In this document: in pieces, positions 1-64,000 of the stretch
How the letters are laid out: every line of letters starts with the position of its first letter
Numbering within the stretch: the stretch's first letter is position 1
Virus record (IMG/VR): IMGVR_UViG_3300047160_005224
Location: 96,403-160,402 of that record
Source: a virus
Lineage: Duplodnaviria; Heunggongvirae; Uroviricota; Caudoviricetes
Length of the DNA: 64,000 nt
Direction: 5' to 3' (one strand)
Made by a program: the position numbers and the translations under genes
Notes under the pieces: model-generated
Database searches by the model: none
What the model was told of the DNA's origin: nothing
What the model saw: the letters and a program-made list of their open reading frames with translations, nothing else

Positions 1-57
1 AGCACACATCTGATCTTCGTAAGAAGCAGGTCTTCTACCTTAGACGAAACCGCAAAC

Positions 58-134
58 TGGCAACCCCACAAGGATTCGAACCTTGGAATGCTGGAATCAA
101 AATCCAGTGCCTTTATCCACTTGGCGATGGGGCT
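58..134 (-). tRNA. tRNA-Gln(UUG)
   Basis: Plus-strand ggattcgaacc is the reverse complement of the T-loop GGUUCGAAUCC. 7-bp acceptor stem with encoded CCA. Anticodon arm CUGGA-UUUUGAU-UCCAG. Confidence 0.7.
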
Positions 135-142
135 ATGAAACT

Positions 143-214
143 TGGCTGGGGTGTAGTGAATCGAACACTATCAGTTCGGGTCAGAGCCGAACCTCAATAC
201 CAATTGTCACCCCA
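143..214 (-). tRNA. tRNA-Gln(CUG), compact D-arm
   Basis: T-arm UAGUG-UUCGAUU-CACUA. Acceptor UGGGGUG/CACCCCA with CCA. Anticodon arm UUCGG-CUCUGAC-CCGAA. Confidence 0.55.
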
Positions 215-293
215 AGAACTAAGCAGAATGCTATTTCCATTATCACGCGTAATCGCCTGAAGAGAAATTGTTTTGCTGGAAGCATTCTTTGTT

Positions 294-369
294 TGGTGGG
301 AGAGGTTGGGATCGAACCAACATCCATGGCTTTTCAGACCACCGCATGAACCATCATTGCTACTCACCC
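294..369 (-). tRNA. tRNA-Phe(GAA)
   Basis: T-arm GUUGG-UUCGAUC-CCAAC, CCA encoded. Anticodon arm GUGGU-CUGAAAA-GCCAU. One acceptor mismatch. Confidence 0.6.
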
Positions 370-375
370 AAAATT

Positions 376-452
376 TGGTACCCCGCACAGGATTCGAACC
401 TGCACCTGACTGATTCGTAGTCAGCCGCTCTATCCAGTTGAGCTAACGAGGC
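376..452 (-). tRNA. tRNA-Arg(ACG)
   Basis: T-arm GCAGG-UUCGAAU-CCUGU. Acceptor GCCUCGU/GCGGGGU plus A-CCA. Anticodon loop CUACGAA. Confidence 0.7.
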
Positions 453-684
453 ATAAACTGTATCATACTGATCATCGCGCTAATAGCAAGCAACATCAGT
501 CAAAAGGTATTGACAGACCGAACTAGGCATCTTGCCAGATGCCGCATCGATTTGGGACTAGCTTCCAAGGCTCTTGATTGGAGAAGGATCGTGCGATCCG
601 GCACCCGTGCTCGGTGTTCTCCTCATTCCCAGGACGCGCAGCACCTTGACACGCCCCTCAGTTCATTCCTGACGCTGACAATTT

Positions 685-761
685 TGGTGCCCCTGGTAGG
701 ATTCGAACCCACAACCCGCGACCTAGAAAGAAGCAGCTCTATCCAGTTGAGCTACAAGGGC
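685..761 (-). tRNA. tRNA-Arg(UCU)?, anticodon stem imperfect
   Basis: Canonical acceptor, D-arm GCUC-AACUGGAUA-GAGC and T-arm GUGGG-UUCGAAU-CCUAC. Anticodon loop UUUCUAG, but the stem has 2 mismatches. Confidence 0.5.
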
Positions 762-766
762 AAATC

Positions 767-841
767 TGGTTGTCGCTACCGGGATTGAACCGATGACCCC
801 TTCCATGTCAAGGAAGTGCTCTACCGCTGAGCTAAGCGACA
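767..841 (-). tRNA. tRNA-Val(GAC)
   Basis: Acceptor UGUCGCU/AGCGACA plus A-CCA. D-arm GCUC-AGCGGUA-GAGC. Anticodon arm CUUCC-UUGACAU-GGAAG. T-loop UUCAAUC. Confidence 0.7.
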
Positions 842-847
842 ATAATC

Positions 848-922
848 TGGTGCCCATAGTGAGGATCGAACTCACGACCTCATTCTTACCAAGAATGTGC
901 ACTACCACTGTGCTACATGGGC
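848..922 (-). tRNA. tRNA-Thr(GGU)
   Basis: Acceptor GCCCAUG/UAUGGGC with CCA. T-arm GUGAG-UUCGAUC-CUCAC. Anticodon arm CAUUC-UUGGUAA-GAAUG. Confidence 0.7.
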
Positions 923-929
923 AAATTTT

Positions 930-1068
930 CTAGAACAATGAGCTCTTGTTTGAGCCCATCAAGGTGTCGCTTTCCCATGTCCCACCAGCGCCCATAATAG
1001 GCAGCAAGGATGCGTTCATAGTCAGCGATCTCTGCCTTCTTGGCAGCAATTGCTTCTTCGTTTGTCAT
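930..1068 (-). CDS. hypothetical small protein (46 aa; MTNEEAIAAKKAEIADYERIL...)
   Basis: Sub-threshold minus-strand ORF in the gap of the tRNA array; protein-like composition. Confidence 0.25.
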
Positions 1069-1274
1069 AGCGTGCCGGATGATACGACTTGGCGTATCTG
1101 ATTGTGGCCAGCAATCCCAACTTGGTGACGGCTAGCCTAGGAACAGCCACCATCCGACATAAAAGGCGCTGAAGCATCCAATTCTTCCTGTTGTGCACAA
1201 CGAGGAATTGGGGAGCTCAATTGAGTCTCGGGATGCAAGGATTGGTACGCCATTCCAATCACTTCAGCATAACT

Positions 1275-1350
1275 TGGCGTTCCCACTGGGGCTCAAACCC
1301 AGTTCTTCTGCTTGAGAGGCAGAGGTTCTAATCCGGTAAACTATGGGAAC
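1275..1350 (-). tRNA. tRNA-Glu(CUC)?
   Basis: Acceptor GUUCCCA/UGGGAAC plus G-CCA. T-arm CUGGG-UUUGAGC-CCCAG. Anticodon arm UCUGC-CUCUCAA-GCAGA. Confidence 0.55.
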
Positions 1351-1354
1351 AAAT

Positions 1355-1428
1355 TGGCGGGAAGTAGGGGTTACGATCCCCTCTGACGGAGTAGACAGCT
1401 CCGTAGACTCACCAGAGTCGAACTCCCC
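1355..1428 (-). tRNA. tRNA-Asp(GUC), short D-arm
   Basis: Acceptor GGGGAGU/ACUUCCC plus G-CCA. T-arm AGGGG-AUCGUAA-CCCCU. Anticodon arm CGGAG-CUGUCUA-CUCCG. Confidence 0.6.
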
Positions 1429-1431
1429 AAT

Positions 1432-1509
1432 TGGAAGCCAGGGTCGGATTCAAACCGACGGGGTTTACGCTTTGCAGGCGCATGCATTGGATCACTCTGC
1501 CACCTGGCC
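1432..1509 (-). tRNA. tRNA-Cys(GCA)
   Basis: Acceptor GGCCAGG/CCUGGCU plus U-CCA. T-arm GUCGG-UUUGAAU-CCGAC. Anticodon arm UGCGC-CUGCAAA-GCGUA. Confidence 0.6.
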
Positions 1510-1511
1510 AT

Positions 1512-1580
1512 AAATCAACAGGATGCGCTATCTTGGTTTGCTTAACAGGCAAATGATAGTGGTTGCTGAAGGCATCCTAA
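1512..1580 (-). other. tRNA-like mini-element bounded by the inverted repeat AGGAUGC...GCAUCCU
   Basis: A 7-bp outer stem encloses an inner stem CUAUC/GAUAG and an anticodon-like hairpin UUUGC-CUGUUAA-GCAAA (GUU). No T-arm. The same IR bounds the element at 9733-9824. Confidence 0.35.
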
Positions 1581-1583
1581 AAC

Positions 1584-1658
1584 TGGTGCTTCCTACAGGG
1601 ATCGAACCTATGACCGTCGTCTTGTAAGGGCGCTGCTCTACCGCTGAGCTAAGGAAGC
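1584..1658 (-). tRNA. tRNA-Val(UAC)
   Basis: Acceptor GCUUCCU/AGGAAGC plus A-CCA. T-arm AUAGG-UUCGAUC-CCUGU. Anticodon arm GCGCC-CUUACAA-GACGA. Confidence 0.7.
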
Positions 1659-1663
1659 AAAAC

Positions 1664-1738
1664 TGGCATCCCGAGTAGGATTCGAACCCACATTGCAAGG
1701 TTTTGGAGACCCGCATCTTGCCGTTAGAAGATCGAGAT
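1664..1738 (-). tRNA. tRNA-Trp(CCA)
   Basis: Acceptor AUCUCGA/UCGGGAU plus G-CCA. T-arm GUGGG-UUCGAAU-CCUAC. Anticodon loop CUCCAAA, stem has one mismatch. Confidence 0.6.
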
Positions 1739-1748
1739 GTAAACAAAT

Positions 1749-1825
1749 TGGTCGGGGCAGAGGGACTCGAACTCTCGACTTTATGCTCCCAAAGCATACG
1801 CTCTACCAAACTGAGCTATACCCCG
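1749..1825 (-). tRNA. tRNA-Pro(UGG)
   Basis: Acceptor CGGGGUA/UGCCCCG plus A-CCA. T-arm GAGAG-UUCGAGU-CCCUC. Anticodon arm UAUGC-UUUGGGA-GCAUA. Confidence 0.7.
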
Positions 1826-1919
1826 ATTGTGAAAATATGCTGGTTAATTCATTCAACGTCATCCGCAGAGATTACCAGCAACCCTCTTGCAGCACATAGG
1901 CGTTGAATTACTATTTGAT

Positions 1920-1992
1920 TGGAGCGTCTAGAGAGAATCGAACTCTCGCCGGCTGCTTGGAAGGCAGTGGTTCTACCATTAAACTACAGACG
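1920..1992 (-). tRNA. tRNA-Gly(UCC)
   Basis: Acceptor GCGUCUG/UAGACGC plus U-CCA. T-arm GAGAG-UUCGAUU-CUCUC. Anticodon loop CUUCCAA. Confidence 0.7.
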
Positions 1993-1998
1993 CATATT

Positions 1999-2074
1999 TG
2001 GAGCGGGTGAAGGGACTCGAACCCTCAACATCTTCCTTGGCAAGGAAGTACTCTACCAATTGAGCTACACACGC
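1999..2074 (-). tRNA. tRNA-Gly(GCC)
   Basis: T-arm GAGGG-UUCGAGU-CCCUU, CCA encoded. Anticodon arm CUUCC-UUGCCAA-GGAAG. One acceptor mismatch. Confidence 0.65.
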
Positions 2075-2268
2075 GTAATTCTTTTCTTCAACAAACGACG
2101 AACTTTCTTCAGCCACTGCTCTCGGCGCGAACGATGCAAGCCATAGGCAGGAACGAAGTCACAATTATGTTCGTCGAACTCTACAATTTCAACAGCTTCT
2201 TGAAGCAGATTGATTAGTGTAGCTTCATTCACCGAAGCAAGCAACAAGTCAAAATCAACCTTCTTCAT
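2065..2268 (-). CDS. hypothetical small protein (~67 aa)
   Basis: Minus ORF between tRNAs; its stop overlaps the tRNA-Gly 5' end by ~10 nt. Confidence 0.25.
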   Translation of the reverse strand: MKKVDFDLLLASVNEATLINLLQEAVEIVEFDEHNCDFVPAYGLHRSRREQWLKKVRRLLKKRITRV

Positions 2269-2271
2269 AAT

Positions 2272-2348
2272 TGGCACCCAGTACGGGATTCGAACCCGTC
2301 ATCGCCGGCGTGACAGGCCAGCATCTTCACCAAGCAGACCCACTGGGT
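2272..2348 (-). tRNA. tRNA-Asp(GUC), second divergent copy
   Basis: Acceptor ACCCAGU/ACUGGGU plus G-CCA. D-stem GUCU/AGAU. Anticodon arm CUGGC-CUGUCAC-GCCGG. T-arm ACGGG-UUCGAAU-CCCGU. Confidence 0.55.
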
Positions 2349-2354
2349 GTAAAA

Positions 2355-2555
2355 TCAATCCGTTACGCCAGTCAACGGATCGAGCACGACACAGGAGTCG
2401 ACATTCTCGAGCTGGATATTGCCATCCGTTACAACAGTATATAGCACTTTGGCTTCATTGAAGAACACACCGACAACTTGTGCACCAATGTAAGCACCAC
2501 TGAAATGGACGGAAACACGATCATTGATCTGATGACGAGACGGAAGAAGCATCAA
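2355..2555 (-). CDS. hypothetical small protein (66 aa)
   Basis: Minus ORF filling the gap between tRNA genes. Confidence 0.3.
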   Translation of the reverse strand: MMLLPSRHQINDRVSVHFSGAYIGAQVVGVFFNEAKVLYTVVTDGNIQLENVDSCVVLDPLTGVTD

Positions 2556-2570
2556 ACAAACCTCATAATT

Positions 2571-2646
2571 TGGCGTCCCCCGTGAGAATCGAACTCACCT
2601 TTGAGTGGTTAACAGCCACTTGCTTACACCAGATAGCTCGAGAGAC
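2571..2646 (-). tRNA. tRNA-Asn(GUU)
   Basis: T-arm GUGAG-UUCGAUU-CUCAC. Acceptor GUCUCUC/GGGGGAC (G-U pairs) plus G-CCA. Anticodon arm AGUGG-CUGUUAA-CCACU. Confidence 0.7.
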
Positions 2647-2652
2647 ATTGAT

Positions 2653-2729
2653 TGGTGGGCAGGGTGGGAATCGAACCCACTTGAATCTGGTTAAGAGCCA
2701 GGTACATAGCGCCGGTCTGTCACCTACCC
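2653..2729 (-). tRNA. tRNA-Lys(CUU)
   Basis: Acceptor GGGUAGG/CCUGCCC plus A-CCA. T-arm GUGGG-UUCGAUU-CCCAC. Anticodon loop CUCUUAA. Confidence 0.6.
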
Positions 2730-2733
2730 GAAT

Positions 2734-2818
2734 TGGTGATGTGCCTTGGACTCGAACCAAGCATGCCCGTTAAGACGCAGGTTTTACAGACCCGCTGGTA
2801 CACCCGTACCTGCACACC
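2734..2818 (-). tRNA. tRNA-Tyr(GUA), type II, 85 nt
   Basis: Acceptor GGUGUGC/GCACAUC plus A-CCA. Anticodon arm CGGGU-CUGUAAA-ACCUG. Long variable arm. T-arm CUUGG-UUCGAGU-CCAAG. Confidence 0.7.
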
Positions 2819-2822
2819 GCAT

Positions 2823-2899
2823 TGGTAGCGAAGCCCGGGAATCGAACCCGGAACCGAAAGCTTATGAGGCTTCCCATCTGCCATTGATTGTAGCTCGCA
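2823..2899 (-). tRNA. tRNA-Met(CAU); initiator, elongator or Ile2 not distinguished
   Basis: T-arm CCGGG-UUCGAUU-CCCGG. Anticodon arm GAAGC-CUCAUAA-GCUUU. Acceptor register ambiguous. Confidence 0.5.
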
Positions 2900-2933
2900 A
2901 CTGCTAGATCAGCGCTCAAAGCGCAAGATCAAT

Positions 2934-3005
2934 TGGTGGACCGCATGGGAATCGAACCCATCGGAGTCTCCTTGCAAGGGAGTCTTGTACCCCAGTACGC
3001 AGCCC
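2934..3005 (-). tRNA. tRNA-Ala(UGC)
   Basis: Acceptor GGGCUGC/GCGGUCC (G3-U70) plus A-CCA. T-arm AUGGG-UUCGAUU-CCCAU. Anticodon loop CUUGCAA. Confidence 0.6.
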
Positions 3006-3012
3006 ATTTGTT

Positions 3013-3089
3013 TGGTACACCGGACGAGAGTCGAACTCGCATTCCAAGGGTGAAAGCCGAGGCGTCCTAAACCATTAGACGACCGGTGT
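3013..3089 (-). tRNA. tRNA (Glu-UUC-like loop CUUUCAC; anticodon stem does not pair; possible pseudo-tRNA)
   Basis: Acceptor ACACCGG/CCGGUGU plus A-CCA is perfect. D-arm GUCU-AAUGGUUUA-GGAC. T-arm GCGAG-UUCGACU-CUCGU. Anticodon stem is defective. Confidence 0.45.
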
Positions 3090-3097
3090 ATATTTTG

Positions 3098-3173
3098 TGC
3101 TGTCTGACGGATTTCGAACCGTCGCTGCAACATCCGAGGGCATCGGCAAATTATTGCATCTTCCAAGGACAAC
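3098..3173 (-). tRNA. tRNA-like element, probable pseudogene
   Basis: T-arm GACGG-UUCGAAAU-CCGUC and a 6/7 acceptor pairing. No credible anticodon arm; no CCA. Confidence 0.3.
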
Positions 3174-3176
3174 ATT

Positions 3177-3251
3177 TGGTTGTCGGACTGAGAATTGAAC
3201 TCAGCTTCAGCGGTTATCAGCCGCGCGCCCACACCAGCAGGCTCTCCGACA
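3177..3251 (-). tRNA. tRNA-Ile(GAU)
   Basis: Acceptor UGUCGGA/UCCGACA plus A-CCA. T-arm CUGAG-UUCAAUU-CUCAG. Anticodon loop CUGAUAA. Confidence 0.6.
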
Positions 3252-3336
3252 AAATTCTTGAGACCGGAAATTATCCTTCTGCCTGTCTCTTGGCGCATGC
3301 ATATCGGGTTGCCTTAACGCACACAACTGTCGTATT

Positions 3337-3413
3337 TGGTGGGATCAGTGGGACTCGAACCCACAACCTTCGACTTAAAAGGACGCTACTCTAACCAGTT
3401 GAGTTATGACCCC
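3337..3413 (-). tRNA. tRNA-Lys(UUU)?, anticodon stem imperfect
   Basis: Acceptor GGGGUCA/UGAUCCC plus A-CCA. D-arm ACUC-AACUGGUUA-GAGU. Loop CUUUUAA. T-arm GUGGG-UUCGAGU-CCCAC. Confidence 0.5.
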
Positions 3414-3522
3414 CAAAAATTTGTGCCCTGCAGAGCCACCCGATGTTCAGTCCGATGGTTGCTTCTCTCGTCCGGGACCAGACAGGCTTCGAGATGATCA
3501 GCGCAATGCGCAAGATCAAATT

Positions 3523-3596
3523 TGGTGCCCCAATACAGAATCGAACTGTACTCAACGGCTTACAAAACCGTTGCATCACCACAATGCTTTAAGGGC
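3523..3596 (-). tRNA. tRNA-Thr(UGU)
   Basis: T-arm UACAG-UUCGAUU-CUGUA with CCA. Anticodon arm ACGGU-UUUGUAA-GCCGU. One acceptor mismatch. Confidence 0.65.
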
Positions 3597-3747
3597 ATGG
3601 ACGCTTCTCAGCGTCAGAACAGTATATATGAAAGATTTTCAAACTCAACCGATCATCTTTCAAACTTTCTGTCTTTTCGAACAGCGCTTCGCGCCACCCG
3701 AGGTTCACTACTTTACTGATCTACATGGAAAAGTAAAGAGGAACAAG

Positions 3748-3776
3748 TCAATGTGAGAAATGGACATCCTTGTCCA
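3748..3776 (-). terminator. putative intrinsic terminator after gene 3785-4018
   Basis: Hairpin ATGGACA-AGGA-TGTCCAT followed on the minus strand by UUUCUCACAUU. Confidence 0.35.
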
Positions 3777-3784
3777 TACAATCC

Positions 3785-4018
3785 TTACTTGTTCAGACCG
3801 TTCGTCATCGCGCAATAACGATCGTACTTCTCGAGGTCGCCACCACGCATTTTGTACGGATTGGCGCGAATCCCCCAAGTCTTGAGATCGTTCTTGACGC
3901 AACTGCCGCCCTTGTCCTTGCCAGGTGTCTGGCTGCGAGCCTTGACGGTCTTGCCACCCATGCGGCGCGAGGTGGTGCAGTCCGCGTAGAAACCGTTGGC
4001 CAAAAGCTTGATGGTCAT
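3785..4018 (-). CDS. hypothetical protein (77 aa, Lys-rich)
   Basis: Minus ORF; protein-like composition. The overlapping plus ORF 3770-4153 reads as an antisense shadow. Confidence 0.45.
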   Translation of the reverse strand: MTIKLLANGFYADCTTSRRMGGKTVKARSQTPGKDKGGSCVKNDLKTWGIRANPYKMRGGDLEKYDRYCAMTNGLNK

Positions 4019-4032
4019 GATGAAATTCCAGT

Positions 4033-4248
4033 TCAGTGGATGGAGAGATTGGGATCGGGAATTTCTTCCCAGATGTTCTCGGCGAGGATTTCCCCGATGA
4101 CCGTAGAAAGAGCAGTCGCAAAGTTGCGCTCACCAGACTTGTCGGTGCAATGAGCGTAGATTGCCTTTCCTTCTTTGTCGAATTCGACTTCAACGAAGTC
4201 GGTGTCGTCGAGGAAACCTTCGGGATGACGATAGAACTTGGTACTCAT
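4033..4248 (-). CDS. hypothetical protein (~71 aa, start MSTKFY)
   Basis: Minus ORF 4033-4284; internal Met chosen to avoid overlap with the upstream gene. Confidence 0.45.
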   Translation of the reverse strand: MSTKFYRHPEGFLDDTDFVEVEFDKEGKAIYAHCTDKSGERNFATALSTVIGEILAENIWEEIPDPNLSIH

Positions 4249-4264
4249 GATGTAATTCCTTGGA

Positions 4265-4429
4265 TCAGGTGTATTTGACTTCACATTCAGATGCGGGACT
4301 CTCGCGCTCGAGTTCTTTCTTCAGAACACGAACAGCGCGAAGAGCATCAGATTTTGCCATCGAATTTGGATATCCATCCAGAACGGCACGGATCAAATCC
4401 AACTCGTCCAACTGTTCCTGCTTAGTCAT
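4265..4429 (-). CDS. hypothetical protein (~54 aa, start MTKQEQ)
   Basis: Minus ORF, tightly packed with its neighbours. Confidence 0.4.
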   Translation of the reverse strand: MTKQEQLDELDLIRAVLDGYPNSMAKSDALRAVRVLKKELERESPASECEVKYT

Positions 4430-4570
4430 GATGCTCTCTGAAATTCCATTTGCGACCCGCCTTGTGAGATTTGATCGCAAGCGGCTTGCTTACAGTGATG
4501 CGAGAATGGCCATAGCGACGGCGAGTGAACCGCCAATCGCTATGGCGCGCACGCTTTGAGCCGAAAGCTT

Positions 4571-5071
4571 TCATGCAGTGATGCCCGAGATTTCCTTGAG
4601 ACGGTCCGCCGCAAACGACGCAGCGAACGAAGGACCACCACCGAAGCCGTCCTTCGACTTCAGGATTGGCGTAACGTTGCACATGCCCTTGATGTAGCCA
4701 ACCGCTGCCGAAGCAGCCACGTTGGAACCATTGACTTCCGTCGAGGAAATGTCCAGATGCACTTCAACCTCGAAGTCGTAGAACAGCTCTTTGCAGAACA
4801 GGTACATTTCGGCGGACTTCTTGGCTTCCGTCATCATTCGATTGAATGGACGATCCTTGCGCTGGTCCAAGTCCTTTTCGCGGGTGACTTCGCCGAAGAC
4901 CTTGGCACCACGACAACCGTCGATGTGAATGACGATTGCGGTGATATAGTCGGCGAACCAGACACCCTTGTACTTGAACCGCTCGCTGTCGGTACCGATG
5001 TACACCTTGGTTTCCGGACCACAACGGGTCAGGAACTCACGGATTTCTTCGAGATTGACTTTCTTGCCCAT
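4571..5071 (-). CDS. hypothetical protein (166 aa)
   Basis: Minus ORF in an operon-like array. Confidence 0.55.
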   Translation of the reverse strand: MGKKVNLEEIREFLTRCGPETKVYIGTDSERFKYKGVWFADYITAIVIHIDGCRGAKVFGEVTREKDLDQRKDRPFNRMMTEAKKSAEMYLFCKELFYDFEVEVHLDISSTEVNGSNVAASAAVGYIKGMCNVTPILKSKDGFGGGPSFAASFAADRLKEISGITA

Positions 5072-5089
5072 GGCACATTCCCAGGTTGG

Positions 5090-5272
5090 TCAGTCATCAA
5101 ACTGACAATTCTTCAAATCCATCTTGCTCTTGCGACGATAGGATCGACGCATGTAGACCTTGTAGTGACGGATGTGCATCGGAATGCAGCACGGGCAATA
5201 CAATCCACCCGGACCGCAGACATGCCCCAACTGTTCGGCATACTGCTTGTTGCCGTGACGCTTACTAGCCAT
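5090..5272 (-). CDS. hypothetical Cys-rich small protein (60 aa; CGPGGLYCPCC)
   Basis: Minus ORF; Cys cluster suggests a Zn ribbon. Confidence 0.4.
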   Translation of the reverse strand: MASKRHGNKQYAEQLGHVCGPGGLYCPCCIPMHIRHYKVYMRRSYRRKSKMDLKNCQFDD

Positions 5273-5345
5273 GTTGTTTCTCCTGTTAGTAGGTTCAACA
5301 ATTCATGGCGTTCTCCAGTTGGTTACCATCATTGATTAGTTATGT

Positions 5346-5567
5346 TCAGTCCCACGCACTTCGCCTGGAAGTTGGGTCTCCCAGAGCGAAATCGATCGCA
5401 TTTTTGTTTGTGTCGAACTGCGTGTCATGCTTGTGAGTCAGCAAGCTAGTACCATCACGCATTTCGATCGCAATGTAGGTCGGACCCCAAACAATGCGGG
5501 TTACATCTTCTGCATTGATGAGAGTAGTTTTCTCTTCTTCCTTGATCTCGAAGTCCTTCATCTTCAT
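5346..5567 (-). CDS. hypothetical protein (~73 aa, start MKMKDFEI)
   Basis: Minus ORF; start trimmed to abut the stop of gene 5564-6316. Confidence 0.45.
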   Translation of the reverse strand: MKMKDFEIKEEEKTTLINAEDVTRIVWGPTYIAIEMRDGTSLLTHKHDTQFDTNKNAIDFALGDPTSRRSAWD

Positions 5568-6316
5568 CGAGCATTCTCCGGAGGCTTGCGGAACGACCAC
5601 TTGTCGAAACCCTTCTTGGCGATTTGCTCTTTGTCACTGAGCTCAACCATTTCTTTGTCGGGTTTCACGAGAGTGCCGAGATACATGGCAATCTCTTGGT
5701 ACGCCGTGTTCGGGTCGATCACGGAAGCGAAATTGGAATCGCGCAAGCGCGGATTGCGTTTCACTACCAGTTCGAGATAGTACCTACCACCATTGTAGGT
5801 TCTTCGTTCCTCAAAAGCAAGAACTGGCGCACCATATTCTTGGTGAACTGCAAGCCAATCATAGTTGGCTATCAGCCGTTCCATCTCCTCACGTTTGACA
5901 ACCGAGAAGTAAGACATCTGATACTTCTCGTCCCTCGGCGGCAGCTTGGCTTTGGCGCGAGCATCGGCTTCGACACCCTTCTTCGAAGGACCCCATGCTT
6001 CGCTGATCACATCGTAGATCGCAGTGATGTTCCCACCCTTCAACTGATTCGCGACTTTCACGACGCAACGAATGCGCGGATAGAACTTGCCGCAGAACAG
6101 CAGACTGTGATCCTCGAACTCAACCACGTACTGAAGACCATGCGCAGTCACATAGTTCTTATCCCACGTGTCACGCATGATCCAGTTGTGCATGTCGCGA
6201 TCGACATTGAATGGTTTCTGACCATCAGCCTGATCTCGAATGTACAAAAGATCGTCTGCAGCACCGTAGCGCTGCAGACCGTCGTAGTAGTCATTGAATT
6301 TCGAGATGATGCGCAT
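5564..6316 (-). CDS. hypothetical protein (250 aa)
   Basis: Long minus ORF. Confidence 0.6.
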   Translation of the reverse strand: MRIISKFNDYYDGLQRYGAADDLLYIRDQADGQKPFNVDRDMHNWIMRDTWDKNYVTAHGLQYVVEFEDHSLLFCGKFYPRIRCVVKVANQLKGGNITAIYDVISEAWGPSKKGVEADARAKAKLPPRDEKYQMSYFSVVKREEMERLIANYDWLAVHQEYGAPVLAFEERRTYNGGRYYLELVVKRNPRLRDSNFASVIDPNTAYQEIAMYLGTLVKPDKEMVELSDKEQIAKKGFDKWSFRKPPENAR

Positions 6317-6684
6317 CAGTGTCTCGTGTCGTTGCTGGTCGCTTGTTGTGCCCGCAGGATTACTTCGGCTTGAGCCAGCATATTGTCGAGATCGACCACC
6401 AACTTCCCGAGATCTTCCGGACCGCCATTGATGAATTTGATCTCGCCAGAATTGGCGCCAGTGAGATAGCGCTTCACGAAGACGCGATTGCCATTGGTTT
6501 GGATGTAGTCGGCATCGTCGTACTTGGCGTAGACATAGAAGCCAGGCAGAGAGTGGACGCTCTTCGGGAACAGCTCGTCGAGGACAGGATCACCAGTCTT
6601 CGGGATCGCGCCATCACGAACCAAGTTCTTGGCGGCGTACGCGAGGGCACCGAAGACAAAATTCAACTGCTCGTTGTTCATCAC
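6316..6684 (-). CDS. hypothetical protein (122 aa)
   Basis: Minus ORF; ATGA stop/start overlap with the downstream gene. Confidence 0.55.
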   Translation of the reverse strand: MMNNEQLNFVFGALAYAAKNLVRDGAIPKTGDPVLDELFPKSVHSLPGFYVYAKYDDADYIQTNGNRVFVKRYLTGANSGEIKFINGGPEDLGKLVVDLDNMLAQAEVILRAQQATSNDTRH

Positions 6685-7214
6685 GAAATCCTTGATTCAA
6701 TTTGATGCTGGAAGGAATAGAAGCGCGTCTTCGGATCGTAATTGAACTGGATCGTCAACACGAACCTGGCCGATGATGTGTCTTCCATCTTCTGCTTGAA
6801 GTCACCGAATTCGTAACGACGAACCTTGCAGAAGTAGTCGTAGACTTTGCTCATCGTGTAGCCACGAGTTCCGCCGCCACTCACGAAGTCATCGACGAAC
6901 ACCGGAAGGAAGTGTTCGTCGATTTCTTCCTTGATGAATTCGAAGATGCTGTGTTCCACAGACTCACCATGAGACTTCTCGTTCTCCTTGCGAACGTAAG
7001 CCATGGCATACTGAAATTTGGGGAAACTGCGCTGAAGCTCGAGGGAGAGGGCGGTCGCCGAGGCAATGCCCGACATGCCGCTGTAACAGAGGATGGGGAT
7101 CTTCTTGTTCTTCTTGGAACGCTGCTTACAGTACTCCACCAACGCCTTTGCCCATACGATTGCCTGTTCATTAAGCTGTGACGGCTTCTGGGCAAGGCTG
7201 TAGTGCGTGGTCAT
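6681..7214 (-). CDS. type I phosphoribosyltransferase-fold protein
   Basis: PRPP-binding-like motif PVFVDDFVSGGGT. ~178 aa from the MTTHYS start; the full ORF runs to 7286. Confidence 0.45.
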   Translation of the reverse strand: MTTHYSLAQKPSQLNEQAIVWAKALVEYCKQRSKKNKKIPILCYSGMSGIASATALSLELQRSFPKFQYAMAYVRKENEKSHGESVEHSIFEFIKEEIDEHFLPVFVDDFVSGGGTRGYTMSKVYDYFCKVRRYEFGDFKQKMEDTSSARFVLTIQFNYDPKTRFYSFQHQIESRIS

Positions 7215-7376
7215 GGCGCGCTGGTCTCCGACGAAGGTTTGGGCGGTACAAAGAAGGGGTGGGCAACTCACACTCCCTACGATCATTATACGCTATGGCG
7301 TCGGAAAAGCTAGAACTTAATTCGTAGTCGGATCAACAACTTACGTAGAAGCGGTCAATGTTCGACTAACATTGAG

Positions 7377-7467
7377 TGGCGGAAGGCATAGGAATCGAAC
7401 CCAAAGCGCCGGTTAGACGCTCAATCCGTTTTCGAAACGGTTCCAAACCCAGTTTGGTTTACCTTCC
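7377..7467 (-). tRNA. tRNA-Ser(CGA), type II, 91 nt
   Basis: Acceptor GGAAGGU/GCCUUCC plus G-CCA. Anticodon arm ACCGU-UUCGAAA-ACGGA. Long variable arm. T-loop UUCGAUU. Confidence 0.55.
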
Positions 7468-7476
7468 AATGTGGAC

Positions 7477-7707
7477 TTACGGATGAAGTCCAGCGTTAAC
7501 ATATCGGTTCAGTTCCACAAAGAAACCGATCCAGCCTAGGATACCGAAAAAGATTGACAGAGAAGCACAGACGATCCTTCCAGTCAGACTCTCTTTCCTC
7601 TCAGCATGCTTCATTCCCTCCAGCAGTAGGAGTCCTAACAGAAGACATCCAACAGTGGAGAAGAACAAGATTTGTGCGGAAGCCAGGAAAGAGATCAATG
7701 CAAGCAT
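7477..7707 (-). CDS. small membrane protein (76 aa, 2 TM segments)
   Basis: Hydrophobic minus ORF. Confidence 0.45.
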   Translation of the reverse strand: MLALISFLASAQILFFSTVGCLLLGLLLLEGMKHAERKESLTGRIVCASLSIFFGILGWIGFFVELNRYVNAGLHP

Positions 7708-7721
7708 GTACCACCTGAAAT

Positions 7722-7800
7722 TGGTGCCCTAGACAGGACTCGAACCTGCATGATTCCAGTTAGCTTTCTCTTCGTTCGGAACGAAGCAGCTTACAAGGGC
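7722..7800 (-). tRNA. aberrant or rearranged tRNA-like gene with Arg(CCG)-type anticodon hairpin
   Basis: Acceptor GCCCUUG/CUAGGGC plus A-CCA. T-arm GCAGG-UUCGAGU-CCUGU. Hairpin CUUCG-UUCCGAA-CGAAG follows the acceptor directly. D-arm-like AGCUAACUGGAAU sits after the anticodon arm. Confidence 0.35.
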
Positions 7801-7805
7801 AATTG

Positions 7806-8030
7806 CTAAAGAGATTCCCAACAATCGATGCAATCAATGATATTATCGACGAGTTCGTTGTAATCTCTACCTGTGGTGTTCAATCCACCATTCGGTTGTT
7901 CACTGATTGCGATGTATTCGCCGTCCAATCCGATGGACACGTCAAACTCATAGGAACAGTTGTTACCATCAACAATCATCTTCATATTGATCACATGCTC
8001 ATAGCCGGGGTTCTGTTCTAGCCTGATCAT
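7806..8030 (-). CDS. hypothetical protein (~74 aa, start MIRLEQ)
   Basis: Minus ORF; N-terminus trimmed. Confidence 0.4.
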   Translation of the reverse strand: MIRLEQNPGYEHVINMKMIVDGNNCSYEFDVSIGLDGEYIAISEQPNGGLNTTGRDYNELVDNIIDCIDCWESL

Positions 8031-8394
8031 TTTTCTCACCGGAACTCGAATCCGGAGACGTCCCAATAGACGTTGCAGCAACCCGAGTCTCTAGAAGGAG
8101 AGTTACCAGACTCTGTTTGCCTTGCATGCTATATCACGGTGGTTTTAGCGATGATTGATGTCCATTTGGTCCAATCATCTCCCACTCGCTCTCCACGCAT
8201 GCCCCGAACTTCCTCTAACAGCAGAATCAAACACTTCGTAGAACTCAAGTAGCTACTCTTGAGCTCAATCAGAAACCGATCTAGCACAGTTCACGTGATT
8301 GGTGTCCAGATCAGAAACCCAAGTTCGGCTTTCCGGGCGTACATTAGGGAAGTGCTTGAGTCTGCTGCCAGCGATCAGTCGGCATGTGAAACTT

Positions 8395-8469
8395 TGGAGC
8401 CCAAGTCGGTGTTCGAATCCGATTCTACTGCTTACGAGGCAGTTGCATCACCACTCATGCTTCATGGGC
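8395..8469 (-). tRNA. tRNA-Thr(CGU)
   Basis: Acceptor GCCCAUG/CUUGGGC plus U-CCA. D-arm GCAU-GAGUGGUG-AUGC. Anticodon arm ACUGC-CUCGUAA-GCAGU. T-arm UCGGA-UUCGAAC-ACCGA. Confidence 0.6.
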
Positions 8470-8481
8470 AAAACTTATGAA

Positions 8482-8922
8482 TCAAAGATCTCTCAGCGCA
8501 AGGTCGCCAGGAAAGATCTTGTTAGAACGCAGTTCTGTGTATCCAATGTACGGATACGACACGTAATGATAGTCTTTCCTCATTTCCTTGTCGATTCGAC
8601 CGTATTCCTCGACCTTCTGACGATAATTGGCATATTCAGGATTGCGAGAACCACCAACAGGATATGGTGGATACGGATTGGCTCGAGAAGCTGCTTCGTA
8701 GTCATACGGAATCTTTGTTTCGCGATGTTCGAACACACGACGAAACTTCTTGATCTGCATGACAACACGATTGCCTCGACGACCAAGATAGCGACCGAAG
8801 TGCAAGTTTGCACTTCCAGCACACTTTGTCACAGCAACAGCCGGATCACCAGGATGGAGAGTCATTCCATAACTGTTGGTGAACGGAACTTCCTCATATG
8901 GCTTGATACGTGGCGTTGCCAT
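8482..8922 (-). CDS. hypothetical protein (~147 aa, start MATPRIK)
   Basis: Minus ORF 8482-9048 trimmed because a tRNA-Ser occupies 8944-9034. Confidence 0.5.
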   Translation of the reverse strand: MATPRIKPYEEVPFTNSYGMTLHPGDPAVAVTKCAGSANLHFGRYLGRRGNRVVMQIKKFRRVFEHRETKIPYDYEAASRANPYPPYPVGGSRNPEYANYRQKVEEYGRIDKEMRKDYHYVSYPYIGYTELRSNKIFPGDLALRDL

Positions 8923-8943
8923 CAGAACCTCATAACAAAGAAT

Positions 8944-9034
8944 TGGCGGAGAGAGGCTGGAATCGAACCGCTGGCGCTTCCGCGCTCGCATGACTTTCAA
9001 GGTCATCGCTGCATCCCCGGCAGCATCACTCTCC
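8944..9034 (-). tRNA. tRNA-Ser(UGA), type II, weak T-stem
   Basis: Acceptor GGAGAGU/UCUCUCC plus G-CCA. D-stem GCUGC/GCAGC. Anticodon arm AUGAC-CUUGAAA-GUCAU. Variable-arm hairpin GCGC-GGAA-GCGC. T-loop UUCGAUU. Confidence 0.5.
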
Positions 9035-9197
9035 AAATAAGTGAGCACTATCTCTAATGCTCATCCACCGACCGAAACCGATGGAGTGGTATTGGTCCCG
9101 TGTTTTACGTGTTGACTCGGGTTCACGCATGGGATACCATGATCTAGGGACGCCATTTCTGGCTAATCCTCCACCACCCAGTTTACGTCTGGGAACG

Positions 9198-9374
9198 TCA
9201 GTCGTCAAGACCCACAAAATCTGCAAGTTCCTGTCGCGCAGCAAGAAAAGCCTCGCGCAGTCGATGGAACTCAACATCCTTGATTTCCGAGAAAGAGGAG
9301 TATGAATTGAAGGCATAATCAAAGCCTTCACATTCAACCACCGTCTGAACGTACTCAAGGTCTTTCTGCTTCAT
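9198..9374 (-). CDS. hypothetical protein (~58 aa, start MKQKDLEY)
   Basis: Minus ORF trimmed to avoid the tRNA at 9390. Confidence 0.4.
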   Translation of the reverse strand: MKQKDLEYVQTVVECEGFDYAFNSYSSFSEIKDVEFHRLREAFLAARQELADFVGLDD

Positions 9375-9389
9375 GACAATTCTCGTAGC

Positions 9390-9466
9390 TGGTACCGGAG
9401 ATGGGAATCGAACCCACACTTTGGAAGATTTTAAGTTTTCCGCCTCTGCCTTTGGGCTACTCCGGC
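9390..9466 (-). tRNA. tRNA with anticodon UAA (Leu codon UUA) in a type-I body
   Basis: Acceptor GCCGGAG/CUCCGGU plus A-CCA. T-arm GUGGG-UUCGAUU-CCCAU. Anticodon arm GAAAA-CUUAAAA-UCUUC. Confidence 0.45.
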
Positions 9467-9470
9467 AAAT

Positions 9471-9562
9471 TGGTGCTTCAGGTAGGAATCGAACCTACAT
9501 CGTTCCCTTATCTGGGGATCATGGCTTATAAGACCACCGCACTACCATTGTGCTACAGAAGC
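9471..9562 (-). tRNA. type II tRNA, 92 nt, anticodon loop CUUAUAA (UAU); isotype uncertain
   Basis: Acceptor GCUUCUG/CUGAAGC plus A-CCA. D-arm GCAC-AAUGGUA-GUGC. Anticodon arm GUGGU-CUUAUAA-GCCAU. 22-nt variable arm. T-arm GUAGG-UUCGAUU-CCUAC. Confidence 0.45.
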
Positions 9563-9646
9563 AAAGGCGTCGACAATCATCATACATGTCGACTGGTCTA
9601 TCAAACGTTGTCCGTTTCGTAATCGTCCGGCGTTTGACAGAACGTT

Positions 9647-9723
9647 TGGTACCCATGACAGGATTCGAACCTGCACTGAACAGAACCTAAATCTGTTGTC
9701 TCTACCAGTTGGACTACATGGGC
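9647..9723 (-). tRNA. tRNA with anticodon UAG (Leu codon CUA) in a type-I body
   Basis: Acceptor GCCCAUG/CAUGGGU plus A-CCA. Anticodon arm ACAGA-UUUAGGU-UCUGU, G37. T-arm GCAGG-UUCGAAU-CCUGU. Confidence 0.5.
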
Positions 9724-9732
9724 AAAACTATC

Positions 9733-9824
9733 AGGATGCGCGATATACGGGATTCGAACCCGTTAAGTTTGCTTTCAAGGCAAAGTGCGAACCAATCGCG
9801 ATTATTGTTTGCTGCAGGCATCCT
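9733..9824 (-). other. tRNA-like element (UGA anticodon hairpin plus T-arm, no D-arm) inside the inverted repeat AGGAUGC...GCAUCCU
   Basis: Inner stem CGCGAU/AUCGCG, anticodon arm UUUGC-CUUGAAA-GCAAA, T-arm ACGGG-UUCGAAU-CCCGU. Bounded by the same IR as 1512-1580. Confidence 0.35.
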
Positions 9825-9897
9825 AGTTACTGATCGATCAGCGCATTAAGCGCCAGGATCATGTTTGGTTCCGGTGTCACTCACACCGGAGAAGAGA

Positions 9898-10068
9898 TCA
9901 CTTCGTGTCGGTAGTCGAAGTGGACGTCGGCGCGGACTGGGCAACCGGAGCCGTCACGACAGGAGCCGGAGCAGCGACCTGAGCAGCCTTGCTCTTGTGA
10001 TACTTGACGACACCAGCGACGATCAGAGCAACAACGGCAACACCGATAAGAACAACAGACAAGGACAT
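9898..10068 (-). CDS. small membrane protein (~56 aa, one TM then Ala/Pro/Thr-rich tail)
   Basis: Minus ORF trimmed to MSLSVVL because a tRNA-Met lies upstream. Confidence 0.4.
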   Translation of the reverse strand: MSLSVVLIGVAVVALIVAGVVKYHKSKAAQVAAPAPVVTAPVAQSAPTSTSTTDTK

Positions 10069-10099
10069 GGCAGAACTCCAGGGTTTGGCGGGTAGAACT

Positions 10100-10170
10100 T
10101 GGTCGTGGTAACAGGAATCGAACCTGTCCAAATCCCTTATGAGGGGATCGTAGCCCCAGGCGATACCACG
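10100..10170 (-). tRNA. tRNA-Met(CAU), second CAU tRNA, 71 nt
   Basis: Acceptor CGUGGUA/UACCACG plus A-CCA is perfect. Anticodon arm AUCCC-CUCAUAA-GGGAU. T-arm ACAGG-UUCGAUU-CCUGU. Confidence 0.6.
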
Positions 10171-10175
10171 ATGAT

Positions 10176-10269
10176 TGGCGGAAGGCATCGTACTCGAAAC
10201 GAATCCGGTGTTTGAGACCGAACAGATCGCTTAGCAGGCGTCCACAGCATCCTAGCTGCTTTACCTTCC
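10176..10269 (-). tRNA. tRNA-Ser(GCU), type II, 94 nt
   Basis: Acceptor GGAAGGU/GCCUUCC plus G-CCA. D-arm CAGC-UAGGAU-GCUG. Anticodon arm GACGC-CUGCUAA-GCGAU. Long variable arm. T-loop UUCGAGU. Confidence 0.55.
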
Positions 10270-10274
10270 AGAAT

Positions 10275-10363
10275 TGGCGGGAAAAGTTGGAGTCGAACCA
10301 TTGGTTGATTTTGCTGTAACGACTCTACTTCAGAGTCAGTCCGGCGCCAGCCGGGCTTTTCCC
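10275..10363 (-). tRNA. type II tRNA, 89 nt; anticodon hairpin GACUC-UGAAGUA-GAGUC, isotype uncertain (Leu-like?)
   Basis: Acceptor GGGAAAA/UUUUCCC plus G-CCA is perfect. D-stem CCGG/CCGG. Weak T-stem. Confidence 0.45.
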
Positions 10364-10373
10364 GTTTGAAACT

Positions 10374-10451
10374 TGGTACCCCTGGTCGGACTCGAACCGA
10401 CAAATCTCCGATTTTTGAGAACGGTGCATCTACCAATTCTGCTACAGGGGC
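10374..10451 (-). tRNA. tRNA with anticodon CAA (Leu codon UUG) in a type-I body
   Basis: Acceptor GCCCCUG/CAGGGGU plus A-CCA. Anticodon loop CUCAAAA. T-arm GUCGG-UUCGAGU-CCGAC. Confidence 0.5.
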
Positions 10452-10539
10452 ATATCAACAATCACAGCGTGTGGTTTGTCGCGAGACAATTCCAATAATA
10501 GTTCGCTAGTGGGTTGCGGAACACACGCTAAAGTCTTTG

Positions 10540-10767
10540 TCAACCGCCGTGTTTGAAGAACTCGATGCTCTTCTCTTGGCTGTTGACCCATTCATCACTT
10601 GGTTTCCCTTCGCCTTTGTAATAGCGCAGTGGTCGCCCAGTGCTCTTTGAGACAATTGCCCACTTACCATCTACTTTCTTCAGATGCTCTTGAAGAGGGA
10701 GTGTCTCAATAAATTCGTTGTAGGTCTTCATCAGTGACTTCCTCTGCTGGTCAGTGTATATAGCCAA
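10540..10767 (-). CDS. hypothetical protein (75 aa)
   Basis: Minus ORF. Confidence 0.45.
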   Translation of the reverse strand: MAIYTDQQRKSLMKTYNEFIETLPLQEHLKKVDGKWAIVSKSTGRPLRYYKGEGKPSDEWVNSQEKSIEFFKHGG

Positions 10768-10790
10768 CCAGCAGAGGAATTAGATGTCGA

Positions 10791-11273
10791 TCAGTGGATT
10801 GTGGTGCCTTCCGGCAGGATGGCATCGAGACCATCCAGACCCAGCTTAGTCAGCTCATCGACGATGTCGGAGCGACGTGCCGGATCATTCTTGATGTTCT
10901 CGATTTCCTCGAGAGCCGCCGCATTGACGGTGGTGCCCGGGAAAGTTTCGACGACGTGCTTGGCCAGGGCGAGGTGATTGATTTCGCGCTGACCATTGCT
11001 CTCGACGATGAACTTGTTGTCGCCGAAAAGCATGTCCACCATCAGAGCTTCGTTACCGACGCCGGAGAGTTCGCGGGCGAGGCATTCGGTGATGATGTGC
11101 AGGTCGAGCGGCAGCACCTTGTTGGTGTCGACGTCTTCCGCGTAGTCGAACTTGAAGTTCTGGCTGATGTACAGCGCAGCATCGTTCGGGCAGCTCAGGC
11201 GCTTCAGCGCATTGAGCAGGGAGTTGGACAGGAAGACCGACTGCAGGTCGGCAGTGACGCGATCGAATGCCAT
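10791..11273 (-). CDS. hypothetical protein (~160 aa, start MAFDRV; alternative start at 11342)
   Basis: Minus ORF directly downstream of the tmRNA terminator. Confidence 0.55.
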   Translation of the reverse strand: MAFDRVTADLQSVFLSNSLLNALKRLSCPNDAALYISQNFKFDYAEDVDTNKVLPLDLHIITECLARELSGVGNEALMVDMLFGDNKFIVESNGQREINHLALAKHVVETFPGTTVNAAALEEIENIKNDPARRSDIVDELTKLGLDGLDAILPEGTTIH

Positions 11274-11336
11274 GATATAGTTCCGTTTTGGTGGTGGAAA
11301 GTTTTCAGAGAACCTATCGTAGCATTCTCGTGCGTC

Positions 11337-11379
11337 AAACAAAAGAGGAGCTGCCCAATGAGGGACCTAGAAGGGCAGC
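11337..11379 (-). terminator. rho-independent terminator at the 3' end of the tmRNA coding piece
   Basis: Hairpin GCUGCCC...GGGCAGC followed on the minus strand by UCCUCUUUUGUUUG. Confidence 0.6.
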
Positions 11380-11700
11380 GAGTCTAGGGAGATTGTCGGT
11401 CAAGACTGCCGATTAGGCAGCGAGACGGACCTCAAACGTGTCATCGTTTGCGTTTACTTTGTTTTATGCCGATTACGTCGGGCATCTCTCGGGCTGTCAG
11501 CTCGCATATCTTCCCACGTCGAAACCTGGTCCACCCCATCAAAAACACAGTGTCCATAACGCGGACTTGTCTCGACTTCGCAGAGTGCACATACCGCTGA
11601 TCGTCTAACTGTGCTTTTGGTGGAGTGGGCGGGAATCGAACCCGCGTCCGCAAGACCTTTTGGTCACATCATACAGCCATAACTTCAAAGATGTACTCTA
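11345..11700 (-). ncRNA. ssrA: tmRNA (ssrA), circularly permuted two-piece form
   Basis: tRNA-like 3' half GGACGCGGGUUCGAUUCCCGCCCACUCCACCA at 11650-11618 lies upstream of the 5' acceptor strand GGGGUGG (11537-11531; G3-U70 pair). Then GACCAGGUUUCGACGUGGGA, close to E. coli GGGGCUGAUUCUGGAUUCGACGGGA. Tag frame GCA-AAC-GAU-GAC-ACG-UUU-GAG-GUC-CGU-CUC-GCU-GCC-UAA reads ANDDTFEVRLAA. Terminator follows. Confidence 0.7.
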
Positions 11701-12044
11701 CCGTGCTTTTGTAGGGGTAAGCAAAGCAGCCATTCTTCAGAGTCCTGCAGAACCCAAGAACGCTTTCTTTACTGCACGCGAAACCATTACGTTTGTCGTA
11801 GAGCACATGTTTGAAACTACTGGGCGCTTCGCCAGTCACACTCGCGAGCTTTCTCGTTTTGAGTATTCGTCAGATGCGCATTAACCTGTTTACATCAGGT
11901 CAGACTAGTCCTCAATTCTTCTTCGCCGGCAAACTTGCCCCATTCGTCAATAGGATTTGCCTTACAGCGGGGTACCACCTTTTGCGGTATCAGACCTGCA
12001 GCAAGCGGGACTGGCGAAGCACCCAGTAGAAACAGTATATAGCT

Positions 12045-12554
12045 TCAATCGAACAAAGAGTTGACATTTCTGATGTAAAACTTGGAACGATTTTCCAAAC
12101 ACTCGATGATGTCATGTTTGTTGACGGCATCATCGATCAGCCAGGTGGCTGTGTGATGGAACATGCTGCTGTTCCGGAGTTTGAACAGAACATCTTCCTT
12201 CTTGCACACGTCAAACAAATCCTGCCGCGATACCTTGCATCGGGTTTCCTCAAACACCGCGCGAGCCCAATCATCCATCGAGAAGATGAGGTCGTCATCG
12301 AATTTGAAGTTCAGACAACCTTCTAGCCACTCGCGATGATGCTTGTTGAAGGTGTCGATGTCGCGGTGATCCCAGATTGCCCAAGACATGATGCCTAGCT
12401 TGCATTGCATCGGAGTGGGATGTGGAAGCCATTCACCATGAAGGAATTTCTTCACCTGTTGACCTTTGAATTGCCAAACAGGATCATCCCAGGAATCGAT
12501 CACCGTCTCTTCGAGATCAAGGAGAACGATGAAGTTTTGTTCGGTATCAAACAT
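12045..12554 (-). CDS. hypothetical protein (169 aa)
   Basis: Minus ORF. Confidence 0.55.
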   Translation of the reverse strand: MFDTEQNFIVLLDLEETVIDSWDDPVWQFKGQQVKKFLHGEWLPHPTPMQCKLGIMSWAIWDHRDIDTFNKHHREWLEGCLNFKFDDDLIFSMDDWARAVFEETRCKVSRQDLFDVCKKEDVLFKLRNSSMFHHTATWLIDDAVNKHDIIECLENRSKFYIRNVNSLFD

Positions 12555-12571
12555 ATCGTTCTCCAGATAGA

Positions 12572-12910
12572 TCAGTAGAGGTCAGTACAAGTTTCGGGAT
12601 CGCCCAGCGTTTCGTCCAGCAAACCTTCGTAGGCATAGTCCTTGGTGGATTTGAACAGGATGCCAGGCTTTCCGTACAAGCAGAATTGGTTGTACTCTTT
12701 CGGAAGCGTTACGCCTGCTTTGATGAGCGCATCGCGGATATTGTTGGAGAAGACACGCGGCGAAAAGTTTGGATCGCCGCCACAGAACCCATTGAGGAAC
12801 AACAGGAACTGCGCTTCCTTCATCGACAACTTCAGTTCAACCTTGACGTCTTCGACGATGGTCGGAACCATGATCGTCTTTGTTTCCACTTTCTTGTTAG
12901 CAGTTGCCAT
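12572..12910 (-). CDS. hypothetical protein (112 aa)
   Basis: Minus ORF. Confidence 0.5.
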   Translation of the reverse strand: MATANKKVETKTIMVPTIVEDVKVELKLSMKEAQFLLFLNGFCGGDPNFSPRVFSNNIRDALIKAGVTLPKEYNQFCLYGKPGILFKSTKDYAYEGLLDETLGDPETCTDLY

Positions 12911-12912
12911 TG

Positions 12913-13323
12913 TTATTCCTTGTACCAGACACAGGCGGTGGTTTCACGATAGCCCGTTTCGTTATTGATGCGGGTCCATGGCTGGCCGAACGCAAGCTTT
13001 CCATCCCGCTTCAGCTTTTGGAGAAAATCATTTTCGTTGGAATTGACTTGGGTGAATCCATCTTCGCCCATACCAGCATACCAGCGCCAGTAGAATCCAA
13101 CAGTCGGTAGAGCCATTCCATCACAACGTTCCTGCCAAACCAATTCTTGCGGCGAACGCATGTGGTTGTGATCTTCGATCATCTTGATGAAAGAACTGGC
13201 AGAAGTGATGATTGAAGATGAATCCTCCAACTCCACCATCCTCTGATAGTCCTTCAACATCGCTGTGACAGTTTCGAGTTGTTGGATTTGATCCGCGATT
13301 TGTTTTGTGTCAAACTTTGACAT
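12913..13323 (-). CDS. hypothetical protein (136 aa)
   Basis: Minus ORF. Confidence 0.5.
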   Translation of the reverse strand: MSKFDTKQIADQIQQLETVTAMLKDYQRMVELEDSSSIITSASSFIKMIEDHNHMRSPQELVWQERCDGMALPTVGFYWRWYAGMGEDGFTQVNSNENDFLQKLKRDGKLAFGQPWTRINNETGYRETTACVWYKE

Positions 13324-13511
13324 TTCTATGCCTCATGCCGTAGGCGCTTATCATAGCTGCCTTTCCATCCAATGAGTGAATGCGAGTGAGGACCCAATCG
13401 TTGGCGGGTCCTCACTCAATGCCGAGTATGTTGTCATTCTCTCAAGAAGGGAAGATCAATTCTACATGGCACGCCTCCTGGGCTCGCAAGCCAGATTGGT
13501 CGGGTTGGACA

Positions 13512-13733
13512 TCACTTCGAAATCGCGCGGGCGCCGGGGAATCGCGGCAAAGGACAGTAGTATTCCGGGGGACCGTCAGCAGGCCAGTTGGCTTCGTTAA
13601 GCCAACCAAAGTGCTTCCCGACCACATGGAAAGTCCAAACCTTTTCACCAGGGCGCTTGAATCGCGAGTGCCACACCACGTACTCACCAGGCGGAGGCAG
13701 ATTGCCTTCGTCCCACTTCCGCCAGGCGTTCAT
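13512..13733 (-). CDS. hypothetical protein (73 aa, Trp-rich)
   Basis: Minus ORF preferred over the low-complexity plus ORF 13380-13790. Confidence 0.4.
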   Translation of the reverse strand: MNAWRKWDEGNLPPPGEYVVWHSRFKRPGEKVWTFHVVGKHFGWLNEANWPADGPPEYYCPLPRFPGARAISK

Positions 13734-14092
13734 TCGCCATCATCCGTGGTGTCTTCCTCTTCATCGCCACCTTCGTCTTCCTGGACGTAGCGGGCGATGT
13801 GATTGGCCACGCGGCTGTCTTCGTCGGAGAAGAAGGTCCAGTCGCCGATGCGAAAGACCGCAGACTCGTCGACGTATTCGAAGCCGCCGTAGTACATGAG
13901 AGCCTTGCGCGCAGCGTCACCACGCACGCCGATGCAGGTGTAGTCGACATCGACGAACAGGTCCCAGCCAGCGCGCGGGTCGAGTCCGAAAACTTCGGGA
14001 CGAAGACCGGTTTCGCCGCTATTGGTGAACGATTCCGCGAGTTCGGTCGCCGCTTCGTACAGCTCAGAGAAGGAAGTAACGTTGTCGTTCAT
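13730..14092 (-). CDS. hypothetical acidic protein (120 aa, poly-Glu/Asp tail)
   Basis: Minus ORF with ATGA overlap. Confidence 0.5.
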   Translation of the reverse strand: MNDNVTSFSELYEAATELAESFTNSGETGLRPEVFGLDPRAGWDLFVDVDYTCIGVRGDAARKALMYYGGFEYVDESAVFRIGDWTFFSDEDSRVANHIARYVQEDEGGDEEEDTTDDGE

Positions 14093-14120
14093 TGTAGTTT
14101 CCAGGTCAACGGGTTAGGCA

Positions 14121-14200
14121 GTTCGCCCTTCCACAATCAATATCATACGCCGACCCGGAAAAAGGTCAAGAACTAAATGTATAGTGAAATCAATAACTTA
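14121..14200 (-). promoter_or_regulatory. sigma70-like promoter (TTGACC-N16-TATGAT) with one AATCAATAACTTAC operator-like motif
   Basis: Minus-strand reading ...TTGACCtttttccgggtcggcgTATGATattg. Member of the 5-copy intergenic cassette. Confidence 0.5.
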
Positions 14201-14222
14201 CGTTAGGCATGAACCTCCGTTG

Positions 14223-14480
14223 TCAGGCGGTTTCAGGTAGCTTTTCGACCGGAAACAGCCGAATAGCGGCTATATGGACTAACTTTGGAACTGCCGTCCA
14301 GCTACGGTTACAGGGCTCACCGTACAGAAAATATTGGCTGTATTGGACATTGATGGAAACGCGCCCTGAATCATGAATCTTTGTAGCAGGTCCAACACAA
14401 ACATGGGTCGTGCTTCCATCCTGATTGGAATAGCCATACAGCCTACCAAGCTCAATCGGATTTCCAAGTGCGTCGCTCAT
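14223..14480 (-). CDS. hypothetical protein (85 aa)
   Basis: Minus ORF. Confidence 0.45.
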   Translation of the reverse strand: MSDALGNPIELGRLYGYSNQDGSTTHVCVGPATKIHDSGRVSINVQYSQYFLYGEPCNRSWTAVPKLVHIAAIRLFPVEKLPETA

Positions 14481-14872
14481 TTCTTCCTCGTACCTTTCAG
14501 GATTGCTACATCGGTGATGAGCGCACCAACTGCTCGTTCCATCTTCTGCAATTGGTCCATCAACAACTTCTGATTGAACTCAAGACGATACTTTTCAGCA
14601 GCCGCGATGTAATCAGAAGCTTCCAAGATCTTGTATGGGATGAAGACGGTCGACTTCTTGTTCCACTCCGAGAAGTATTCAACAACGATACCAGATTGAA
14701 ACGCGTCATCGTTGATGCTCAGAATGTTTGGAGCATGCATCTTGATTCCCATTGCTTCGATGATTTCTCTCAGCAAGGGATCAATATGTTTCATCTTGAA
14801 CGCAATACACGTTCGCGAAAGGGAGTTGTATTCCTGCAAGAAATTCAACACCGTCATCTTTGTATCTGACAT
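14477..14872 (-). CDS. hypothetical protein (131 aa)
   Basis: Minus ORF with ATGA overlap. Confidence 0.5.
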   Translation of the reverse strand: MSDTKMTVLNFLQEYNSLSRTCIAFKMKHIDPLLREIIEAMGIKMHAPNILSINDDAFQSGIVVEYFSEWNKKSTVFIPYKILEASDYIAAAEKYRLEFNQKLLMDQLQKMERAVGALITDVAILKGTRKK

Positions 14873-15135
14873 CAGAGCTTAACCTGGACTTTGGCAGTAA
14901 TGAATGGTGGATGGAAAGGTACACCAGGTCCACCACTACTGCCTGCGGTATGGATAAAGGTGACATCGTTAGGAATGGTACTCATTCCTCTTGTCTTCAA
15001 ATAGTCAGCAACAATTTCTTTCAACTGTTGCTGAGACAATGTCACCGTCGCATCCAACATTATTGATCGCGACGGTGGACCACTGTTTGCGTTCTTCATA
15101 TGTGCTGGACCTGTTGCCATCAACGCCATCACCAA
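14872..15135 (-). CDS. hypothetical protein (87 aa)
   Basis: Minus ORF. Confidence 0.45.
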   Translation of the reverse strand: MVMALMATGPAHMKNANSGPPSRSIMLDATVTLSQQQLKEIVADYLKTRGMSTIPNDVTFIHTAGSSGGPGVPFHPPFITAKVQVKL

Positions 15136-15323
15136 TCCTTGTACATGTCATTGCCCCATGGATCAACACCCATCCCAATGCCCATGATGAATCCAACGGC
15201 AAGAGAAAAGGTTAACAGCGCCAGGAATCCGTGTTGAGTATCAGCCAGTTGGATTGCCAGTGCGCCCAGCAATCCACCAACAATGAACGCGATGATGCGA
15301 ATTGGCCAATCCCTCATCACCAT
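15129..15323 (-). CDS. small membrane protein (~65 aa, 2 TM)
   Basis: Hydrophobic minus ORF, trimmed from 15428. Confidence 0.4.
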   Translation of the reverse strand: MVMRDWPIRIIAFIVGGLLGALAIQLADTQHGFLALLTFSLAVGFIMGIGMGVDPWGNDMYKDW

Positions 15324-16021
15324 CCCTCCATCGGAAACGGCAGATAGACTTGCGCATTCATGCGGATTTCGTTCGTGACGTTCTTTTGACGATCGGTCTG
15401 AATCGAAGCACGACCGAACCAACGCCAACCGTTCTTGCGCGCAGGAATGGCTTGATGGAAGTCGAACGAATCGAACAGGATCAACTGGCGATCCGGGACT
15501 TCGAGTACATCGACGGTTCCGTTCTTGACCATTTCCTCCAGCTCAAGATGCCACTGTCGATAGATGAGTTCGCCATCCGGGACCTGCTTCATCTTGCATG
15601 TGCCATGGATGAATTGGGTCGGTGCGACTTCAGCATTGACCAACCCCATCATATGCACTGCCTTGTACGACATGTTCTCGTAATCAGGCTGCGATGCCGT
15701 CAGGAAATGCTGGCCAGCAGGAATGGGCGGACGAGGAACATCGTCGTGGTGCCAGCCGGGAATGCCAGGATACCAACCAGGCATCAGCATGTGCACACGA
15801 CTGTCGAACACCGCATTGTCCCAGTCGACATGGCCAGGAAGATTGCCGATGAAGGACTTGGTGATCGGTCCGCCATGTTCGAAAGCAAACTTTGCGCTGG
15901 CATTGAAGAACATCGGTTCCTTCTTGATGTCTTCGTTGGGCACCTGCTCAGCAAACCTGACTGGCCTACTAGTAGAACTCATGGCATGCCAGCCGCTGTA
16001 GAAGACCTTGCCTTCCTTCAT
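15317..16021 (-). CDS. putative 2OG-Fe(II) oxygenase superfamily protein (PhyH-like)
   Basis: 234 aa. HxD-like motif GWHHDD and a C-terminal His-x10-Arg (FHQAIPARKNGWRW). Sits immediately upstream of NadV. Confidence 0.4.
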   Translation of the reverse strand: MKEGKVFYSGWHAMSSTSRPVRFAEQVPNEDIKKEPMFFNASAKFAFEHGGPITKSFIGNLPGHVDWDNAVFDSRVHMLMPGWYPGIPGWHHDDVPRPPIPAGQHFLTASQPDYENMSYKAVHMMGLVNAEVAPTQFIHGTCKMKQVPDGELIYRQWHLELEEMVKNGTVDVLEVPDRQLILFDSFDFHQAIPARKNGWRWFGRASIQTDRQKNVTNEIRMNAQVYLPFPMEGW

Positions 16022-17463
16022 ACCGAAGCCCTCTTGCGGATGTTGTCGAAGATGTCGAGGCGAACGTGGGTGTCGGTCGTGTCATGGTGATAGACCGTTT
16101 CGAGTTGATTTCGCGGAGCATCCATGCCGAGCGCGAACCACGCGCTCTTACGCATCGTGCCCCAAACATCGCCATCACGGATCACGGCGAACTGACCGCG
16201 CTTCGACTTCTTGCCTTTGTCGGTCACCGGATCCTTGTAGATGTCGACTTCCTTGCCATTCACGATGCCCCAACTTGCCTTCATCGCCCACTTGAAGGTG
16301 TCACGATTGACTTGCTGGAGCAAACCGCCGCCCATGCCGAAGGCAAGGCAGTCCATCGAGAAGCCACGATTGAGCAAGTTGTCGATGATTTTGGGAATCG
16401 ATGTAACATTGATGCCGTCGCCCTGGATCACGCCGACATACGGCGGAAGGACCTTGTAGCCCTTGTCGTTGATCAGCTTCTCAGGAGTCAGATCCCAAAG
16501 CATCTCGACGATGTCGATCGGAACTACCAACGGATCGCCGCTGTCGGGGCGGATGACGACCTTGCATCCCTTCGCCTTGACTTGTTCCAGAAGACCGGTG
16601 CCGACCCAGAGGTTTCGCACGGCATTGTAGATGTCGTAGGCGTCCGATACCACAGCAAAGATCTTGCCAGGCTCGGTGGCGTACGCATCGATCATTGCCT
16701 GGAAGGCTTCACGTTCGCCTTCCTTGCCGCGGATCGTCATGGTGCTGTGCTCTGCGGCAGGAATCGAGAAGCCGCAGACGTCAGCGTTGTAGTAGTGCAT
16801 GGCAGCAGCGATGCCGGCGATGGTGTCCGAGCCCATGAAATTGATCAGATGGGCAGCACCACCAAGCTGTGCCGACTCATCGCTCGAGACGCCGCGATAA
16901 CCGAAGTCGTGTAGCTTGAACGTGACGCTTGCGGGATCACCAGAACGATCCAGAGCATCAAGGATGTATTCCTTGCAAGTGCGCGAAATCGTGGCGACGG
17001 TCGAACCATACCAGACGCTGCTCAGGATTGCCGGCTCGAAATACGAAGTGAGCCATGCGCACTTGTCGTCGGTGTTGACGATTTGGACCATCGGAGTGCC
17101 GATCGGGACAGGCGTGCCTTCCGGAATGGCTTCGATGTGAAGCGGAAGGAAGCCCTGGTGATGATTGACGATGTACAGCCAGCCATCGAGATTGAACGGC
17201 TCGCCATGAACCTTGGCGAACGCTGCCGCCTCGTTGACTTCTTCGACGGTGATTGGCTGTAACAGGAAGTCCTTGACGAACTTCTGAAGACCGAACATGA
17301 CGACATGTTCGACACCTTGGATGGTCGAGCCACGCGCTTCGATGTACGACGAGATGTACTTGGTACCTTTGGGATACTGCGCGAAATGGCTGAGCTTGTA
17401 GCTGTCCGTCTTCAGGAGACGGTTATTGAGAATCGACATCAGAAACTCCTTCTTGATGGTCAT
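16018..17463 (-). CDS. nadV: nicotinamide phosphoribosyltransferase (NAMPT/NadV family)
   Basis: ~480 aa with the conserved NAMPT N-terminus LLKTDSYKLSHF. PRTase type II length and composition. Confidence 0.75.
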   Translation of the reverse strand: MTIKKEFLMSILNNRLLKTDSYKLSHFAQYPKGTKYISSYIEARGSTIQGVEHVVMFGLQKFVKDFLLQPITVEEVNEAAAFAKVHGEPFNLDGWLYIVNHHQGFLPLHIEAIPEGTPVPIGTPMVQIVNTDDKCAWLTSYFEPAILSSVWYGSTVATISRTCKEYILDALDRSGDPASVTFKLHDFGYRGVSSDESAQLGGAAHLINFMGSDTIAGIAAAMHYYNADVCGFSIPAAEHSTMTIRGKEGEREAFQAMIDAYATEPGKIFAVVSDAYDIYNAVRNLWVGTGLLEQVKAKGCKVVIRPDSGDPLVVPIDIVEMLWDLTPEKLINDKGYKVLPPYVGVIQGDGINVTSIPKIIDNLLNRGFSMDCLAFGMGGGLLQQVNRDTFKWAMKASWGIVNGKEVDIYKDPVTDKGKKSKRGQFAVIRDGDVWGTMRKSAWFALGMDAPRNQLETVYHHDTTDTHVRLDIFDNIRKRASV

Positions 17464-17508
17464 TGGCAGGGAGGCATCTGTTGCCTCCACAGAGTAGATA
17501 GGAGAAGT

Positions 17509-17991
17509 TTAGTCCTTCAGCAGCGGACCAAACACTACATCGCCGGTCAGTTTACGGAACGCCAGCTTCGAGACAATGGACTTGCGTTTCCGCTCGCGCT
17601 CAGAGGCATCCCAATCCTTGCGGAGAGCAGCTTGCTCGATCCGAACATTGATGTGGGCATAGACTTCGAGCATGATGGACACAACTTCCGGATCATCTTC
17701 GCATTGGAAGTAACCATCAAAGAGATTGCCGGAAACTTCCGAGCCGAGTTTGATTTCCTCGTCACCGATCATGTATGTCACACGAACGGAGTTGTATCCA
17801 AATCCACGTTCGAGATAGACCTTGAGAGGACCGCCCGTTGCGGGAATGCTGAACGACAGAGTCCACTCACGATCACGGACCTGACGAGCAGATGGAGCAT
17901 GCCAAGTAAGATGGCGGATAGCTCCTTCCATCATCTTGTCGAACGCCTGCCAGCGTTCACGAATTCTGCGACGCTTCTTGAAGCCAAACAT
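17509..17991 (-). CDS. hypothetical protein (160 aa)
   Basis: Minus ORF. Confidence 0.5.
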   Translation of the reverse strand: MFGFKKRRRIRERWQAFDKMMEGAIRHLTWHAPSARQVRDREWTLSFSIPATGGPLKVYLERGFGYNSVRVTYMIGDEEIKLGSEVSGNLFDGYFQCEDDPEVVSIMLEVYAHINVRIEQAALRKDWDASERERKRKSIVSKLAFRKLTGDVVFGPLLKD

Positions 17992-18443
17992 CAGTAGGTC
18001 TCCGCTTCGCGTTCGATGAGATCGGCAAGCGCGCCGAAATCGAGATTGTAGGTGTCGTTGAGTTCAGAAAGCTCATACTTCCTGGGAAATTTGTCTTCGG
18101 CCGAGGCACCACGCACTCCTTCATCAACTTCTGATGTCAGAGCGTGCACACTCAAAGAGTACCCAACACCATCGTTCCATTGCTGGGACGCTTCCGGAAG
18201 TTCAATACCGTGATCACGATACCAACCCAACGTTGGCAGTGAGCAAGGCTCACTGATGCCGATTGGGGAATTGTATTCGACTTTACCGTCAGCAACCATC
18301 TGCAGGACGCCAAGACAGCAGTAACCGACTTCTCCATCAGGACGTTTTGCTTGGAGGAAATGGCATGCTTGGTTGTATCGTTCCGAGCACAGAGCTTCGA
18401 CCCACTTGGTCAACAGCTCTTTGGGCATTTTGAACAAGCTCAT
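17991..18443 (-). CDS. paralog family member 1 (150 aa; WVEALCSERYNQ...CCLGVLQMVADGK...LNDTYNLDFGALADLIE)
   Basis: Shares N- and C-terminal motifs with five downstream paralogs. Confidence 0.6.
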   Translation of the reverse strand: MSLFKMPKELLTKWVEALCSERYNQACHFLQAKRPDGEVGYCCLGVLQMVADGKVEYNSPIGISEPCSLPTLGWYRDHGIELPEASQQWNDGVGYSLSVHALTSEVDEGVRGASAEDKFPRKYELSELNDTYNLDFGALADLIEREAETY

Positions 18444-18676
18444 GATTCGGTTGCCTTGGTGACAAAGTTATGAACGGTTTCTGACAGTTCGTTCTCGCCC
18501 ATATATCCTAACTTAGACGAAAGCCAATCCATATCAGCCTTCGATACAACCACGAACTCTTCTTCCCAGTTGGTGATCTTTGGAAAGTGAAGGATCGTAC
18601 TTGCCGGAACGGTGCTTGGCAGAAAGACTGCGACCGTGAATCCATTACCAGGAAATGTTCCGACTTCGATCTTCAT
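18440..18676 (-). CDS. hypothetical protein (78 aa), inserted between paralogs
   Basis: Minus ORF. Confidence 0.45.
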   Translation of the reverse strand: MKIEVGTFPGNGFTVAVFLPSTVPASTILHFPKITNWEEEFVVVSKADMDWLSSKLGYMGENELSETVHNFVTKATES

Positions 18677-19131
18677 CAGACACCTTCCACGTACTTCTCG
18701 ACGAGATTGGCGATCTCCACGAACGAGAGACCTACTTCGTCGTTCAGTGCCGAAAGCGAATAACGACCGCCAATCATGTCAACGATGCTGGCGCGTCCAG
18801 TCGGAAGATTGAATGCCTTGATATCAGACAAAGAGACTTCAATCACGATCGGAATTTCATCACACGCCATCATTCCGGCACTGTATTCAAAACCAGGATC
18901 CGGTTCGATGTTGTGCTCTTCATACCAGCGAATGATTGGAAGCGCTGGGCGAGGATTGCCTTCGCTGTCGTCGATCTTGCCATCAGCAACCATCTGCAGG
19001 ACGCCGAGGCAGCAATAGCTGTGTTCACCGGAAGAATCGGTATCCCTCATCGTTCCAGTGCATTGCTTGTATTCGCCAGAACGAAGCGCGGCAATCCAGT
19101 TGTTCTTGAGTTCAGCAGGCATCTTCGACAT
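18676..19131 (-). CDS. paralog family member 2 (151 aa)
   Basis: Motifs WIAALRSGEYKQ, CCLGVLQMVADGK and C-terminal LNDEVGLSFVEIANLVE. Confidence 0.6.
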   Translation of the reverse strand: MSKMPAELKNNWIAALRSGEYKQCTGTMRDTDSSGEHSYCCLGVLQMVADGKIDDSEGNPRPALPIIRWYEEHNIEPDPGFEYSAGMMACDEIPIVIEVSLSDIKAFNLPTGRASIVDMIGGRYSLSALNDEVGLSFVEIANLVEKYVEGV

Positions 19132-19136
19132 GGCGA

Positions 19137-19613
19137 TTAGTCCGTTACTTCGATATTGGGTTCGAGGATATCAGCGATGTGAGCAAAATCGCACTGATAT
19201 TCGTCGTTCAGGATAGGAACGCGAATTGTCCTGATCGCAGATTCGCTTTCCGTCTCGACAATAGCACTCACCAATGGATTGGTGTTTACTATAGCTGCAA
19301 CGGACGCACCCGAGAACGAAATCCCATGTTTGATGAGCCAGTCAGAGCTTGGCAGACCAAGAGAATCACCATCGGGAAAGTGTTCGACTTGGCCATCCAC
19401 GACCATCTGCAGGACGCCGAGGCAGCAGAACTTTCCTTCATTGGTCATCAACTGACCGATGCCCTTTTGGAATTGACCAGAACGAAGACCTTCCAGCCAT
19501 TTCTCTTTGATGATGCGCGGCATACGCATCGTGCATTCGACAGGAGTCTTGACAGGATTGATCACCATGTCGGAGTCGATATGGCAGACGTCGGCAACTT
19601 CGATCTTGTTCAT
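19137..19613 (-). CDS. paralog family member 3 (~159 aa from MNKIEV; ORF extends to 19886)
   Basis: Motifs WLEGLRSGQFQKG, CCLGVLQMVVDGQ and C-terminal LNDEYQCDFAHIADILE. Confidence 0.55.
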   Translation of the reverse strand: MNKIEVADVCHIDSDMVINPVKTPVECTMRMPRIIKEKWLEGLRSGQFQKGIGQLMTNEGKFCCLGVLQMVVDGQVEHFPDGDSLGLPSSDWLIKHGISFSGASVAAIVNTNPLVSAIVETESESAIRTIRVPILNDEYQCDFAHIADILEPNIEVTD

Positions 19614-19623
19614 GACTGATTCC

Positions 19624-20061
19624 TCAGGTGCTCTCGATGGATGCTTCGAGGAAGTCCGCCATTTGCTCGAACGACGCGCCAGCATCGTTGACATGAGCAG
19701 CATTGAACATCCCTTCGTAGCCAGTTCGCTCTTCACGAAGGAACAGCATTGGTGCGCGAAGTGTGCCGTTTGCCAAGTCGCCGGATTGGCGCTGAAACAG
19801 AATGTTGTGTTCCTGCAACCATTCGACAGATGGAAAACTGGCGAATTTGGGCTCGAAGGCCAACGCATCATCCTCGACGCGACCACTCACCACCATCTCG
19901 AGAACACCCAAACAGCAGTAACCGCCCCTGCCGTCACACAAAGAACCGAAGCCCTGTTGATATTCACCAGAACGGAGAGCGCTCAACCACTTTTCCTTGA
20001 TTTCAGCAGGCATCGTGATGCTCTTGCGACCAACAGCAGTGTAACTTTCCATCGACATGAC
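19624..20061 (-). CDS. paralog family member 4 (~146 aa from MSMESY; ORF extends to 20349)
   Basis: Motifs WLSALRSGEYQQG, CCLGVLEMVVSGR and C-terminal VNDAGASFEQMADFLE. Confidence 0.55.
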   Translation of the reverse strand, partial: VMSMESYTAVGRKSITMPAEIKEKWLSALRSGEYQQGFGSLCDGRGGYCCLGVLEMVVSGRVEDDALAFEPKFASFPSVEWLQEHNILFQRQSGDLANGTLRAPMLFLREERTGYEGMFNAAHVNDAGASFEQMADFLEASIEST

Positions 20062-20068
20062 TTGTTCC

Positions 20069-20524
20069 TCAGATGATTTCGATTGCCGTTTCCAGGATAT
20101 CAGCAATCTCCAGGAAGTCATAGCCGTCGTCGTTGAGAGCAGTGACATTGACAACCGTACTGCAACGTGTTCCGGAGATATTTTCCTGCATGCGAATGAA
20201 CGGTGAGCGGCGGTATTCGGAGTCCACCCACAGCTCCTGACCAACAGGCATCGGATACATGAACTTGATGTTGTTCGCGTCCAGCCATGCCATGGTAGGA
20301 ACCCTTTCGTAGTTGCCGGGATGCAGTGCTTCACGTTCGCACTTGCCACTCACCACCATCTGCAGAACGCCCAGGCAACAATATCCACCATTGCCATCAC
20401 ACAAAGCTTTCCTGCCTTGCTGGTATTCACCAGAACGGAGAGCGCTCAACCACTTTTCCTTGATCTCTGCGGACATGAAAACGCTCTTGATGCCGAGGGT
20501 GTCGCTCTTTGTCAGATGACTCAT
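20069..20524 (-). CDS. paralog family member 5 (151 aa)
   Basis: Motifs WLSALRSGEYQQG, CCLGVLQMVVSGK and C-terminal LNDDGYDFLEIADILE. Confidence 0.6.
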   Translation of the reverse strand: MSHLTKSDTLGIKSVFMSAEIKEKWLSALRSGEYQQGRKALCDGNGGYCCLGVLQMVVSGKCEREALHPGNYERVPTMAWLDANNIKFMYPMPVGQELWVDSEYRRSPFIRMQENISGTRCSTVVNVTALNDDGYDFLEIADILETAIEII

Positions 20525-20534
20525 GACCGGTTCC

Positions 20535-21029
20535 TCAGTAGGTCTGGATCAGCGGCTCGAGAAAGTCAGCGATTTCCTCGAACGTGCAGCCGTTGTCGTT
20601 GAGCGAAGCGGCGGATTCGCAGGTTTCCGTCGGAGGAAGCTTGATGAGATTGCCCTCGTCATCTTCTTCCGTGGGTTCGAGTTCCGTGACGTAGATCGTC
20701 GGAACGGTGACGGCATAGCCAAGATGGTCGAAGAACTTGATGCCGTTTGCAGTCAACCACTCCATCGGAGGAACGGCGTCGCAAAGCGGGTTGCCTTGCA
20801 TATCGAATTCGCCGTCCGCTGCGCCGTGCGAAACTTCGCCGCTGACCACTTCCTGCAGGACGCCGAGACAGCAGTAGCTGGCATTGCCATCAGCATCGAA
20901 TCGCTTGAGTCGACCACTGCACTGCTGGAATTCGCCGGAGCGAAGTGCTGCCATCCACTTCTCCTTGATGGCTTCCGGCATGGTGGCAACAAACGGCAGG
21001 TGGGGCTGCGGACGGGCTTCGTACTTGGA
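20535..21029 (-). CDS. paralog family member 6 (~165 aa; ORF extends to 21086)
   Basis: Motifs WMAALRSGEFQQC, CCLGVLQEVVSGE and C-terminal LNDNGCTFEEIADFLE. Confidence 0.55.
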   Translation of the reverse strand, partial: SKYEARPQPHLPFVATMPEAIKEKWMAALRSGEFQQCSGRLKRFDADGNASYCCLGVLQEVVSGEVSHGAADGEFDMQGNPLCDAVPPMEWLTANGIKFFDHLGYAVTVPTIYVTELEPTEEDDEGNLIKLPPTETCESAASLNDNGCTFEEIADFLEPLIQTY

Positions 21030-21133
21030 CATGGGAATTCTCACGATTGGAGCAGCAGGGATTGCCACTCTTCTATTCATACTCACAGTGACTGATTATA
21101 GTCAGTCGACTGACCAAAGAAACGGTTGATGAC

Positions 21134-21469
21134 TCAACGATGGGACTGGTTGTCTTCGTCGCCGGTCAGTTTGTCGATGATGCTGTGGTAGGAAGTCTGC
21201 ATTGCGTGCAGATAGACCAGGCGAGCACAGATGCTCTTGAGGTAGATGCGACAGAACAGGAGCATGACGTCATCCTGCTCCGGAACCAAGTCCGCGATGC
21301 TGGTGGTGAACACCGGATGATCAATCACCACCTCGTAGCTCTTCTCGTCGAACAACGGCGTCAGCCGGCGAACCGTCACGGTATGCTCGGTTTGAGCGAT
21401 GATCTCGAAGATGTGGTACTCATGACCAAAGAGGCGACAGAGCTTGGTCTTCATGACACTTTCCTTCAC
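21134..21469 (-). CDS. hypothetical protein (111 aa)
   Basis: Minus ORF. Confidence 0.5.
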   Translation of the reverse strand: MKESVMKTKLCRLFGHEYHIFEIIAQTEHTVTVRRLTPLFDEKSYEVVIDHPVFTTSIADLVPEQDDVMLLFCRIYLKSICARLVYLHAMQTSYHSIIDKLTGDEDNQSHR

Positions 21470-21936
21470 TGTTCGTAACTGCGGAGTGGGACACGGAGAG
21501 CCGCCATGACCGAAGACTCGAACGCTCGCATGCCAGCAGCGTCGAATCGTTGGGCATGGCGCTGGTATTCACGGCGAAGCGGAAGCAGAGCGCGCTCGAG
21601 TTCATCGACCTTGGTCGCGTCGGTCTGCATCTTCTGCGCGGCGATCTCGGCCAAGGATTCCTGCTCGCGAGCAGCCCAGGCGAGGCGATCAGCTTCGTGT
21701 TCCCAGGTGCGGATCCAGCGAACCTTCTGAAGATTGATCACGCTGGTATCGGTGAACTGGGCGCCAGTGTAGACCTGGCCACAGCGAATCTTGACCTTCT
21801 TCGATTCGAACAGCCATTCGCGGCTTTCGCACTTGCCATCCGCATCGAGAGTCCGCAGAGAGACACCCTTCTTGAAACCCTTGAGGACGACGTAACCGGT
21901 GCAGACGAAATCCTTGGCGATGCCTTCAGTGCTCAT
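21466..21936 (-). CDS. hypothetical protein (156 aa)
   Basis: Minus ORF with ATGA overlap. Confidence 0.5.
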   Translation of the reverse strand: MSTEGIAKDFVCTGYVVLKGFKKGVSLRTLDADGKCESREWLFESKKVKIRCGQVYTGAQFTDTSVINLQKVRWIRTWEHEADRLAWAAREQESLAEIAAQKMQTDATKVDELERALLPLRREYQRHAQRFDAAGMRAFESSVMAALRVPLRSYEQ

Positions 21937-22265
21937 ATGTTTGCCTCAGTCTTTGCTAGACGGCGACGCAGACCACGTTCCGAATCTGCGACAGGAAAGG
22001 GTTGCCAACAAACAGGAGTGATGGCGAGCGGCTTCCATCGCACAGGCAGTGGACCTTCAGAAGGATGCCACCGTGCCACATCGATGCCCCACCAGTCGCC
22101 CAGGCGGTCATTGGGATTGATGTTCTCCGCGCGGTGCGCCATCCAGCATGCCGGCATGACGTTCCAGTGCTCGCCATTCGGCGTCTCGGTCACCAGGATC
22201 ATCGTGCCGTCTTTGGGCGCGCTGGTCATTGGCAACCACTTCGAGCGCTTTCTCTTAGCGGCCAT
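21933..22265 (-). CDS. hypothetical protein (~110 aa, Trp-rich)
   Basis: Minus ORF, N-terminus trimmed. Confidence 0.45.
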   Translation of the reverse strand: MAAKRKRSKWLPMTSAPKDGTMILVTETPNGEHWNVMPACWMAHRAENINPNDRLGDWWGIDVARWHPSEGPLPVRWKPLAITPVCWQPFPVADSERGLRRRLAKTEANI

Positions 22266-22485
22266 CACTTTTCTCCATGTAGCGGCGAGCCGCATACTCA
22301 AGATAACTCGCCGCAATCAACAACTCGACTTCCTTACTATGGTCGAGACCCAGATAGGCGAGACCGAGACAATGCCAACCGACATCTGCTTCGTCCTCGG
22401 TGGCGGTCTGAAGCGACTTCGTGAACTGAGCAGTCAGCTTCTTGAAGCCTTCCAGGTCGACTTTGATGGTGGGTCCGTCGGACAT
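22255..22485 (-). CDS. hypothetical protein (76 aa)
   Basis: Minus ORF. Confidence 0.4.
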   Translation of the reverse strand: MSDGPTIKVDLEGFKKLTAQFTKSLQTATEDEADVGWHCLGLAYLGLDHSKEVELLIAASYLEYAARRYMEKSDGR

Positions 22486-22486
22486 G

Positions 22487-22843
22487 TCACTTCACCAGGT
22501 AATAGTTGGCGAGGAAGTCGAGATGTTCTTCCGTCTTCTCGACTTGTTGTTTGGCTTCTTGCAACATCTTGACACGGCGATTGTACCAGGTCTTGTTGAT
22601 CGGCGCCAACGAGCATTCCGACACCAACGCATACTTGGTACCATCCGGTCCCTTGGTCTTACCAAGGCGCGAAGTGGTTTTGAGAACCGCGCCACTCCAG
22701 CCATCGAGCCAGTAGACCTTGTAGTAGGTGTCGTTGACTTCCTTGACCTGGCACGCTTCCCACGTTCCAGTCCGAGAATTCTTCCGGCGAAGCGCCAAAT
22801 ACCACTGGCCGACCGTCACGTACTCCGGGATCATGCTCTTCAT
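22487..22843 (-). CDS. hypothetical protein (118 aa)
   Basis: Minus ORF. Confidence 0.5.
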   Translation of the reverse strand: MKSMIPEYVTVGQWYLALRRKNSRTGTWEACQVKEVNDTYYKVYWLDGWSGAVLKTTSRLGKTKGPDGTKYALVSECSLAPINKTWYNRRVKMLQEAKQQVEKTEEHLDFLANYYLVK

Positions 22844-23376
22844 TAGAAGCTCTCCGAGAAGACCTTGGTGGTGCCGCGACCGTTCTGGTACAGCACACGC
22901 CCGCCAGTGACCAGATATCCAGCGCCATCCTTGTAGTCACCGTCCGAGAAGGTACGCGGATCCACAACCACACGACTGCCCGGGGCATTGCCCACCACCG
23001 CATGATCGATGTCGGTCGCGGTGTACCAGCGATAGTTCGGGTGGACGTGAATCGACTCGCCGACCCACTTGTAACCTTCGACCACGGCGCCTTCAGGAGT
23101 GGCACAGAATCCATGGGCGTGGACCGTGACCAGGACAACGGACATGTTTCCGGCTTCGTTCGCAGCCAACTGGCCGCATGCCTCGAAGCGAGAGTCGTGA
23201 ATCCACTTATCGAGGATCACGGCGACGCGGTCAATGAACTGAACCTTGGTTTCACCCGGGTTCTGCACGACCTGCTGGATGAACTCCATGCGGACGGTCG
23301 GAACATCATCGGCGCGAGCAAAGCCCGACACCATACCCAGAGCGAAAGCAGCAGCGGCGAACAAGAAGCGTTTCAT
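22843..23376 (-). CDS. secreted hypothetical protein (177 aa, N-terminal signal peptide)
   Basis: N-terminus MKRFLFAAAAFALGMVSGFARA looks like a Sec signal. Confidence 0.5.
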   Translation of the reverse strand: MKRFLFAAAAFALGMVSGFARADDVPTVRMEFIQQVVQNPGETKVQFIDRVAVILDKWIHDSRFEACGQLAANEAGNMSVVLVTVHAHGFCATPEGAVVEGYKWVGESIHVHPNYRWYTATDIDHAVVGNAPGSRVVVDPRTFSDGDYKDGAGYLVTGGRVLYQNGRGTTKVFSESF

Positions 23377-23392
23377 GACGAAAATCCTTGGT

Positions 23393-23500
23393 CAATAGAA
23401 GAGAAGAGCGGCACCAAGCATCACGACCAGATAGATCGCAAAGTCGATCCAGGTGCCTTCGGCATAGAACCAGTTGTGGAACGGATCGTGGATACGCATC
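23393..23500 (-). CDS. small membrane peptide (~35 aa; MRIHDPFHNWFYAEGTWIDFAIYLVVMLGAALLFY)
   Basis: Sub-threshold minus ORF between genes. Confidence 0.25.
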
Positions 23501-23690
23501 ACACAATTTCCACGACTTCGCGAACCTTCATACGCTCATCCACCGGCAGGCGATCGAGAGCATCCAGCGGATCGAGACCCTTGACCGGCATCTCGGAACC
23601 ATCGTGGAGCCAAGCCCGGAACCAGCGCTGGCGCTTACGCGGCAGGCGAGAAACGGAGGAGGTAGCGCGAGCGGTCGAGCGAGATTTCAT
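23499..23690 (-). CDS. hypothetical basic protein (63 aa)
   Basis: Minus ORF with RBS AAAGAGG. A hairpin and the promoter cassette lie upstream. Confidence 0.45.
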   Translation of the reverse strand: MKSRSTARATSSVSRLPRKRQRWFRAWLHDGSEMPVKGLDPLDALDRLPVDERMKVREVVEIV

Positions 23691-23730
23691 TGGTTTAGCC
23701 TCTTTGGTTTATCGAAGCGGGCTTCCCCGC

Positions 23731-23860
23731 TACAGTTACAATCATACGCCCGTTCTTTGGGAAGTCAAGAACTAAAATGCCTGCCGCGTCAATGACTTAC
23801 ACGCTTTTCAACGAGTCAATGTAAGTCACTGATTTGGCAGGCAACGTAAGTCATTGATTC
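23731..23860 (-). promoter_or_regulatory. sigma70-like promoter (TTGACT-N16-TATGAT) with three copies of the AATCA(A/G)TGACTTAC motif
   Basis: Motifs at 23788-23800 (direct), 23821-23834 and 23845-23860 (inverted). -10 at 23741-23746 and -35 at 23764-23769 in minus orientation. Confidence 0.5.
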
Positions 23861-23905
23861 CACTTGGAAACAGGGCTTAACGGAAATTTAACGATTTCTT
23901 AACGT

Positions 23906-24976
23906 TTACAGGCGCGGCAACAATTGGAGCATCGTCTCGATGATTTGGAAGTGATCCTCAAACATGTTCGAAGATCCGATGTCATTCAGCGGAAGCCAGA
24001 AAGAACGCACCACGCCACCATCCGGATCACACTTGGTCTTAAGTTTCGGAAGATCCTTTGTGTCATCCAGCTTGATGAGGAATGCGGTGGTTACAGTTCT
24101 GCCGCGCAAAGAACGTTCCGGATCATCGAAGATCTCTTTGGCGACAATTCGTCCACGAAGAACTTCCTTCTGGATATTGATGCCGGTCTCTTCGTCCAGT
24201 TCGCGAAGCATCGAATCGACAAGCCGATCCTTCTGTTCGACGAAGCCACCAGGGAGACAGTACAATCCCTTGCCTGGTGTCTTACCACGTTCGCATAGAA
24301 GAATGTGACCCGATTGGATCACGACAGCGTCCACCGTCAAAAAGGTCGGTGGATATGGAGCGACTTCCCAACTCTTCTTGTACTTGGAGATGTCTTTGTA
24401 TTCCTCGATCAAACATTGGATCTGATCGGTATTCTTCAACAGCAAAAGCTTGTTGAAGACAGATTGCGGAACACTTCCGTGCGCGTAGGCAAGCTGATCC
24501 GTGAAATAGAACTCACGAATCTTCGTGGCGTCGATGTTGAAGCTTTCACCAGGACCGAGTTCCTTGTACGGAATCTCGCTGAAAGCGAAATTCGGGAACC
24601 AGTCGAGATAACGCGAGGTGTTGTCCTTGTTGTGACCTACCAAGACAACAGATCCCTTGCGCGGAAGCTTGTAGTGGTCCAGAATGACCTTCACACGTCC
24701 ATTGACGCGCGAGATCCACGCCTGATCGCTCGGGCTGTCAAACACATAAGTCACATCCGGCGCAGGAAGACCCAACTCCACGCAGGAGTTCAAGATCATC
24801 TGCTCGCGTTGTGCGATCGTGAATGGATTTTTGATGGTGCGTGGTCCGCCAGTATCACCTAGCAGGACCAGCACTCGATGAGCGATCTTGAACGCTTCCG
24901 AGATCAGATGCATGTGTCCGTTGTGAACAGGATGCATCCGACCGATGACAATTGCGACTTCGTATTGCTTGGACAT
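23906..24976 (-). CDS. natV: bifunctional NMN adenylyltransferase / Nudix ADP-ribose pyrophosphatase (NadM/NatV-like)
   Basis: N-terminal HxGH nucleotidyltransferase motif (HPVHNGH). C-terminal Nudix box GGFVEQKDRLVDSMLRELDEETGI. Confidence 0.75.
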   Translation of the reverse strand: MSKQYEVAIVIGRMHPVHNGHMHLISEAFKIAHRVLVLLGDTGGPRTIKNPFTIAQREQMILNSCVELGLPAPDVTYVFDSPSDQAWISRVNGRVKVILDHYKLPRKGSVVLVGHNKDNTSRYLDWFPNFAFSEIPYKELGPGESFNIDATKIREFYFTDQLAYAHGSVPQSVFNKLLLLKNTDQIQCLIEEYKDISKYKKSWEVAPYPPTFLTVDAVVIQSGHILLCERGKTPGKGLYCLPGGFVEQKDRLVDSMLRELDEETGINIQKEVLRGRIVAKEIFDDPERSLRGRTVTTAFLIKLDDTKDLPKLKTKCDPDGGVVRSFWLPLNDIGSSNMFEDHFQIIETMLQLLPRL

Positions 24977-25033
24977 TGAAACTCCTCCAATGTTTAGTTG
25001 TGAGAGAGGATCAGTTCCTCTCCCAATTATCTA

Positions 25034-25690
25034 TCAACGCTGTTCTTCGACCGGAAGCGCTTCCAAGACACGATGCGCGATATTCCATCGCGCCATCTTC
25101 TCGAAAGCGTCATAGCCCCAACCCGTATGGTAGATACGGTCATTGGTTTCGATGAGTCCCTTGAGGAACTTAGCGTTGCCTACAGCTATCATGTCGTATG
25201 GACGGAACAAAGCATACTCCATTACGACATCATCTGTGTTGTCCTTGAATTGGCGCCAAGGCAATGCCAACGATGCAAGATCAATGTCAAGCATCAGAGC
25301 TTCCAACTCAGTTTCCGGGATGTACTTGCCGTGCTTGGCGGTCGCCAAGATTAAATCTTCGGCATCCCGCTGGATGCTATACCATTCAGGATTGTTTATA
25401 GCAAGTGGATAGTCGACAGCGCAGTAGCGCATGAATTCGATGCTCTCAAATTCACTGTAGCCAGGAGTAACCATCTGAGCTTCTGCGTTGTAGATTGCAT
25501 CATGGAACCAGATGGCAATCTCAAGAGCCGTCCACTGTTCTTCCTTGAAGTGTTTGAACTCATCCTGCTTCTTGGCTTCTTCCATGCGAGCCAAACAGAA
25601 GTTGATGTGATTCAAATTGTGATAATGGCGACCAGGAGCACTATACAGCGCAACGAGTCGATGCATGTTATGAACAATGAAGTAGTTCAT
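25034..25690 (-). CDS. hypothetical protein with His-rich HD-like motifs (possible metal-dependent phosphohydrolase)
   Basis: 218 aa; motifs HYHNLNH and WFHDAIYN. Confidence 0.4.
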   Translation of the reverse strand: MNYFIVHNMHRLVALYSAPGRHYHNLNHINFCLARMEEAKKQDEFKHFKEEQWTALEIAIWFHDAIYNAEAQMVTPGYSEFESIEFMRYCAVDYPLAINNPEWYSIQRDAEDLILATAKHGKYIPETELEALMLDIDLASLALPWRQFKDNTDDVVMEYALFRPYDMIAVGNAKFLKGLIETNDRIYHTGWGYDAFEKMARWNIAHRVLEALPVEEQR

Positions 25691-26394
25691 TCGTCAACCT
25701 CAATCAGCATTGGTGGGTTCTTGCGCTTATAGGAACGATCTAGCATGGCGACATTGTAGAACGTTGTTCCATTCTTGGCGAGCACTCCATAGTTTTCATG
25801 GATGTGTCCACAGATCCAGATCTCGGGCTTAGCAACTTGCTGGAGAAAATTCCACGCTTTCACACCATAATGTGATCCGTCGAGAACGCCGAACGGAGGA
25901 CTATGCGTGACGACGATATCAACATGCTTGATATCCTCAAGCATGAAGTCCAGCATCCTATCCAAGTCTTGTTCAGTTCGATTGAATCCCCAGCCAGGCA
26001 GATCGGTCACGAAAGGAAGACCCAGAACAGTCATGCCGTTTGGCAATTTGTGGGTGAAGTATTTTGGGTGAGTGCCGAGCATTTGGACATGAGCATCAGT
26101 CCGCAGATCTTGGTTAGCAGGTCCGGTGAACAATTCGACGAAGATGTCATGATTGCCTGGAACATATAGCTTCAACGGAGCGTCTACTGTTGCCAGAGAA
26201 TCCACTCGACCATTCCACTCACCTTCGGTTCCATGGTACATCAAATCGCCAGCATGTACAAACACGTCGCATTCAGGAAACCAACGACTCTGACCTCTTA
26301 GTTCGTTGGTCTCATTGATCGCCTGAGCGTCAAAATTGAAGTGCGTGTCGGCAGTCGCCAAAATCTTAAAACTCACAAATCTCTCCATCAACAA
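25687..26394 (-). CDS. calcineurin-like metallophosphoesterase
   Basis: Motifs GDLMYHG, GNHD and GHIHEN. Confidence 0.7.
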   Translation of the reverse strand: MLMERFVSFKILATADTHFNFDAQAINETNELRGQSRWFPECDVFVHAGDLMYHGTEGEWNGRVDSLATVDAPLKLYVPGNHDIFVELFTGPANQDLRTDAHVQMLGTHPKYFTHKLPNGMTVLGLPFVTDLPGWGFNRTEQDLDRMLDFMLEDIKHVDIVVTHSPPFGVLDGSHYGVKAWNFLQQVAKPEIWICGHIHENYGVLAKNGTTFYNVAMLDRSYKRKNPPMLIEVDE

Positions 26395-26980
26395 AATGAT
26401 ATCTGGAACCTACGATCAAGTAATCGTACAGTTCGTGTTTGGTCATTTCACCCGCGTCTTTGTTCGGAGCGAAGTAGAACCAGTCACAACTCGAAGCCAA
26501 CCTTCTGCCCGCAGCATCATTGTCGCAAAAGCCGACCACACGACGAGAAATAGCAGATAGGAAAGAACGGAGACGAACTGGATCGTTGCCAAGAACAGCA
26601 AGGCAAGGATGACCAAGAGCATGAAACTTAACAGCATCGAAGACTCCTTCGACAAGAAAGACATAATGCGGATTGTAGGACAAAGTCTCTGTCCCAAACA
26701 TCGGCAGTTCGCCAGAGACAGCATGCGTGAAGTAGCGCAGGTCTCGTGGATTGAATTCTTTGGATGGCTTGTACTTTGGTGCATCAGGTTTGTATGTTTG
26801 GAAGCCCTGAAGCTTACCAATCTGACTGTACAACAAGAAGGTCGCAGTCCTCGAATCCTCATCAATGATTACATCATGTGATGATAGGATGCCACGTTCC
26901 TTCAGATGTTCACTCAGAGTCGTCAAACAATCGATCCAACAAGGCTGTTGAAAACACAATGATGATGGCAATGAATGCAA
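26366..26980 (-). CDS. Toprim-domain protein (small primase/topoisomerase-like)
   Basis: Toprim-like E...DxD region LVEGVFDAVKFHALG...GFCDNDAAGRR. Confidence 0.4.
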   Translation of the reverse strand: MHSLPSSLCFQQPCWIDCLTTLSEHLKERGILSSHDVIIDEDSRTATFLLYSQIGKLQGFQTYKPDAPKYKPSKEFNPRDLRYFTHAVSGELPMFGTETLSYNPHYVFLVEGVFDAVKFHALGHPCLAVLGNDPVRLRSFLSAISRRVVGFCDNDAAGRRLASSCDWFYFAPNKDAGEMTKHELYDYLIVGSRYHFVDGEICEF

Positions 26981-27054
26981 TGACGAATGTTATGAACATC
27001 GTCCCTGCTATCATAATCACCAAGAAATCAGAGTCACTCATAGTTTACTTCATC

Positions 27055-27093
27055 CATAAAACAAAGAAACCCCAGCCGGTTAGGACTGGGGTT
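27055..27093 (-). terminator. rho-independent terminator after the vWA gene
   Basis: Hairpin CCCCAGUCCUAACCGGCUGGGG followed on the minus strand by UUUCUUUGUUUUAU. Confidence 0.6.
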
Positions 27094-27110
27094 GCTTCGA
27101 GCACTGTCGA

Positions 27111-28544
27111 TCAGAGATCGTAGCGCGGGTTCATCAGGGTCTTCAGCATGACCGACTCGGGAGTCATCAGCTGGGCACCCAGGATCGACTTCGCGATCGA
27201 CGGCGAGAAGCCAGAGATCAGAGCAGCACCAGACTGGTGCTGGGTGACCGGACTGTTGCCGACACGACCGTTGACGTTCCAGAACACCAGCTGCGGCATC
27301 GCGTAACCAGCCGCCTTGTACTTCGCTTCGATGTTCTCGAAGTTGGTAGAGCGGTTGGCAGCGCAGGAGTCGAACTCCATGTCCGAAATCACCAGCACCT
27401 TGGTCGGCAGGTCTTCGTTCGACAGACCGTGCTTCTTCGCGGTGTTGAGGATCAACTCGAACGCAGCCTGGAGATTGGTGTTCATCTCCCACTTCGCGGT
27501 CTCGAGCTGCGACACACGATCACGCAGAGTTCCCTTAACGACCTGGAGCGTCGGAGTGTTCGAGAACGTGATGAACGCATCCTTGAACGGTCCGTTCAGC
27601 TTCTCGGACACGTACAATGCCAGCGAGATGCAGATGTCCATCGGAGTGACGTTGCCGATGTTTCCGCGATTGGTGCCATAGCCCCAGTTAGTCATCGACC
27701 CAGAGGTGTCGGCGACCACGATCAGGCGCTCGTCGGAACCTTCCAGCCAATTCGGCAGAGCCTTCCACTGCTCATTGGCAGCGTCCTGCTCGACCTTGTT
27801 GTAGGAAGCACGCAGCGAACGGATGATGTCGTACGGGAACACCGCCGAGGCGTTGATCTTGGCTTCGCCAGCCTGGACCTTTGTCACGAAGGTCTGGAAC
27901 TTCTCTGGCGCGCGCTTCGAGAAGGCACGCTTGTAGCGAGCGAACGCCACGGACGGAACCTGGTTGTACTTGATTTCGTCCCACTTGCCGGCGCACATCG
28001 CCTGCTCGACGGTGTTCGACAGATTGACGATCGTCTTGCGGTACTGCTTTGGCGTGTAGCCAAGCAAATGACGTAAGCGGACAGCGTCTTCGCCCTTGCG
28101 AGGCAGCCACTTTGCCAACAGACCATTCTTCTGTGCGATACCTTCGCGCACTAGTTCGACGACTTCGTTTTCGATCGGCGAACGCAGACCGATGAGAATG
28201 TCGTCCCAGCGACCGAGTTCCGGAACCTTGGTCAGGACCGCGAGAGCGGCATCCTTGTGGTTGCGGATCAGCCAGCCGAACAGATTGCGAAACTGCTGAC
28301 GTTCACCAGCACCTTCGCGAGCATCACGCAGCCACTGGACCAGGCGCAGAGCCAGGTATTCGTCTTCGGCAAAAGCCTTGGCGAACTGAGCGGTGAGGTC
28401 ATTGCCACGAGACGCGCCGGCGATGAAGAACAGATCCACGAGCGCCGACAGCGAGGACTTGAAGGTCTTTGCGCCATTGTAGGTCTGGGCAGTGTTCTGC
28501 GAGGCAGAAGATGCGATTGCGTTGACGAGCTTGTTACGTGCCAT
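27111..28544 (-). CDS. vWA-domain protein with long alpha-helical N-terminal domain (possibly TROVE/Ro60-like)
   Basis: 477 aa; MIDAS motif VVADTSGSMT in the C-terminal third. TROVE assignment is inference from domain layout only. Confidence 0.5.
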   Translation of the reverse strand: MARNKLVNAIASSASQNTAQTYNGAKTFKSSLSALVDLFFIAGASRGNDLTAQFAKAFAEDEYLALRLVQWLRDAREGAGERQQFRNLFGWLIRNHKDAALAVLTKVPELGRWDDILIGLRSPIENEVVELVREGIAQKNGLLAKWLPRKGEDAVRLRHLLGYTPKQYRKTIVNLSNTVEQAMCAGKWDEIKYNQVPSVAFARYKRAFSKRAPEKFQTFVTKVQAGEAKINASAVFPYDIIRSLRASYNKVEQDAANEQWKALPNWLEGSDERLIVVADTSGSMTNWGYGTNRGNIGNVTPMDICISLALYVSEKLNGPFKDAFITFSNTPTLQVVKGTLRDRVSQLETAKWEMNTNLQAAFELILNTAKKHGLSNEDLPTKVLVISDMEFDSCAANRSTNFENIEAKYKAAGYAMPQLVFWNVNGRVGNSPVTQHQSGAALISGFSPSIAKSILGAQLMTPESVMLKTLMNPRYDL

Positions 28545-28586
28545 GATGTAACTCCTTACGGATTGAGTTGGGTTTGTTTGCGGATT

Positions 28587-29072
28587 TCAATCCCAGTCGT
28601 TCGCACCATGTTGCTCAGGTGCGAACTCCAAGTTTGGACAAAACTTTTGCTTATGAGCCGTGTACAACGTCGATACGAATCCAGGCTCAGGAGTCGTACC
28701 ATTGCGCTTCTTGCGCCTTCTATCCGAAAGATATGTTACGCCTTCATGGACACAAAAGATAGCGCCGATCACCAAAAGAATTGCTTGGAGAATCAGCCCA
28801 ACCATACCCATTGCTTCAACTCCATGAAGTTCTTTGACATAGAAATAGAAGCCAAAGCCTTTGACGATGCACACAATCCAGAAAACAAGAATTGAGAACA
28901 CCGCCGAAGCAGCAAGCATCGCAAAGAACGAAAACAACAACATTCCCAGCGTGATGACGCGAGCATACTTGCAGAAGTTTGGTTGATGCCAACCACGTTG
29001 CATGGAAGTGTAGCTTTGTGAGGTGAAGAAAGAGTAGATCCAGAAGTGCCAGGAATTCTCTTTGATGAACAT
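28587..29072 (-). CDS. integral membrane protein (161 aa, ~4 TM)
   Basis: Hydrophobic minus ORF. Confidence 0.5.
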   Translation of the reverse strand: MFIKENSWHFWIYSFFTSQSYTSMQRGWHQPNFCKYARVITLGMLLFSFFAMLAASAVFSILVFWIVCIVKGFGFYFYVKELHGVEAMGMVGLILQAILLVIGAIFCVHEGVTYLSDRRRKKRNGTTPEPGFVSTLYTAHKQKFCPNLEFAPEQHGANDWD

Positions 29073-29082
29073 GATATAGATC

Positions 29083-29319
29083 TCAGGGTTTGATTGAGAA
29101 ACTCAATTTGCGCTCAACGGTGAGCTCTTCGAGACGGAAAGCACGAAACGACTTTCGCCAGTAAGCGTTCTGTTGTTTGTCGTTGTTCTCGATCCACTCA
29201 AGGAGTTTGATTTCATCATCAAACTCCTTGAGCACTTCCACTTGAACAGACCGTGGATGATCCGGATCGTAGTAATCATGCTCAGCTCGCGTCTCTTTGT
29301 AGATGACGGCGAACTTTGT
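29083..29319 (-). CDS. hypothetical protein (~78 aa, start MTKFAVIYKE)
   Basis: Minus ORF, trimmed from 29400. Confidence 0.4.
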   Translation of the reverse strand, partial: TKFAVIYKETRAEHDYYDPDHPRSVQVEVLKEFDDEIKLLEWIENNDKQQNAYWRKSFRAFRLEELTVERKLSFSIKP

Positions 29320-29324
29320 CATGA

Positions 29325-30314
29325 TCAGAACTTCATCAAGAACGTCTGGCCAGGAATCAGCTTGCGGTTCGTGCTGGTCGATTGGACGTAGATCTGCCAA
29401 TCACCGAAGTCGCCGGGCTTGACATTGGTTTCGTAGCCCGGAAGACCCAGCACATTGCGAGCGTTGGCACCGGAGTAGATCTTGCCGTCCTTGCGGTTGC
29501 GGATCGCGATCTGCTTCTGACCCTGGATCGTTTCCGGCTTGGTCAGTTCGTAGAACACCGAACCGAGGATGTAGCCGCGACCCGTCACCTGCTGAGTGTA
29601 TTCGCGGATCGGCTGCGCACTGGTTGCAGTCACCGAGTATTGACGGAAGGAATTATCTTCGACGAGAGCCGCCTTGACGTCGCTCGTGGTCAGATTCTTG
29701 GTGTCGACGAACAGGCGAGTCGAGCCGACCGAACCGGAAGCACGGCTGACGCTGTAGCTCTGATAAGTGTCGACCAAGCGACGACCAACTTCTTCGAAGC
29801 CAGTACTGGAGCGCGTGTTCCAGACTTCGATGTTGCCAGCCGGGAAGCCGCAGTTCTTGGCATAGTGCACGCCAGAGATGTCCGGAACCAGAGCAGCGAC
29901 AGTCCAGTTTTCCGGCAGAGAACTGATCAGGCTCTTCAGCGTGAAAGCGCTGACCTTGCGAGAAGCGTTCTCCTGGCCATCGGTGATTGCATACAGCAGA
30001 TAGCTGTGATCTTCATCGGCGCCGGTGAGGAGGTTCTTGTGTTCGCTGATGGCTTGTTCGACCGCATCGAGGAGAGCAGTCTGGCCATTGGAATTGAAGC
30101 GGAAATCGGCGAGAGCTTCTGGATGACGCAGATGGAGCTTGCGCTCGACACGGTCATTGAAGGTATAGAGGGAGATGCGGGTGACCTGTTCTGCCTGAGA
30201 CAGCGGGTCCTTGAGACCACGGATCACCTGCTCGACGGCGCGAGCATGGGAGGACATGGAGCCAGAAGCGTCCACGACGAAGATGACATTGTTGACGAGA
30301 GTCTTGTTCGACAT
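29325..30314 (-). CDS. vWA-domain protein (second copy; ~330 aa from MSNKTLVNN)
   Basis: MIDAS motif FVVDASGSMS near the N-terminus. Confidence 0.6.
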   Translation of the reverse strand: MSNKTLVNNVIFVVDASGSMSSHARAVEQVIRGLKDPLSQAEQVTRISLYTFNDRVERKLHLRHPEALADFRFNSNGQTALLDAVEQAISEHKNLLTGADEDHSYLLYAITDGQENASRKVSAFTLKSLISSLPENWTVAALVPDISGVHYAKNCGFPAGNIEVWNTRSSTGFEEVGRRLVDTYQSYSVSRASGSVGSTRLFVDTKNLTTSDVKAALVEDNSFRQYSVTATSAQPIREYTQQVTGRGYILGSVFYELTKPETIQGQKQIAIRNRKDGKIYSGANARNVLGLPGYETNVKPGDFGDWQIYVQSTSTNRKLIPGQTFLMKF

Positions 30315-30477
30315 TGCGGTGTATTCCTTGTATGGATCGTGTGAGATGTATTGCGATGTGTATCGTCGTATGTCTTTGTATCTCGTTGGCGGAAGGAGGA
30401 GGTCTCGATCCCCAGTCAGTTGCCCGACCAGAACGCTTTCCAGGCGCCTCCAGCACCCCGGCTGGTTCACCTTCCAT

Positions 30478-30550
30478 TGGACTCCCCGACAGGACTCGAA
30501 CCTGCAGATGGCTCACTAGGATTAAGCCGTTGATCCAATTCAACGAGGAG
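30478..30550 (-). tRNA. aberrant tRNA-like gene (9-nt loop AAUCCUAGU between GGCUU/GAGCC)
   Basis: Acceptor CUCCUCG/CGGGGAG plus U-CCA is good. T-arm GCAGG-UUCGAGU-CCUGU. D-arm UUGA-AUUGGA-UCAA. Anticodon loop is non-canonical. Confidence 0.35.
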
Positions 30551-30623
30551 ATACTACAAGCATAGCGAGATGGAGCACCAAGGGAAACGAATTTCCCTCA
30601 ATGCTCATCTATATAGCAACGCA

Positions 30624-30884
30624 TCAACCACTTTCGTACGGGACTTTGTACGGATGTGGCCTCAGTTTGCGCAACCAGTCAAGATCGAGACGACGCCTTC
30701 GACCATCACGACAAACATTGAAGCCTGTTGGGAAGAAGTAGTGAGCATAACGAACAGCGTGAGCCAGTTTGAGAGGACGCAATGTCCCGCCCATCTTCAG
30801 CGAGTAGACCACTTCTTCCTGCGGATGCCAGAAGTATCCATGATATCCTGGCACCGCAATCAGTTCTGACGGAAGCGTGTTCAC
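30624..30884 (-). CDS. hypothetical protein (86 aa)
   Basis: Minus ORF. Confidence 0.35.
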   Translation of the reverse strand: MNTLPSELIAVPGYHGYFWHPQEEVVYSLKMGGTLRPLKLAHAVRYAHYFFPTGFNVCRDGRRRRLDLDWLRKLRPHPYKVPYESG

Positions 30885-31489
30885 AAGTTCAAACCCACGA
30901 CCAACGTAAGAATGAGCATGAGGATCGCGAACACGCCAGTGTTGTAGTCATCACGCTCGCGAGTGACGGACGCGACCCGACGAACTTGGAATGCGCCCCA
31001 GAGAATCGGGTGGAACTCGTACGTCACGTCGCGCGAGATCCGGTTGTTGATGAACCACCACATGCCCACCATGAACATCACGAATGGCACCGCGAAGAGC
31101 TTGCCGCCGATGAACTTGATCACCAACACAAACGCAATGAGCGTTCCTGCAGGCGACTTGAGGAATTCGTTGACGGTGACGCCAAGGTTCTTTGCCAGAT
31201 CGGAGATTGCTCCTCCGACGCCTTTGGCTCCTTCGCCGAGACCTTCACCGATTCCCTTGGCGACAGTGGCGACATTTTGGGCGGTCTGCGCAGATTGTGC
31301 CACCTGTTGGGCCACCGTGACCTTGGGTGCACAGGATTCGGCGATGCCTTGGTATTCGATGGTGGACTTCTGCTTGTACAGTTCCGCGAGGTGATCGCAC
31401 GGATTGTAGGAAGTCGCATCGGCAGCATTGGCGAACGAGGGAATGAACGCCAGAACGATCAGGAGCAGAATTGCACGAAGGAAACGCAT
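30881..31489 (-). CDS. secreted/membrane protein (~202 aa; signal peptide then Ala/Gly/Gln-rich region and C-terminal TMs)
   Basis: Start MRFLRAILLLIVLAFIPSFANA. Confidence 0.5.
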   Translation of the reverse strand: MRFLRAILLLIVLAFIPSFANAADATSYNPCDHLAELYKQKSTIEYQGIAESCAPKVTVAQQVAQSAQTAQNVATVAKGIGEGLGEGAKGVGGAISDLAKNLGVTVNEFLKSPAGTLIAFVLVIKFIGGKLFAVPFVMFMVGMWWFINNRISRDVTYEFHPILWGAFQVRRVASVTRERDDYNTGVFAILMLILTLVVGLNL

Positions 31490-31546
31490 GATGTAAATTC
31501 CTTGAATTGAGAAAGAGGGAGTGGCCAAGCCACTCCCTCAGATGGA

Positions 31547-32434
31547 TCACTTGCTGCTTTGCGGAACCTGGAGCAGAAGCTTGCCCTGGTCAGCGCCGAT
31601 GAACAGCGTTCCAGGATAGTGGCCATCCCAACGCTCGGCGAGCGTCAGATTGACCAGTTCCTGGTTCTGTCGCAGAGCATCGCCCTTGATTTGGATCGAC
31701 TGAGCTTCCGCCTTGGCCATCGTCAGCTTGGCATCGGCATCACCCTGTGCTTTGGCGCGTTCGATGTTCGCCTGGGCTTGTGCCTGGGCCACTTCGTTCT
31801 CGCGCGTCAAAGCCTTTTGCGTCGCCGTGATCTTGGCATTCAGGGCTTCCTGGACGGTTTCCGGTAGACCCAGACGACCGATCCACGTCAGCTTCTCGAC
31901 CACCAGACCATCGGAGGCGAGCTGTTTGGCGACATCGATCTGTACATCCTGCAACAGCCGGGACTTCTGCGGTCCGTTGATTTCTTCGACGGACATCACC
32001 GAGGCATGGCGTACCAGGGAATCCTGCACATAGCGCCGGATCACCAATTGCGAGATCTCGTCGATGCCCTTGCGATACTTCTGGAACAGGACCGCTGCCT
32101 TGGACGGATCGACGTGGTAGCTGATGCCGATGTCGGAGCTGATGTTCAGTCCGTCCTTGTCCTGGAAGGTCATGCCTTCATTGCCGGTCCAGGAATCGTT
32201 CTGGGTGAACGTCGGGTACAGGTACAGTTCCTGCTGCCAGCCGATCCACTGGCGACCGACGCCTAGCACTTCGTTGTCGACGCCACGATCGGTGCCGAGC
32301 AGGTAGACCTTGATACCGACATTGCCAGCGGGAACCTTCTCCCAGCAGGAAACGGTGTAGACGCCGAACACCAGGACCAGCACAGCCACGATGGTGGCAA
32401 CCAAACGACCTAACATGATGTAGATACTCCTCAC
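31547..32434 (-). CDS. SPFH/band-7 (stomatin/prohibitin/HflKC-like) membrane protein
   Basis: N-terminal TM, band-7 core, C-terminal coiled coil (QAQAQANIERAKAQGDADAKL). Confidence 0.65.
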   Translation of the reverse strand: MRSIYIMLGRLVATIVAVLVLVFGVYTVSCWEKVPAGNVGIKVYLLGTDRGVDNEVLGVGRQWIGWQQELYLYPTFTQNDSWTGNEGMTFQDKDGLNISSDIGISYHVDPSKAAVLFQKYRKGIDEISQLVIRRYVQDSLVRHASVMSVEEINGPQKSRLLQDVQIDVAKQLASDGLVVEKLTWIGRLGLPETVQEALNAKITATQKALTRENEVAQAQAQANIERAKAQGDADAKLTMAKAEAQSIQIKGDALRQNQELVNLTLAERWDGHYPGTLFIGADQGKLLLQVPQSSK

Positions 32435-32452
32435 TTTGGGTTGATGAAGCGG

Positions 32453-32674
32453 TTACGACTTGGGTGCAGAATCCTTGCGCAAGAGATTGCGGATCAGATT
32501 CAGGAAGCACGTCGCCGCGATGGCAACGAGCAGGATCAGCGATGCCACGGCAGCACCTACCGTCCAGTTGGATGGATAGGAGAGCAGATATGGCAAACCG
32601 ATGCGGCAGAACACGAAGCCAGCAACGACTGCGAGCAGCGTGCTGAAGATGTCGAAGAACGAAACCTTGTTCAT
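32453..32674 (-). CDS. small membrane protein (73 aa, 2 TM)
   Basis: Hydrophobic minus ORF. Confidence 0.4.
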   Translation of the reverse strand: MNKVSFFDIFSTLLAVVAGFVFCRIGLPYLLSYPSNWTVGAAVASLILLVAIAATCFLNLIRNLLRKDSAPKS

Positions 32675-32796
32675 GGTGAATCCTTAGGGATGAGCAGGCG
32701 GATCTTTGGTGATCTCACGGACAATGAACAGCACCACGAGGAGCATCAGTGCTCCGATCCAAAACGCGTTGCTGTATTCAATGTACACGATTGACC

Positions 32797-33447
32797 TCAA
32801 ATGATTGTGTTCTTCATTGCCTGCGACAGCAGCTCGTAGAAGACAGCCGTCAGAATTGGGTTCTGGTTTTCGGGATGCTTGAGATTGCGGAGCGCGAACT
32901 CTTTCTCCTCGAGATACTTCACCGCGAAACCAGGATCATTGTCCACGATGGATTTGGTGTTGGACTGGATGTCGCAGAGCTTGATGATCTTGGCTTCCAG
33001 CGGCGCATGGGCGAGCTTGTAAGCCTCCAGCCTCTTGCGCGTCGCACGGTTGCCTTGCTCCTTGGTGATCGTGTCCGTAAGCCAGAACAGCAGGTCCGTC
33101 GTGGCTTCGCCGAACTCGCGATCGATCTCGGTGAAGGTCACGTTACAATCCTCCACGGTATCGTGAAGAAGTGCTGCAGCAAAGACATGTTCGAAGTTCA
33201 GCTTGGCGCGAACACGAACCAGATCATTGGGGCAGTTGCGCATGATCGCATCATGGCAAAGGGTGGCGACTTCGATCGGGTGAACGATGTACGGTTCGCC
33301 GGTGTACTTGCGTTCCTGGCCATCGTGAGCCTTGGTGGCGAAAACGACAGCAGATTGCAGGAAAGGAGACTCCGCCCACGACGGCATAGCGGGGTAGATT
33401 GCTTGAGGCATAGCACTGTGGGTCATGGACGGAGTTCCTTGGTTCAA
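32797..33447 (-). CDS. HD-domain hydrolase, RelA/SpoT-hydrolase-like (candidate small alarmone hydrolase)
   Basis: HD motif LLHDTVEDC and conserved His/Asp spacing typical of SpoT/Mesh1 hydrolases. Confidence 0.5.
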   Translation of the reverse strand: MNQGTPSMTHSAMPQAIYPAMPSWAESPFLQSAVVFATKAHDGQERKYTGEPYIVHPIEVATLCHDAIMRNCPNDLVRVRAKLNFEHVFAAALLHDTVEDCNVTFTEIDREFGEATTDLLFWLTDTITKEQGNRATRKRLEAYKLAHAPLEAKIIKLCDIQSNTKSIVDNDPGFAVKYLEEKEFALRNLKHPENQNPILTAVFYELLSQAMKNTII

Positions 33448-33460
33448 GTGATAGATTGGA

Positions 33461-33664
33461 TCAGGAGTCGCGGCGCACGTAGATGTCCTGGGCGCCGCCT
33501 ATGAGCAGAAACTCACCAGGCTTGAGGTCGGCGATTTCGTCGACTTCCTCGGCGCTGTAATCCGTCATCTCGTACACCTGCTGGAGATTGAGACCCGGAT
33601 CAATACGATTGACAACACCACCGGACCGATCCTGCATCGTGTAACGCTTCATGGCTTCCTCCAA
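33461..33664 (-). CDS. hypothetical protein (67 aa)
   Basis: Minus ORF. Confidence 0.4.
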   Translation of the reverse strand: MEEAMKRYTMQDRSGGVVNRIDPGLNLQQVYEMTDYSAEEVDEIADLKPGEFLLIGGAQDIYVRRDS

Positions 33665-33858
33665 CGCTTCATGGTTTTGGTGATAGCAGACTTGGCAGAA
33701 GGCAGGCGGCTATAAGCCCGGATGAACCAACTGCTAGTCGGCAACTTCAGCATCACCGTGTATCGCCCTTGGCGGCACTCGATGAAACCGTCTTTGTAGC
33801 GAATCGTGAACCAGATTCCCATTGGAGCACCTCCATCACCCTTGGGAAATCCGGACCC

Positions 33859-34830
33859 TTAGCGGGTCCGGAGCAGCGTGTTACGGGCGAGCAGCTGCCA
33901 GTCCTTGGTGACCTTCATGAAGCCGGCGACCTGCATCACAGTACGCAGAGAGATCGCGCGCAGGTTACCCATGTTAGCCTCCAGCCAGTCCAAAATCAAC
34001 TGGGTCTGAGCCTTCGTGATATCCATGCCCATGTCGGTCGTCTCGAGCACCTGGCGGATGCGGATCATGATCTGCTCCGGCGAGTGGATCCCGAGATCCA
34101 GGTAGACGGCACGACTCATCAGCGCACCCATGTGCGGAGCCATCCGACCACCCTTGTCCGAAACGTTCTGCAGGTCGACATTGGTCAGGAAAACGATCTG
34201 CCCTTCGTAGTCGAAGCTGTTCGGGATGTCCTGGTCGCGCAGGAAGCGGCTGTCCTTGATCCAGGAGATCGTACGACGACCGTTGGTATCCAGCGCACCC
34301 TTGAGGATGTTCATGGCTTCCTCGTCGCCGTAGATCGAGTCGATGTCGTCCAGGATCACGACGTCGCCCTTGGCGTTGTTCTCCCAGAGCGTCATGTAGA
34401 GACCGATCGGGCTGATCGTGCCCTTGATCGACTGGACCTTGGAGAGCTTGTCGTCCTCCAGCGCCTCGTTGAGCTTCTTCTCGAGGAGGTAGGACTTGCC
34501 GACGCCAGCAGCACCGGAGACGACGAGGGAGCGGATGTTGCCGGAAGTCACGGCATCGGCGAGGAGGTCGAGCGCGTCGAAGCGGCTCCGGATCTCCTCA
34601 GCGGTCGCCAGCCGTTCGGCTTCGATTTCCGCCTTGGACTTCTTGACCTTCTTCTCGACATCGCCCACCAGCGAAAACACGCCGTGAGCCTTCTTTGCGA
34701 GAGCGCCCTTTCGAGCGGCGAACAGGAGGTGAGGGTTGAACGCGTAGAGTTCGCCGGAGGAAACAGAGTCACCAAACTTCTCTCGAAGCTCGGACATCTG
34801 CGCCGTGGTGATCGTACGGTCGCGAGCCAT
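33859..34830 (-). CDS. AAA+ ATPase
   Basis: Walker A GAAGVGKS and Walker B VVILDDIDS. ~323 aa from MARDRTI. Confidence 0.6.
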   Translation of the reverse strand: MARDRTITTAQMSELREKFGDSVSSGELYAFNPHLLFAARKGALAKKAHGVFSLVGDVEKKVKKSKAEIEAERLATAEEIRSRFDALDLLADAVTSGNIRSLVVSGAAGVGKSYLLEKKLNEALEDDKLSKVQSIKGTISPIGLYMTLWENNAKGDVVILDDIDSIYGDEEAMNILKGALDTNGRRTISWIKDSRFLRDQDIPNSFDYEGQIVFLTNVDLQNVSDKGGRMAPHMGALMSRAVYLDLGIHSPEQIMIRIRQVLETTDMGMDITKAQTQLILDWLEANMGNLRAISLRTVMQVAGFMKVTKDWQLLARNTLLRTR

Positions 34831-34930
34831 CGTAGGTTCCTTAGTAGATTGAGTAAGATAGGGTGGCGGTTCTGGACTTCGTACCAAGGCAGGTCAACCG
34901 TTACCGGTTACATCCCGCTGCCGCCACCCT

Positions 34931-35063
34931 ACGCAATCATTGTACCTTACTTTCCAGGGAAGTAAAGAGCTAAATCCCTAGTGAAATCAGTGACTTAGCG
35001 CTGCCTTCCAAACCCCTTATGAATCAGTGACTTACGTTTCCTTTAAAATCAATGACTTACGGG
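34931..35063 (-). promoter_or_regulatory. sigma70-like promoter (TTTACT-N16-TACAAT) with three direct copies of AATCA(G/A)TGACTTA(G/C)
   Basis: Motifs at 34985-34998, 35021-35036 and 35048-35063. Confidence 0.5.
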
Positions 35064-35112
35064 TGCCTAGCTGAAACCAAGCTGCCAGGCGGGTTCTGGG
35101 CGGTCCAGCGGC

Positions 35113-35469
35113 TTAAACCTTACGCCCAAGGGTCTGGACTACCTCAGGCGGTGCATCGCCGACGTATTGGTAACCGCCCTTGTTGCAGATTGGAGCAACC
35201 ATCGTCTTCTTCCTCTCGATCTCTCTTTGTGCAGCCGCTTCACGTTCAGCCATCTCGCCTTCGTAGCGGATTGGCTTCTCGAGAACTGGATCGTTGGCGT
35301 TCATGTACTCGATCATCATTGATGAATATCGAGAAGTCGACTCAGCTCGCTCCATGTATTCACGAGGCGTGAGTTCTATGAACGGTTGCTTCTTCTTGCG
35401 CGGTTTCGGAGAGACCTTTGGTTGTCCTCGCCGGCGCTTGAATTTGGTTGTAGTGTAGACGATCACCAA
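35113..35469 (-). CDS. hypothetical protein (118 aa)
   Basis: Minus ORF. Confidence 0.5.
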   Translation of the reverse strand: MVIVYTTTKFKRRRGQPKVSPKPRKKKQPFIELTPREYMERAESTSRYSSMMIEYMNANDPVLEKPIRYEGEMAEREAAAQREIERKKTMVAPICNKGGYQYVGDAPPEVVQTLGRKV

Positions 35470-36053
35470 TTGCTCTCTTCAAATCTCGCCAAAGACCCGA
35501 AAGGATTGATAGACGAAACTGCAGTCCAAAGAAATTCGGTCTTGTCATTGGCGGCGTTGTTAGCATCACGCTCAATCTTCTTCTTGCGCGCATACTCGAA
35601 GTTGGCTTGCAACTCGTTGATGTGTTTGAGCTTCACCGGGACATGCATAGACTTGGTTTGGCATCCCGGCAAACTCCACTTCTCGAAGTTATAGAATGGA
35701 ACAGCCATTCCGTGTCGGTCGCAATATTCCTTGACAGAATTGCCGACGCCTTGCATGTAGAAGCGACCAAACCTTCCACAAAGAGGAAACGAAGTGACGC
35801 TGATACGGACTTCTTGAGGACCAGAAATGTCTACCTCGACATGGTAGAAGACTTTCTTCTGGATGTACGCATACTGTGCGCGAGGTTCCGGAGGACTCCG
35901 TCTCTCGTAGTTTTCTGGATTGGTCCATTCATACTTGTGGGTGTCATTGACATTCCACATGATTTCCCAAATCAGGTCGCGCTCCATCTCCGAAAGGTCG
36001 AGCCATGATTTGTTGATCGGAGTTTCTTCGTCACCATTGTCATAGACCATCAT
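35463..36053 (-). CDS. hypothetical protein (196 aa)
   Basis: Minus ORF. Confidence 0.55.
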   Translation of the reverse strand: MMVYDNGDEETPINKSWLDLSEMERDLIWEIMWNVNDTHKYEWTNPENYERRSPPEPRAQYAYIQKKVFYHVEVDISGPQEVRISVTSFPLCGRFGRFYMQGVGNSVKEYCDRHGMAVPFYNFEKWSLPGCQTKSMHVPVKLKHINELQANFEYARKKKIERDANNAANDKTEFLWTAVSSINPFGSLARFEESNW

Positions 36054-36271
36054 GATAGCGTTGCCTCAAGTTGAAATTTGTCACACACGAAAGAAGACAC
36101 GGCTCCCTTCTTGTACGATTGGTTGATCTCTAGAGATCGAATCTCATCGCCATACTCGTCAAGGATGAGCACACGAGTGTATGTTGCACTGTAACGAACC
36201 GTCACTCCAGCGCAACGACCTTCAACGACCTGGCCATCCTGGATGAACTTGTATTTGATCGTTTTGGACAT
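36050..36271 (-). CDS. hypothetical protein (73 aa)
   Basis: Minus ORF with ATGA overlap. Confidence 0.45.
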   Translation of the reverse strand: MSKTIKYKFIQDGQVVEGRCAGVTVRYSATYTRVLILDEYGDEIRSLEINQSYKKGAVSSFVCDKFQLEATLS

Positions 36272-36341
36272 TGTTGATCCTGTAAAGACAATTGGAGCCA
36301 GTCGCTTTCACGACTGGCTCATTCCTGGGTCCGCTTTGTGT

Positions 36342-36767
36342 TCAGCGTGCTCGTTCGCAGTTGTGCAACAGTTCATGGAACCGTTCTTTGTCTGTCTTTG
36401 GCTGCGGCGGAAACGTTTGCGGAAATCGAGCCGGTTGAGAACGATAATACTCTTCCGGAACCACAAGAGCAACGCAAGTCAACGCGCCATTGAGCGCATC
36501 CTTCGACTCGTAGAAGCGAGCAATGGGCAGATCGAACTGCTTCGCAAACTCACGAAGCATCTGATAACGAGACCAGAGCATGGAAGACAATCCGCCATTA
36601 TAGACATAGATTGTCTTGTGATCTGCTGCCCATTCGACAAGGCGACTGTATGCCTTGCCCGGATCGGTGGCATCGTATTTGACCCACAGTTCATTGACGG
36701 CATGCGAGGTTTGGATACCTGCGTGAATGCCCTCCATGTACATGTTGGTGTAGGAGTAGAGGCGCAT
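36342..36767 (-). CDS. hypothetical protein (~141 aa from MRLYSY; ORF extends to 36857)
   Basis: Minus ORF. Confidence 0.45.
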   Translation of the reverse strand: MRLYSYTNMYMEGIHAGIQTSHAVNELWVKYDATDPGKAYSRLVEWAADHKTIYVYNGGLSSMLWSRYQMLREFAKQFDLPIARFYESKDALNGALTCVALVVPEEYYRSQPARFPQTFPPQPKTDKERFHELLHNCERAR

Positions 36768-36769
36768 GG

Positions 36770-36967
36770 TCAGCGGGGCTTGATGAGCAGGTAGAACCCA
36801 AAGCCCAGGATCAGAGCGATCAAGACCGGAGCCCAGATCGGCGCGAAGACCAGCCACCAGGACCAGTTAATGACGCCGACGAGCTTGAGCACCAGGAACA
36901 CGATGAACAACACACCGAAGAATCCGATGCCGCCATTGGCGTTGGAGCTGGAATTGGAAGTCGACAT
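36770..36967 (-). CDS. small membrane protein (65 aa, 2 TM)
   Basis: Hydrophobic minus ORF. Confidence 0.45.
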   Translation of the reverse strand: MSTSNSSSNANGGIGFFGVLFIVFLVLKLVGVINWSWWLVFAPIWAPVLIALILGFGFYLLIKPR

Positions 36968-37008
36968 GGAATTTCCTTGTCAGAGAGATTGTAGAAAACC
37001 AGCACCCA

Positions 37009-37569
37009 TTACAGGGTGCTGGCGATGAGCTTGACGAACTGACGGATCGTAACGTCTTCCTTGGATGCCGCCACCAACGAACCCATCAACCGGATGGCAG
37101 TACTGATGCCGACATTGGTTTCATCGACGATGTAGACATTCGCATTGGCAGCGTTTTTGCCATCTTCCTTGGTGGAATTGGAACCCGTCGCACTGGTGAT
37201 GTTGCCAGCATTGCTCTTCACGATCGAGGCCACCAGACGATCCGGTTGCGCCGGCGGCGTTGGTCGCCAGCGAGGCGGCTTGTACACCAGACCGTAGGCA
37301 TTGGGCACCAGGGCGCCGCGATACTTCACGTCCAGCCGAACATTGCCGGCAGCAGCCTGGACGACATGGTTGTATTCGATGACGCGGACGGCGGTATCCG
37401 GATCGCCAGCCAGTCGGCACAACGCAATGTACTCGTGTGTGCGAGCACGACCGTTCTTGAGACCGGAGTAGTTCTTGCGCAGAACGTTCACGACGGTGAT
37501 GCCGTTGAACATTTTGCCGATGAAGCGCGATGACGCCTGGCTATAGCCAGCGTAGCTGTGATTGCTCAT
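37009..37569 (-). CDS. hypothetical protein (186 aa)
   Basis: Minus ORF. Confidence 0.5.
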   Translation of the reverse strand: MSNHSYAGYSQASSRFIGKMFNGITVVNVLRKNYSGLKNGRARTHEYIALCRLAGDPDTAVRVIEYNHVVQAAAGNVRLDVKYRGALVPNAYGLVYKPPRWRPTPPAQPDRLVASIVKSNAGNITSATGSNSTKEDGKNAANANVYIVDETNVGISTAIRLMGSLVAASKEDVTIRQFVKLIASTL

Positions 37570-37642
37570 GATGTAGATCTCTTGAAATGGGAAAGGAGAG
37601 GGCTGAAGGATTTTGGTCCCTCAGCCCTCAAGCCAGCAGGCA

Positions 37643-38287
37643 TTACGCCGTCTTCTTGGCGGATGCCTTCTTCGTGGTCGACTTGCGGGAAGCGACCGGC
37701 GCCTTCTTGGCAGCAGCCTTCTTCGTCGCCGGACGCTTGCGCGCCGCCTTGGTGGTCTCGGCGGGAGCGTTTGCCCGGATGACTTCAGCTTCGTGCTGAG
37801 CCTTGTTGGAGATCTTCTGGATCTTCTCGAAGGCTTCGTCGGCCAGCGCCTTGATGGCATCGGCGCCTGCGACACCGCCCTTCGGGTGCTTGCCGGTCGT
37901 CACCGCCTTGCGAGCCAGCTTGAGCTGTTCGCGCTGCGCCTTGCGCTCGGCACGCTGACGCTCACGGTCGGCACGAGCAGCCGCCTTTTCTTCGGGCGTG
38001 CGGTTGGGCTTGCGTTCGGCGACACGGTTGTACGACTTGAAGTCGCGACCGGTGACGCGCTTGTCGGCGATGCTGAAGTACATGCCGATGGTGCCGGAGT
38101 TTTCCAGACCCAGCTTCTTGCGGAACTCTTCGACCACCAGAGCGCGGAAGTCCCGCTTGGACAGCTTCTCCTTCTTCGGCAGAAGCTTCTGGTAGATCTC
38201 GACCGCTTGGGTCATCTTCTTTTCCTTGCGGTCCGCCTTGCTTTCGGTGACCGCCTTCTTCTTGGCAGTGGTCTTTGCAGCGTTCAT
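37643..38287 (-). CDS. Lys/Ala-rich basic protein, histone H1-like or nucleoid-associated DNA-binding
   Basis: 214 aa; AKK/KKA repeats at both termini. Confidence 0.45.
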   Translation of the reverse strand: MNAAKTTAKKKAVTESKADRKEKKMTQAVEIYQKLLPKKEKLSKRDFRALVVEEFRKKLGLENSGTIGMYFSIADKRVTGRDFKSYNRVAERKPNRTPEEKAAARADRERQRAERKAQREQLKLARKAVTTGKHPKGGVAGADAIKALADEAFEKIQKISNKAQHEAEVIRANAPAETTKAARKRPATKKAAAKKAPVASRKSTTKKASAKKTA

Positions 38288-38381
38288 GATGTAGTTGCCT
38301 TCTTCACGTTGATGGGAACAGCTTCCGAGGCTATAGGATAGCCCGAATTGAGCGACGGGTCAAGACCCGCCGATCAATCTT

Positions 38382-38723
38382 TTACGCGATTCGCTCGAAG
38401 CCCAGAGCTTCCAGGTCATCCAGCACCGGGTTGATATGTTCGCCGATACGGATGAGGAGTTCCTTGGACTTGTTTTCGACCAGCAGGGTGTAGGACATCC
38501 ACTGATCAGCGTCATCGACCGACGCCGGCAGAAAGTCCACCTGGATGCCGTTCTTGTCGACCAGGATCACCCAGCAACCTTTGCTGTCGTTGATTTCCTC
38601 GGAAATCTTCGGTGGCGTCCCATCGGCGAAATTCTCGGCACCAGCGTAACCGTACCAATCCTCGCGAGAGAAATCGCGGAATACGTTTGCCATGATATTG
38701 CTCCATTTGCAAGGGAAGCACAT
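38382..38723 (-). CDS. hypothetical protein (113 aa)
   Basis: Minus ORF. Confidence 0.5.
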   Translation of the reverse strand: MCFPCKWSNIMANVFRDFSREDWYGYAGAENFADGTPPKISEEINDSKGCWVILVDKNGIQVDFLPASVDDADQWMSYTLLVENKSKELLIRIGEHINPVLDDLEALGFERIA

Positions 38724-38740
38724 CGCCGCCCTTCCACGAT

Positions 38741-38856
38741 CAATATCATACCCCCGTCAACCAAAAAGTCAAGAAGAAAATTCCCTTATAAATCAACAAC
38801 TTAGCTGCCTACCTGTAAGTCATTGATTCATAAGGGAGCGTAAGTCACTGATTTCA
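38741..38856 (-). promoter_or_regulatory. sigma70-like promoter (TTGACT-N16-TATGAT) with one degenerate and two inverted copies of the GTAAGTCA(T/C)TGATT motif
   Basis: Motifs at 38791-38805, 38816-38830 and 38840-38856. -10 atatcata at 38744-38750 (plus). Confidence 0.5.
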
Positions 38857-38881
38857 CTAGGGTTCCCGTAAACCCTTGATT

Positions 38882-39160
38882 TTAGCCCAGGAACCGGGCT
38901 AGGTCAGCCCCGGCACCCCTTCCAACTAGTCTTGCGGCGCGGCATTCCGCTTCAAGCTTTTCTTTGATAGCGGTAGCGCGCTTGACGAGAGGCGCGATTG
39001 ACTCGACTTCCATTTTGTTTTCTTCGCAGAACAGAACGATGGCGTCGAGGTATCCAAGGTGGCGGAACCGGACATATTCCTCGATCGTCTTTGCGAAAGA
39101 AGCTGAGTCGAATTTCTTTGCGAGTTTCTCAACAGTCACTCTTTGAACTCCAGCGAACAA
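38882..39160 (-). CDS. hypothetical protein (92 aa)
   Basis: Minus ORF. Confidence 0.45.
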   Translation of the reverse strand: MFAGVQRVTVEKLAKKFDSASFAKTIEEYVRFRHLGYLDAIVLFCEENKMEVESIAPLVKRATAIKEKLEAECRAARLVGRGAGADLARFLG

Positions 39161-39627
39161 AGGTCAACTTCTTCGTGAACGATGTCCACTTGGACGCCAG
39201 CCTGCTCGAACATGCGTAGGGAAAGATCAAAGCAGTACATCGGATCAGTCAGTCGATGCTTGAACTTTGACGGAACAACGGCAACTACTCGCGAGATGCC
39301 GCGTTGAATGATATCACCAGCACAATGAGTGCATGGTGGGAGAGGATAGACGTAGAGGACATATCCTTCCAATTCTTCACGCGCGAAAAGAATGGCGTTC
39401 TCTTCGGCGTGCTTTGTGATAGCGAGCTTCATGGTACGGTTCTCGTAGTGCTCCGGGTTATCCGGAACACCACGAGGAAAACCGTTGAACCCAATAGACG
39501 CAACAGTCTTATTGGGTCTGACTATGACGGAACCAACTTTGGTCGAAGGATCCTTCGACCATGTCGAAACCAGCTTAGCCATCTGGGAGAAACGCAAGTC
39601 CCAATGAATCAAAGACTTCTCTGTCAC
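39136..39627 (-). CDS. dCMP / cytidine deaminase family protein
   Basis: Zinc motifs HAEENAI and PCTHCAGDI. Confidence 0.7.
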   Translation of the reverse strand: MTEKSLIHWDLRFSQMAKLVSTWSKDPSTKVGSVIVRPNKTVASIGFNGFPRGVPDNPEHYENRTMKLAITKHAEENAILFAREELEGYVLYVYPLPPCTHCAGDIIQRGISRVVAVVPSKFKHRLTDPMYCFDLSLRMFEQAGVQVDIVHEEVDLCSLEFKE

Positions 39628-40274
39628 AATTTTGCTACCAAGGTATAGAAGACATGGTTGTCGATGCGAGCGACGACCCTCTTACCTCTGTAAGCAACAT
39701 CGACTGTTCGTTCATGGAAATAGAGTGCTCCATTCACGATATCAGGATACGATGTGCCCATGTAGTAATTGTCATAGAGGTCCTCAGCAATATCCATGAT
39801 CCTTGTATAGGTCTCTTGATCGACAATCTTGTGTTTCGAACCATTGCAGAACCATTCAAACTGGCACCCAACTGGTTGATTGCGATAAGTGGAATTGTGT
39901 TGATGGACGACGCCGCAGATGGAATCTTCGAACGTTCCCGCCTTCACGCGATTGATCGTTACCTGACCAACAGCAATCTTGCCAGCTTTGGACTCACCAC
40001 GAGCCTCAAAGTAGATGTTGTTGGCGAGGCACTTCACTTCTCGCTGACGGATCTCAACTTCCTTCTGCTTGACAATCTCATTGAGCTGATCTTGTACAGC
40101 AGGAAGCGGAACGAATCCAACAGATGAAGATGTAACAGGTTCCAGATAAGGAACTTGCACAGTCGACACTGTGGTGAATTCGAAGATAGATGATTGGCTG
40201 GCTTTCGCTGTGGTGTACATTGATCCCAGCCCAAGAATCAATGTAGCGATTGCTACAAGGATTGTCATCCGCAT
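39624..40274 (-). CDS. SleB/CwlJ-type cell wall hydrolase (candidate endolysin) with N-terminal TM/signal anchor
   Basis: Hydrolase_2-like core CLANNIYFEARGESKAGKIAVGQVTINRV. Hydrophobic N-terminus. Confidence 0.6.
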   Translation of the reverse strand: MRMTILVAIATLILGLGSMYTTAKASQSSIFEFTTVSTVQVPYLEPVTSSSVGFVPLPAVQDQLNEIVKQKEVEIRQREVKCLANNIYFEARGESKAGKIAVGQVTINRVKAGTFEDSICGVVHQHNSTYRNQPVGCQFEWFCNGSKHKIVDQETYTRIMDIAEDLYDNYYMGTSYPDIVNGALYFHERTVDVAYRGKRVVARIDNHVFYTLVAKL

Positions 40275-40352
40275 AGTAACCTCCTTTGGAAAGGCGGGGT
40301 CAGGATTCTTTCTATATCCACCCCGCCAAAAGCCTTACGCGAACGTCAGGCT

Positions 40353-40604
40353 TTAGTTGAAATAACGCGCTCCAGTGGAATTGTAAACGCGCTTGATCAT
40401 CGAACGCGTCGGAGTGCCCAGGCGATAGCTGGCAGCATTGCCAGCGTTTTTGTTGCGATTGGTGTAGATCACATGACCTTCCTCACGCAGCTGACGAATC
40501 ACTTCACGAGGATTCGCGATGTGCATGCGATTCTCCGCATGGTACTTCGTCAGATTCTTACCAGACTGCAAGTAGTTCAAAACACGCTGCTTTTGTGTTG
40601 CCAT
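40353..40604 (-). CDS. hypothetical small basic protein (83 aa, possible DNA-binding)
   Basis: Minus ORF. Confidence 0.4.
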   Translation of the reverse strand: MATQKQRVLNYLQSGKNLTKYHAENRMHIANPREVIRQLREEGHVIYTNRNKNAGNAASYRLGTPTRSMIKRVYNSTGARYFN

Positions 40605-40661
40605 TCTTTACCTCACATTCATTGTGCCAACAAGGCACGATCATCCAACTCGTATTGTACG

Positions 40662-41405
40662 TCAGTATCCGTTCAAAGAGTAAAACGCCTTCCTTGTTTC
40701 AATCAAGGTGCTCATCATTGAGCCGAATGGTTCTACGAACACCTGTGCTTCTTTCATTCCATCAACAGCGATGATGATAACGATTTGTTCAATCGGTTCC
40801 ATCTGATGCGTCAATTCATTCCACATCGTACCATAGCCGTCTCCCTGAATGAAATAGGAATCAATCCACTCACGCTTCTTTTGTTTGCGTGACGTCTTGA
40901 AGTCAACAACAGAGACTTTGTTGTCGAACACACCGATCAAGTCGGTGGTTCCAGCTATCCTTAGCTTGCGGGAGAAAAGTTGACACTCAGAGGCGCGAAG
41001 CTCTTGAAGTCTGGTGTCCAATACCTGTTTGATGCCGTTCCAATTTTCACGAGCATCAGGCATTGCTTTACGATAGGCTTCCTGAAAGCCTTCGATGTTT
41101 CGGCAGATGTAGTGTTCTGCCAACAAGTGAACGCGAGTTCCGCGTTTGACGGCATGATTGCCGATTCGGTTTACTTCTTCCTCACCAACTCTTTCTCGCC
41201 ATTCCTTCAGCTCGTCTCCCTTACGAACTGATAGAACAGTAGACATGGACGGCAACTTCAAGCCGTCCTCTGTCGTGTAGTAACGAGGACCATCACCGTT
41301 CACCTGAATAATTTTGGGGAACGAGTATTCCTTTCTACGATCAACAGCCTGGTGAGTTACATATGAGCTGTCAAAGGTCGGTCTCTGTAACTTGAACTCA
41401 CTCAT
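40662..41405 (-). CDS. PD-(D/E)xK-type nuclease (phage exonuclease/Cas4-like)
   Basis: 247 aa; motif GTTDLIGVFDNKVSVVDFKTS fits D...(D/E)xK. Confidence 0.45.
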   Translation of the reverse strand: MSEFKLQRPTFDSSYVTHQAVDRRKEYSFPKIIQVNGDGPRYYTTEDGLKLPSMSTVLSVRKGDELKEWRERVGEEEVNRIGNHAVKRGTRVHLLAEHYICRNIEGFQEAYRKAMPDARENWNGIKQVLDTRLQELRASECQLFSRKLRIAGTTDLIGVFDNKVSVVDFKTSRKQKKREWIDSYFIQGDGYGTMWNELTHQMEPIEQIVIIIAVDGMKEAQVFVEPFGSMMSTLIETRKAFYSLNGY

Positions 41406-41889
41406 TTTGTTTCAAGTACTCAATCTTGCTCAGAAGCACCGACTCGACATCATCAAGATCATCGAACAACGGAATACCAAACCGATTGCACATCACCTCG
41501 ATGTTTCCACGACGCCAGAAACCAGGCTCACATGCCACGATGAAGTGTTCGATGTCGTCATTGCCAAGGCAGTAGCCGAATTCCAGCAACGAGATAGGAG
41601 ACTTGGATTCCGCAGTGATGTACATGATCACGATGTCAGCAGAATCGATGTTCTCAATTTCCCAATTGACTTGAGAAACGAAGTCATCATTCTGCAAACT
41701 TTGCTCGCCGGAGAAACCACTCGAACGGCGAGGATTGTAAAACGAGATAGCATCTTCATCATTGAAGCGATTGATGAATGCTTGTTGCCAGTTCGGGCTA
41801 TTGCCCATCTCAATTGTTCCGGCAAGAAACACAGAATAGTTGAGAGCATCGCCCTTGCGGCGAAGCGGCGGATAGATCACTTCCTTCAT
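41398..41889 (-). CDS. nucleoside 2-deoxyribosyltransferase-like (NDT/Rcl family) protein
   Basis: Motifs VFLAG and ADIVIMYITAESKSPISLLEFGY resemble NDT catalytic-Glu context. Confidence 0.45.
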   Translation of the reverse strand: MKEVIYPPLRRKGDALNYSVFLAGTIEMGNSPNWQQAFINRFNDEDAISFYNPRRSSGFSGEQSLQNDDFVSQVNWEIENIDSADIVIMYITAESKSPISLLEFGYCLGNDDIEHFIVACEPGFWRRGNIEVMCNRFGIPLFDDLDDVESVLLSKIEYLKQNE

Positions 41890-41930
41890 AACAAACCTCA
41901 ATGAGATGGGGACCGAAGTCCCCATCGTTG

Positions 41931-42644
41931 TCAGAGACCAAGTTCAATCTTGGCGATGATGTATGCTTTCACAAAGTCAGAACGAACAATATCACAGGCT
42001 TGAAACTCAACATGCTCAATTCTCTTGCCCATCGTGTCGATAATCTTGATGAAATCGCGTAGACCTTCCTTCTCTGCTTTCTTCAAGTCAGATTGACGGT
42101 AGTCACCAGCAAAGATCACCTTCGTGCTATCACCAAGTCTAGTTGAAATCATGTCCAATTCTTGGAAGGACATGTTACCAATTTCATCAGCGATTACGAT
42201 CGAATCATTCAACGTGATACCACGAGAGAACGAAGTGCTTTCAAATTCGATCACTCCATGCGATTTGAGAATAGTGTATGCATCTCCGCGTCCGAACAAC
42301 TCGTTCACGGCTTCGCGATACGGCTTCTCAAATCCAGCCATCTTTTCATCTTCGGTACCAGGCATGAATCCCATGTCGCGTGTTTGCACGCAGGAACGAA
42401 AGATGACGACCTTGCGGAATGTCTCATGTTCAATAACTTCTCTCAACGCAAGGTACAGCGCGAGGAAAGTCTTACCTGTTCCAGGATAACCATGAAGAAG
42501 CAAATTGTTTTCATAGAATGCTTCGAAGACTTGTTCCTGGGCATGAGTCTTCGGCTTGATTACAGAGAGTTGCATCCCGAAGGCGTTCTGTTGCTTACGA
42601 CCTCTGGCGGATGTGTTACCTTTTCTCTTTTGTTTTTGTGCCAT
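41931..42644 (-). CDS. phoH: PhoH-like ATPase
   Basis: Walker A GYPGTGKT; PhoH-like length and motifs (IVIADEIGN, DYRQSDL). Confidence 0.8.
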   Translation of the reverse strand: MAQKQKRKGNTSARGRKQQNAFGMQLSVIKPKTHAQEQVFEAFYENNLLLHGYPGTGKTFLALYLALREVIEHETFRKVVIFRSCVQTRDMGFMPGTEDEKMAGFEKPYREAVNELFGRGDAYTILKSHGVIEFESTSFSRGITLNDSIVIADEIGNMSFQELDMISTRLGDSTKVIFAGDYRQSDLKKAEKEGLRDFIKIIDTMGKRIEHVEFQACDIVRSDFVKAYIIAKIELGL

Positions 42645-42685
42645 CTAGCACCAATCCTGTCTTAGGAATAGACAGGTCATCCAAA

Positions 42686-42931
42686 TTAGAAGGTGTTGAT
42701 GGTTCCACCCTTGTTGATGCGATGCTTCTTCATGTGCTTCAATAAATCACGGAAGCCATCATCTGGCTTCTTCATACCCATTCTCACAGGATCGCCGATC
42801 GGAATAGAACCAGTTATCTGGATGACCCAGTCGGGATTTTCTGCTAGGAATTGCTCCATCGCAGAAATGGACATCATCTGATTTTCTCTGACCTCTCCTG
42901 TCTGCGTGTTTTTGAAATCATAGAACGGCAT
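42686..42931 (-). CDS. hypothetical protein (81 aa)
   Basis: Minus ORF. Confidence 0.45.
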   Translation of the reverse strand: MPFYDFKNTQTGEVRENQMMSISAMEQFLAENPDWVIQITGSIPIGDPVRMGMKKPDDGFRDLLKHMKKHRINKGGTINTF

Positions 42932-42934
42932 TGA

Positions 42935-43171
42935 TCAACCTTCTTCGTCTTCTTGTTTCGAATCCCAATACTTCTGGATCTGTTCCTGCATCGCATCATG
43001 CGATTTGATGATCTTGGCATCAATAAGAACCGTCACAAGAGCGAAATAGCCGTTGGTCTGGCCCATCTTGTACATCACATAACCATACAACGTAGCGATC
43101 GTCAGATAGACAAGGAACCACTCATTGGGCATTTCTCTTCTCCTGTGATGTGTTCGAGGATCTGGTACCAA
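42935..43171 (-). CDS. small membrane protein (78 aa)
   Basis: Hydrophobic minus ORF. Confidence 0.4.
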   Translation of the reverse strand: MVPDPRTHHRRREMPNEWFLVYLTIATLYGYVMYKMGQTNGYFALVTVLIDAKIIKSHDAMQEQIQKYWDSKQEDEEG

Positions 43172-43710
43172 GTGTCGGCAACAAAGACCTTATCACTTAT
43201 GTAGTCGCGGGTGTGGTCTGCACGAATAAGAATTCCTTTGAGTCCAAGAGAAATTCCATCCAGGCAGTTTTCGACTTTGTCTTCGATCCATGGCGCACCA
43301 GAATCCTTCCAGCGCGACAAGATATCACGCTTCGTTGCATCCAACGGAAGGATGTGCACATTCTCAGACCGAATGCGAAAATAATCCCACAGGAGTTTTT
43401 GACGTTGAAGTTGCGAGTACATGTCACCACCAAATGCGGTGATGCAATGTGGCTCATAGCCAATTTCGCGCAACTTGTTGACTACGAAAACAGCTCCGGG
43501 CATCGGGAACAAATAGGAAACTGCAGCAGAGCAGTTATATTCATGCACCAGTTTGCCGATTTCTTCTCGGCTCATGTCGTAACACTTACTCAAGCTGTAG
43601 TCGTTGGAACATGCTTGAACAAAACCGCGTTGCTTCATCCAAGAATTGAATCCACGATTCCAGTTGAGTAGGACGCCATCGGCATCCATCAACAATGGTT
43701 TGGAGTTCAC
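43102..43710 (-). CDS. HAD-superfamily 5'(3')-deoxyribonucleotidase-like protein
   Basis: N-terminal motif LMDADGVLLNW, HAD motif I DxDG. Confidence 0.55.
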   Translation of the reverse strand: MNSKPLLMDADGVLLNWNRGFNSWMKQRGFVQACSNDYSLSKCYDMSREEIGKLVHEYNCSAAVSYLFPMPGAVFVVNKLREIGYEPHCITAFGGDMYSQLQRQKLLWDYFRIRSENVHILPLDATKRDILSRWKDSGAPWIEDKVENCLDGISLGLKGILIRADHTRDYISDKVFVADTWYQILEHITGEEKCPMSGSLSI

Positions 43711-43712
43711 CA

Positions 43713-43886
43713 GGTTTCATCCTCGAACCCGAGATCGTCGAGTTCATCATCATCTAAATGTGCAGCGAGATTGTTGGACCGGAAAGCATTGCGCAGATGT
43801 TTCTCTTTGCGCTTGTTCTCTGGTTTGTGGTGCTTCTTTTCGAGAGCACGATCGCCTTCTTTCTTTTGATCAACAGTCATGAGCTT
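43713..43886 (-). CDS. hypothetical small basic/acidic protein (~58 aa)
   Basis: Sub-threshold minus ORF; MTVDQKKEGDRALEKKHHKPENKRKEKH... Confidence 0.3.
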
Positions 43887-44293
43887 TAGAACAGATCAGG
43901 GAATGCTGCCAGTACCACTTCAGTTTTGAGACCAGCCGGGAGTTGCTTGTCTTTGATCAAGTCAAGGAGCTTTGCATCATCCTTGTGCACGGCACCAAGC
44001 AAATCCACCCAGAGAGTCTCACGACGATGTTGCTTCAACCCAGGCTTGCCGCCTTCGAGGAAGATGTACAACCGACGGACTTCTGCATAGAGAATGCCAG
44101 GCTCATCGAACTCGGATGGTTTGTATGGAGATTCACCATCCGGTAAAGCGAACTTGATATTCGGATCAAGCGCCAAACGCAACAACGTGCGGATGATTGG
44201 TTGATCGATCTGCTTCAGAGCAACGACGCGATCAGCCTTCTTAGCATGAGCGCCTGCTTCTGTGAGAAGATGCGAAATGGGTTTCTTCACTAC
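43886..44293 (-). CDS. hypothetical protein (~135 aa, putative GTG start)
   Basis: Minus ORF 43886-44518 trimmed to avoid overlap with the RNase H gene. Confidence 0.4.
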   Translation of the reverse strand, partial: VVKKPISHLLTEAGAHAKKADRVVALKQIDQPIIRTLLRLALDPNIKFALPDGESPYKPSEFDEPGILYAEVRRLYIFLEGGKPGLKQHRRETLWVDLLGAVHKDDAKLLDLIKDKQLPAGLKTEVVLAAFPDLF

Positions 44294-44306
44294 TTGAATC
44301 CTGTTA

Positions 44307-45197
44307 TCAGTAGAAATCGTTGATGAGTTCGTGCATGTGCTTGAGTCGCTTGCTGATGAAATAATTCGTAAGCTTTGAGCGGCTCTTACCAGCTTGTGCT
44401 TCGTACTGTAGTAGAACTTGATCGCGGATAGTTTTTGGCGTGAAAGAAAGGTCAATAAGTTCTTCATTGCGTTTCCAGTTCCGCAACGAGAATGCATCAT
44501 CAGCGACCAACTTGTCAACTGGCGTTGCTAGCCAATTCTGAAGTTTGTCGTCGAAGATGGATCGTTGGCGACCCTTGTTGACAAACACATCGTCCGGACT
44601 GAGGACGTTCGGGACACCATCACCCTTGTCGCCTCTGATGATATGCTCTTTCAGATACAAGGAGGGATGGTCACACACGATCTTCTTCTTTTGCTTCGGA
44701 TCGAATTGTGAGACATTCGAGAACTTCTGCAGCTGACGGAAGTCGTGATCACCAGAAAGAATCAGGATGGATTCCTTGCGCTCAAACACCGGGATGATCG
44801 GAGAATCGTTGTCGTCTCTAAATTCATGAGAGAGAACACCGATGATGTCGTCAGCCTCAGCTCCGTCAACATCAATCACGCGCCAAGGAAAGAATTCCTT
44901 CAGCTCCTCGCGAACGACATTGAAAGTCTCGAAGATTGTCTTCCAATCCATCTCAGATTCTTCGCGATGCTTGTGGCGCATGGCTTTGTAATACGGGAAC
45001 ACTTTCTTCCGCCAGGAAGAACGCGTGTCGGTCGCGATTACCATCTCACCGTATTCTTTGAACTTCACCCGGAACGAGCGAAGCTGGTTGAGGATCATGT
45101 GCCTCAACATGCTTTCATCAAGTTGCGCATTCTGATGGTTGCCTAGTTGTACAGATAGATTGGCAATCATCGTCTGCTGCAAATCACAGATTATCAC
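44307..45197 (-). CDS. RNase H / 5'-3' flap endonuclease (T4 rnh-like)
   Basis: 296 aa; FEN-family acidic motifs VIDVDGAEADDIIG and GDHDFRQL. Confidence 0.6.
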   Translation of the reverse strand: MIICDLQQTMIANLSVQLGNHQNAQLDESMLRHMILNQLRSFRVKFKEYGEMVIATDTRSSWRKKVFPYYKAMRHKHREESEMDWKTIFETFNVVREELKEFFPWRVIDVDGAEADDIIGVLSHEFRDDNDSPIIPVFERKESILILSGDHDFRQLQKFSNVSQFDPKQKKKIVCDHPSLYLKEHIIRGDKGDGVPNVLSPDDVFVNKGRQRSIFDDKLQNWLATPVDKLVADDAFSLRNWKRNEELIDLSFTPKTIRDQVLLQYEAQAGKSRSKLTNYFISKRLKHMHELINDFY

Positions 45198-45491
45198 TTA
45201 CGATTCCTTTGGCTCATCATCACCAAATGTGGATACAAATTCCTGAGTGAACTCTTGAAGAGGATGGTAAGTGTTCTTTTGACGCATGACCAAACTCATG
45301 ATAGACTCACGCAGCATAAATGTATCATACGGATGCGCGGTTTCAATATCAACTCTATCGGCCAACTCTGCGATCACTGAGTTGGTGAGTGCACAAACAA
45401 CCTCATAATGCTCTCGATAGGATTCTTCGAAAGCATCATAAGGTGTTTGTGGTTTATCTTTGGTTCGGAAGAAATCTACAACATCGCCCAT
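45198..45491 (-). CDS. hypothetical protein (97 aa)
   Basis: Minus ORF. Confidence 0.5.
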   Translation of the reverse strand: MGDVVDFFRTKDKPQTPYDAFEESYREHYEVVCALTNSVIAELADRVDIETAHPYDTFMLRESIMSLVMRQKNTYHPLQEFTQEFVSTFGDDEPKES

Positions 45492-45520
45492 TGGCGGCTC
45501 CAGTGGTTATCCACTGGTAG

Positions 45521-45754
45521 TTATACCGTCTTAGGAATCTCCGCCAGGAAGCGCTTGGGGATGGTGTTGCTGGGATAGTTGCCGGTTTCGCTGTACGTCA
45601 TAGACCAGTGCTCGACGCCAGTCATCCTGCTATCGTCATTGGCGACGCCATAGTCGGCATACATGAGCCGATACACTTTCTCACCAGCTTTGAAGGGTGG
45701 CGAATCCACCAACACCATGTACGCCGGCTTGGTTGTGGGATCGAACGACATCAC
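45521..45754 (-). CDS. hypothetical protein (77 aa)
   Basis: Minus ORF. Confidence 0.45.
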   Translation of the reverse strand: MMSFDPTTKPAYMVLVDSPPFKAGEKVYRLMYADYGVANDDSRMTGVEHWSMTYSETGNYPSNTIPKRFLAEIPKTV

Positions 45755-45984
45755 GAAAGGGTCTCCAAATTGTTATAGTCAGTGGGAGTTTCGAACAGCG
45801 GACCGTCGCACAGCTCCATGATGCCCGTGCCGTCTTCCAAAGGATCGGGCACGACGAAGCCCATTTCCTCGTACTCGTCACGGAGCCGGAGAGTCTCCAT
45901 CCGGCTCGTGTTGGTGACTTCACCCAGAAAGACTTCGCCCTTCTCGTCGTAGTAGTGAAAGGCGTAGTAGCGACCTTTGCTCAT
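45751..45984 (-). CDS. hypothetical protein (77 aa)
   Basis: Minus ORF with ATGA overlap. Confidence 0.45.
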   Translation of the reverse strand: MSKGRYYAFHYYDEKGEVFLGEVTNTSRMETLRLRDEYEEMGFVVPDPLEDGTGIMELCDGPLFETPTDYNNLETLS

Positions 45985-47123
45985 TGGAACACCCTCAGGA
46001 GAATCGTATCGGTGGACGTACGGCAGTTGGATTCGAACTCGTTGGTCGTCAACCGATTGTACTGCGTGCCGCAGCTTGATCGGGTCATGCTCATCAGCGA
46101 CGCCAAGAATTCGGCAGGCTTGCGCACCTTCTTTGCGCGACCCTTGGCGTTCACGATGTTCGTTCGCCGGACCTGGATGCCCTTCTCGTCGTTGGCTTCG
46201 AAGATGGTCACAATCCGGCGCTTGGTGTCGAACGTGATCAGAGCCTTGGCGCCGACGATTCGGGAGGGATCGATGGACGCCACCTTGTATTCGGTGTTGT
46301 CCTTCTGGAAGCGCAGCCTGGAAACCTGCTTCGCTGCCGGGACTTCCTTCTTCTTGCGCGGCTTGCGAACGCGTTCCTTCTTCGCTTTGACGAGCGCCTC
46401 GAGATCACGCTTGAGGTTCACCACGAACATTGCCAGGCGCTGCTTGGTGTTCTTCTTCAGGAACTCGTAGCCTTCATTGAGCTGATCATCGCGACCACTG
46501 TAGAGGGCAAGGAATTCCGTGATGGTGTGCTCGAAGTGATCCAGCAACAGCTTGGCTTGCGTGGCAGAACAACTCTGGCGCGTCAGGGCTTCGTAGAAGT
46601 TGACGTCGATATCCTTGTCGGACTGGACCTGTTCGATCAGGTCCTCGATGTAGTTCACCATCGGCGCGATGCCGGTATTCACCGGACGCTCACGCTTGGG
46701 CTTTTCGACCGGCATGCCGTCGTCATCCAGTTCGACCACCGATTTGTCGCGAGCCAGAAACTTTGCGACTTCTTCGTTGAGGCGAACCTTGATGTCGTCA
46801 TCCAGGATCGTGCCGTTGCACAGCATCCGAGAGACGTAAGCCCAGGTTTCGGGGAACTTCTTCCCCCTGCGATCAGCGAACGCGATCTGATCCTTCGTGT
46901 ATCCACCCTCGGTTTCGAGGTAAGCAACGAGGAATTTCGCACGCTGGTCCGGTTCGACGCATTGCGCGTACCAGTTGAAAGCTCGGACCAGCTCCATCTT
47001 TCCCGGGAACATCCCAAGGGAAGGTTCCCCGCCCAGCTTGATCTGGGCAACCGAAATAGCACGTCCAACAAACTTTGGCTTCTTCGGCTTCGGCGCCCTG
47101 AGCACCGACTTTTTCGTTGACAT
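45981..47123 (-). CDS. hypothetical protein (380 aa, Lys-rich)
   Basis: Long minus ORF. Confidence 0.6.
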   Translation of the reverse strand: MSTKKSVLRAPKPKKPKFVGRAISVAQIKLGGEPSLGMFPGKMELVRAFNWYAQCVEPDQRAKFLVAYLETEGGYTKDQIAFADRRGKKFPETWAYVSRMLCNGTILDDDIKVRLNEEVAKFLARDKSVVELDDDGMPVEKPKRERPVNTGIAPMVNYIEDLIEQVQSDKDIDVNFYEALTRQSCSATQAKLLLDHFEHTITEFLALYSGRDDQLNEGYEFLKKNTKQRLAMFVVNLKRDLEALVKAKKERVRKPRKKKEVPAAKQVSRLRFQKDNTEYKVASIDPSRIVGAKALITFDTKRRIVTIFEANDEKGIQVRRTNIVNAKGRAKKVRKPAEFLASLMSMTRSSCGTQYNRLTTNEFESNCRTSTDTILLRVFQ

Positions 47124-47194
47124 AATTTTGACCCCCTTTCACTTACGTGGGTGACTTCGTTCTACGGAAGTAAGTCTGCCCTAGGAAGCCTCGG

Positions 47195-47262
47195 AAAGCA
47201 AGAACTATTTGACCTTTAGGATCAATAACTTACAAAGATAGGCAGCTAAGTCATTGATTCAT
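47195..47262 (-). promoter_or_regulatory. intergenic cassette copy with two AATCAATAACTTAC / GTAAGTCATTGATT motifs
   Basis: Motifs at 47221-47237 and 47246-47260. Upstream element agttcttgc resembles the agttcttgac -35 context of the other copies. Confidence 0.4.
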
Positions 47263-47790
47263 AAAGCCAAATTTAGCCATGTAGTAGGAGTCAATGATGT
47301 CCGAACTAGGGTTTGACCCCTTAGTTTGGTTGATAGCCGTACGAAGGTCGGCGTAACCGGTTTCGGCTACGAAGGCTTCCTCCATTTTGGCTTTATCGGA
47401 GTTGCCCTTGCCGGTCGCAAACTTTTTGACGGTGGTTGGCGCGGGCGTGATGAACGAGATACCTTCTTCCCACAAGATCTGCTTCAAAACACCGGTGTTC
47501 TCTGCAATGTTGAAGACCAATCCCTTAGCGCCAAGAGCGTAACCTTCTATCACTACTAAGTGTGGCTTCCAAGAAGCCATCAAAGAACGAACCCATTCAG
47601 CACTTTGGCGGAACCGCTGTTCTTGCGAATCATAGAAGTCTATAGTGTAGTGATGGAAACGACCAGAGCTTTGTAGCTTCTTGCCATCGTTTCTGAAGTA
47701 GAATTCGCAATTGGAAAAATCCCAGCTGTCGCTTTTGTGAAAGCAAACAGCTGGGCTTGTCATCGAGTAGTCAATACCAGCAATAATCAC
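47251..47790 (-). CDS. RuvC/YqgF-like Holliday junction resolvase
   Basis: N-terminus MIIAGIDYSMTSPAV and acidic residues at VVIEGYA fit the RNase H-like resolvase fold. Confidence 0.45.
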   Translation of the reverse strand: MIIAGIDYSMTSPAVCFHKSDSWDFSNCEFYFRNDGKKLQSSGRFHHYTIDFYDSQEQRFRQSAEWVRSLMASWKPHLVVIEGYALGAKGLVFNIAENTGVLKQILWEEGISFITPAPTTVKKFATGKGNSDKAKMEEAFVAETGYADLRTAINQTKGSNPSSDIIDSYYMAKFGFMNQ

Positions 47791-47826
47791 AGTCGATCCT
47801 TGTAGAGGGTTCGACTGTAACTATCC

Positions 47827-48162
47827 TCAGAGGAAACCGAATCCGCCGGTGTTCTTAGCCTTGGCTTCAAGATGTTCAATGAATGCTTCAGCAGCACGGA
47901 GAACTGCCTTGACGCGAGCTTCAGCCGTGTAAAACGTTTCTTGACTCTGCGCGACTACTTGGTGAGCGAGCTGCAGAATGTCAAAATGCAGATGTGGAGC
48001 AGAATCAAGAAGAGTGGTTACCTTCTTGTCAGCTTCGGCAATTGCATGGTCAGCAGCATGCTCAACTGTACCAGCAGAAACGCCAGTCAGAGCGGAAACA
48101 GTCGAAGCAGCAACGTCTTCAACCTTTTGGGCATCGATGCCCAGAGAACCAGTTGTGTTCAT
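47827..48162 (-). CDS. hypothetical protein (111 aa, Ala-rich)
   Basis: Minus ORF. Confidence 0.5.
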   Translation of the reverse strand: MNTTGSLGIDAQKVEDVAASTVSALTGVSAGTVEHAADHAIAEADKKVTTLLDSAPHLHFDILQLAHQVVAQSQETFYTAEARVKAVLRAAEAFIEHLEAKAKNTGGFGFL

Positions 48163-49301
48163 AGTTGGTAACCTTCAAAATCAGAATCATCAATCTTAGT
48201 GTCCAGAACGCCGATTCTATACGACGTGATCTGGGTTTCTTGTGGGGCGACTTGTACATCACCACCGGAAATCCATTTCTTTGTCCACGGCATCGGATCA
48301 GACGCCGCGTGCTTGTAGTCACTCTCGTACCCAAGCAAACTCATGCATTTGTGTGCTCGATGCTCAACAAACAACTCAAGCATCTCATAGCTCAGACCAA
48401 GCATCGATCCGTGCTGGAACAAATATTTTGCCCAAGCCTTTTCTTGATCAACTGCTCGTTTGAACATCTCCTTCACTTCATCAGTCGTCTCTTCAATGAT
48501 TTCCTGATAGTCAGGATCGTCAGAGAGAATTTTGATGATGTGCTGGGTTCCAGCAAGATGCAGATTTTCATCACGAGCGATGAACTTGATCACCTTCGCG
48601 TTGCCTTCCATCATCTTCTTCTGTTCAGCAAATGCCCAGGAACAAGCAAAGCTGACGTAGAACCTGATACCTTCCAAGATGTTCATCTGGACGAAAGCCA
48701 GATAGATCAATTTCTTCAATTCAAAGACAGAGATCGATAGGCTTTCGACCTTTTTGTCATTGAGGATCTGAAACTCACCTTCACCGAACAAGTTGTAGAA
48801 CGCACCGTACTTGTACAGCTTGTCGAAGATATCACTGGTGTCACGTACAGAATCCACAACCTCTGGAATGGTCAGAATGCTATCAAGCACCTTGCCTGGA
48901 TCAGTGGGAAACACGGTTTGAATGATATGCGTGTACGAACGCGAGTGGATGGTCTCGAAGAATGCCCAGGTTGAAATCCATACCTCAAGCTCTGGTTGAC
49001 TAACCAATGGTAGAATGGTGATAGAAGGACCACGAGCAGCAAACGTATCGGAAAGGATCTGTCGCTTCAAATTGCTGACAAAGATGTGTTGTTCAGCTTC
49101 AAGCAATTTGCGGAAGTCCTTTTGATCTCGAGTTAGATCGATTTCGTCAGGAATCCAGTTGTATGAGTGAGCACGCTGCGTCAGTTTCAACAGCTGTGGA
49201 TAGCGCACTCTATCATATCGTGCAATACCAACCGTTGCACCAAGGAACAACGGTTGATCAAGTTGATTCGTTTCTGCAGAACCAAGCGTGCTGTATGTCA
49301 T
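48159..49301 (-). CDS. nrdB: ribonucleotide reductase class Ia small subunit (NrdB)
   Basis: 380 aa; ferritin-like di-iron motifs and conserved C-terminal tail. Confidence 0.85.
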   Translation of the reverse strand: MTYSTLGSAETNQLDQPLFLGATVGIARYDRVRYPQLLKLTQRAHSYNWIPDEIDLTRDQKDFRKLLEAEQHIFVSNLKRQILSDTFAARGPSITILPLVSQPELEVWISTWAFFETIHSRSYTHIIQTVFPTDPGKVLDSILTIPEVVDSVRDTSDIFDKLYKYGAFYNLFGEGEFQILNDKKVESLSISVFELKKLIYLAFVQMNILEGIRFYVSFACSWAFAEQKKMMEGNAKVIKFIARDENLHLAGTQHIIKILSDDPDYQEIIEETTDEVKEMFKRAVDQEKAWAKYLFQHGSMLGLSYEMLELFVEHRAHKCMSLLGYESDYKHAASDPMPWTKKWISGGDVQVAPQETQITSYRIGVLDTKIDDSDFEGYQL

Positions 49302-49687
49302 TAATCTTGTAGCCTTGTTACCAGTCGGTCGAGTTTGAATTTGCGTTCTGCAACAAAATCATCGCGCACATCTAGAATATGAATGAGCTGATCGACCATG
49401 ATAGAAACGTCGGCAAGCTCAGAAACGATTCCAGAACCTTCAACTCCCTTTCCACGGAAGAAGCACTTGCTGATGGCAACCATCAATTCGCCAAGCTCTT
49501 CCATAGACTGTTGGGCTTGTGCAACATGTCCATACTTCACGAGAGCCATCTGATAAATGGCAGCCTCATTGATTGGAACTGCTGCACATGGGCCATCGTG
49601 GCCAGCAGAACGAGTGCAATTCCAATCACCAAAAGTGATTTTGGTCAAGATAGAACAGCATTCATTTTCAGAAACTTTAATATCCAT
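49301..49687 (-). CDS. MazG-like nucleotide pyrophosphohydrolase domain protein
   Basis: EExxE-type motifs EELGELMVAISKCFFRGKG and ELADVSIMVDQL. Located between nrdB and nrdA. Confidence 0.45.
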   Translation of the reverse strand: MDIKVSENECCSILTKITFGDWNCTRSAGHDGPCAAVPINEAAIYQMALVKYGHVAQAQQSMEELGELMVAISKCFFRGKGVEGSGIVSELADVSIMVDQLIHILDVRDDFVAERKFKLDRLVTRLQD

Positions 49688-49696
49688 AACGAATCC

Positions 49697-52003
49697 TCAG
49701 ATTGAGCAGGTTTCACAATAATCGTCTTGTTCAGGAACCTGCACTTGAACAGGAGCGTCAGCTTTCTTCACTTCAACGTTATGTTCGCCAGCACCGTCAT
49801 GAATATTGTTGTAGTAGAGAGTCTTACCACCATACTTGTAGTGGAACAATATATCAGCAATCAATTCACGCATCGGAAGTTTGGCATCTTCATAGAACTC
49901 TGGGTTGTACGAAGTGTTAACTGAAATAGCTTGGTCAATCCATTTCTGGATCACAGCCATGATCTTCAGATAGCCACGAGGCGATCTCTGATCCCAACGT
50001 AGATCATACTTGTTCTTCAGGCGACGAATCTCAGGAACAACTTGAGCGAGGATACCATCCTTAGACTGCTTAATGGTTACCAAGCTCTGTGCAGGTTCAA
50101 CACCATTTGTTGCATTCAGAAGCTGCGCGGAAGATTCCCCGGGCATACACGCCATCAACGTAGAATTGCGCAACCCATACTTCTTTGCGTCTTCTTCAAG
50201 AGCATTCCAATCATAACGTTCTACGAACGAAACAAGCTCATCAATGTTCTTCTTACGAAGCTTGTGGGGGAACAATCCCTGTGCATAGCGCGTATCATTG
50301 ATCTTATCACAAGCACCTTTCTCTTGTGCAAGTTCAATCGAAGCTTTGATTGTCCAATAAGACATTCCTTCGAACAGCTCATCAACTCGCTGCAATCCTT
50401 CTTCATCAATGTGCTGATAAGTCAGATCATTCTTGGCAAGCCAGTAAGCCAAATTCACTACGCCGATGCCGAGGAAACGTCGCGAATGAGTAGCATTGCG
50501 TGCGGCTTCCATCGGATAGGTCTGCAGATCAATCAATTCATCGAGCGCACGAACAAGCAATTGTGCTGGACGCTTGAAATCTTCTGGAGCCTTTATGTGA
50601 CCGAGGTTGTACGCACCAAGAATACAAGTAGCGATTTCACCGGTTGGATCATCAACATTGTAAATTGGCTTTGTTGGAAGAACCACTTCAGTACAGAGGT
50701 TCGACATACGAACTGGCGCAACTTCAGGAATGAACGGACCTTGGGTGTTGACGTTGTCAACATTCATGTTGTAGATGCGACCAACTTCTGCGCGGTTCTT
50801 TACGAACAACTCCATAAGATCACGAGCACGGACTTTCTTTTTCTTCAGTCGCGGATTCTTTTCCGCGCGCTCGTACAACTCCTCGAACTTTTCTTGATCA
50901 GAAAAGAACGCTTCGTACATACCAGGCACATCCTTGTGATTGAACAAGTAAACGTGCTTATTGTCGATGAAGCGCTGATAGAACAGACGGTTCAATTGAA
51001 TGTCGAAATCTAGATGGAACAGGCGGTTCTCATGCGTTCCAGCATTGTTCTTCAGAACAAGAAGGTCTTCAACTTCACCGTGGAACCATGGGTAGTAGAG
51101 AGTTGCAGAACCTCCACGAACGCCACCCTGTGAGCAAGACTTTACAGCATCTTGCCAGTAGCGATAGTATGGCATTACACCAGTGGTAACAGCATCACCA
51201 TTGCGCACTTGCGAATTGACAGGACGTAGTTTGCCTCCGCCGATGCCAATTCCAGCCTTTTGGCTGACGTAGAGCATGATGGCAGAACCAGTTGCAGCAA
51301 TTGATTTAAGATCGTCATCGGATTCAATCAGAACACATGATGCAAATTGACGCTGAGGAGTACGAACACCAGCAAGAATTGGAGTCGGGAGGTTGATAAC
51401 ATGCTTAGAAGCATAGTCATAGAATTCCAACACCCAGTCCATACGCGTTTCCTTTGGATAGCGTTGGAACAGATACGCTGCTACAAGCATGTAGAGCATC
51501 TGTGGCGTTTCAAGAATTTCACCAGTTGCGCGATTCTTTACGAGATATTTGCCGCGCAACTGTTCCATACCAGCGTAAGCAAACAACAAATCACGATCAT
51601 GATCAATATGATCCTGCATCTGCTGCCATTCTTGTTCGTCATAAACGTCAAGAAGGATCTTGTCATAGAAGCCAGCTTCCACGACAGAATGCACGTGATC
51701 GATGATGGTTGGTGGCTCAAACTGACCATACACTTGCTTGCGCAAGCCATAGCTGATCAGACGACCAGCAACAAACTGATAGTTCGGTTTGTCTTCAGAA
51801 ATCTTTTCTGCAGCCGAACGAATGAGAGCTTCCTGAATCTCGGAAGTTTTGATGCCATTGCGGAAATTCAATTGAGCGGACATTTCCACGTCCGATGCAG
51901 ACACACCGGAAAGACCTTCACATGCCCAGAGTACAACCTTGTGGAGCTTGTTGAGATCGAGTGGCTCTTGTGAGCCATTTCTTTTTGTTACAAGAATTGT
52001 CAT
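49697..52003 (-). CDS. nrdA: ribonucleotide reductase class Ia large subunit (NrdA) with N-terminal ATP-cone
   Basis: 768 aa; ATP-cone VTKRNGSQEPLDLNKLHKVV; catalytic Cys, PFL-like core and C-terminal Cys pair. Confidence 0.9.
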   Translation of the reverse strand: MTILVTKRNGSQEPLDLNKLHKVVLWACEGLSGVSASDVEMSAQLNFRNGIKTSEIQEALIRSAAEKISEDKPNYQFVAGRLISYGLRKQVYGQFEPPTIIDHVHSVVEAGFYDKILLDVYDEQEWQQMQDHIDHDRDLLFAYAGMEQLRGKYLVKNRATGEILETPQMLYMLVAAYLFQRYPKETRMDWVLEFYDYASKHVINLPTPILAGVRTPQRQFASCVLIESDDDLKSIAATGSAIMLYVSQKAGIGIGGGKLRPVNSQVRNGDAVTTGVMPYYRYWQDAVKSCSQGGVRGGSATLYYPWFHGEVEDLLVLKNNAGTHENRLFHLDFDIQLNRLFYQRFIDNKHVYLFNHKDVPGMYEAFFSDQEKFEELYERAEKNPRLKKKKVRARDLMELFVKNRAEVGRIYNMNVDNVNTQGPFIPEVAPVRMSNLCTEVVLPTKPIYNVDDPTGEIATCILGAYNLGHIKAPEDFKRPAQLLVRALDELIDLQTYPMEAARNATHSRRFLGIGVVNLAYWLAKNDLTYQHIDEEGLQRVDELFEGMSYWTIKASIELAQEKGACDKINDTRYAQGLFPHKLRKKNIDELVSFVERYDWNALEEDAKKYGLRNSTLMACMPGESSAQLLNATNGVEPAQSLVTIKQSKDGILAQVVPEIRRLKNKYDLRWDQRSPRGYLKIMAVIQKWIDQAISVNTSYNPEFYEDAKLPMRELIADILFHYKYGGKTLYYNNIHDGAGEHNVEVKKADAPVQVQVPEQDDYCETCSI

Positions 52004-52275
52004 CGTGACCCTTCGTACTTTTCAAAGACCGGAAGTCCACTAACCAGCGAATAGTGGTGAAATAGATAGCCTGCCAAATCGCGTTCAATATACTCGCGAT
52101 CAACGTACATTGTACGACTATCATACTCATCAGGTTCATCCGTGTACATCCTTCCTGGGATGCGTTCACGAACAACACAGACAAGGTATCTTCCTTGTTG
52201 GTCTTCGAAGTGTTTAAGAAACGGAGACTCAGCCGCCAGTGGAATAGATGCGTGAGATGGTGACTGATCCGTCAT
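52000..52275 (-). CDS. hypothetical protein (91 aa)
   Basis: Minus ORF with ATGA overlap. Confidence 0.45.
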   Translation of the reverse strand: MTDQSPSHASIPLAAESPFLKHFEDQQGRYLVCVVRERIPGRMYTDEPDEYDSRTMYVDREYIERDLAGYLFHHYSLVSGLPVFEKYEGSR

Positions 52276-52420
52276 CGTTGAATGTCCAACAGAGCGTTGC
52301 GCCTGGCAACAAATTCAGCTTCTTGAAAAGTTCTGGTGGCATGTCCACCGCGATTGCTCCATCAACGTCGATCACATGAGTGACGAAGCACTTTTGTTCT
52401 TGTGTCATACTTTCTTCCAT
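52229..52420 (-). CDS. hypothetical protein (63 aa)
   Basis: Minus ORF. Confidence 0.35.
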   Translation of the reverse strand: MEESMTQEQKCFVTHVIDVDGAIAVDMPPELFKKLNLLPGATLCWTFNDDGSVTISRIYSTGG

Positions 52421-53457
52421 TCCGTCAAACGCAAATGAGCGGATAGACCGCTGTAAATGTTACGGTGGATCATAACTGAAATCTCCTCCAATTCAAATCC
52501 ACCTTCCAAAATCATCTCGTTGATGTCCTTCTCTTCAACAGCATTCGGGAACACGACAACGCGAAATCCTTCCTTGATTCGCTTCTCCATCTTGGAGACT
52601 ATGACGTTGCTTCTTGGCTCGTTGTCGTAGACGAAGATTGCTTTTCTGGGATCCTTCAGAACCTGATCAACATGGACGTCTGAACCTGCCATTGCGATGC
52701 TGTTTGGAAGGAACAGAGAGTCGATTGGTCCTTCTACCACGAACACATCGTTTTTGTCATTCAGGCGATCAAGTCCAAACGCCTTCGGCATGTTATCATC
52801 TAACATGATGGTGATGTATCGAGTTCCAGAATTGGAAAACGACCTTCCCTGAAAGCCAAAAAGCCTACCATCCCGATCGAGAAACGGAATGATAAGCCTC
52901 GGATGATCTTTTTCTGTCGCAGGCAGTTTGCCTGGCACCAGTTGATTGACTAGCTTTACAAAGCCAGGTGTGAAGTAAAGAAGATACTGCTTGGATGGTT
53001 CGATCTTGCGCCCATCCACATACTTCTTAGCGAAGTGATCTGCAGGAAGCGAACTCACCTTCACACAGTTCGTTCCTTCAAACATCTTCTGCACACGATG
53101 CTTGGAATAGCGACCGATATCGCTCTTGAATTCCTTGGCAGGTGCAGAAGTTACACGTCTTGTATCAAAGGAACTGCTAGACTCCTTGATACACTCCAGA
53201 CGATACTCGTCATGCAGACGCGTGTCCAGATCCTTGAGGAACTTCGCGAAAATGTGACTAGCACCACAGTTGTGGCAGTAGAAGAACATCTTGCCAGCTT
53301 TTTCAAGGAGATAACCGCGCGCTTTGTTCTTGTTGTAATCCGAGTCACCACAATACGGACAACGGCAATTGGCAAGGTAAGGCGAATTGCGCTTCAACTT
53401 GAAGTTCTGCAACCTTACAGAAATCATGTTGGCGTATTTTGTATCAATCCACATCAT
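52405..53457 (-). CDS. DNA primase (T4 gp61-like: zinc ribbon plus Toprim)
   Basis: Zn motif CRCPYCGDS...CHNCGAS. Toprim VVEGPIDSLFL...DNEPRS. Confidence 0.6.
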   Translation of the reverse strand: MMWIDTKYANMISVRLQNFKLKRNSPYLANCRCPYCGDSDYNKNKARGYLLEKAGKMFFYCHNCGASHIFAKFLKDLDTRLHDEYRLECIKESSSSFDTRRVTSAPAKEFKSDIGRYSKHRVQKMFEGTNCVKVSSLPADHFAKKYVDGRKIEPSKQYLLYFTPGFVKLVNQLVPGKLPATEKDHPRLIIPFLDRDGRLFGFQGRSFSNSGTRYITIMLDDNMPKAFGLDRLNDKNDVFVVEGPIDSLFLPNSIAMAGSDVHVDQVLKDPRKAIFVYDNEPRSNVIVSKMEKRIKEGFRVVVFPNAVEEKDINEMILEGGFELEEISVMIHRNIYSGLSAHLRLTEWKKV

Positions 53458-53534
53458 GAAACTAGCACTCTCCTAACTCAACGCGACAGTGCCTGATTAT
53501 AGTCAGTTGTTACAACAAGAGCAACTGAATTCAC

Positions 53535-54083
53535 TTAACCGAAGAACTTTTGAACTGTGCTGAAATTGCCAGCGATGAAACCAATTACTACACCACCACC
53601 AGCAATAACCCAGCGCCAAGCCTCGAGCTTACGAACGCGCTCTTCTAGACTCGCAAATTCCTCATCAGAACTAATCTGAATATTGGTGATCTTCGTTTCG
53701 ATGCGAGCAGCAAAAGTATCTTGAGCTTCACGCAGAGAATTCACCGAAGACTTCATGTCAGCATACTGTTCTTTGATTTCTTCCTTGAGTTGCTTACGCA
53801 GTTCATCAACGCTATTGCCCAGCTGCTGATGGACCTTTTCCAAACCACGATCGTGCTCTTCTTTTCTTCTCTCAATCAACTCATAGAAACTACGAGTTCC
53901 ATTTTCCTGTTGCTGGAGGCGCTGCTCATGTACAGCAAGCATTTCCTTAACAGATGAGTTGGTTTCAATGATCTTTTCAACCGCAGCTTCAAAGCGGCTG
54001 AACATCTGATACATGCCATCGACTTGACGTTCGACGACTGCTACACGTGTGGTTGTGTCATTTGCTGGAAGTGGTGTTGTCAT
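53535..54083 (-). CDS. coiled-coil protein with C-terminal TM (182 aa)
   Basis: Minus ORF in the lysis cluster. Confidence 0.5.
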   Translation of the reverse strand: MTTPLPANDTTTRVAVVERQVDGMYQMFSRFEAAVEKIIETNSSVKEMLAVHEQRLQQQENGTRSFYELIERRKEEHDRGLEKVHQQLGNSVDELRKQLKEEIKEQYADMKSSVNSLREAQDTFAARIETKITNIQISSDEEFASLEERVRKLEAWRWVIAGGGVVIGFIAGNFSTVQKFFG

Positions 54084-54438
54084 CTGTTTTAGCCTTCAGC
54101 TGATCGGTTGCTTGTTTGCAAGAGATAGACGTCTGTTTGTTGGCGTCCTTTTCAGCTGCGATAAGACAATCGTCCTTCACAGCACACATTATGTATTGTT
54201 GCTGCAACTTTGTGATTAGTTTGAGTGCCTGACCTAGATCAAGCGTCGAAATGTCTACATCGAGTTGTGGACAAGCTACAAGCAAACTCGAATCTACTTT
54301 CGGCGGATTATTTGCCGCTTCTAATAGAATTGAGCTGTTGGGCTTGATCTCTGATGATTTGCACGCCACTAGGAGGCATAGTGCAAGACTGATAAACAGG
54401 ATTCGATTGAATTTCTTTAACAATCTTAGTTTTGACAT
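54058..54438 (-). CDS. o-spanin (outer-membrane lipoprotein, Rz1-like), overlapped architecture
   Basis: Start MSKLRLLKKFNRILFISLALCLLVAC with lipobox LVAC. +1 frame relative to the i-spanin, extending past its stop. Confidence 0.55.
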   Translation of the reverse strand: MSKLRLLKKFNRILFISLALCLLVACKSSEIKPNSSILLEAANNPPKVDSSLLVACPQLDVDISTLDLGQALKLITKLQQQYIMCAVKDDCLIAAEKDANKQTSISCKQATDQLKAKTDDNTTSSK

Positions 54439-54715
54439 TTTTCTTTTCCTCGGCCAGCTGGTTCTGAGTAGTTTGAAGCTCAGCAGCCAAGCTATCGTAT
54501 TTGTCCTGAAGTTGCTTCTTCTGTGCATCTAGAGCATCGCGTGCTTTCATGTCAGCATTTTGCTGAGCGATGATTTCAGCTTTTGCAGCAACATCACGTT
54601 TGTTGTAACCGTAGGTGTAGCTCGTATGAGCAGTCCATCCAAGGATTACAGCGAGCACAACACCAGCAACCGCAAATTTAACCCAAGGAGGAATAACGTA
54701 ACCGAGAAGACTCAT
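54308..54715 (-). CDS. i-spanin (Rz-like: N-terminal TM plus periplasmic coiled coil)
   Basis: N-terminal TM VKFAVAGVVLAVILGW, then a coiled coil (AKAEIIAQQNADMKARDALDAQKKQLQDKY). Confidence 0.55.
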   Translation of the reverse strand: MSLLGYVIPPWVKFAVAGVVLAVILGWTAHTSYTYGYNKRDVAAKAEIIAQQNADMKARDALDAQKKQLQDKYDSLAAELQTTQNQLAEEKKNVKTKIVKEIQSNPVYQSCTMPPSGVQIIRDQAQQLNSIRSGK

Positions 54716-55254
54716 TGTAGATTCCCCTTCATGATTCTGCGGAGAGAGTTGATATTTGGTTTAGGAGCAGCTTCTTTGTTGCTCTCTTTGTATTTCTTCA
54801 TTGTTTTTGGAGTGAAGCCAGGTTCACCAGAAGGTCCAACACCAGTGGATGCAATAGCACCGCCACCAATGTTGTTTGCTGGAACACCATCTTCTTTCAG
54901 ATGCTTCACTTCTTCAAGGCATTCCTCAAAGATGAACGGCAGTTCGTTGAACAATGCATAGTCTTCCTTGACAACTTTTGGATACTGCTTCAACAATAGA
55001 AGAGCTGCCGCGTATGTTCCAAACTTGGTATCACCACCAGGAACCTTTGCGAGAATTTGCTTCAAATGCAAAATCAGAAGGTCAAAGTAGCCAAAGGCTT
55101 CCTTCTCCTTCTGAGTTTTCAGATCCTGAATCAACTTCAACTGATTTCCATCAGTATCGATGATTCCCAACTTGTGTGCCTCCCACTGATCGAACGGCGT
55201 CGTCAGCTTTCTCAAAAACTCATAAGAGAGGTACAAGTCTTTCAGGGTTGCCAT
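54712..55254 (-). CDS. hypothetical protein (180 aa)
   Basis: Minus ORF. Confidence 0.5.
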   Translation of the reverse strand: MATLKDLYLSYEFLRKLTTPFDQWEAHKLGIIDTDGNQLKLIQDLKTQKEKEAFGYFDLLILHLKQILAKVPGGDTKFGTYAAALLLLKQYPKVVKEDYALFNELPFIFEECLEEVKHLKEDGVPANNIGGGAIASTGVGPSGEPGFTPKTMKKYKESNKEAAPKPNINSLRRIMKGNLQ

Positions 55255-55255
55255 C

Positions 55256-55636
55256 TTAGATTCTACGCAGAAGGTTGACTATGGTCGGATCCATTGGAAT
55301 TTCAATTGTATCTAGTACATCATGTTTTCCGACTCCAAACATTTTGTCAGGCAGTCGATTCAGATATACCAGGAATGGTTTCAAGAATTGCCATTGTCCT
55401 TCCAATTTGAAGAACAACATTCGAGTACATTCGCTACCGAAAAGATTGTATAGAACGATCATGTGATTCAACACAAGTCGTTCCTTAATCTCTCCGCTTT
55501 GTTGATATTTGGTGAACAATCGCTTCACATAGCGAAATCGCGCCAGATCGTCATGGAATTCCTCTATGTCACAACAAGAGGGATTGTCATAACTCTTAGC
55601 AGCGATGAGCTCAAATGTATCTTCGGTCAATTTCAT
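55256..55636 (-). CDS. hypothetical protein (126 aa)
   Basis: Minus ORF. Confidence 0.5.
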   Translation of the reverse strand: MKLTEDTFELIAAKSYDNPSCCDIEEFHDDLARFRYVKRLFTKYQQSGEIKERLVLNHMIVLYNLFGSECTRMLFFKLEGQWQFLKPFLVYLNRLPDKMFGVGKHDVLDTIEIPMDPTIVNLLRRI

Positions 55637-55836
55637 GCTACCAGATTTTGTTCTTCAGCTGTTGGAGCTGGAATGCTTCGGATGATGTGTAGATCTTCAA
55701 TGCACTTGTAGACCTTGTCGACACATTCTTGTGTATGCTTCAAGACAGCAAGCTGTGTAGCTTGCGGCATCTTCTCGATGTATTCCTGAATCAACGCAGC
55801 CAAAAATTCAAGTTCTTCTTTACCAGTCACTTTCAT
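55633..55836 (-). CDS. hypothetical protein (67 aa)
   Basis: Minus ORF. Confidence 0.4.
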   Translation of the reverse strand: MKVTGKEELEFLAALIQEYIEKMPQATQLAVLKHTQECVDKVYKCIEDLHIIRSIPAPTAEEQNLVA

Positions 55837-55869
55837 AGCTTATCTCAAATGCAGTTATCTGCTCATTAG

Positions 55870-56316
55870 TTATGTCGACCACCCGAAGTCTTCTGGTTTT
55901 GGCAATAGAGCCATAACTGAAGCTGGTGTAGGCAACGGATCAGGAATATTTGCAGTCCATTGTGCTTGAAGGTTGTAACATTCTGACCACACAGCGTCAC
56001 GCCAGTGAAGCATAGAGTTGGCTTCTGCTTGAAACTTGGTATTGCTGCTGTTGATATACGAAATACAAGAGATCGAAGAATCATATCCCTTGCTCTGCGC
56101 AGTTGTATCAAGCCAGAATTGAACACCATCTTGAATAGACTGAATAATCTGAGCATGAGTTGGTTGGACACTTGGTGCAGGCAATGGAGTGTTACCTGCA
56201 GCAACCCAATCCAAATACTCCATGTACATTCCATTACCGTGATCACATGGAATCCATGAGTTGGTGTCTAACAAAATAATGAATTGGTCGTTATACAGTT
56301 GATAGTTCATTATCAA
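55870..56316 (-). CDS. putative tail fibre assembly/chaperone protein
   Basis: 148 aa; position immediately downstream of the tail fibre gene. Confidence 0.4.
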   Translation of the reverse strand: MIMNYQLYNDQFIILLDTNSWIPCDHGNGMYMEYLDWVAAGNTPLPAPSVQPTHAQIIQSIQDGVQFWLDTTAQSKGYDSSISCISYINSSNTKFQAEANSMLHWRDAVWSECYNLQAQWTANIPDPLPTPASVMALLPKPEDFGWST

Positions 56317-57635
56317 TATCCAGTGTCAGCCGTCCAGTTTCCCTGAGCAGTGTATCCTGCGCCATTTGCAAGAGTGGTACCAAATGTGATATCTGCAGAG
56401 AAACCAGCTTGTGAAACACGAGCAACTGCAGTTGCTCCGGCAGTTATCCAACTACTAGCCAGCAATCCCTGCCATTGATTGTTTGGAGAAGATGCAGAAT
56501 CACTGGAATAAAATGTGATTGTCGGATTGGACTTCTTTTGGACTTTGAATGGGATGTATTGCGAGCCAGCGACACCACCAGGACCAATCTTGGTCGTAAT
56601 GACGTAATAGTGAGAAGTGTTTCCAGGCATAGGAGTACCATCAGGACTGAACACATTTACACCAGCGAAATTGTGTTCGTAGTATCTCTGAAGAATTGGC
56701 AATTCGACCGCAAGAGGCATCACTTCAAAATCAGTAGCAACATTTCCATACTCGAGCTGAACTTGAGCAATAGAAAATGTACCAGATTGGTTTCCTAGAG
56801 AACCAGTTCGCGAATTGTTAGAACTGCCAGCATCCATCCAAAATCCAATTTGGGTGAATGTTGCATTAGACGAGTTAATGGTCTTTCCAGTTGCAGGAAT
56901 AGATGTAAAGGTGTAATTGAATTTCTGCCAACTTGTCGAAAGCGTGAATTGAGTGACACCAATAGCAAGATCTGGAGCAGATCCCAAATAGACCTGCGCC
57001 ATTTCAAATGCCAGTTTCTTTCCAGCAGTATCTGCCTTTGCATAGAACGAAAGTGTCATCGTTCTACCAGTGGTAGTTCTTACATCTTCGATCCATTGAC
57101 GAAGCAACGTGCTATCAGAAGCACCGTTGTTGGATGTAACCACGCATTGCCAATAATAGACAGGCTCATTAGGAACATCCGTTTGACCAGCAGTAAACGG
57201 TTGACGGCTGACAGAAATGGTGGTTCCGCCAGCGGTAAGATTGGACCATCTATCTGCTAGGAATAATCCACCAGGAGCAGTATTACCTGTCGTACCACGT
57301 TGCCAAAAGTTGAAGTTGCCATTGTGAAGGATATTCTTGAATCGTGTGATTCCTTCATCGCCTTTCGGGATGCCGAAATTCAAAACAAGACTAGTGGAAT
57401 TGCCAGTTGAATTTACAGTGGCAGTCGATCCTGGTGTTAGAGTGATGGTGTTTCCTACAGTGATAGTAGGCGATACACCATTCGCACCTGGTGCTCCATC
57501 GGAGCCATCAGCTCCAGGTGGTCCCGGAGGACCTGGCGGTCCAGCACTTCCTGAACCTGTGACTTCGTCACCCTCGCGAGCAACGGGCATGCCATTAACA
57601 GTGACATTTGGAGAGCCACCAAGAATAACGCCCAT
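56313..57635 (-). CDS. tail fibre protein with collagen-like Gly-X-Y repeat
   Basis: GSGSAGPPGPPGPPGADGSDGAPGANG near the N-terminus; Ser/Thr/Gly/Asn-rich beta-rich body. Confidence 0.6.
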   Translation of the reverse strand: MGVILGGSPNVTVNGMPVAREGDEVTGSGSAGPPGPPGPPGADGSDGAPGANGVSPTITVGNTITLTPGSTATVNSTGNSTSLVLNFGIPKGDEGITRFKNILHNGNFNFWQRGTTGNTAPGGLFLADRWSNLTAGGTTISVSRQPFTAGQTDVPNEPVYYWQCVVTSNNGASDSTLLRQWIEDVRTTTGRTMTLSFYAKADTAGKKLAFEMAQVYLGSAPDLAIGVTQFTLSTSWQKFNYTFTSIPATGKTINSSNATFTQIGFWMDAGSSNNSRTGSLGNQSGTFSIAQVQLEYGNVATDFEVMPLAVELPILQRYYEHNFAGVNVFSPDGTPMPGNTSHYYVITTKIGPGGVAGSQYIPFKVQKKSNPTITFYSSDSASSPNNQWQGLLASSWITAGATAVARVSQAGFSADITFGTTLANGAGYTAQGNWTADTGY

Positions 57636-57638
57636 CGA

Positions 57639-58082
57639 TTACCTTCCTACAAGAATTCCATCTACCTTCAAGAAGGCAGTTCTTCCTGCCTGAAGAACAG
57701 TAGGTGTATTGATTGTGTGCAGAGTGCTGTATGTAAAATTCACATTTGCTGTATTGGATAGATTCACAATATCAATGTGAAAGTTGTCAGAAATGGTGTT
57801 AGCAAATGCCAGAGTGACATCGCTAACACCATTGTAATACAAAGTCTGACCATTGAAGGAATCATTCACCGTCACGTTTGCCAAAAACTCGCTGCTGAAT
57901 ACACGAACTTGGGTCGCATTCAAAGGCAGGAGTTGCGAAGAAACGTACTGAATGATGACGGAAGGCGCTACTTGCCAGTTTGTTCCGGCTGCAGAATCTG
58001 CCACCAAGAAAACCATGTTGGCTGTCAAGGTGTTTGCAATCGGGAAATTCGAAATTTTCTTAGGTGCTGGAACGCCTGCCAT
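57639..58082 (-). CDS. tail fibre-associated / structural protein (147 aa)
   Basis: Adjacent to the fibre gene; Asn/Thr/Val-rich. Confidence 0.45.
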   Translation of the reverse strand: MAGVPAPKKISNFPIANTLTANMVFLVADSAAGTNWQVAPSVIIQYVSSQLLPLNATQVRVFSSEFLANVTVNDSFNGQTLYYNGVSDVTLAFANTISDNFHIDIVNLSNTANVNFTYSTLHTINTPTVLQAGRTAFLKVDGILVGR

Positions 58083-58096
58083 CTTCTATTCCTCTA

Positions 58097-58567
58097 TTAG
58101 CCCACACCAGCCGTGGTGTCATCGAACGAACCTGCTACCAGAACTTCGCGGAACATACGACCGACTCGACCTGCGTTCATGAACGCACCAGTCAAAACGG
58201 CGCCAGTTCCACCAGTGGTTGTTACACCAATAGTTGGTACAACATTCGACGAATAGACTGGAACGACCTGAACAGTCAGAGCAGTGATAGCACCGTTTCC
58301 GTTGACGTTTGCTACGAACACATAAGCATTCGATGCATTCACCGGCGAACCACCAGTGAAGGTCAGAGTGTCGCCAGGACCGTATCCTGTACCACCAGCA
58401 GTAATTGTGATGGTAAGAGTCGTGGTGTTGGTCTGTTGAACAACCCATCCAGCGTGTGGGATGGAATGATTTGCCTGTTCGGTGGCAACATTAACTGCTG
58501 TCACAAACGAAGCGTTTGCGTAATACTTCGGCTTGATGCCAGAAGTTAGAGATCCCCAAAGAGACAT
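58097..58567 (-). CDS. structural protein, Thr/Gly/Val-rich (156 aa)
   Basis: Minus ORF. Confidence 0.45.
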   Translation of the reverse strand: MSLWGSLTSGIKPKYYANASFVTAVNVATEQANHSIPHAGWVVQQTNTTTLTITITAGGTGYGPGDTLTFTGGSPVNASNAYVFVANVNGNGAITALTVQVVPVYSSNVVPTIGVTTTGGTGAVLTGAFMNAGRVGRMFREVLVAGSFDDTTAGVG

Positions 58568-58571
58568 GTGT

Positions 58572-60584
58572 TTACTCCTTCGATGAATGAACGATTGACT
58601 TGATCTTCTTAACTTTCAATGCCTTAGCAGCAGCGTCTTCGCCAATTGCTTTTGTAGGATCATCGTAAGTCTTCATGGTTTGGGTCGCGCCACCACTCTC
58701 CAGATCAGGAATGCCCACTGCCTCGGCAACGTGTTTTCCATGCTGGTTCTTACGCACAATGAAATACTTTCCGGAACGGCGACCCTGCACAACCTCATGC
58801 ATCGTTCGCGGATGCTTCTTATCTAGGTATTCTTTTCGCGAGGAAGCTTGCTCGTGCGAATTGAATTCCTCATCAAGAATGTCATTGGTATAGGTCTCAA
58901 CCTCTTCACCAATATGGTCTTGAACCTTGAATTTATGGACTTGTCCATCGAAACTGTTCTTCATATGGATTTCCGACTTTCCCTTATGTACCACTTCACC
59001 GTCGGTCTTCTTACCAGTGTTCGGGTGATGATAAGAATGACTGCGACCCTTCATCATAGGACTTGCTGAACGAGAATGCATGATTCCCTTCTTAGCAGCG
59101 GCTCCATGATCGAACATGTCCTCAGAGATTCCAGAAGCGAACAGGTCTCCCTTCTGATCCTGAGGTAGAGGAATCTGATCAGTGTCAGCATCCAGGATCG
59201 GAGATTCAGTAGTCAGACGCTTAGCACGCGAATCAGAAGTTGATGGAGATGCTTCGTTTTGCATCGCTTGGCCAGGTGCCGATGTTGCAGCAACTTGTGC
59301 ATCAGGCAACGGCAGTGGATCAGTGTTGCCATCATCAGCACCATAGAACGATGTTTCCTTTAGGAAATCGAATTCTTCATCCAGTTCTTCGCCGAGAGCG
59401 CGCTTGGTTGCTACAGCGTACATCACAGACTTAGAACGTTCTCCATAACGCTTCTCAAAATCAGCCTTTGGAAGCTTATCAACCAACTTGTCGCGCTTCT
59501 TGCGCTGATCATCAGACATCTTTTCCTCAAGCTCTTCCTCTTCTTTCAGCTTTTGGCCAGCAGGCTTGAAATGTACTTGAGTGTTATACCAACCACCAGA
59601 AAGTGGCGCTGTATTGATGTGAATAGAAGGATGACCAGTTCGTGAAGTCTTTGAGTTCAAAACTTCACCTGCTTTGTCACGAATGCCTTGATCGTGCGCA
59701 TAACGAACATCACGCAGAACCTTTACGACGTTATCAGTCTGAGGCTTTGTGTGACGAATGTGCCAAGTAGAAGAACCATCTTCATTGTGATCCAAATTAT
59801 GGATGGTGCCATCCAAAGCCTTCTTGTGATCACGAGCATGCTTTTGAGCGATCTTGTGTGTTTCAGATTCAGCAGTACCAGAAACCTTAGCTTCAATCAG
59901 AACCGATTCACCAACTGTCCAGTATCCTTCAGTTTCAGTTGCTTCTGCAAGTTCATACTGCTCAGCAATGGATGAACCATTCTTGTAACCAGCAAGGAAA
60001 TCTTGCATCAACTTGATGTATTCCGGAGAGTCCACCTTGTGACCCTTCGTTTGCAACATCGTGTGATAAATGGAGCGCGCGGCATTCAGATTATGATTTT
60101 CCTTCTCTTCCAACACAGATTCGGTCAGAGTAAGAGAGGCATCATCATACAAGAACGTCTCATGCAGTGATGGATCATAGTCACGCATGAAGTGATGAGC
60201 ACGCGAAGACATTGCAGCCGGATCATTGTGGTGCTTCTGGCCAGAATTTAGAGCATCGGCGATGTGACGACCGTGCGCGGAATCCAGAAAGTGACCGACA
60301 ACCTTATTTGTCACCTTCATCTTGGCGCGGCGATCCTGTGCACTCGTCTTTACACCAAATTTGCTACGGAAGCTAGAATCCGTCGATTGATGCTTCGCGA
60401 GAGCATGAGTCAGAGCAGCCTTGGCGTGAGGAACGATCTTAGTCAGATGATCCTTCTTAGAAAGATCATTACCATGGAGAGTTCCAAGGAATCCATATTG
60501 CGCATTCTTCAAATGGACTGGCGCAGATTCAGCAATCACCTGTGTGACTGCGGAAACCATGCTTGTAGGAATAAGCTTAGACAT
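58572..60584 (-). CDS. large His/Lys-rich hypothetical protein (670 aa; possible internal virion protein)
   Basis: Long minus ORF. Confidence 0.6.
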   Translation of the reverse strand: MSKLIPTSMVSAVTQVIAESAPVHLKNAQYGFLGTLHGNDLSKKDHLTKIVPHAKAALTHALAKHQSTDSSFRSKFGVKTSAQDRRAKMKVTNKVVGHFLDSAHGRHIADALNSGQKHHNDPAAMSSRAHHFMRDYDPSLHETFLYDDASLTLTESVLEEKENHNLNAARSIYHTMLQTKGHKVDSPEYIKLMQDFLAGYKNGSSIAEQYELAEATETEGYWTVGESVLIEAKVSGTAESETHKIAQKHARDHKKALDGTIHNLDHNEDGSSTWHIRHTKPQTDNVVKVLRDVRYAHDQGIRDKAGEVLNSKTSRTGHPSIHINTAPLSGGWYNTQVHFKPAGQKLKEEEELEEKMSDDQRKKRDKLVDKLPKADFEKRYGERSKSVMYAVATKRALGEELDEEFDFLKETSFYGADDGNTDPLPLPDAQVAATSAPGQAMQNEASPSTSDSRAKRLTTESPILDADTDQIPLPQDQKGDLFASGISEDMFDHGAAAKKGIMHSRSASPMMKGRSHSYHHPNTGKKTDGEVVHKGKSEIHMKNSFDGQVHKFKVQDHIGEEVETYTNDILDEEFNSHEQASSRKEYLDKKHPRTMHEVVQGRRSGKYFIVRKNQHGKHVAEAVGIPDLESGGATQTMKTYDDPTKAIGEDAAAKALKVKKIKSIVHSSKE

Positions 60585-60593
60585 TGTTGTTCC

Positions 60594-62456
60594 TTAGATA
60601 TCCGTGTTTGATCTAATTGCATCGCGGTGTAGATCGGCTTTAGCGAACGAGCGCTCAGCTGCTGTGATTCTTCCATTCTGGCGATGCCACTCACCAACAA
60701 GTTGGTGATGATGTGCCATGTGATAATGATGTTCTCGAGAATCCTTTCCATGCGCATTAGCAATCAACTTATGAGCTGCTGCATTCGCGTAGACATCTTC
60801 ATGTAGTTTCTTGGCACCAACGTATGGCTTATCCTTCAAAAAGTCCATAAGATCAACATGCTTCATTCCAACTTTGCGAGCACTGATCGCAGAACCTTCT
60901 TGTTTAGAAGCCATCCAACGGTGGTGACCATCGATGATCTTGTTGTCAGAAGAAATGATGATGGGTTTACGATCCTTCTGCTGCTTCATCAAATCAACCT
61001 TCTTCTGGTTGAAGTGCTTTTGCAGAGGAGAAAGATCAGAAGCTTTGTAAGAACGAGGCTCCACCAAAGGTGAACCATGAGCTTGCAAGTCCTTTACAAA
61101 AGCATCAAAGTCATTGATTTGTGGCATATCGATTCGACGAACGCCTTTGCCATCCTTGATGCCAGGAACGGAATCTTCCTTGATGTTTTCAATGATTTTG
61201 CGAATTTGCTGAACCTTGTTAACCTTTCCAGGCTTCACCGGATTGCGATGCTTGCCTTTCGTGTCATTGCGATTTGGTTGAGCAACTTGGATTGGAACAT
61301 CGATGTCACCAACAAAACCTTCAAACAGATCATCATCCAGATTAGATCCACCATTCAACATAGCATTGACACGGTTGAACGCGAACTGTTGATGATCAAG
61401 GATGGTTTCCGTCAGAGTCCAAGAATTGATTCCACGCTTGTAGGATTCTACGATCACATCTACAGGGAAGCCAGACTCATCAGCCTTTTCATGCAGAGAA
61501 CGAATCTCTGCCTCAGAAAGCTCATAGTCTGCAACAACTCTATTTTCGCGATTGAAATCAACAACCTCAAAAAGATTCTTGACTGTTAGGGAAACGACCA
61601 TATCAACGCCTTCACTAATTCGAGTTGCTTTGAAAACTTGCTTTCCGATTCCACGAAGCTTCTCAGGCAGACCCAGAACAAATGCTTCTTCATCACCAGC
61701 TGCAGCAAGCTTGCGCAGACTGGATGCTGATGCGCCGGCAACTCCCGCATCATCTGGATCGCGAGTGCCAGCTGAAACTACTTTGATTGAATCGAAATGG
61801 AACTCAGTACCATTGTACTTCTTGACTTTTTCGGCAAGCTCATCAACTCGGTCTGAACCGACAACAAGGATGACGTCATGGTATTGAGTTTCGAGGTGCT
61901 TCAAAATTCCAAAAATGGAAGAAGCATCCTTTGGAGTTGGCTGCACGATTGAACCGAACGCTCGACGAGCGAACTGCAGCTTCTTCAAATATGGAATTGG
62001 GTTCTTTTTCTTGTCTTCAGAACGAGACAAGAAAACGAGCGGAGTTGCCTGCTTCTTCTTTGCGATGGAGCAGACTTGATCCACCAAATGCTCGTGACCG
62101 AGAGTCGGCGGATTCATGCGACCGAATGTCACGACCGCGCATGAAGACTTGGCCTCAGTGACATTCATCTTATCGATGGTCGTTGGGTCCATGTCAATTT
62201 TGTTTGCTGGCTCGCCAGTCAGAGTCTTTCCATTAGTCGGAACTTCTGCCTTTAGCGAGCCATCGTCATTACGTTCTGTATCAGCCTTCTGAAGACCACC
62301 TTCCTTCTTCGGCTTATCCTTCGCAGGATCAACAACCTTCTTGCTCTTATCCTTAGATGGACCAACAGCTCCGTCAGAAGCTTCACGGGTCTTCTTGTCA
62401 AGATCGGTGTTTTCGTTGTTTTTCTCAAGCAGATGCTTGATGAATGAAATTTGCAT
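60594..62456 (-). CDS. multidomain protein: HxGH nucleotidyltransferase (cytidylyltransferase-like) plus ParB/Srx-like nuclease domain
   Basis: Nucleotidyltransferase motif FGRMNPPTLGHEHL. ParB motif IIDGHHRWMASK near the C-terminus. Confidence 0.45.
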   Translation of the reverse strand: MQISFIKHLLEKNNENTDLDKKTREASDGAVGPSKDKSKKVVDPAKDKPKKEGGLQKADTERNDDGSLKAEVPTNGKTLTGEPANKIDMDPTTIDKMNVTEAKSSCAVVTFGRMNPPTLGHEHLVDQVCSIAKKKQATPLVFLSRSEDKKKNPIPYLKKLQFARRAFGSIVQPTPKDASSIFGILKHLETQYHDVILVVGSDRVDELAEKVKKYNGTEFHFDSIKVVSAGTRDPDDAGVAGASASSLRKLAAAGDEEAFVLGLPEKLRGIGKQVFKATRISEGVDMVVSLTVKNLFEVVDFNRENRVVADYELSEAEIRSLHEKADESGFPVDVIVESYKRGINSWTLTETILDHQQFAFNRVNAMLNGGSNLDDDLFEGFVGDIDVPIQVAQPNRNDTKGKHRNPVKPGKVNKVQQIRKIIENIKEDSVPGIKDGKGVRRIDMPQINDFDAFVKDLQAHGSPLVEPRSYKASDLSPLQKHFNQKKVDLMKQQKDRKPIIISSDNKIIDGHHRWMASKQEGSAISARKVGMKHVDLMDFLKDKPYVGAKKLHEDVYANAAAHKLIANAHGKDSREHHYHMAHHHQLVGEWHRQNGRITAAERSFAKADLHRDAIRSNTDI

Positions 62457-62506
62457 TAGATGTTCCCAGGTTTACCGTAGCCTCACTGGCAACATCTATT
62501 TATGCT

Positions 62507-63715
62507 TCATCTCTCCCAACTATGTTGGACGGAAGGATCGCGATTGAGAAAGGAAAATTCATTGCGATCCACCAATTTTACTGCTGGACTGTGTGTGCTA
62601 GACATCACAAATCCTTCATGAAAGGTTGGATGCAATTCCTCATTATTCTTGTATCGATAGAAGGTTTTGAAGTCACCAAACTCGCACTGAAACAGATTCT
62701 CCAGCATCAAATGTTTGAGGTTTGTTAGGCGCCAGATCAAATCTCTCACACGATGCCAACCCTCAGACTTAACAAACAGTATGATGGAATCCCAAATAGC
62801 ACAAAGGTCGTTCTTTCCCTTCGGACTCTTGCGCAATTGGATTTCCTTCATGAAGTATTCATTGAGCCAATACTCAAACGAATATCTGAACAATGCACGG
62901 CTGCGATCATTCTGATATTGCTTGAACAACTTTGGAAGTTGTGGATGGTTCATCATCCAATCCAACGTTACACCTAATTCATCAATATCACGATTCACCG
63001 AATCCAACATTCTGCGGAAATGAGCGGTGTTCAAGCCAAAATTTTGAATCTGTTTGATGTCGGCGTCAATGCTTTTTGCATGATACACAGAAGATGCCGG
63101 AAATGGGCGTTCATGGGATTTCAACAGAGCGTCCGGCGTTCCACTATAAGAAGTGTGCCATGCGATTCCCAATGTTCCAAAAGGCAGATTACAAGGATCT
63201 ACTTGTTCAGGAATCGGAAGCGCATAGATTATTGTATTTGGTTGGAAACAAATATGTTTCTTGCCATCAATTTCCATTGTTTCAAGGTCTGTAGCATCGT
63301 ACAGAAAATCACCCTGAAAGATTCCTTCACCAAAGAAGGTAGATGGCAACATCATATGCGACCATACGAACTTGGTCTTCAAATCATCCGAGAGATCAGA
63401 ATTTTGAATCTCCTGAGTCGACTTGAAGTAAACAGGTTGTTTATTGAAGATGCTCTTCTTTGCGACGAAGAATTTTCCGTCACGTGGATCATATCCGGCG
63501 ACGATGCTGAAGGATCCGTCGTATTTCAACGAAAGGTTGAAGTTTGGATCAATTGCTGATCCTTCGATCATCTTCACCAATTCGGTCAGATAAGCAGTCG
63601 CTGCACAAGCGCCGTGCCATCCATGCAGAACCGGCAAATCTTCAAGGTGTTCAATGTGATCAACAATGAAGCCGGTAAATCCGGCTTCATGTACATGATA
63701 TAGAGGATTTGTCAT
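62507..63715 (-). CDS. ATP-dependent polynucleotide ligase (KxDG nucleotidyltransferase; RNA ligase-like)
   Basis: 402 aa; motif I LKYDGSF. Confidence 0.5.
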   Translation of the reverse strand: MTNPLYHVHEAGFTGFIVDHIEHLEDLPVLHGWHGACAATAYLTELVKMIEGSAIDPNFNLSLKYDGSFSIVAGYDPRDGKFFVAKKSIFNKQPVYFKSTQEIQNSDLSDDLKTKFVWSHMMLPSTFFGEGIFQGDFLYDATDLETMEIDGKKHICFQPNTIIYALPIPEQVDPCNLPFGTLGIAWHTSYSGTPDALLKSHERPFPASSVYHAKSIDADIKQIQNFGLNTAHFRRMLDSVNRDIDELGVTLDWMMNHPQLPKLFKQYQNDRSRALFRYSFEYWLNEYFMKEIQLRKSPKGKNDLCAIWDSIILFVKSEGWHRVRDLIWRLTNLKHLMLENLFQCEFGDFKTFYRYKNNEELHPTFHEGFVMSSTHSPAVKLVDRNEFSFLNRDPSVQHSWER

Positions 63716-64000
63716 TAGTCGTGACCAGATTTTGCTCGTGTCAAAATATCGTGAATTGCTGCAAGGTGATGTGGCTTCAACTCAGAATGATGCATCGAAG
63801 ACAAGCGGCTAATCGCGTCCTGATGAGAACTCTGATGCTGTGAATCTGCTTGTTTCTTATCAGAAATTTGCTTCAAATGATCCTTGTGTTCATCATTCGT
63901 AAGCTTCTTGGTAACACCAATTCCCTTTGAAGGATCATGGACAACGTTGTGGCGAATAGCAGTCGCATAAGAATCATTGTGTTCTCCGACCTTGCGACCA
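63716..64000 (-). CDS. hypothetical protein, 3' portion (gene continues beyond the window)
   Basis: Minus reading frame open to the window edge. Stop TAA overlaps the ATG of the ligase (TAATG). Lys/His-rich. Confidence 0.4.

Follow-up and report, generated by a model that had tools for sequence, protein, structure and literature searches.

A tandem array of six diverged DUF8296 paralogs in a phage of the T4 superfamily

Layout of the array

The window (the whole 64-kb stretch of phage DNA analysed here) carries six minus-strand genes, W1 to W6, which encode paralogs of the Pfam family DUF8296 and are flanked by nadV and natV, as the initial annotation had described (Table 1). The ORF list contains all six, but the run is not unbroken as first thought, since a 78-aa ORF separates W2 from W1 and overlaps both of these neighbours in ATGA-type fashion. 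This ORF has no PHROG or Pfam match and no homolog in 33 other DUF8296 loci, and its candidacy as a degenerate DUF8296 copy was ruled out (hmmsearch --max E=0.93). The coordinates first assigned stand for W1, W2, W3 and W5, whereas two starts were 3 nt off: W4 starts at 20058 instead of 20061, where the triplet is GTC and no start codon exists, and W6 starts at 21032 instead of 21029. The longest ORF of W6 reaches 21086.

A profile HMM search of the window retrieves W1-W6 only, with domain E-values from 1e-34 to 1e-41. Each product is a single-domain protein of 144-165 aa with one profile match, the matches spanning profile positions 5-129 of 133. As previously noted, all six are acidic (pI 4.25-5.04, net charge -5 to -18), the net charge of -18 belonging to W6, which has an acidic insert (EPTEEDDEGN); W3 has an N-terminal extension of 27 residues.

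Table 1. Features of the array and of its flanks (positions in the window)
Feature	Position	Strand	Evidence and remarks
nadV, nicotinamide phosphoribosyltransferase (flanking context)	16018..17490	-	Pfam NAPRTase 8e-48, NAMPT_N 5e-24
W1, DUF8296 paralog, 150 aa, pI 4.57	17991..18443	-	phrog_18067 E=4e-7; PF26948 precomputed; HMM E=1.4e-34
78-aa ORF unlike DUF8296, between W2 and W1	18440..18676	-	ORF list
W2, DUF8296 paralog, 151 aa, pI 4.44	18676..19131	-	phrog_18067 E=2.9e-13; precomputed Pfam; HMM E=1.1e-35
W2 crossover stretch TGCTGCCTCGGCGTCCTGCAGATGGT, 26 nt, encodes CCLGVLQM	18989..19014	-	identical in W3; longest exact W2-W3 match
W3, DUF8296 paralog, 158 aa, pI 4.66	19137..19613	-	phrog_18067 E=3.7e-11; precomputed Pfam; HMM E=4.9e-38
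W3 crossover stretch, twin of the 26 nt of W2	19402..19427	-	hybrid in contig L111 / protein P0022
Junction motif CTGAGGAATCAGTCATG, W4/W3	19611..19627	-	stop TGA overlapping GAGGA Shine-Dalgarno, then ATG of next copy
W4, DUF8296 paralog, 144 aa, pI 4.65	19624..20058	-	phrog_18067 E=2.5e-15; 144-aa gene call; HMM E=2.3e-40
Junction motif, W5/W4	20056..20072	-	same motif as W4/W3
W5, DUF8296 paralog, 151 aa, pI 5.04	20069..20524	-	phrog_18067 E=5e-18; HMM E=1.3e-41
Junction motif, W6/W5	20522..20538	-	same motif as W4/W3
W6, DUF8296 paralog, 165 aa, pI 4.25	20535..21032	-	phrog_18067 E=3.3e-14; 165-aa gene call; HMM E=2.9e-36
natV, NMN adenylyltransferase + Nudix, 356 aa (flanking context)	23906..24976	-	precomputed Pfam CTP_transf_like (weak) + NUDIX

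The DUF8296 family

Although the proteins had at first been left without a known domain, they can be assigned. Precomputed Pfam matches (E<=1e-5 class) place all six products in DUF8296 (PF26948), as they do P0001, P0002, P0008 and P0015, and all six match phrog_18067 by hmmscan (E = 4e-7 to 5e-18), four over the full length and W2 and W6 in the N-terminal block only. Searches with the six proteins against NCBIfam and a copy of Pfam older than DUF8296 gave no match, and neither DUF8296 nor PF26948 is mentioned in the literature searched. At E<=1e-3 the family comprises at least 39,626 clusters (50% identity); at the stricter E<=1e-10 the number is 12,291. Its members are small (median ~130 aa) and mostly acidic (median pI 4.85), and natural two-domain fusions exist. 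W1-W6 resemble the family at large in length class, conserved blocks, variable middle and acidity, although they stand at the long end of the length range.

DUF8296 is a very abundant, phage-borne family of single-domain proteins with a predicted alpha/beta fold. A strict motif scan of 185,579 species genomes yielded no confirmed DUF8296 locus, and 12 of the 82 loci from a relaxed scan proved true; the neighbours of four of these 12 were scanned and include the phage-type genes PolA, repressor, Sak4, NinB and integrase, the last four of which lie beside prophage copies of DUF8296. Multiple copies occur elsewhere, with six and one more in a 340-kb IMG/VR phage, four to five in Synechococcus phage B23, sets of four, three and two in other viral contigs, and five and three in bacterial genomes; multi-copy arrays are found in Synechococcus phages B3/B23 and in prophages. 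The six adjacent copies described here tie with those of the 340-kb phage for the largest array seen.

Sequence conservation and predicted structure

In a MAFFT alignment of the six copies, pairwise identity to W1 is 28-35%, and 20 columns are invariant (W..L.S, CCLGVL..V..G, P...W.....I and ND.....F...A...E), confirming the common N- and C-terminal blocks that had been recognized by eye. The same two blocks (W..ALRSG.Y.Q ... YCCLGVL and ND..G..F..IA...E) are conserved throughout DUF8296, which between them varies in length and content, with insertion hot spots mapped family-wide. Conserved termini around a variable core are therefore the conservation profile of the whole family and not a signature of this array. 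Furthermore, the statement that the middles differ completely was too strong: a sub-block, LPxxxW(L/Y)xx(H/N)(G/N)I, is kept in all six copies, and it is the ~12 residues before it and the 25-50 after it that cannot be aligned. Compared with one another and with 233 other DUF8296 members, the distal variable segments show no significant similarity.

W2-W6 keep all of the family-conserved residues tested, namely W19, L23, R24-S25-G26, Y28, Q30, C43-C44-L-G-V-L, P68, W72, N108-D109, F114, I117-A118 and E122 (profile numbering). W1 is the most divergent at the conserved site, reading ALCSERY in place of ALRSGEY; it lacks R24 and G26 of the RSG motif and keeps the remaining family-conserved residues.

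Structure prediction, proposed earlier for each paralog, gave a confident AlphaFold2 model of W5 (pLDDT 91.9, pTM 0.87) but no relative among solved structures. The middle of the model consists of a helix and a beta-hairpin. Helix 2 is predicted to begin at the invariant Cys of the family, and the penultimate helix to end with the ND pair. Compared with the PDB, the predicted fold matched no solved structure, whether of an anti-defence protein (Tad1/Tad2, Acb1/Acb2, Gad1/Gad2, Had1, Ocr/ArdA-type DNA mimics and others), an enzyme, a sponge or a Syd/SUKH protein.

Origin and remodelling of the array

Tandem duplication of a unit with a ribosome-binding site of its own gave rise to the copies. 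The junction motif CTGAGGAAYNNGTCATG, which combines stop codon, Shine-Dalgarno sequence and next start, occurs three times in the window, each time at a junction of the array, against 0.01 expected. W4, W5 and W6 are mutual nearest relatives, while W1-W3 are as distant from one another as from copies in unrelated phages. Duplication followed by divergence, as the initial annotation proposed, is upheld by the three common junctions, the W4/W5/W6 clade and a W3/W2 hybrid. The arms race to which it likened this divergence is not, as the copies are ancient and no recent burst is visible: synonymous sites are near saturation between copies, and the copies are therefore old. Since all six are intact and keep family-conserved residues despite this saturation, purifying selection continues to act on every copy; in the N block, synonymous codon identity is 167 observed against 132 expected.

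The hybrid lies in a contig from a sister sample (L111), where deletion of the 413 bp between the W3 and W2 stretches has joined the N-terminal part of W3 in frame to the C-terminal part of W2. Its product, P0022 (174 aa), is encoded by the first 212 nt of W3 and the last 339 nt of W2 with a 26-nt overlap. Contig positions 497-1362 correspond to window positions 19014-18149 at 100% identity, and the flanks of the hybrid are likewise 100% identical to the window. A chimeric assembly is unlikely, as a 26-nt repeat is far below the assembly k of 141. Another protein, P0016, carries a duplicated middle block. Judged from these assemblies, homologous recombination within the block that encodes CCLGVLQM continues to reshape the array. 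Such crossovers swap N-terminal halves against variable and C-terminal halves and change copy number.

Genomic neighbourhood

The phage belongs to the T4 superfamily, its primase being 55% identical to that of Stenotrophomonas phage DLP6 and 44-46% to those of cyanomyoviruses. The array lies among small ORFan genes near a tRNA block; the closest genes for replication or nucleotide metabolism in the window are ~27 kb away (nrd from ~48 kb, primase at 52 kb). Most of the surrounding genes are ORFans, and the interval between nadV and natV also holds ~14 unrelated small genes.

Other DUF8296 loci present a different picture. A family-A DNA polymerase gene (PolA) lies within ~4.4 kb of DUF8296 in 7 of 34 independent loci, an actinobacterial prophage among them, and in phage contigs of ~60 kb DUF8296 has a DnaB-like helicase on one side and DNA polymerase A on the other, with RNR and a 5'-3' exonuclease close by. 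The NAD+ gene context, from which a counter-defence island had been suggested, is specific to this phage: one of the 33 other independent loci has nadV, ~9 kb from DUF8296 at the locus edge, and none has natV.

Possible functions of the array

The best explanation, put forward tentatively, is that the six-copy expansion of DUF8296 acts as a panel of partner specificities. The six proteins would be non-structural accessory proteins, co-transcribed and translationally coupled, from a long minus-strand gene block. The conserved core would perform one common act, the binding of one class of partner or ligand through a polar cluster (R/S/Y/Q, Cys and N-D), and the variable insert would tune which variant of the partner each copy recognizes, so that the array would resemble the known sets of diverged immunity proteins. 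The partner class would most likely be a host protein family, either a defence effector or a target of host takeover, and the proteins may have an anti-host or anti-defence role, as T7 gp4.5 and gp5.9 do. Several points weigh on the other side. The conserved polar residues may be structural, as helix caps or buried contacts, rather than one surface site; the variable middle could be no more than a loop region that tolerates mutation and plays no part in specificity; and an activity common to all copies need not hold, given the loss of R24 and G26 in W1. If the proteins are host- or defence-directed binders, the array would offer an existing set of variants with which specificity determinants could be mapped onto the variable insert.

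The adjacency to PolA and helicase in other phages fits a replication-related role equally well, and a replication or nucleotide-metabolism accessory or small enzyme is a real, if unlikely, alternative. Here Cys, N-D and R/S/Y/Q would together make up an active or cofactor site directed at a nucleotide, DNA or the replisome, and the paralogs would be sub-functionalised. The conserved polar residues are indeed many for a 130-aa scaffold, and the possibly related DUF6197 is also found beside DNA polymerase I (PMC10586128). Against this, the family conservation profile shows no conserved His or Lys and no second acidic residue of the kind that Cys hydrolases and transferases typically have, the predicted fold matches no enzyme, the array is remote from the replication genes of its own phage, and a replication cofactor would hardly be expected in six diverged copies. 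Moreover, replication modules often harbour small genes that are directed against the host and take no part in replication, T7 gp4.5, gp5.5 and gp5.9 being examples. Were the replication link that PolA adjacency hints at true, DUF8296 would be a widespread new replisome accessory.

An extension of the specificity panel, decidedly unlikely as it stands, would have the array work as recombination-driven cassettes. The blocks conserved at the nucleotide level, such as the stretch that encodes CCLGVLQM, would serve as crossover sites that reassort N-terminal halves and inserts and alter copy number, so that large phages would have a constantly renewed set of inhibitors directed at a polymorphic family of host defences or host factors. 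If true, such a system would be the phage equivalent of the immunity-protein arrays of bacteria, built on a fold without a solved relative.

A reading that builds on the initial annotation, that the proteins are decoys or inhibitors tied to nadV and natV (NARP2) within a counter-defence island against NAD+-depleting systems of the Thoeris, DSR and SIR2 type, now appears improbable. NARP2 circumvents NAD+ depletion (PMC12028318, ISME J, citing Osterman et al., Nature 2024), its two genes enclose the array, the proteins are small, acidic and non-structural, and the neighbours are mostly ORFans, as in accessory regions. However, the near absence of nadV and natV from other DUF8296 loci, the unrelated small genes in the same interval and the lack of likeness to solved anti-defence structures all count against it, and family members are frequent in small temperate phages and in prophages without NAD genes. 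A search of the PADLOC defence HMMs with the six proteins, a check of the kind suggested earlier, likewise gave no match.

It is more improbable still that the proteins are small-molecule sponges, in which a pocket sequesters a signalling nucleotide or an NAD-derived messenger as in Tad1, Tad2 and Acb2 and the inserts are irrelevant or serve oligomerisation. Small size, high abundance in phages, the conserved polar cluster and, in this one phage, the nearby NAD genes would suit such a role, but the predicted fold resembles no solved sponge in the PDB, and nothing about a universal ligand would explain why there are six diverged copies. To our knowledge, the sponges described are single-copy genes, and a conserved Cys is not a feature of those known to us. 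Finally, that the array is an artefact of assembly, or consists of chance ORFs or duplicates in decay, is scarcely conceivable: nothing specific favours it beyond the metagenomic origin of the assembly, whereas six intact ORFs each have a ribosome-binding site, family-profile E-values reach 1e-41, nearly all family-conserved residues survive saturated synonymous sites, and the identical sequence was assembled independently in four samples.

Comparison with known systems

DUF8296 is among the larger uncharacterised phage protein families, and its confidently predicted structure resembles nothing solved. The value of the locus lies in this family, as the array alone is a further case of paralogs multiplying in the plastic parts of large phage genomes; six diverged, intact copies in one operon-like block of a T4-type phage make a convenient entry point, and the natural W3/W2 hybrid shows how such arrays are remodelled.

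SUKH-type immunity proteins are reportedly small alpha+beta proteins that occur, in viruses as well, as tandem arrays of diverged paralogs forming specificity panels against variable toxins. The likeness of the DUF8296 array to these arrays of polymorphic toxin systems is by analogy alone, in the diverged tandem paralogs. SUKH-type structures such as Syd have been solved and are in the PDB, and W1-W6 have no SUKH/SMI1_KNR4 Pfam match. The DUF8296 array also differs in having no adjacent toxin gene and in its strongly conserved set of polar motifs. As for NARP2, NadV and NatV are encoded on either side of the array, but DUF8296 is no part of that system and does not co-occur with it in the other 33 loci.

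DUF6197 (PF19698) is possibly kin to DUF8296, as suggested by sequence motifs. Sub-threshold matches are given by 12 of 114 DUF8296 members (best E=0.0039); the DUF6197 profile has no match to W1-W6 at E<=1, the DUF8296 HMM scores ~0.5 bits against gp47 and gp72 of Gordonia phage Nebulosus, and hhalign of the DUF8296 alignment (A3) against these two proteins gives a probability of 1.3% (E=0.038, 20 columns) with a thin target alignment (Neff 1.8) and low power. Both families have the same motif order, exemplified by these Gordonia proteins: an N-terminal helix ending in GW.KG, C.CALG starting helix 2, FND ending the penultimate helix, and a C-terminal amphipathic helix. In AlphaFold2 models of gp47 and W5 the core elements and motif positions follow the same order, whereas the middles differ, that of gp47 being all-helical. 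Genomic habits are also alike, since in Gordonia phages of cluster A15 the DUF6197 gene immediately follows that of DNA polymerase I, and the family occurs there as a second copy and as a tandem two-domain fusion (PMC10586128).

Ultimately, the setting of the array is that of a large phage with plastic regions. Within the T4 superfamily, small ORFan genes are said to be typical of the plastic genome periphery. Instead of unrelated ORFans, the hyperplastic region described here holds an old, structured family of six paralogs.

Composition of the Array

The array comprises six consecutive genes on the minus strand in the ORF listing, W1 to W6, and a 114-member profile HMM finds exactly six copies of the family in the 64-kb window (domain E-values 1e-34 to 1e-41). 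The tandem array described in the initial annotation is therefore real, as is its placing between the NAD+ salvage genes nadV and natV, both of which are present on its two sides. The start coordinates proposed there for W4 and W6 were 3 nt off, position 20061 being GTC, and an independent gene call gives products of 144 and 165 aa for these two genes.

Features of the window in and around the array
Feature	Position	Strand	Remarks
tRNA genes (33)	58-10451	minus	followed by tmRNA; dense block 58-11727
tmRNA	11322-11710		ARAGORN
234-aa ORF	15317-16021	minus	beside nadV; phrog_1843 (unknown function)
nadV	16018-17490		array flank; NAMPT_N + NAPRTase
W1	17991-18443	minus	ORF listing
78-aa ORF	18440-18676		unrelated to DUF8296; between W1 and W2
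W2	18676-19131	minus	ORF listing
26-nt repeat, W2 copy	18989-19014		TGCTGCCTCGGCGTCCTGCAGATGGT
W3	19137-19613	minus	ORF listing
26-nt repeat, W3 copy	19402-19427		TGCTGCCTCGGCGTCCTGCAGATGGT
W4	19624-20058	minus	ORF listing
W5	20069-20524	minus	ORF listing
W6	20535-21032	minus	ORF listing
177-aa ORF	22843-23376	minus	in nadV-natV interval; phrog_16374 (unknown function)
natV	23906-24976		array flank; nucleotidyltransferase + Nudix
477-aa DUF2828/DUF7788 protein and von Willebrand A-domain protein	27111-28544 and 29325-30470	minus

In a MAFFT alignment the six proteins show 28-35% identity to W1 and share 20 invariant columns, which form an N-terminal W..L.S ... CCLGVL..V..G, a central P...W.....I, and a C-terminal ND.....F...A...E. 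The middle of the proteins had been reported to differ completely between copies. This holds for the unalignable segments on either side of a central sub-block, but the sub-block itself, LPxxxW..(H/N)(G/N)I, is common to all six. W1 alone lacks two near-invariant residues, reading ALCSERY versus ALRSGEY in the other copies. All six products are acidic, with a pI of 4.25-5.04 and a net charge of -5 to -18. None of the neighboring orf78, orf111, orf118, orf127, and orf156 proved to be a degenerate copy, and a promoter and terminator scan gave nothing above chance.

Family Identity and Distribution

The proteins, which the initial annotation could not assign to a family, belong to Pfam DUF8296 (PF26948). 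This family is found on all six products in the precomputed Pfam annotation of the source contig, and phrog_18067 (no known function) matches all six with E = 4e-7 to 5e-18. Scans of the six proteins against Pfam, NCBIfam, and PADLOC returned no match but a spurious YcgN at E=0.2, the Pfam scan being silent because the release used predates DUF8296. The searched literature contains no mention of PF26948 or DUF8296. The array is real and well defined, its family is already catalogued though entirely uncharacterized, and arrays like it are present in sequenced phages.

DUF8296 is a very large family. Its profile gave at least 6,937 matches among 8,000 scored candidates from a 5.8-billion-protein collection, and when 1.84 billion cluster representatives were searched exhaustively with HMMER, 39,626 clusters passed at E<=1e-3 and 12,291 at the stricter E<=1e-10. 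Cultured carriers are rare (12-13 of 50,697 phage records) and include Synechococcus phages B3 and B23, Ralstonia phage RSP15, Alteromonas phages AD45-P1 to P4, a Bradyrhizobium phage, Stenotrophomonas phages CM1 and RAS14, and a Tunturiibacter phage. No DUF8296 was confirmed among 185,579 species genomes under a strict motif, while a relaxed G-Y-C-C-L-G-V-L scan of species genomes recovered 12 true DUF8296 loci among 82 matches. DNA polymerase, a repressor, a Sak4-like annealase, NinB/Orf, and integrase are among the neighbors of the four cellular loci whose surroundings were scanned. Given this scarcity in cellular genomes and these phage-type neighbors, the family looks essentially phage-borne, and its carriers are virulent as well as temperate phages, with Gram-negative and actinobacterial hosts.

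Conservation and Predicted Fold

Across 239 DUF8296 members aligned to the profile (profile numbering), the near-invariant residues are W19, A22, L23, R24, S25, G26, Y28, Q30, L35, C43, C44, L45, G46, V47, L48, G54, P68, W72, N108, D109, F114, I117, A118, and E122. Strongly conserved polar residues come from both termini, and the region between them varies in length. Positions 56-67 and 78-105 are almost without consensus, and insertions concentrate after positions 37, 61, 87, and 98. The median length is 130 aa, with W1 to W6 at the long end of the distribution; the median pI is 4.85, and 75% of members fall below 5.5. By this 239-member profile of conservation, length, and pI, the conserved termini, variable core, and acidity are traits of the whole family and not an arms-race product of this array.

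The structure of W5 was predicted by AlphaFold2 from a 114-sequence alignment, with a mean pLDDT of 91.9 (below 85 only at residues about 91-110) and a pTM of 0.87. The prediction shows a compact alpha/beta domain, which begins with a short strand, a helix bearing W..ALRSG (19-31), and a small beta turn. A helix starting at the CC motif (50-59) and a helix bearing the P...W block (78-83) follow, and the domain closes with a beta-hairpin (109-126), a helix with ND at its end (127-132), a short loop, and a C-terminal helix (137-147). A Foldseek comparison of the model with 350,542 PDB chains gave nothing informative (best E 1.8), its matches in a viral model library were uncharacterized proteins only, and querying the PDB sequences with the 114-sequence profile returned only a spurious PRP2 at E=0.41. 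As modeled, these small acidic phage proteins have a fold of their own, without a detectable solved or characterized relative within the PDB and viral model searches. This absence of a match among solved structures also makes the predicted fold unlike any solved anti-defense protein.

Several motif resemblances were rejected. Against a protein-tyrosine-phosphatase-like C-x5-R loop stand a Q rather than R at the +6 position and the lack of a fold match, and against a papain-like Cys protease stand the absence of a conserved His and, again, of a fold match. Lentiviral_Tat matches, given by 18 of 114 members, were put down to an artifact of the Cys-rich motif.

Duplication and Recombination

A 17-mer, CTGAGGAAYNNGTCATG, is common to the W6/W5, W5/W4, and W4/W3 junctions. 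It comprises the TGA stop of the upstream gene and, overlapping this stop, a GAGGA Shine-Dalgarno located 8 nt ahead of the following ATG, and its three matches in the window lie only at these junctions (0.01 expected by chance). This sharing indicates that the duplicated unit carried its own ribosome-binding site, and the arrangement suggests that the array genes are translationally coupled. W4, W5, and W6 are also mutual nearest relatives, at 47-52% identity in core columns. The tandem duplication and divergence proposed from the initial reading is borne out by both observations. In the same columns, W1, W2, and W3 are no nearer to the other copies than to proteins of unrelated phages, and the four adjacent B23 copies form a clade of their own. 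This comparison indicates that the expansions occurred independently in different lineages and that the expansion in the window is old.

At aligned identical amino acids of the N-terminal block, 167 identical codons were observed versus 132 expected, an excess over codon usage of ~25%. Since this excess is small, synonymous sites are near saturation and dN/dS across the copies is not computable. Locally raised codon identity may reflect short conversion tracts: W2 and W3 agree in 13/18 codons (6.6 expected), and W4 and W5 in 20/35 (13.4 expected), one exact match extending over 41 nt. Strain-level dN/dS is likewise impossible, because contigs L002-L005, from three ENA assemblies and one JGI metagenome (3300031846), match window positions 10069-30524 with 100% identity over up to 20 kb and no SNPs; judged from these contigs, the same phage genotype is present in several samples. 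Despite the age of the expansion, all six genes are intact and keep the family-conserved residues, except the RSG motif of W1, so that purifying selection can be said to act on each copy.

A natural hybrid of two copies occurs in a 1,362-bp contig of a sister sample (ENA ERZ27255344 k141_840299; L111). Its 174-aa product, P0022, joins an N-terminal portion of W3 to a C-terminal portion of W2 without a single residue change, and was ruled out on this account as a W2 ortholog for dN/dS. The gene (311-835) corresponds to window 19613-19402 joined in frame to 19014-18676, so that its first 212 nt are W3 and its last 339 nt W2, overlapping by the 26 nt of TGCTGCCTCGGCGTCCTGCAGATGGT. This repeat encodes CCLGVLQM, and no longer stretch is exactly shared by W2 and W3. 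On both flanks of the hybrid the contig matches the window at 100%, with 413 bp deleted. Because the 26-nt repeat is far below the assembler k-mer of 141, the contig probably represents a real homologous-recombination deletion rather than a chimeric assembly.

Comparable arrays were surveyed by running the same DUF8296 HMM on fetched loci. A 340-kb IMG/VR phage carries six adjacent copies and a seventh 27 kb away, and Synechococcus phage B23 has four adjacent copies and a fifth about 7 kb away. Other viral contigs carry four, three, and two copies, a Nannocystaceae MAG has five, and a Plantactinospora chromosome has three; the rest of the fetched loci, the majority, have a single copy. Four proteins (P0123, P0124, P0151, P0170) contain two complete DUF8296 domains in one polypeptide, and in P0016 the LPxxxW..GI middle block is duplicated. 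All five look like products of unequal crossover or fusion of adjacent members, and the duplicated block of P0016 would be the expected outcome of an out-of-register crossover. Together with the hybrid, they show that crossovers fall within the conserved blocks, reassorting halves and altering copy number. Tandem arrays of DUF8296 genes arise repeatedly, and they evolve through duplication and through recombination inside these blocks.

Genomic Context

This phage is a member of the T4 superfamily. Its primase shares 55% identity with the Stenotrophomonas phage DLP6 enzyme and 44-46% with the primases of cyanomyoviruses and Sinorhizobium phage phiN3, and class Ia RNR subunits and a tail-fiber protein are also encoded in the window. 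The tmRNA, with the tag ANDDTFEVRLAA, is permuted and of the betaproteobacterial type (Rfam RF04321, 127 bits; RF01850, 100 bits), which hints at a betaproteobacterial host. At the gathering threshold, Rfam detected no RNA family besides this tmRNA in 10400-64000.

Apart from nadV and natV, the surroundings of the array are ORFans. The 10 kb around it has no megablast relative in the 50,697 phage records except for a 60-120-bp match in the 234-aa ORF, at 76-86% to T4-like Escherichia phages, which is the sole nucleotide similarity in the region. The 177-aa ORF has a signal-peptide-like N-terminus, MKRFLFAAAAFALGMVSGFARA, and its product may be secreted or periplasmic. The 477-aa DUF2828/DUF7788 protein, near the von Willebrand A-domain protein, matches a PHROGs RNA-binding protein (phrog_850, E=1e-157).

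No conserved partner gene of DUF8296 was found across 22 loci, where the only synteny, with replication genes, was lineage-specific. In one group of about 60-kb phages, the DUF8296 gene is flanked by those for a DnaB-like helicase and DNA polymerase A, with RNR and a 5'-3' exonuclease close by. Four IMG/VR contigs of about 13-65 kb (L010, L013, L014, L017) have the order DnaB-like helicase, one to three DUF8296 genes, and DNA polymerase A, with amidoligase and glutamine-amidotransferase genes upstream and a class II RNR downstream. PolA occurs within about 4.4 kb of DUF8296 in 7 of 34 independent loci. A link to Ser/Thr phosphatases (Metallophos), an impression from B23, RSP15, and the window, was discarded, as a homolog of the window phosphatase occurs in 0 of 33 other loci.

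The DUF6197 family, likewise uncharacterized, resembles DUF8296 in several respects. At a permissive threshold, 12 of 114 members gave weak Pfam matches to DUF6197 (best E 0.004). The sole paper in the searched literature that mentions DUF6197 describes a gene directly downstream of DNA polymerase I in cluster A15 Gordonia phages, with a second copy elsewhere in the genome (PMC10586128), habits strikingly like those of DUF8296. In Gordonia phage Nebulosus (OR159677; L110), the DUF6197 proteins gp47 (5741-6100, adjoining DNA polymerase I) and gp72 (16514-16930) have the motif order of DUF8296, namely GW.KG, C.CALG, FND, and a C-terminal amphipathic helix, and an AlphaFold2 model of gp47 (pLDDT 84) places these motifs on the same order of core helices. 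Homology is unsupported by the formal tests, in which the DUF8296 HMM scores gp47 and gp72 at about 0.5 bits and hhalign gives a probability of 1.3%, though with a very thin target alignment. Kinship of the two families is a lead, not a result.

Possible Functions

The adjacency to PolA and helicase genes would suit a replication- or nucleotide-linked accessory factor, or a small Cys-dependent enzyme. This is unlikely, since the family has no catalytic-type residues and no fold match, and the array lies far from the nearest replication genes of its own phage. The initial annotation favored an NAD-linked counter-defense island, a reading that seems more doubtful still. Of 33 other DUF8296 loci, 1 has a homolog of the window nadV close by and none has homologs of natV or the other window neighbors, so that the NAD-salvage neighborhood is particular to this phage and says little about what the family does. 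A specific anti-defense role of the array is neither supported nor excluded. A small-molecule sponge is improbable, and an artifact or a set of decaying duplicates is scarcely credible for genes that selection has kept in every copy.

As a huge, structurally orphan, and unstudied family, DUF8296 is of moderate interest, and this locus with its natural hybrid offers a good entry point for experiments. Our tentative proposal, though itself short of probable, is that the conserved core would serve the same molecular function in all copies, the binding of one class of partner or ligand, while the variable insert would set which partner variant each copy recognizes. The target would most likely be a host protein family. 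The array might then act as a panel of specificities, by analogy with diverged arrays of immunity proteins.
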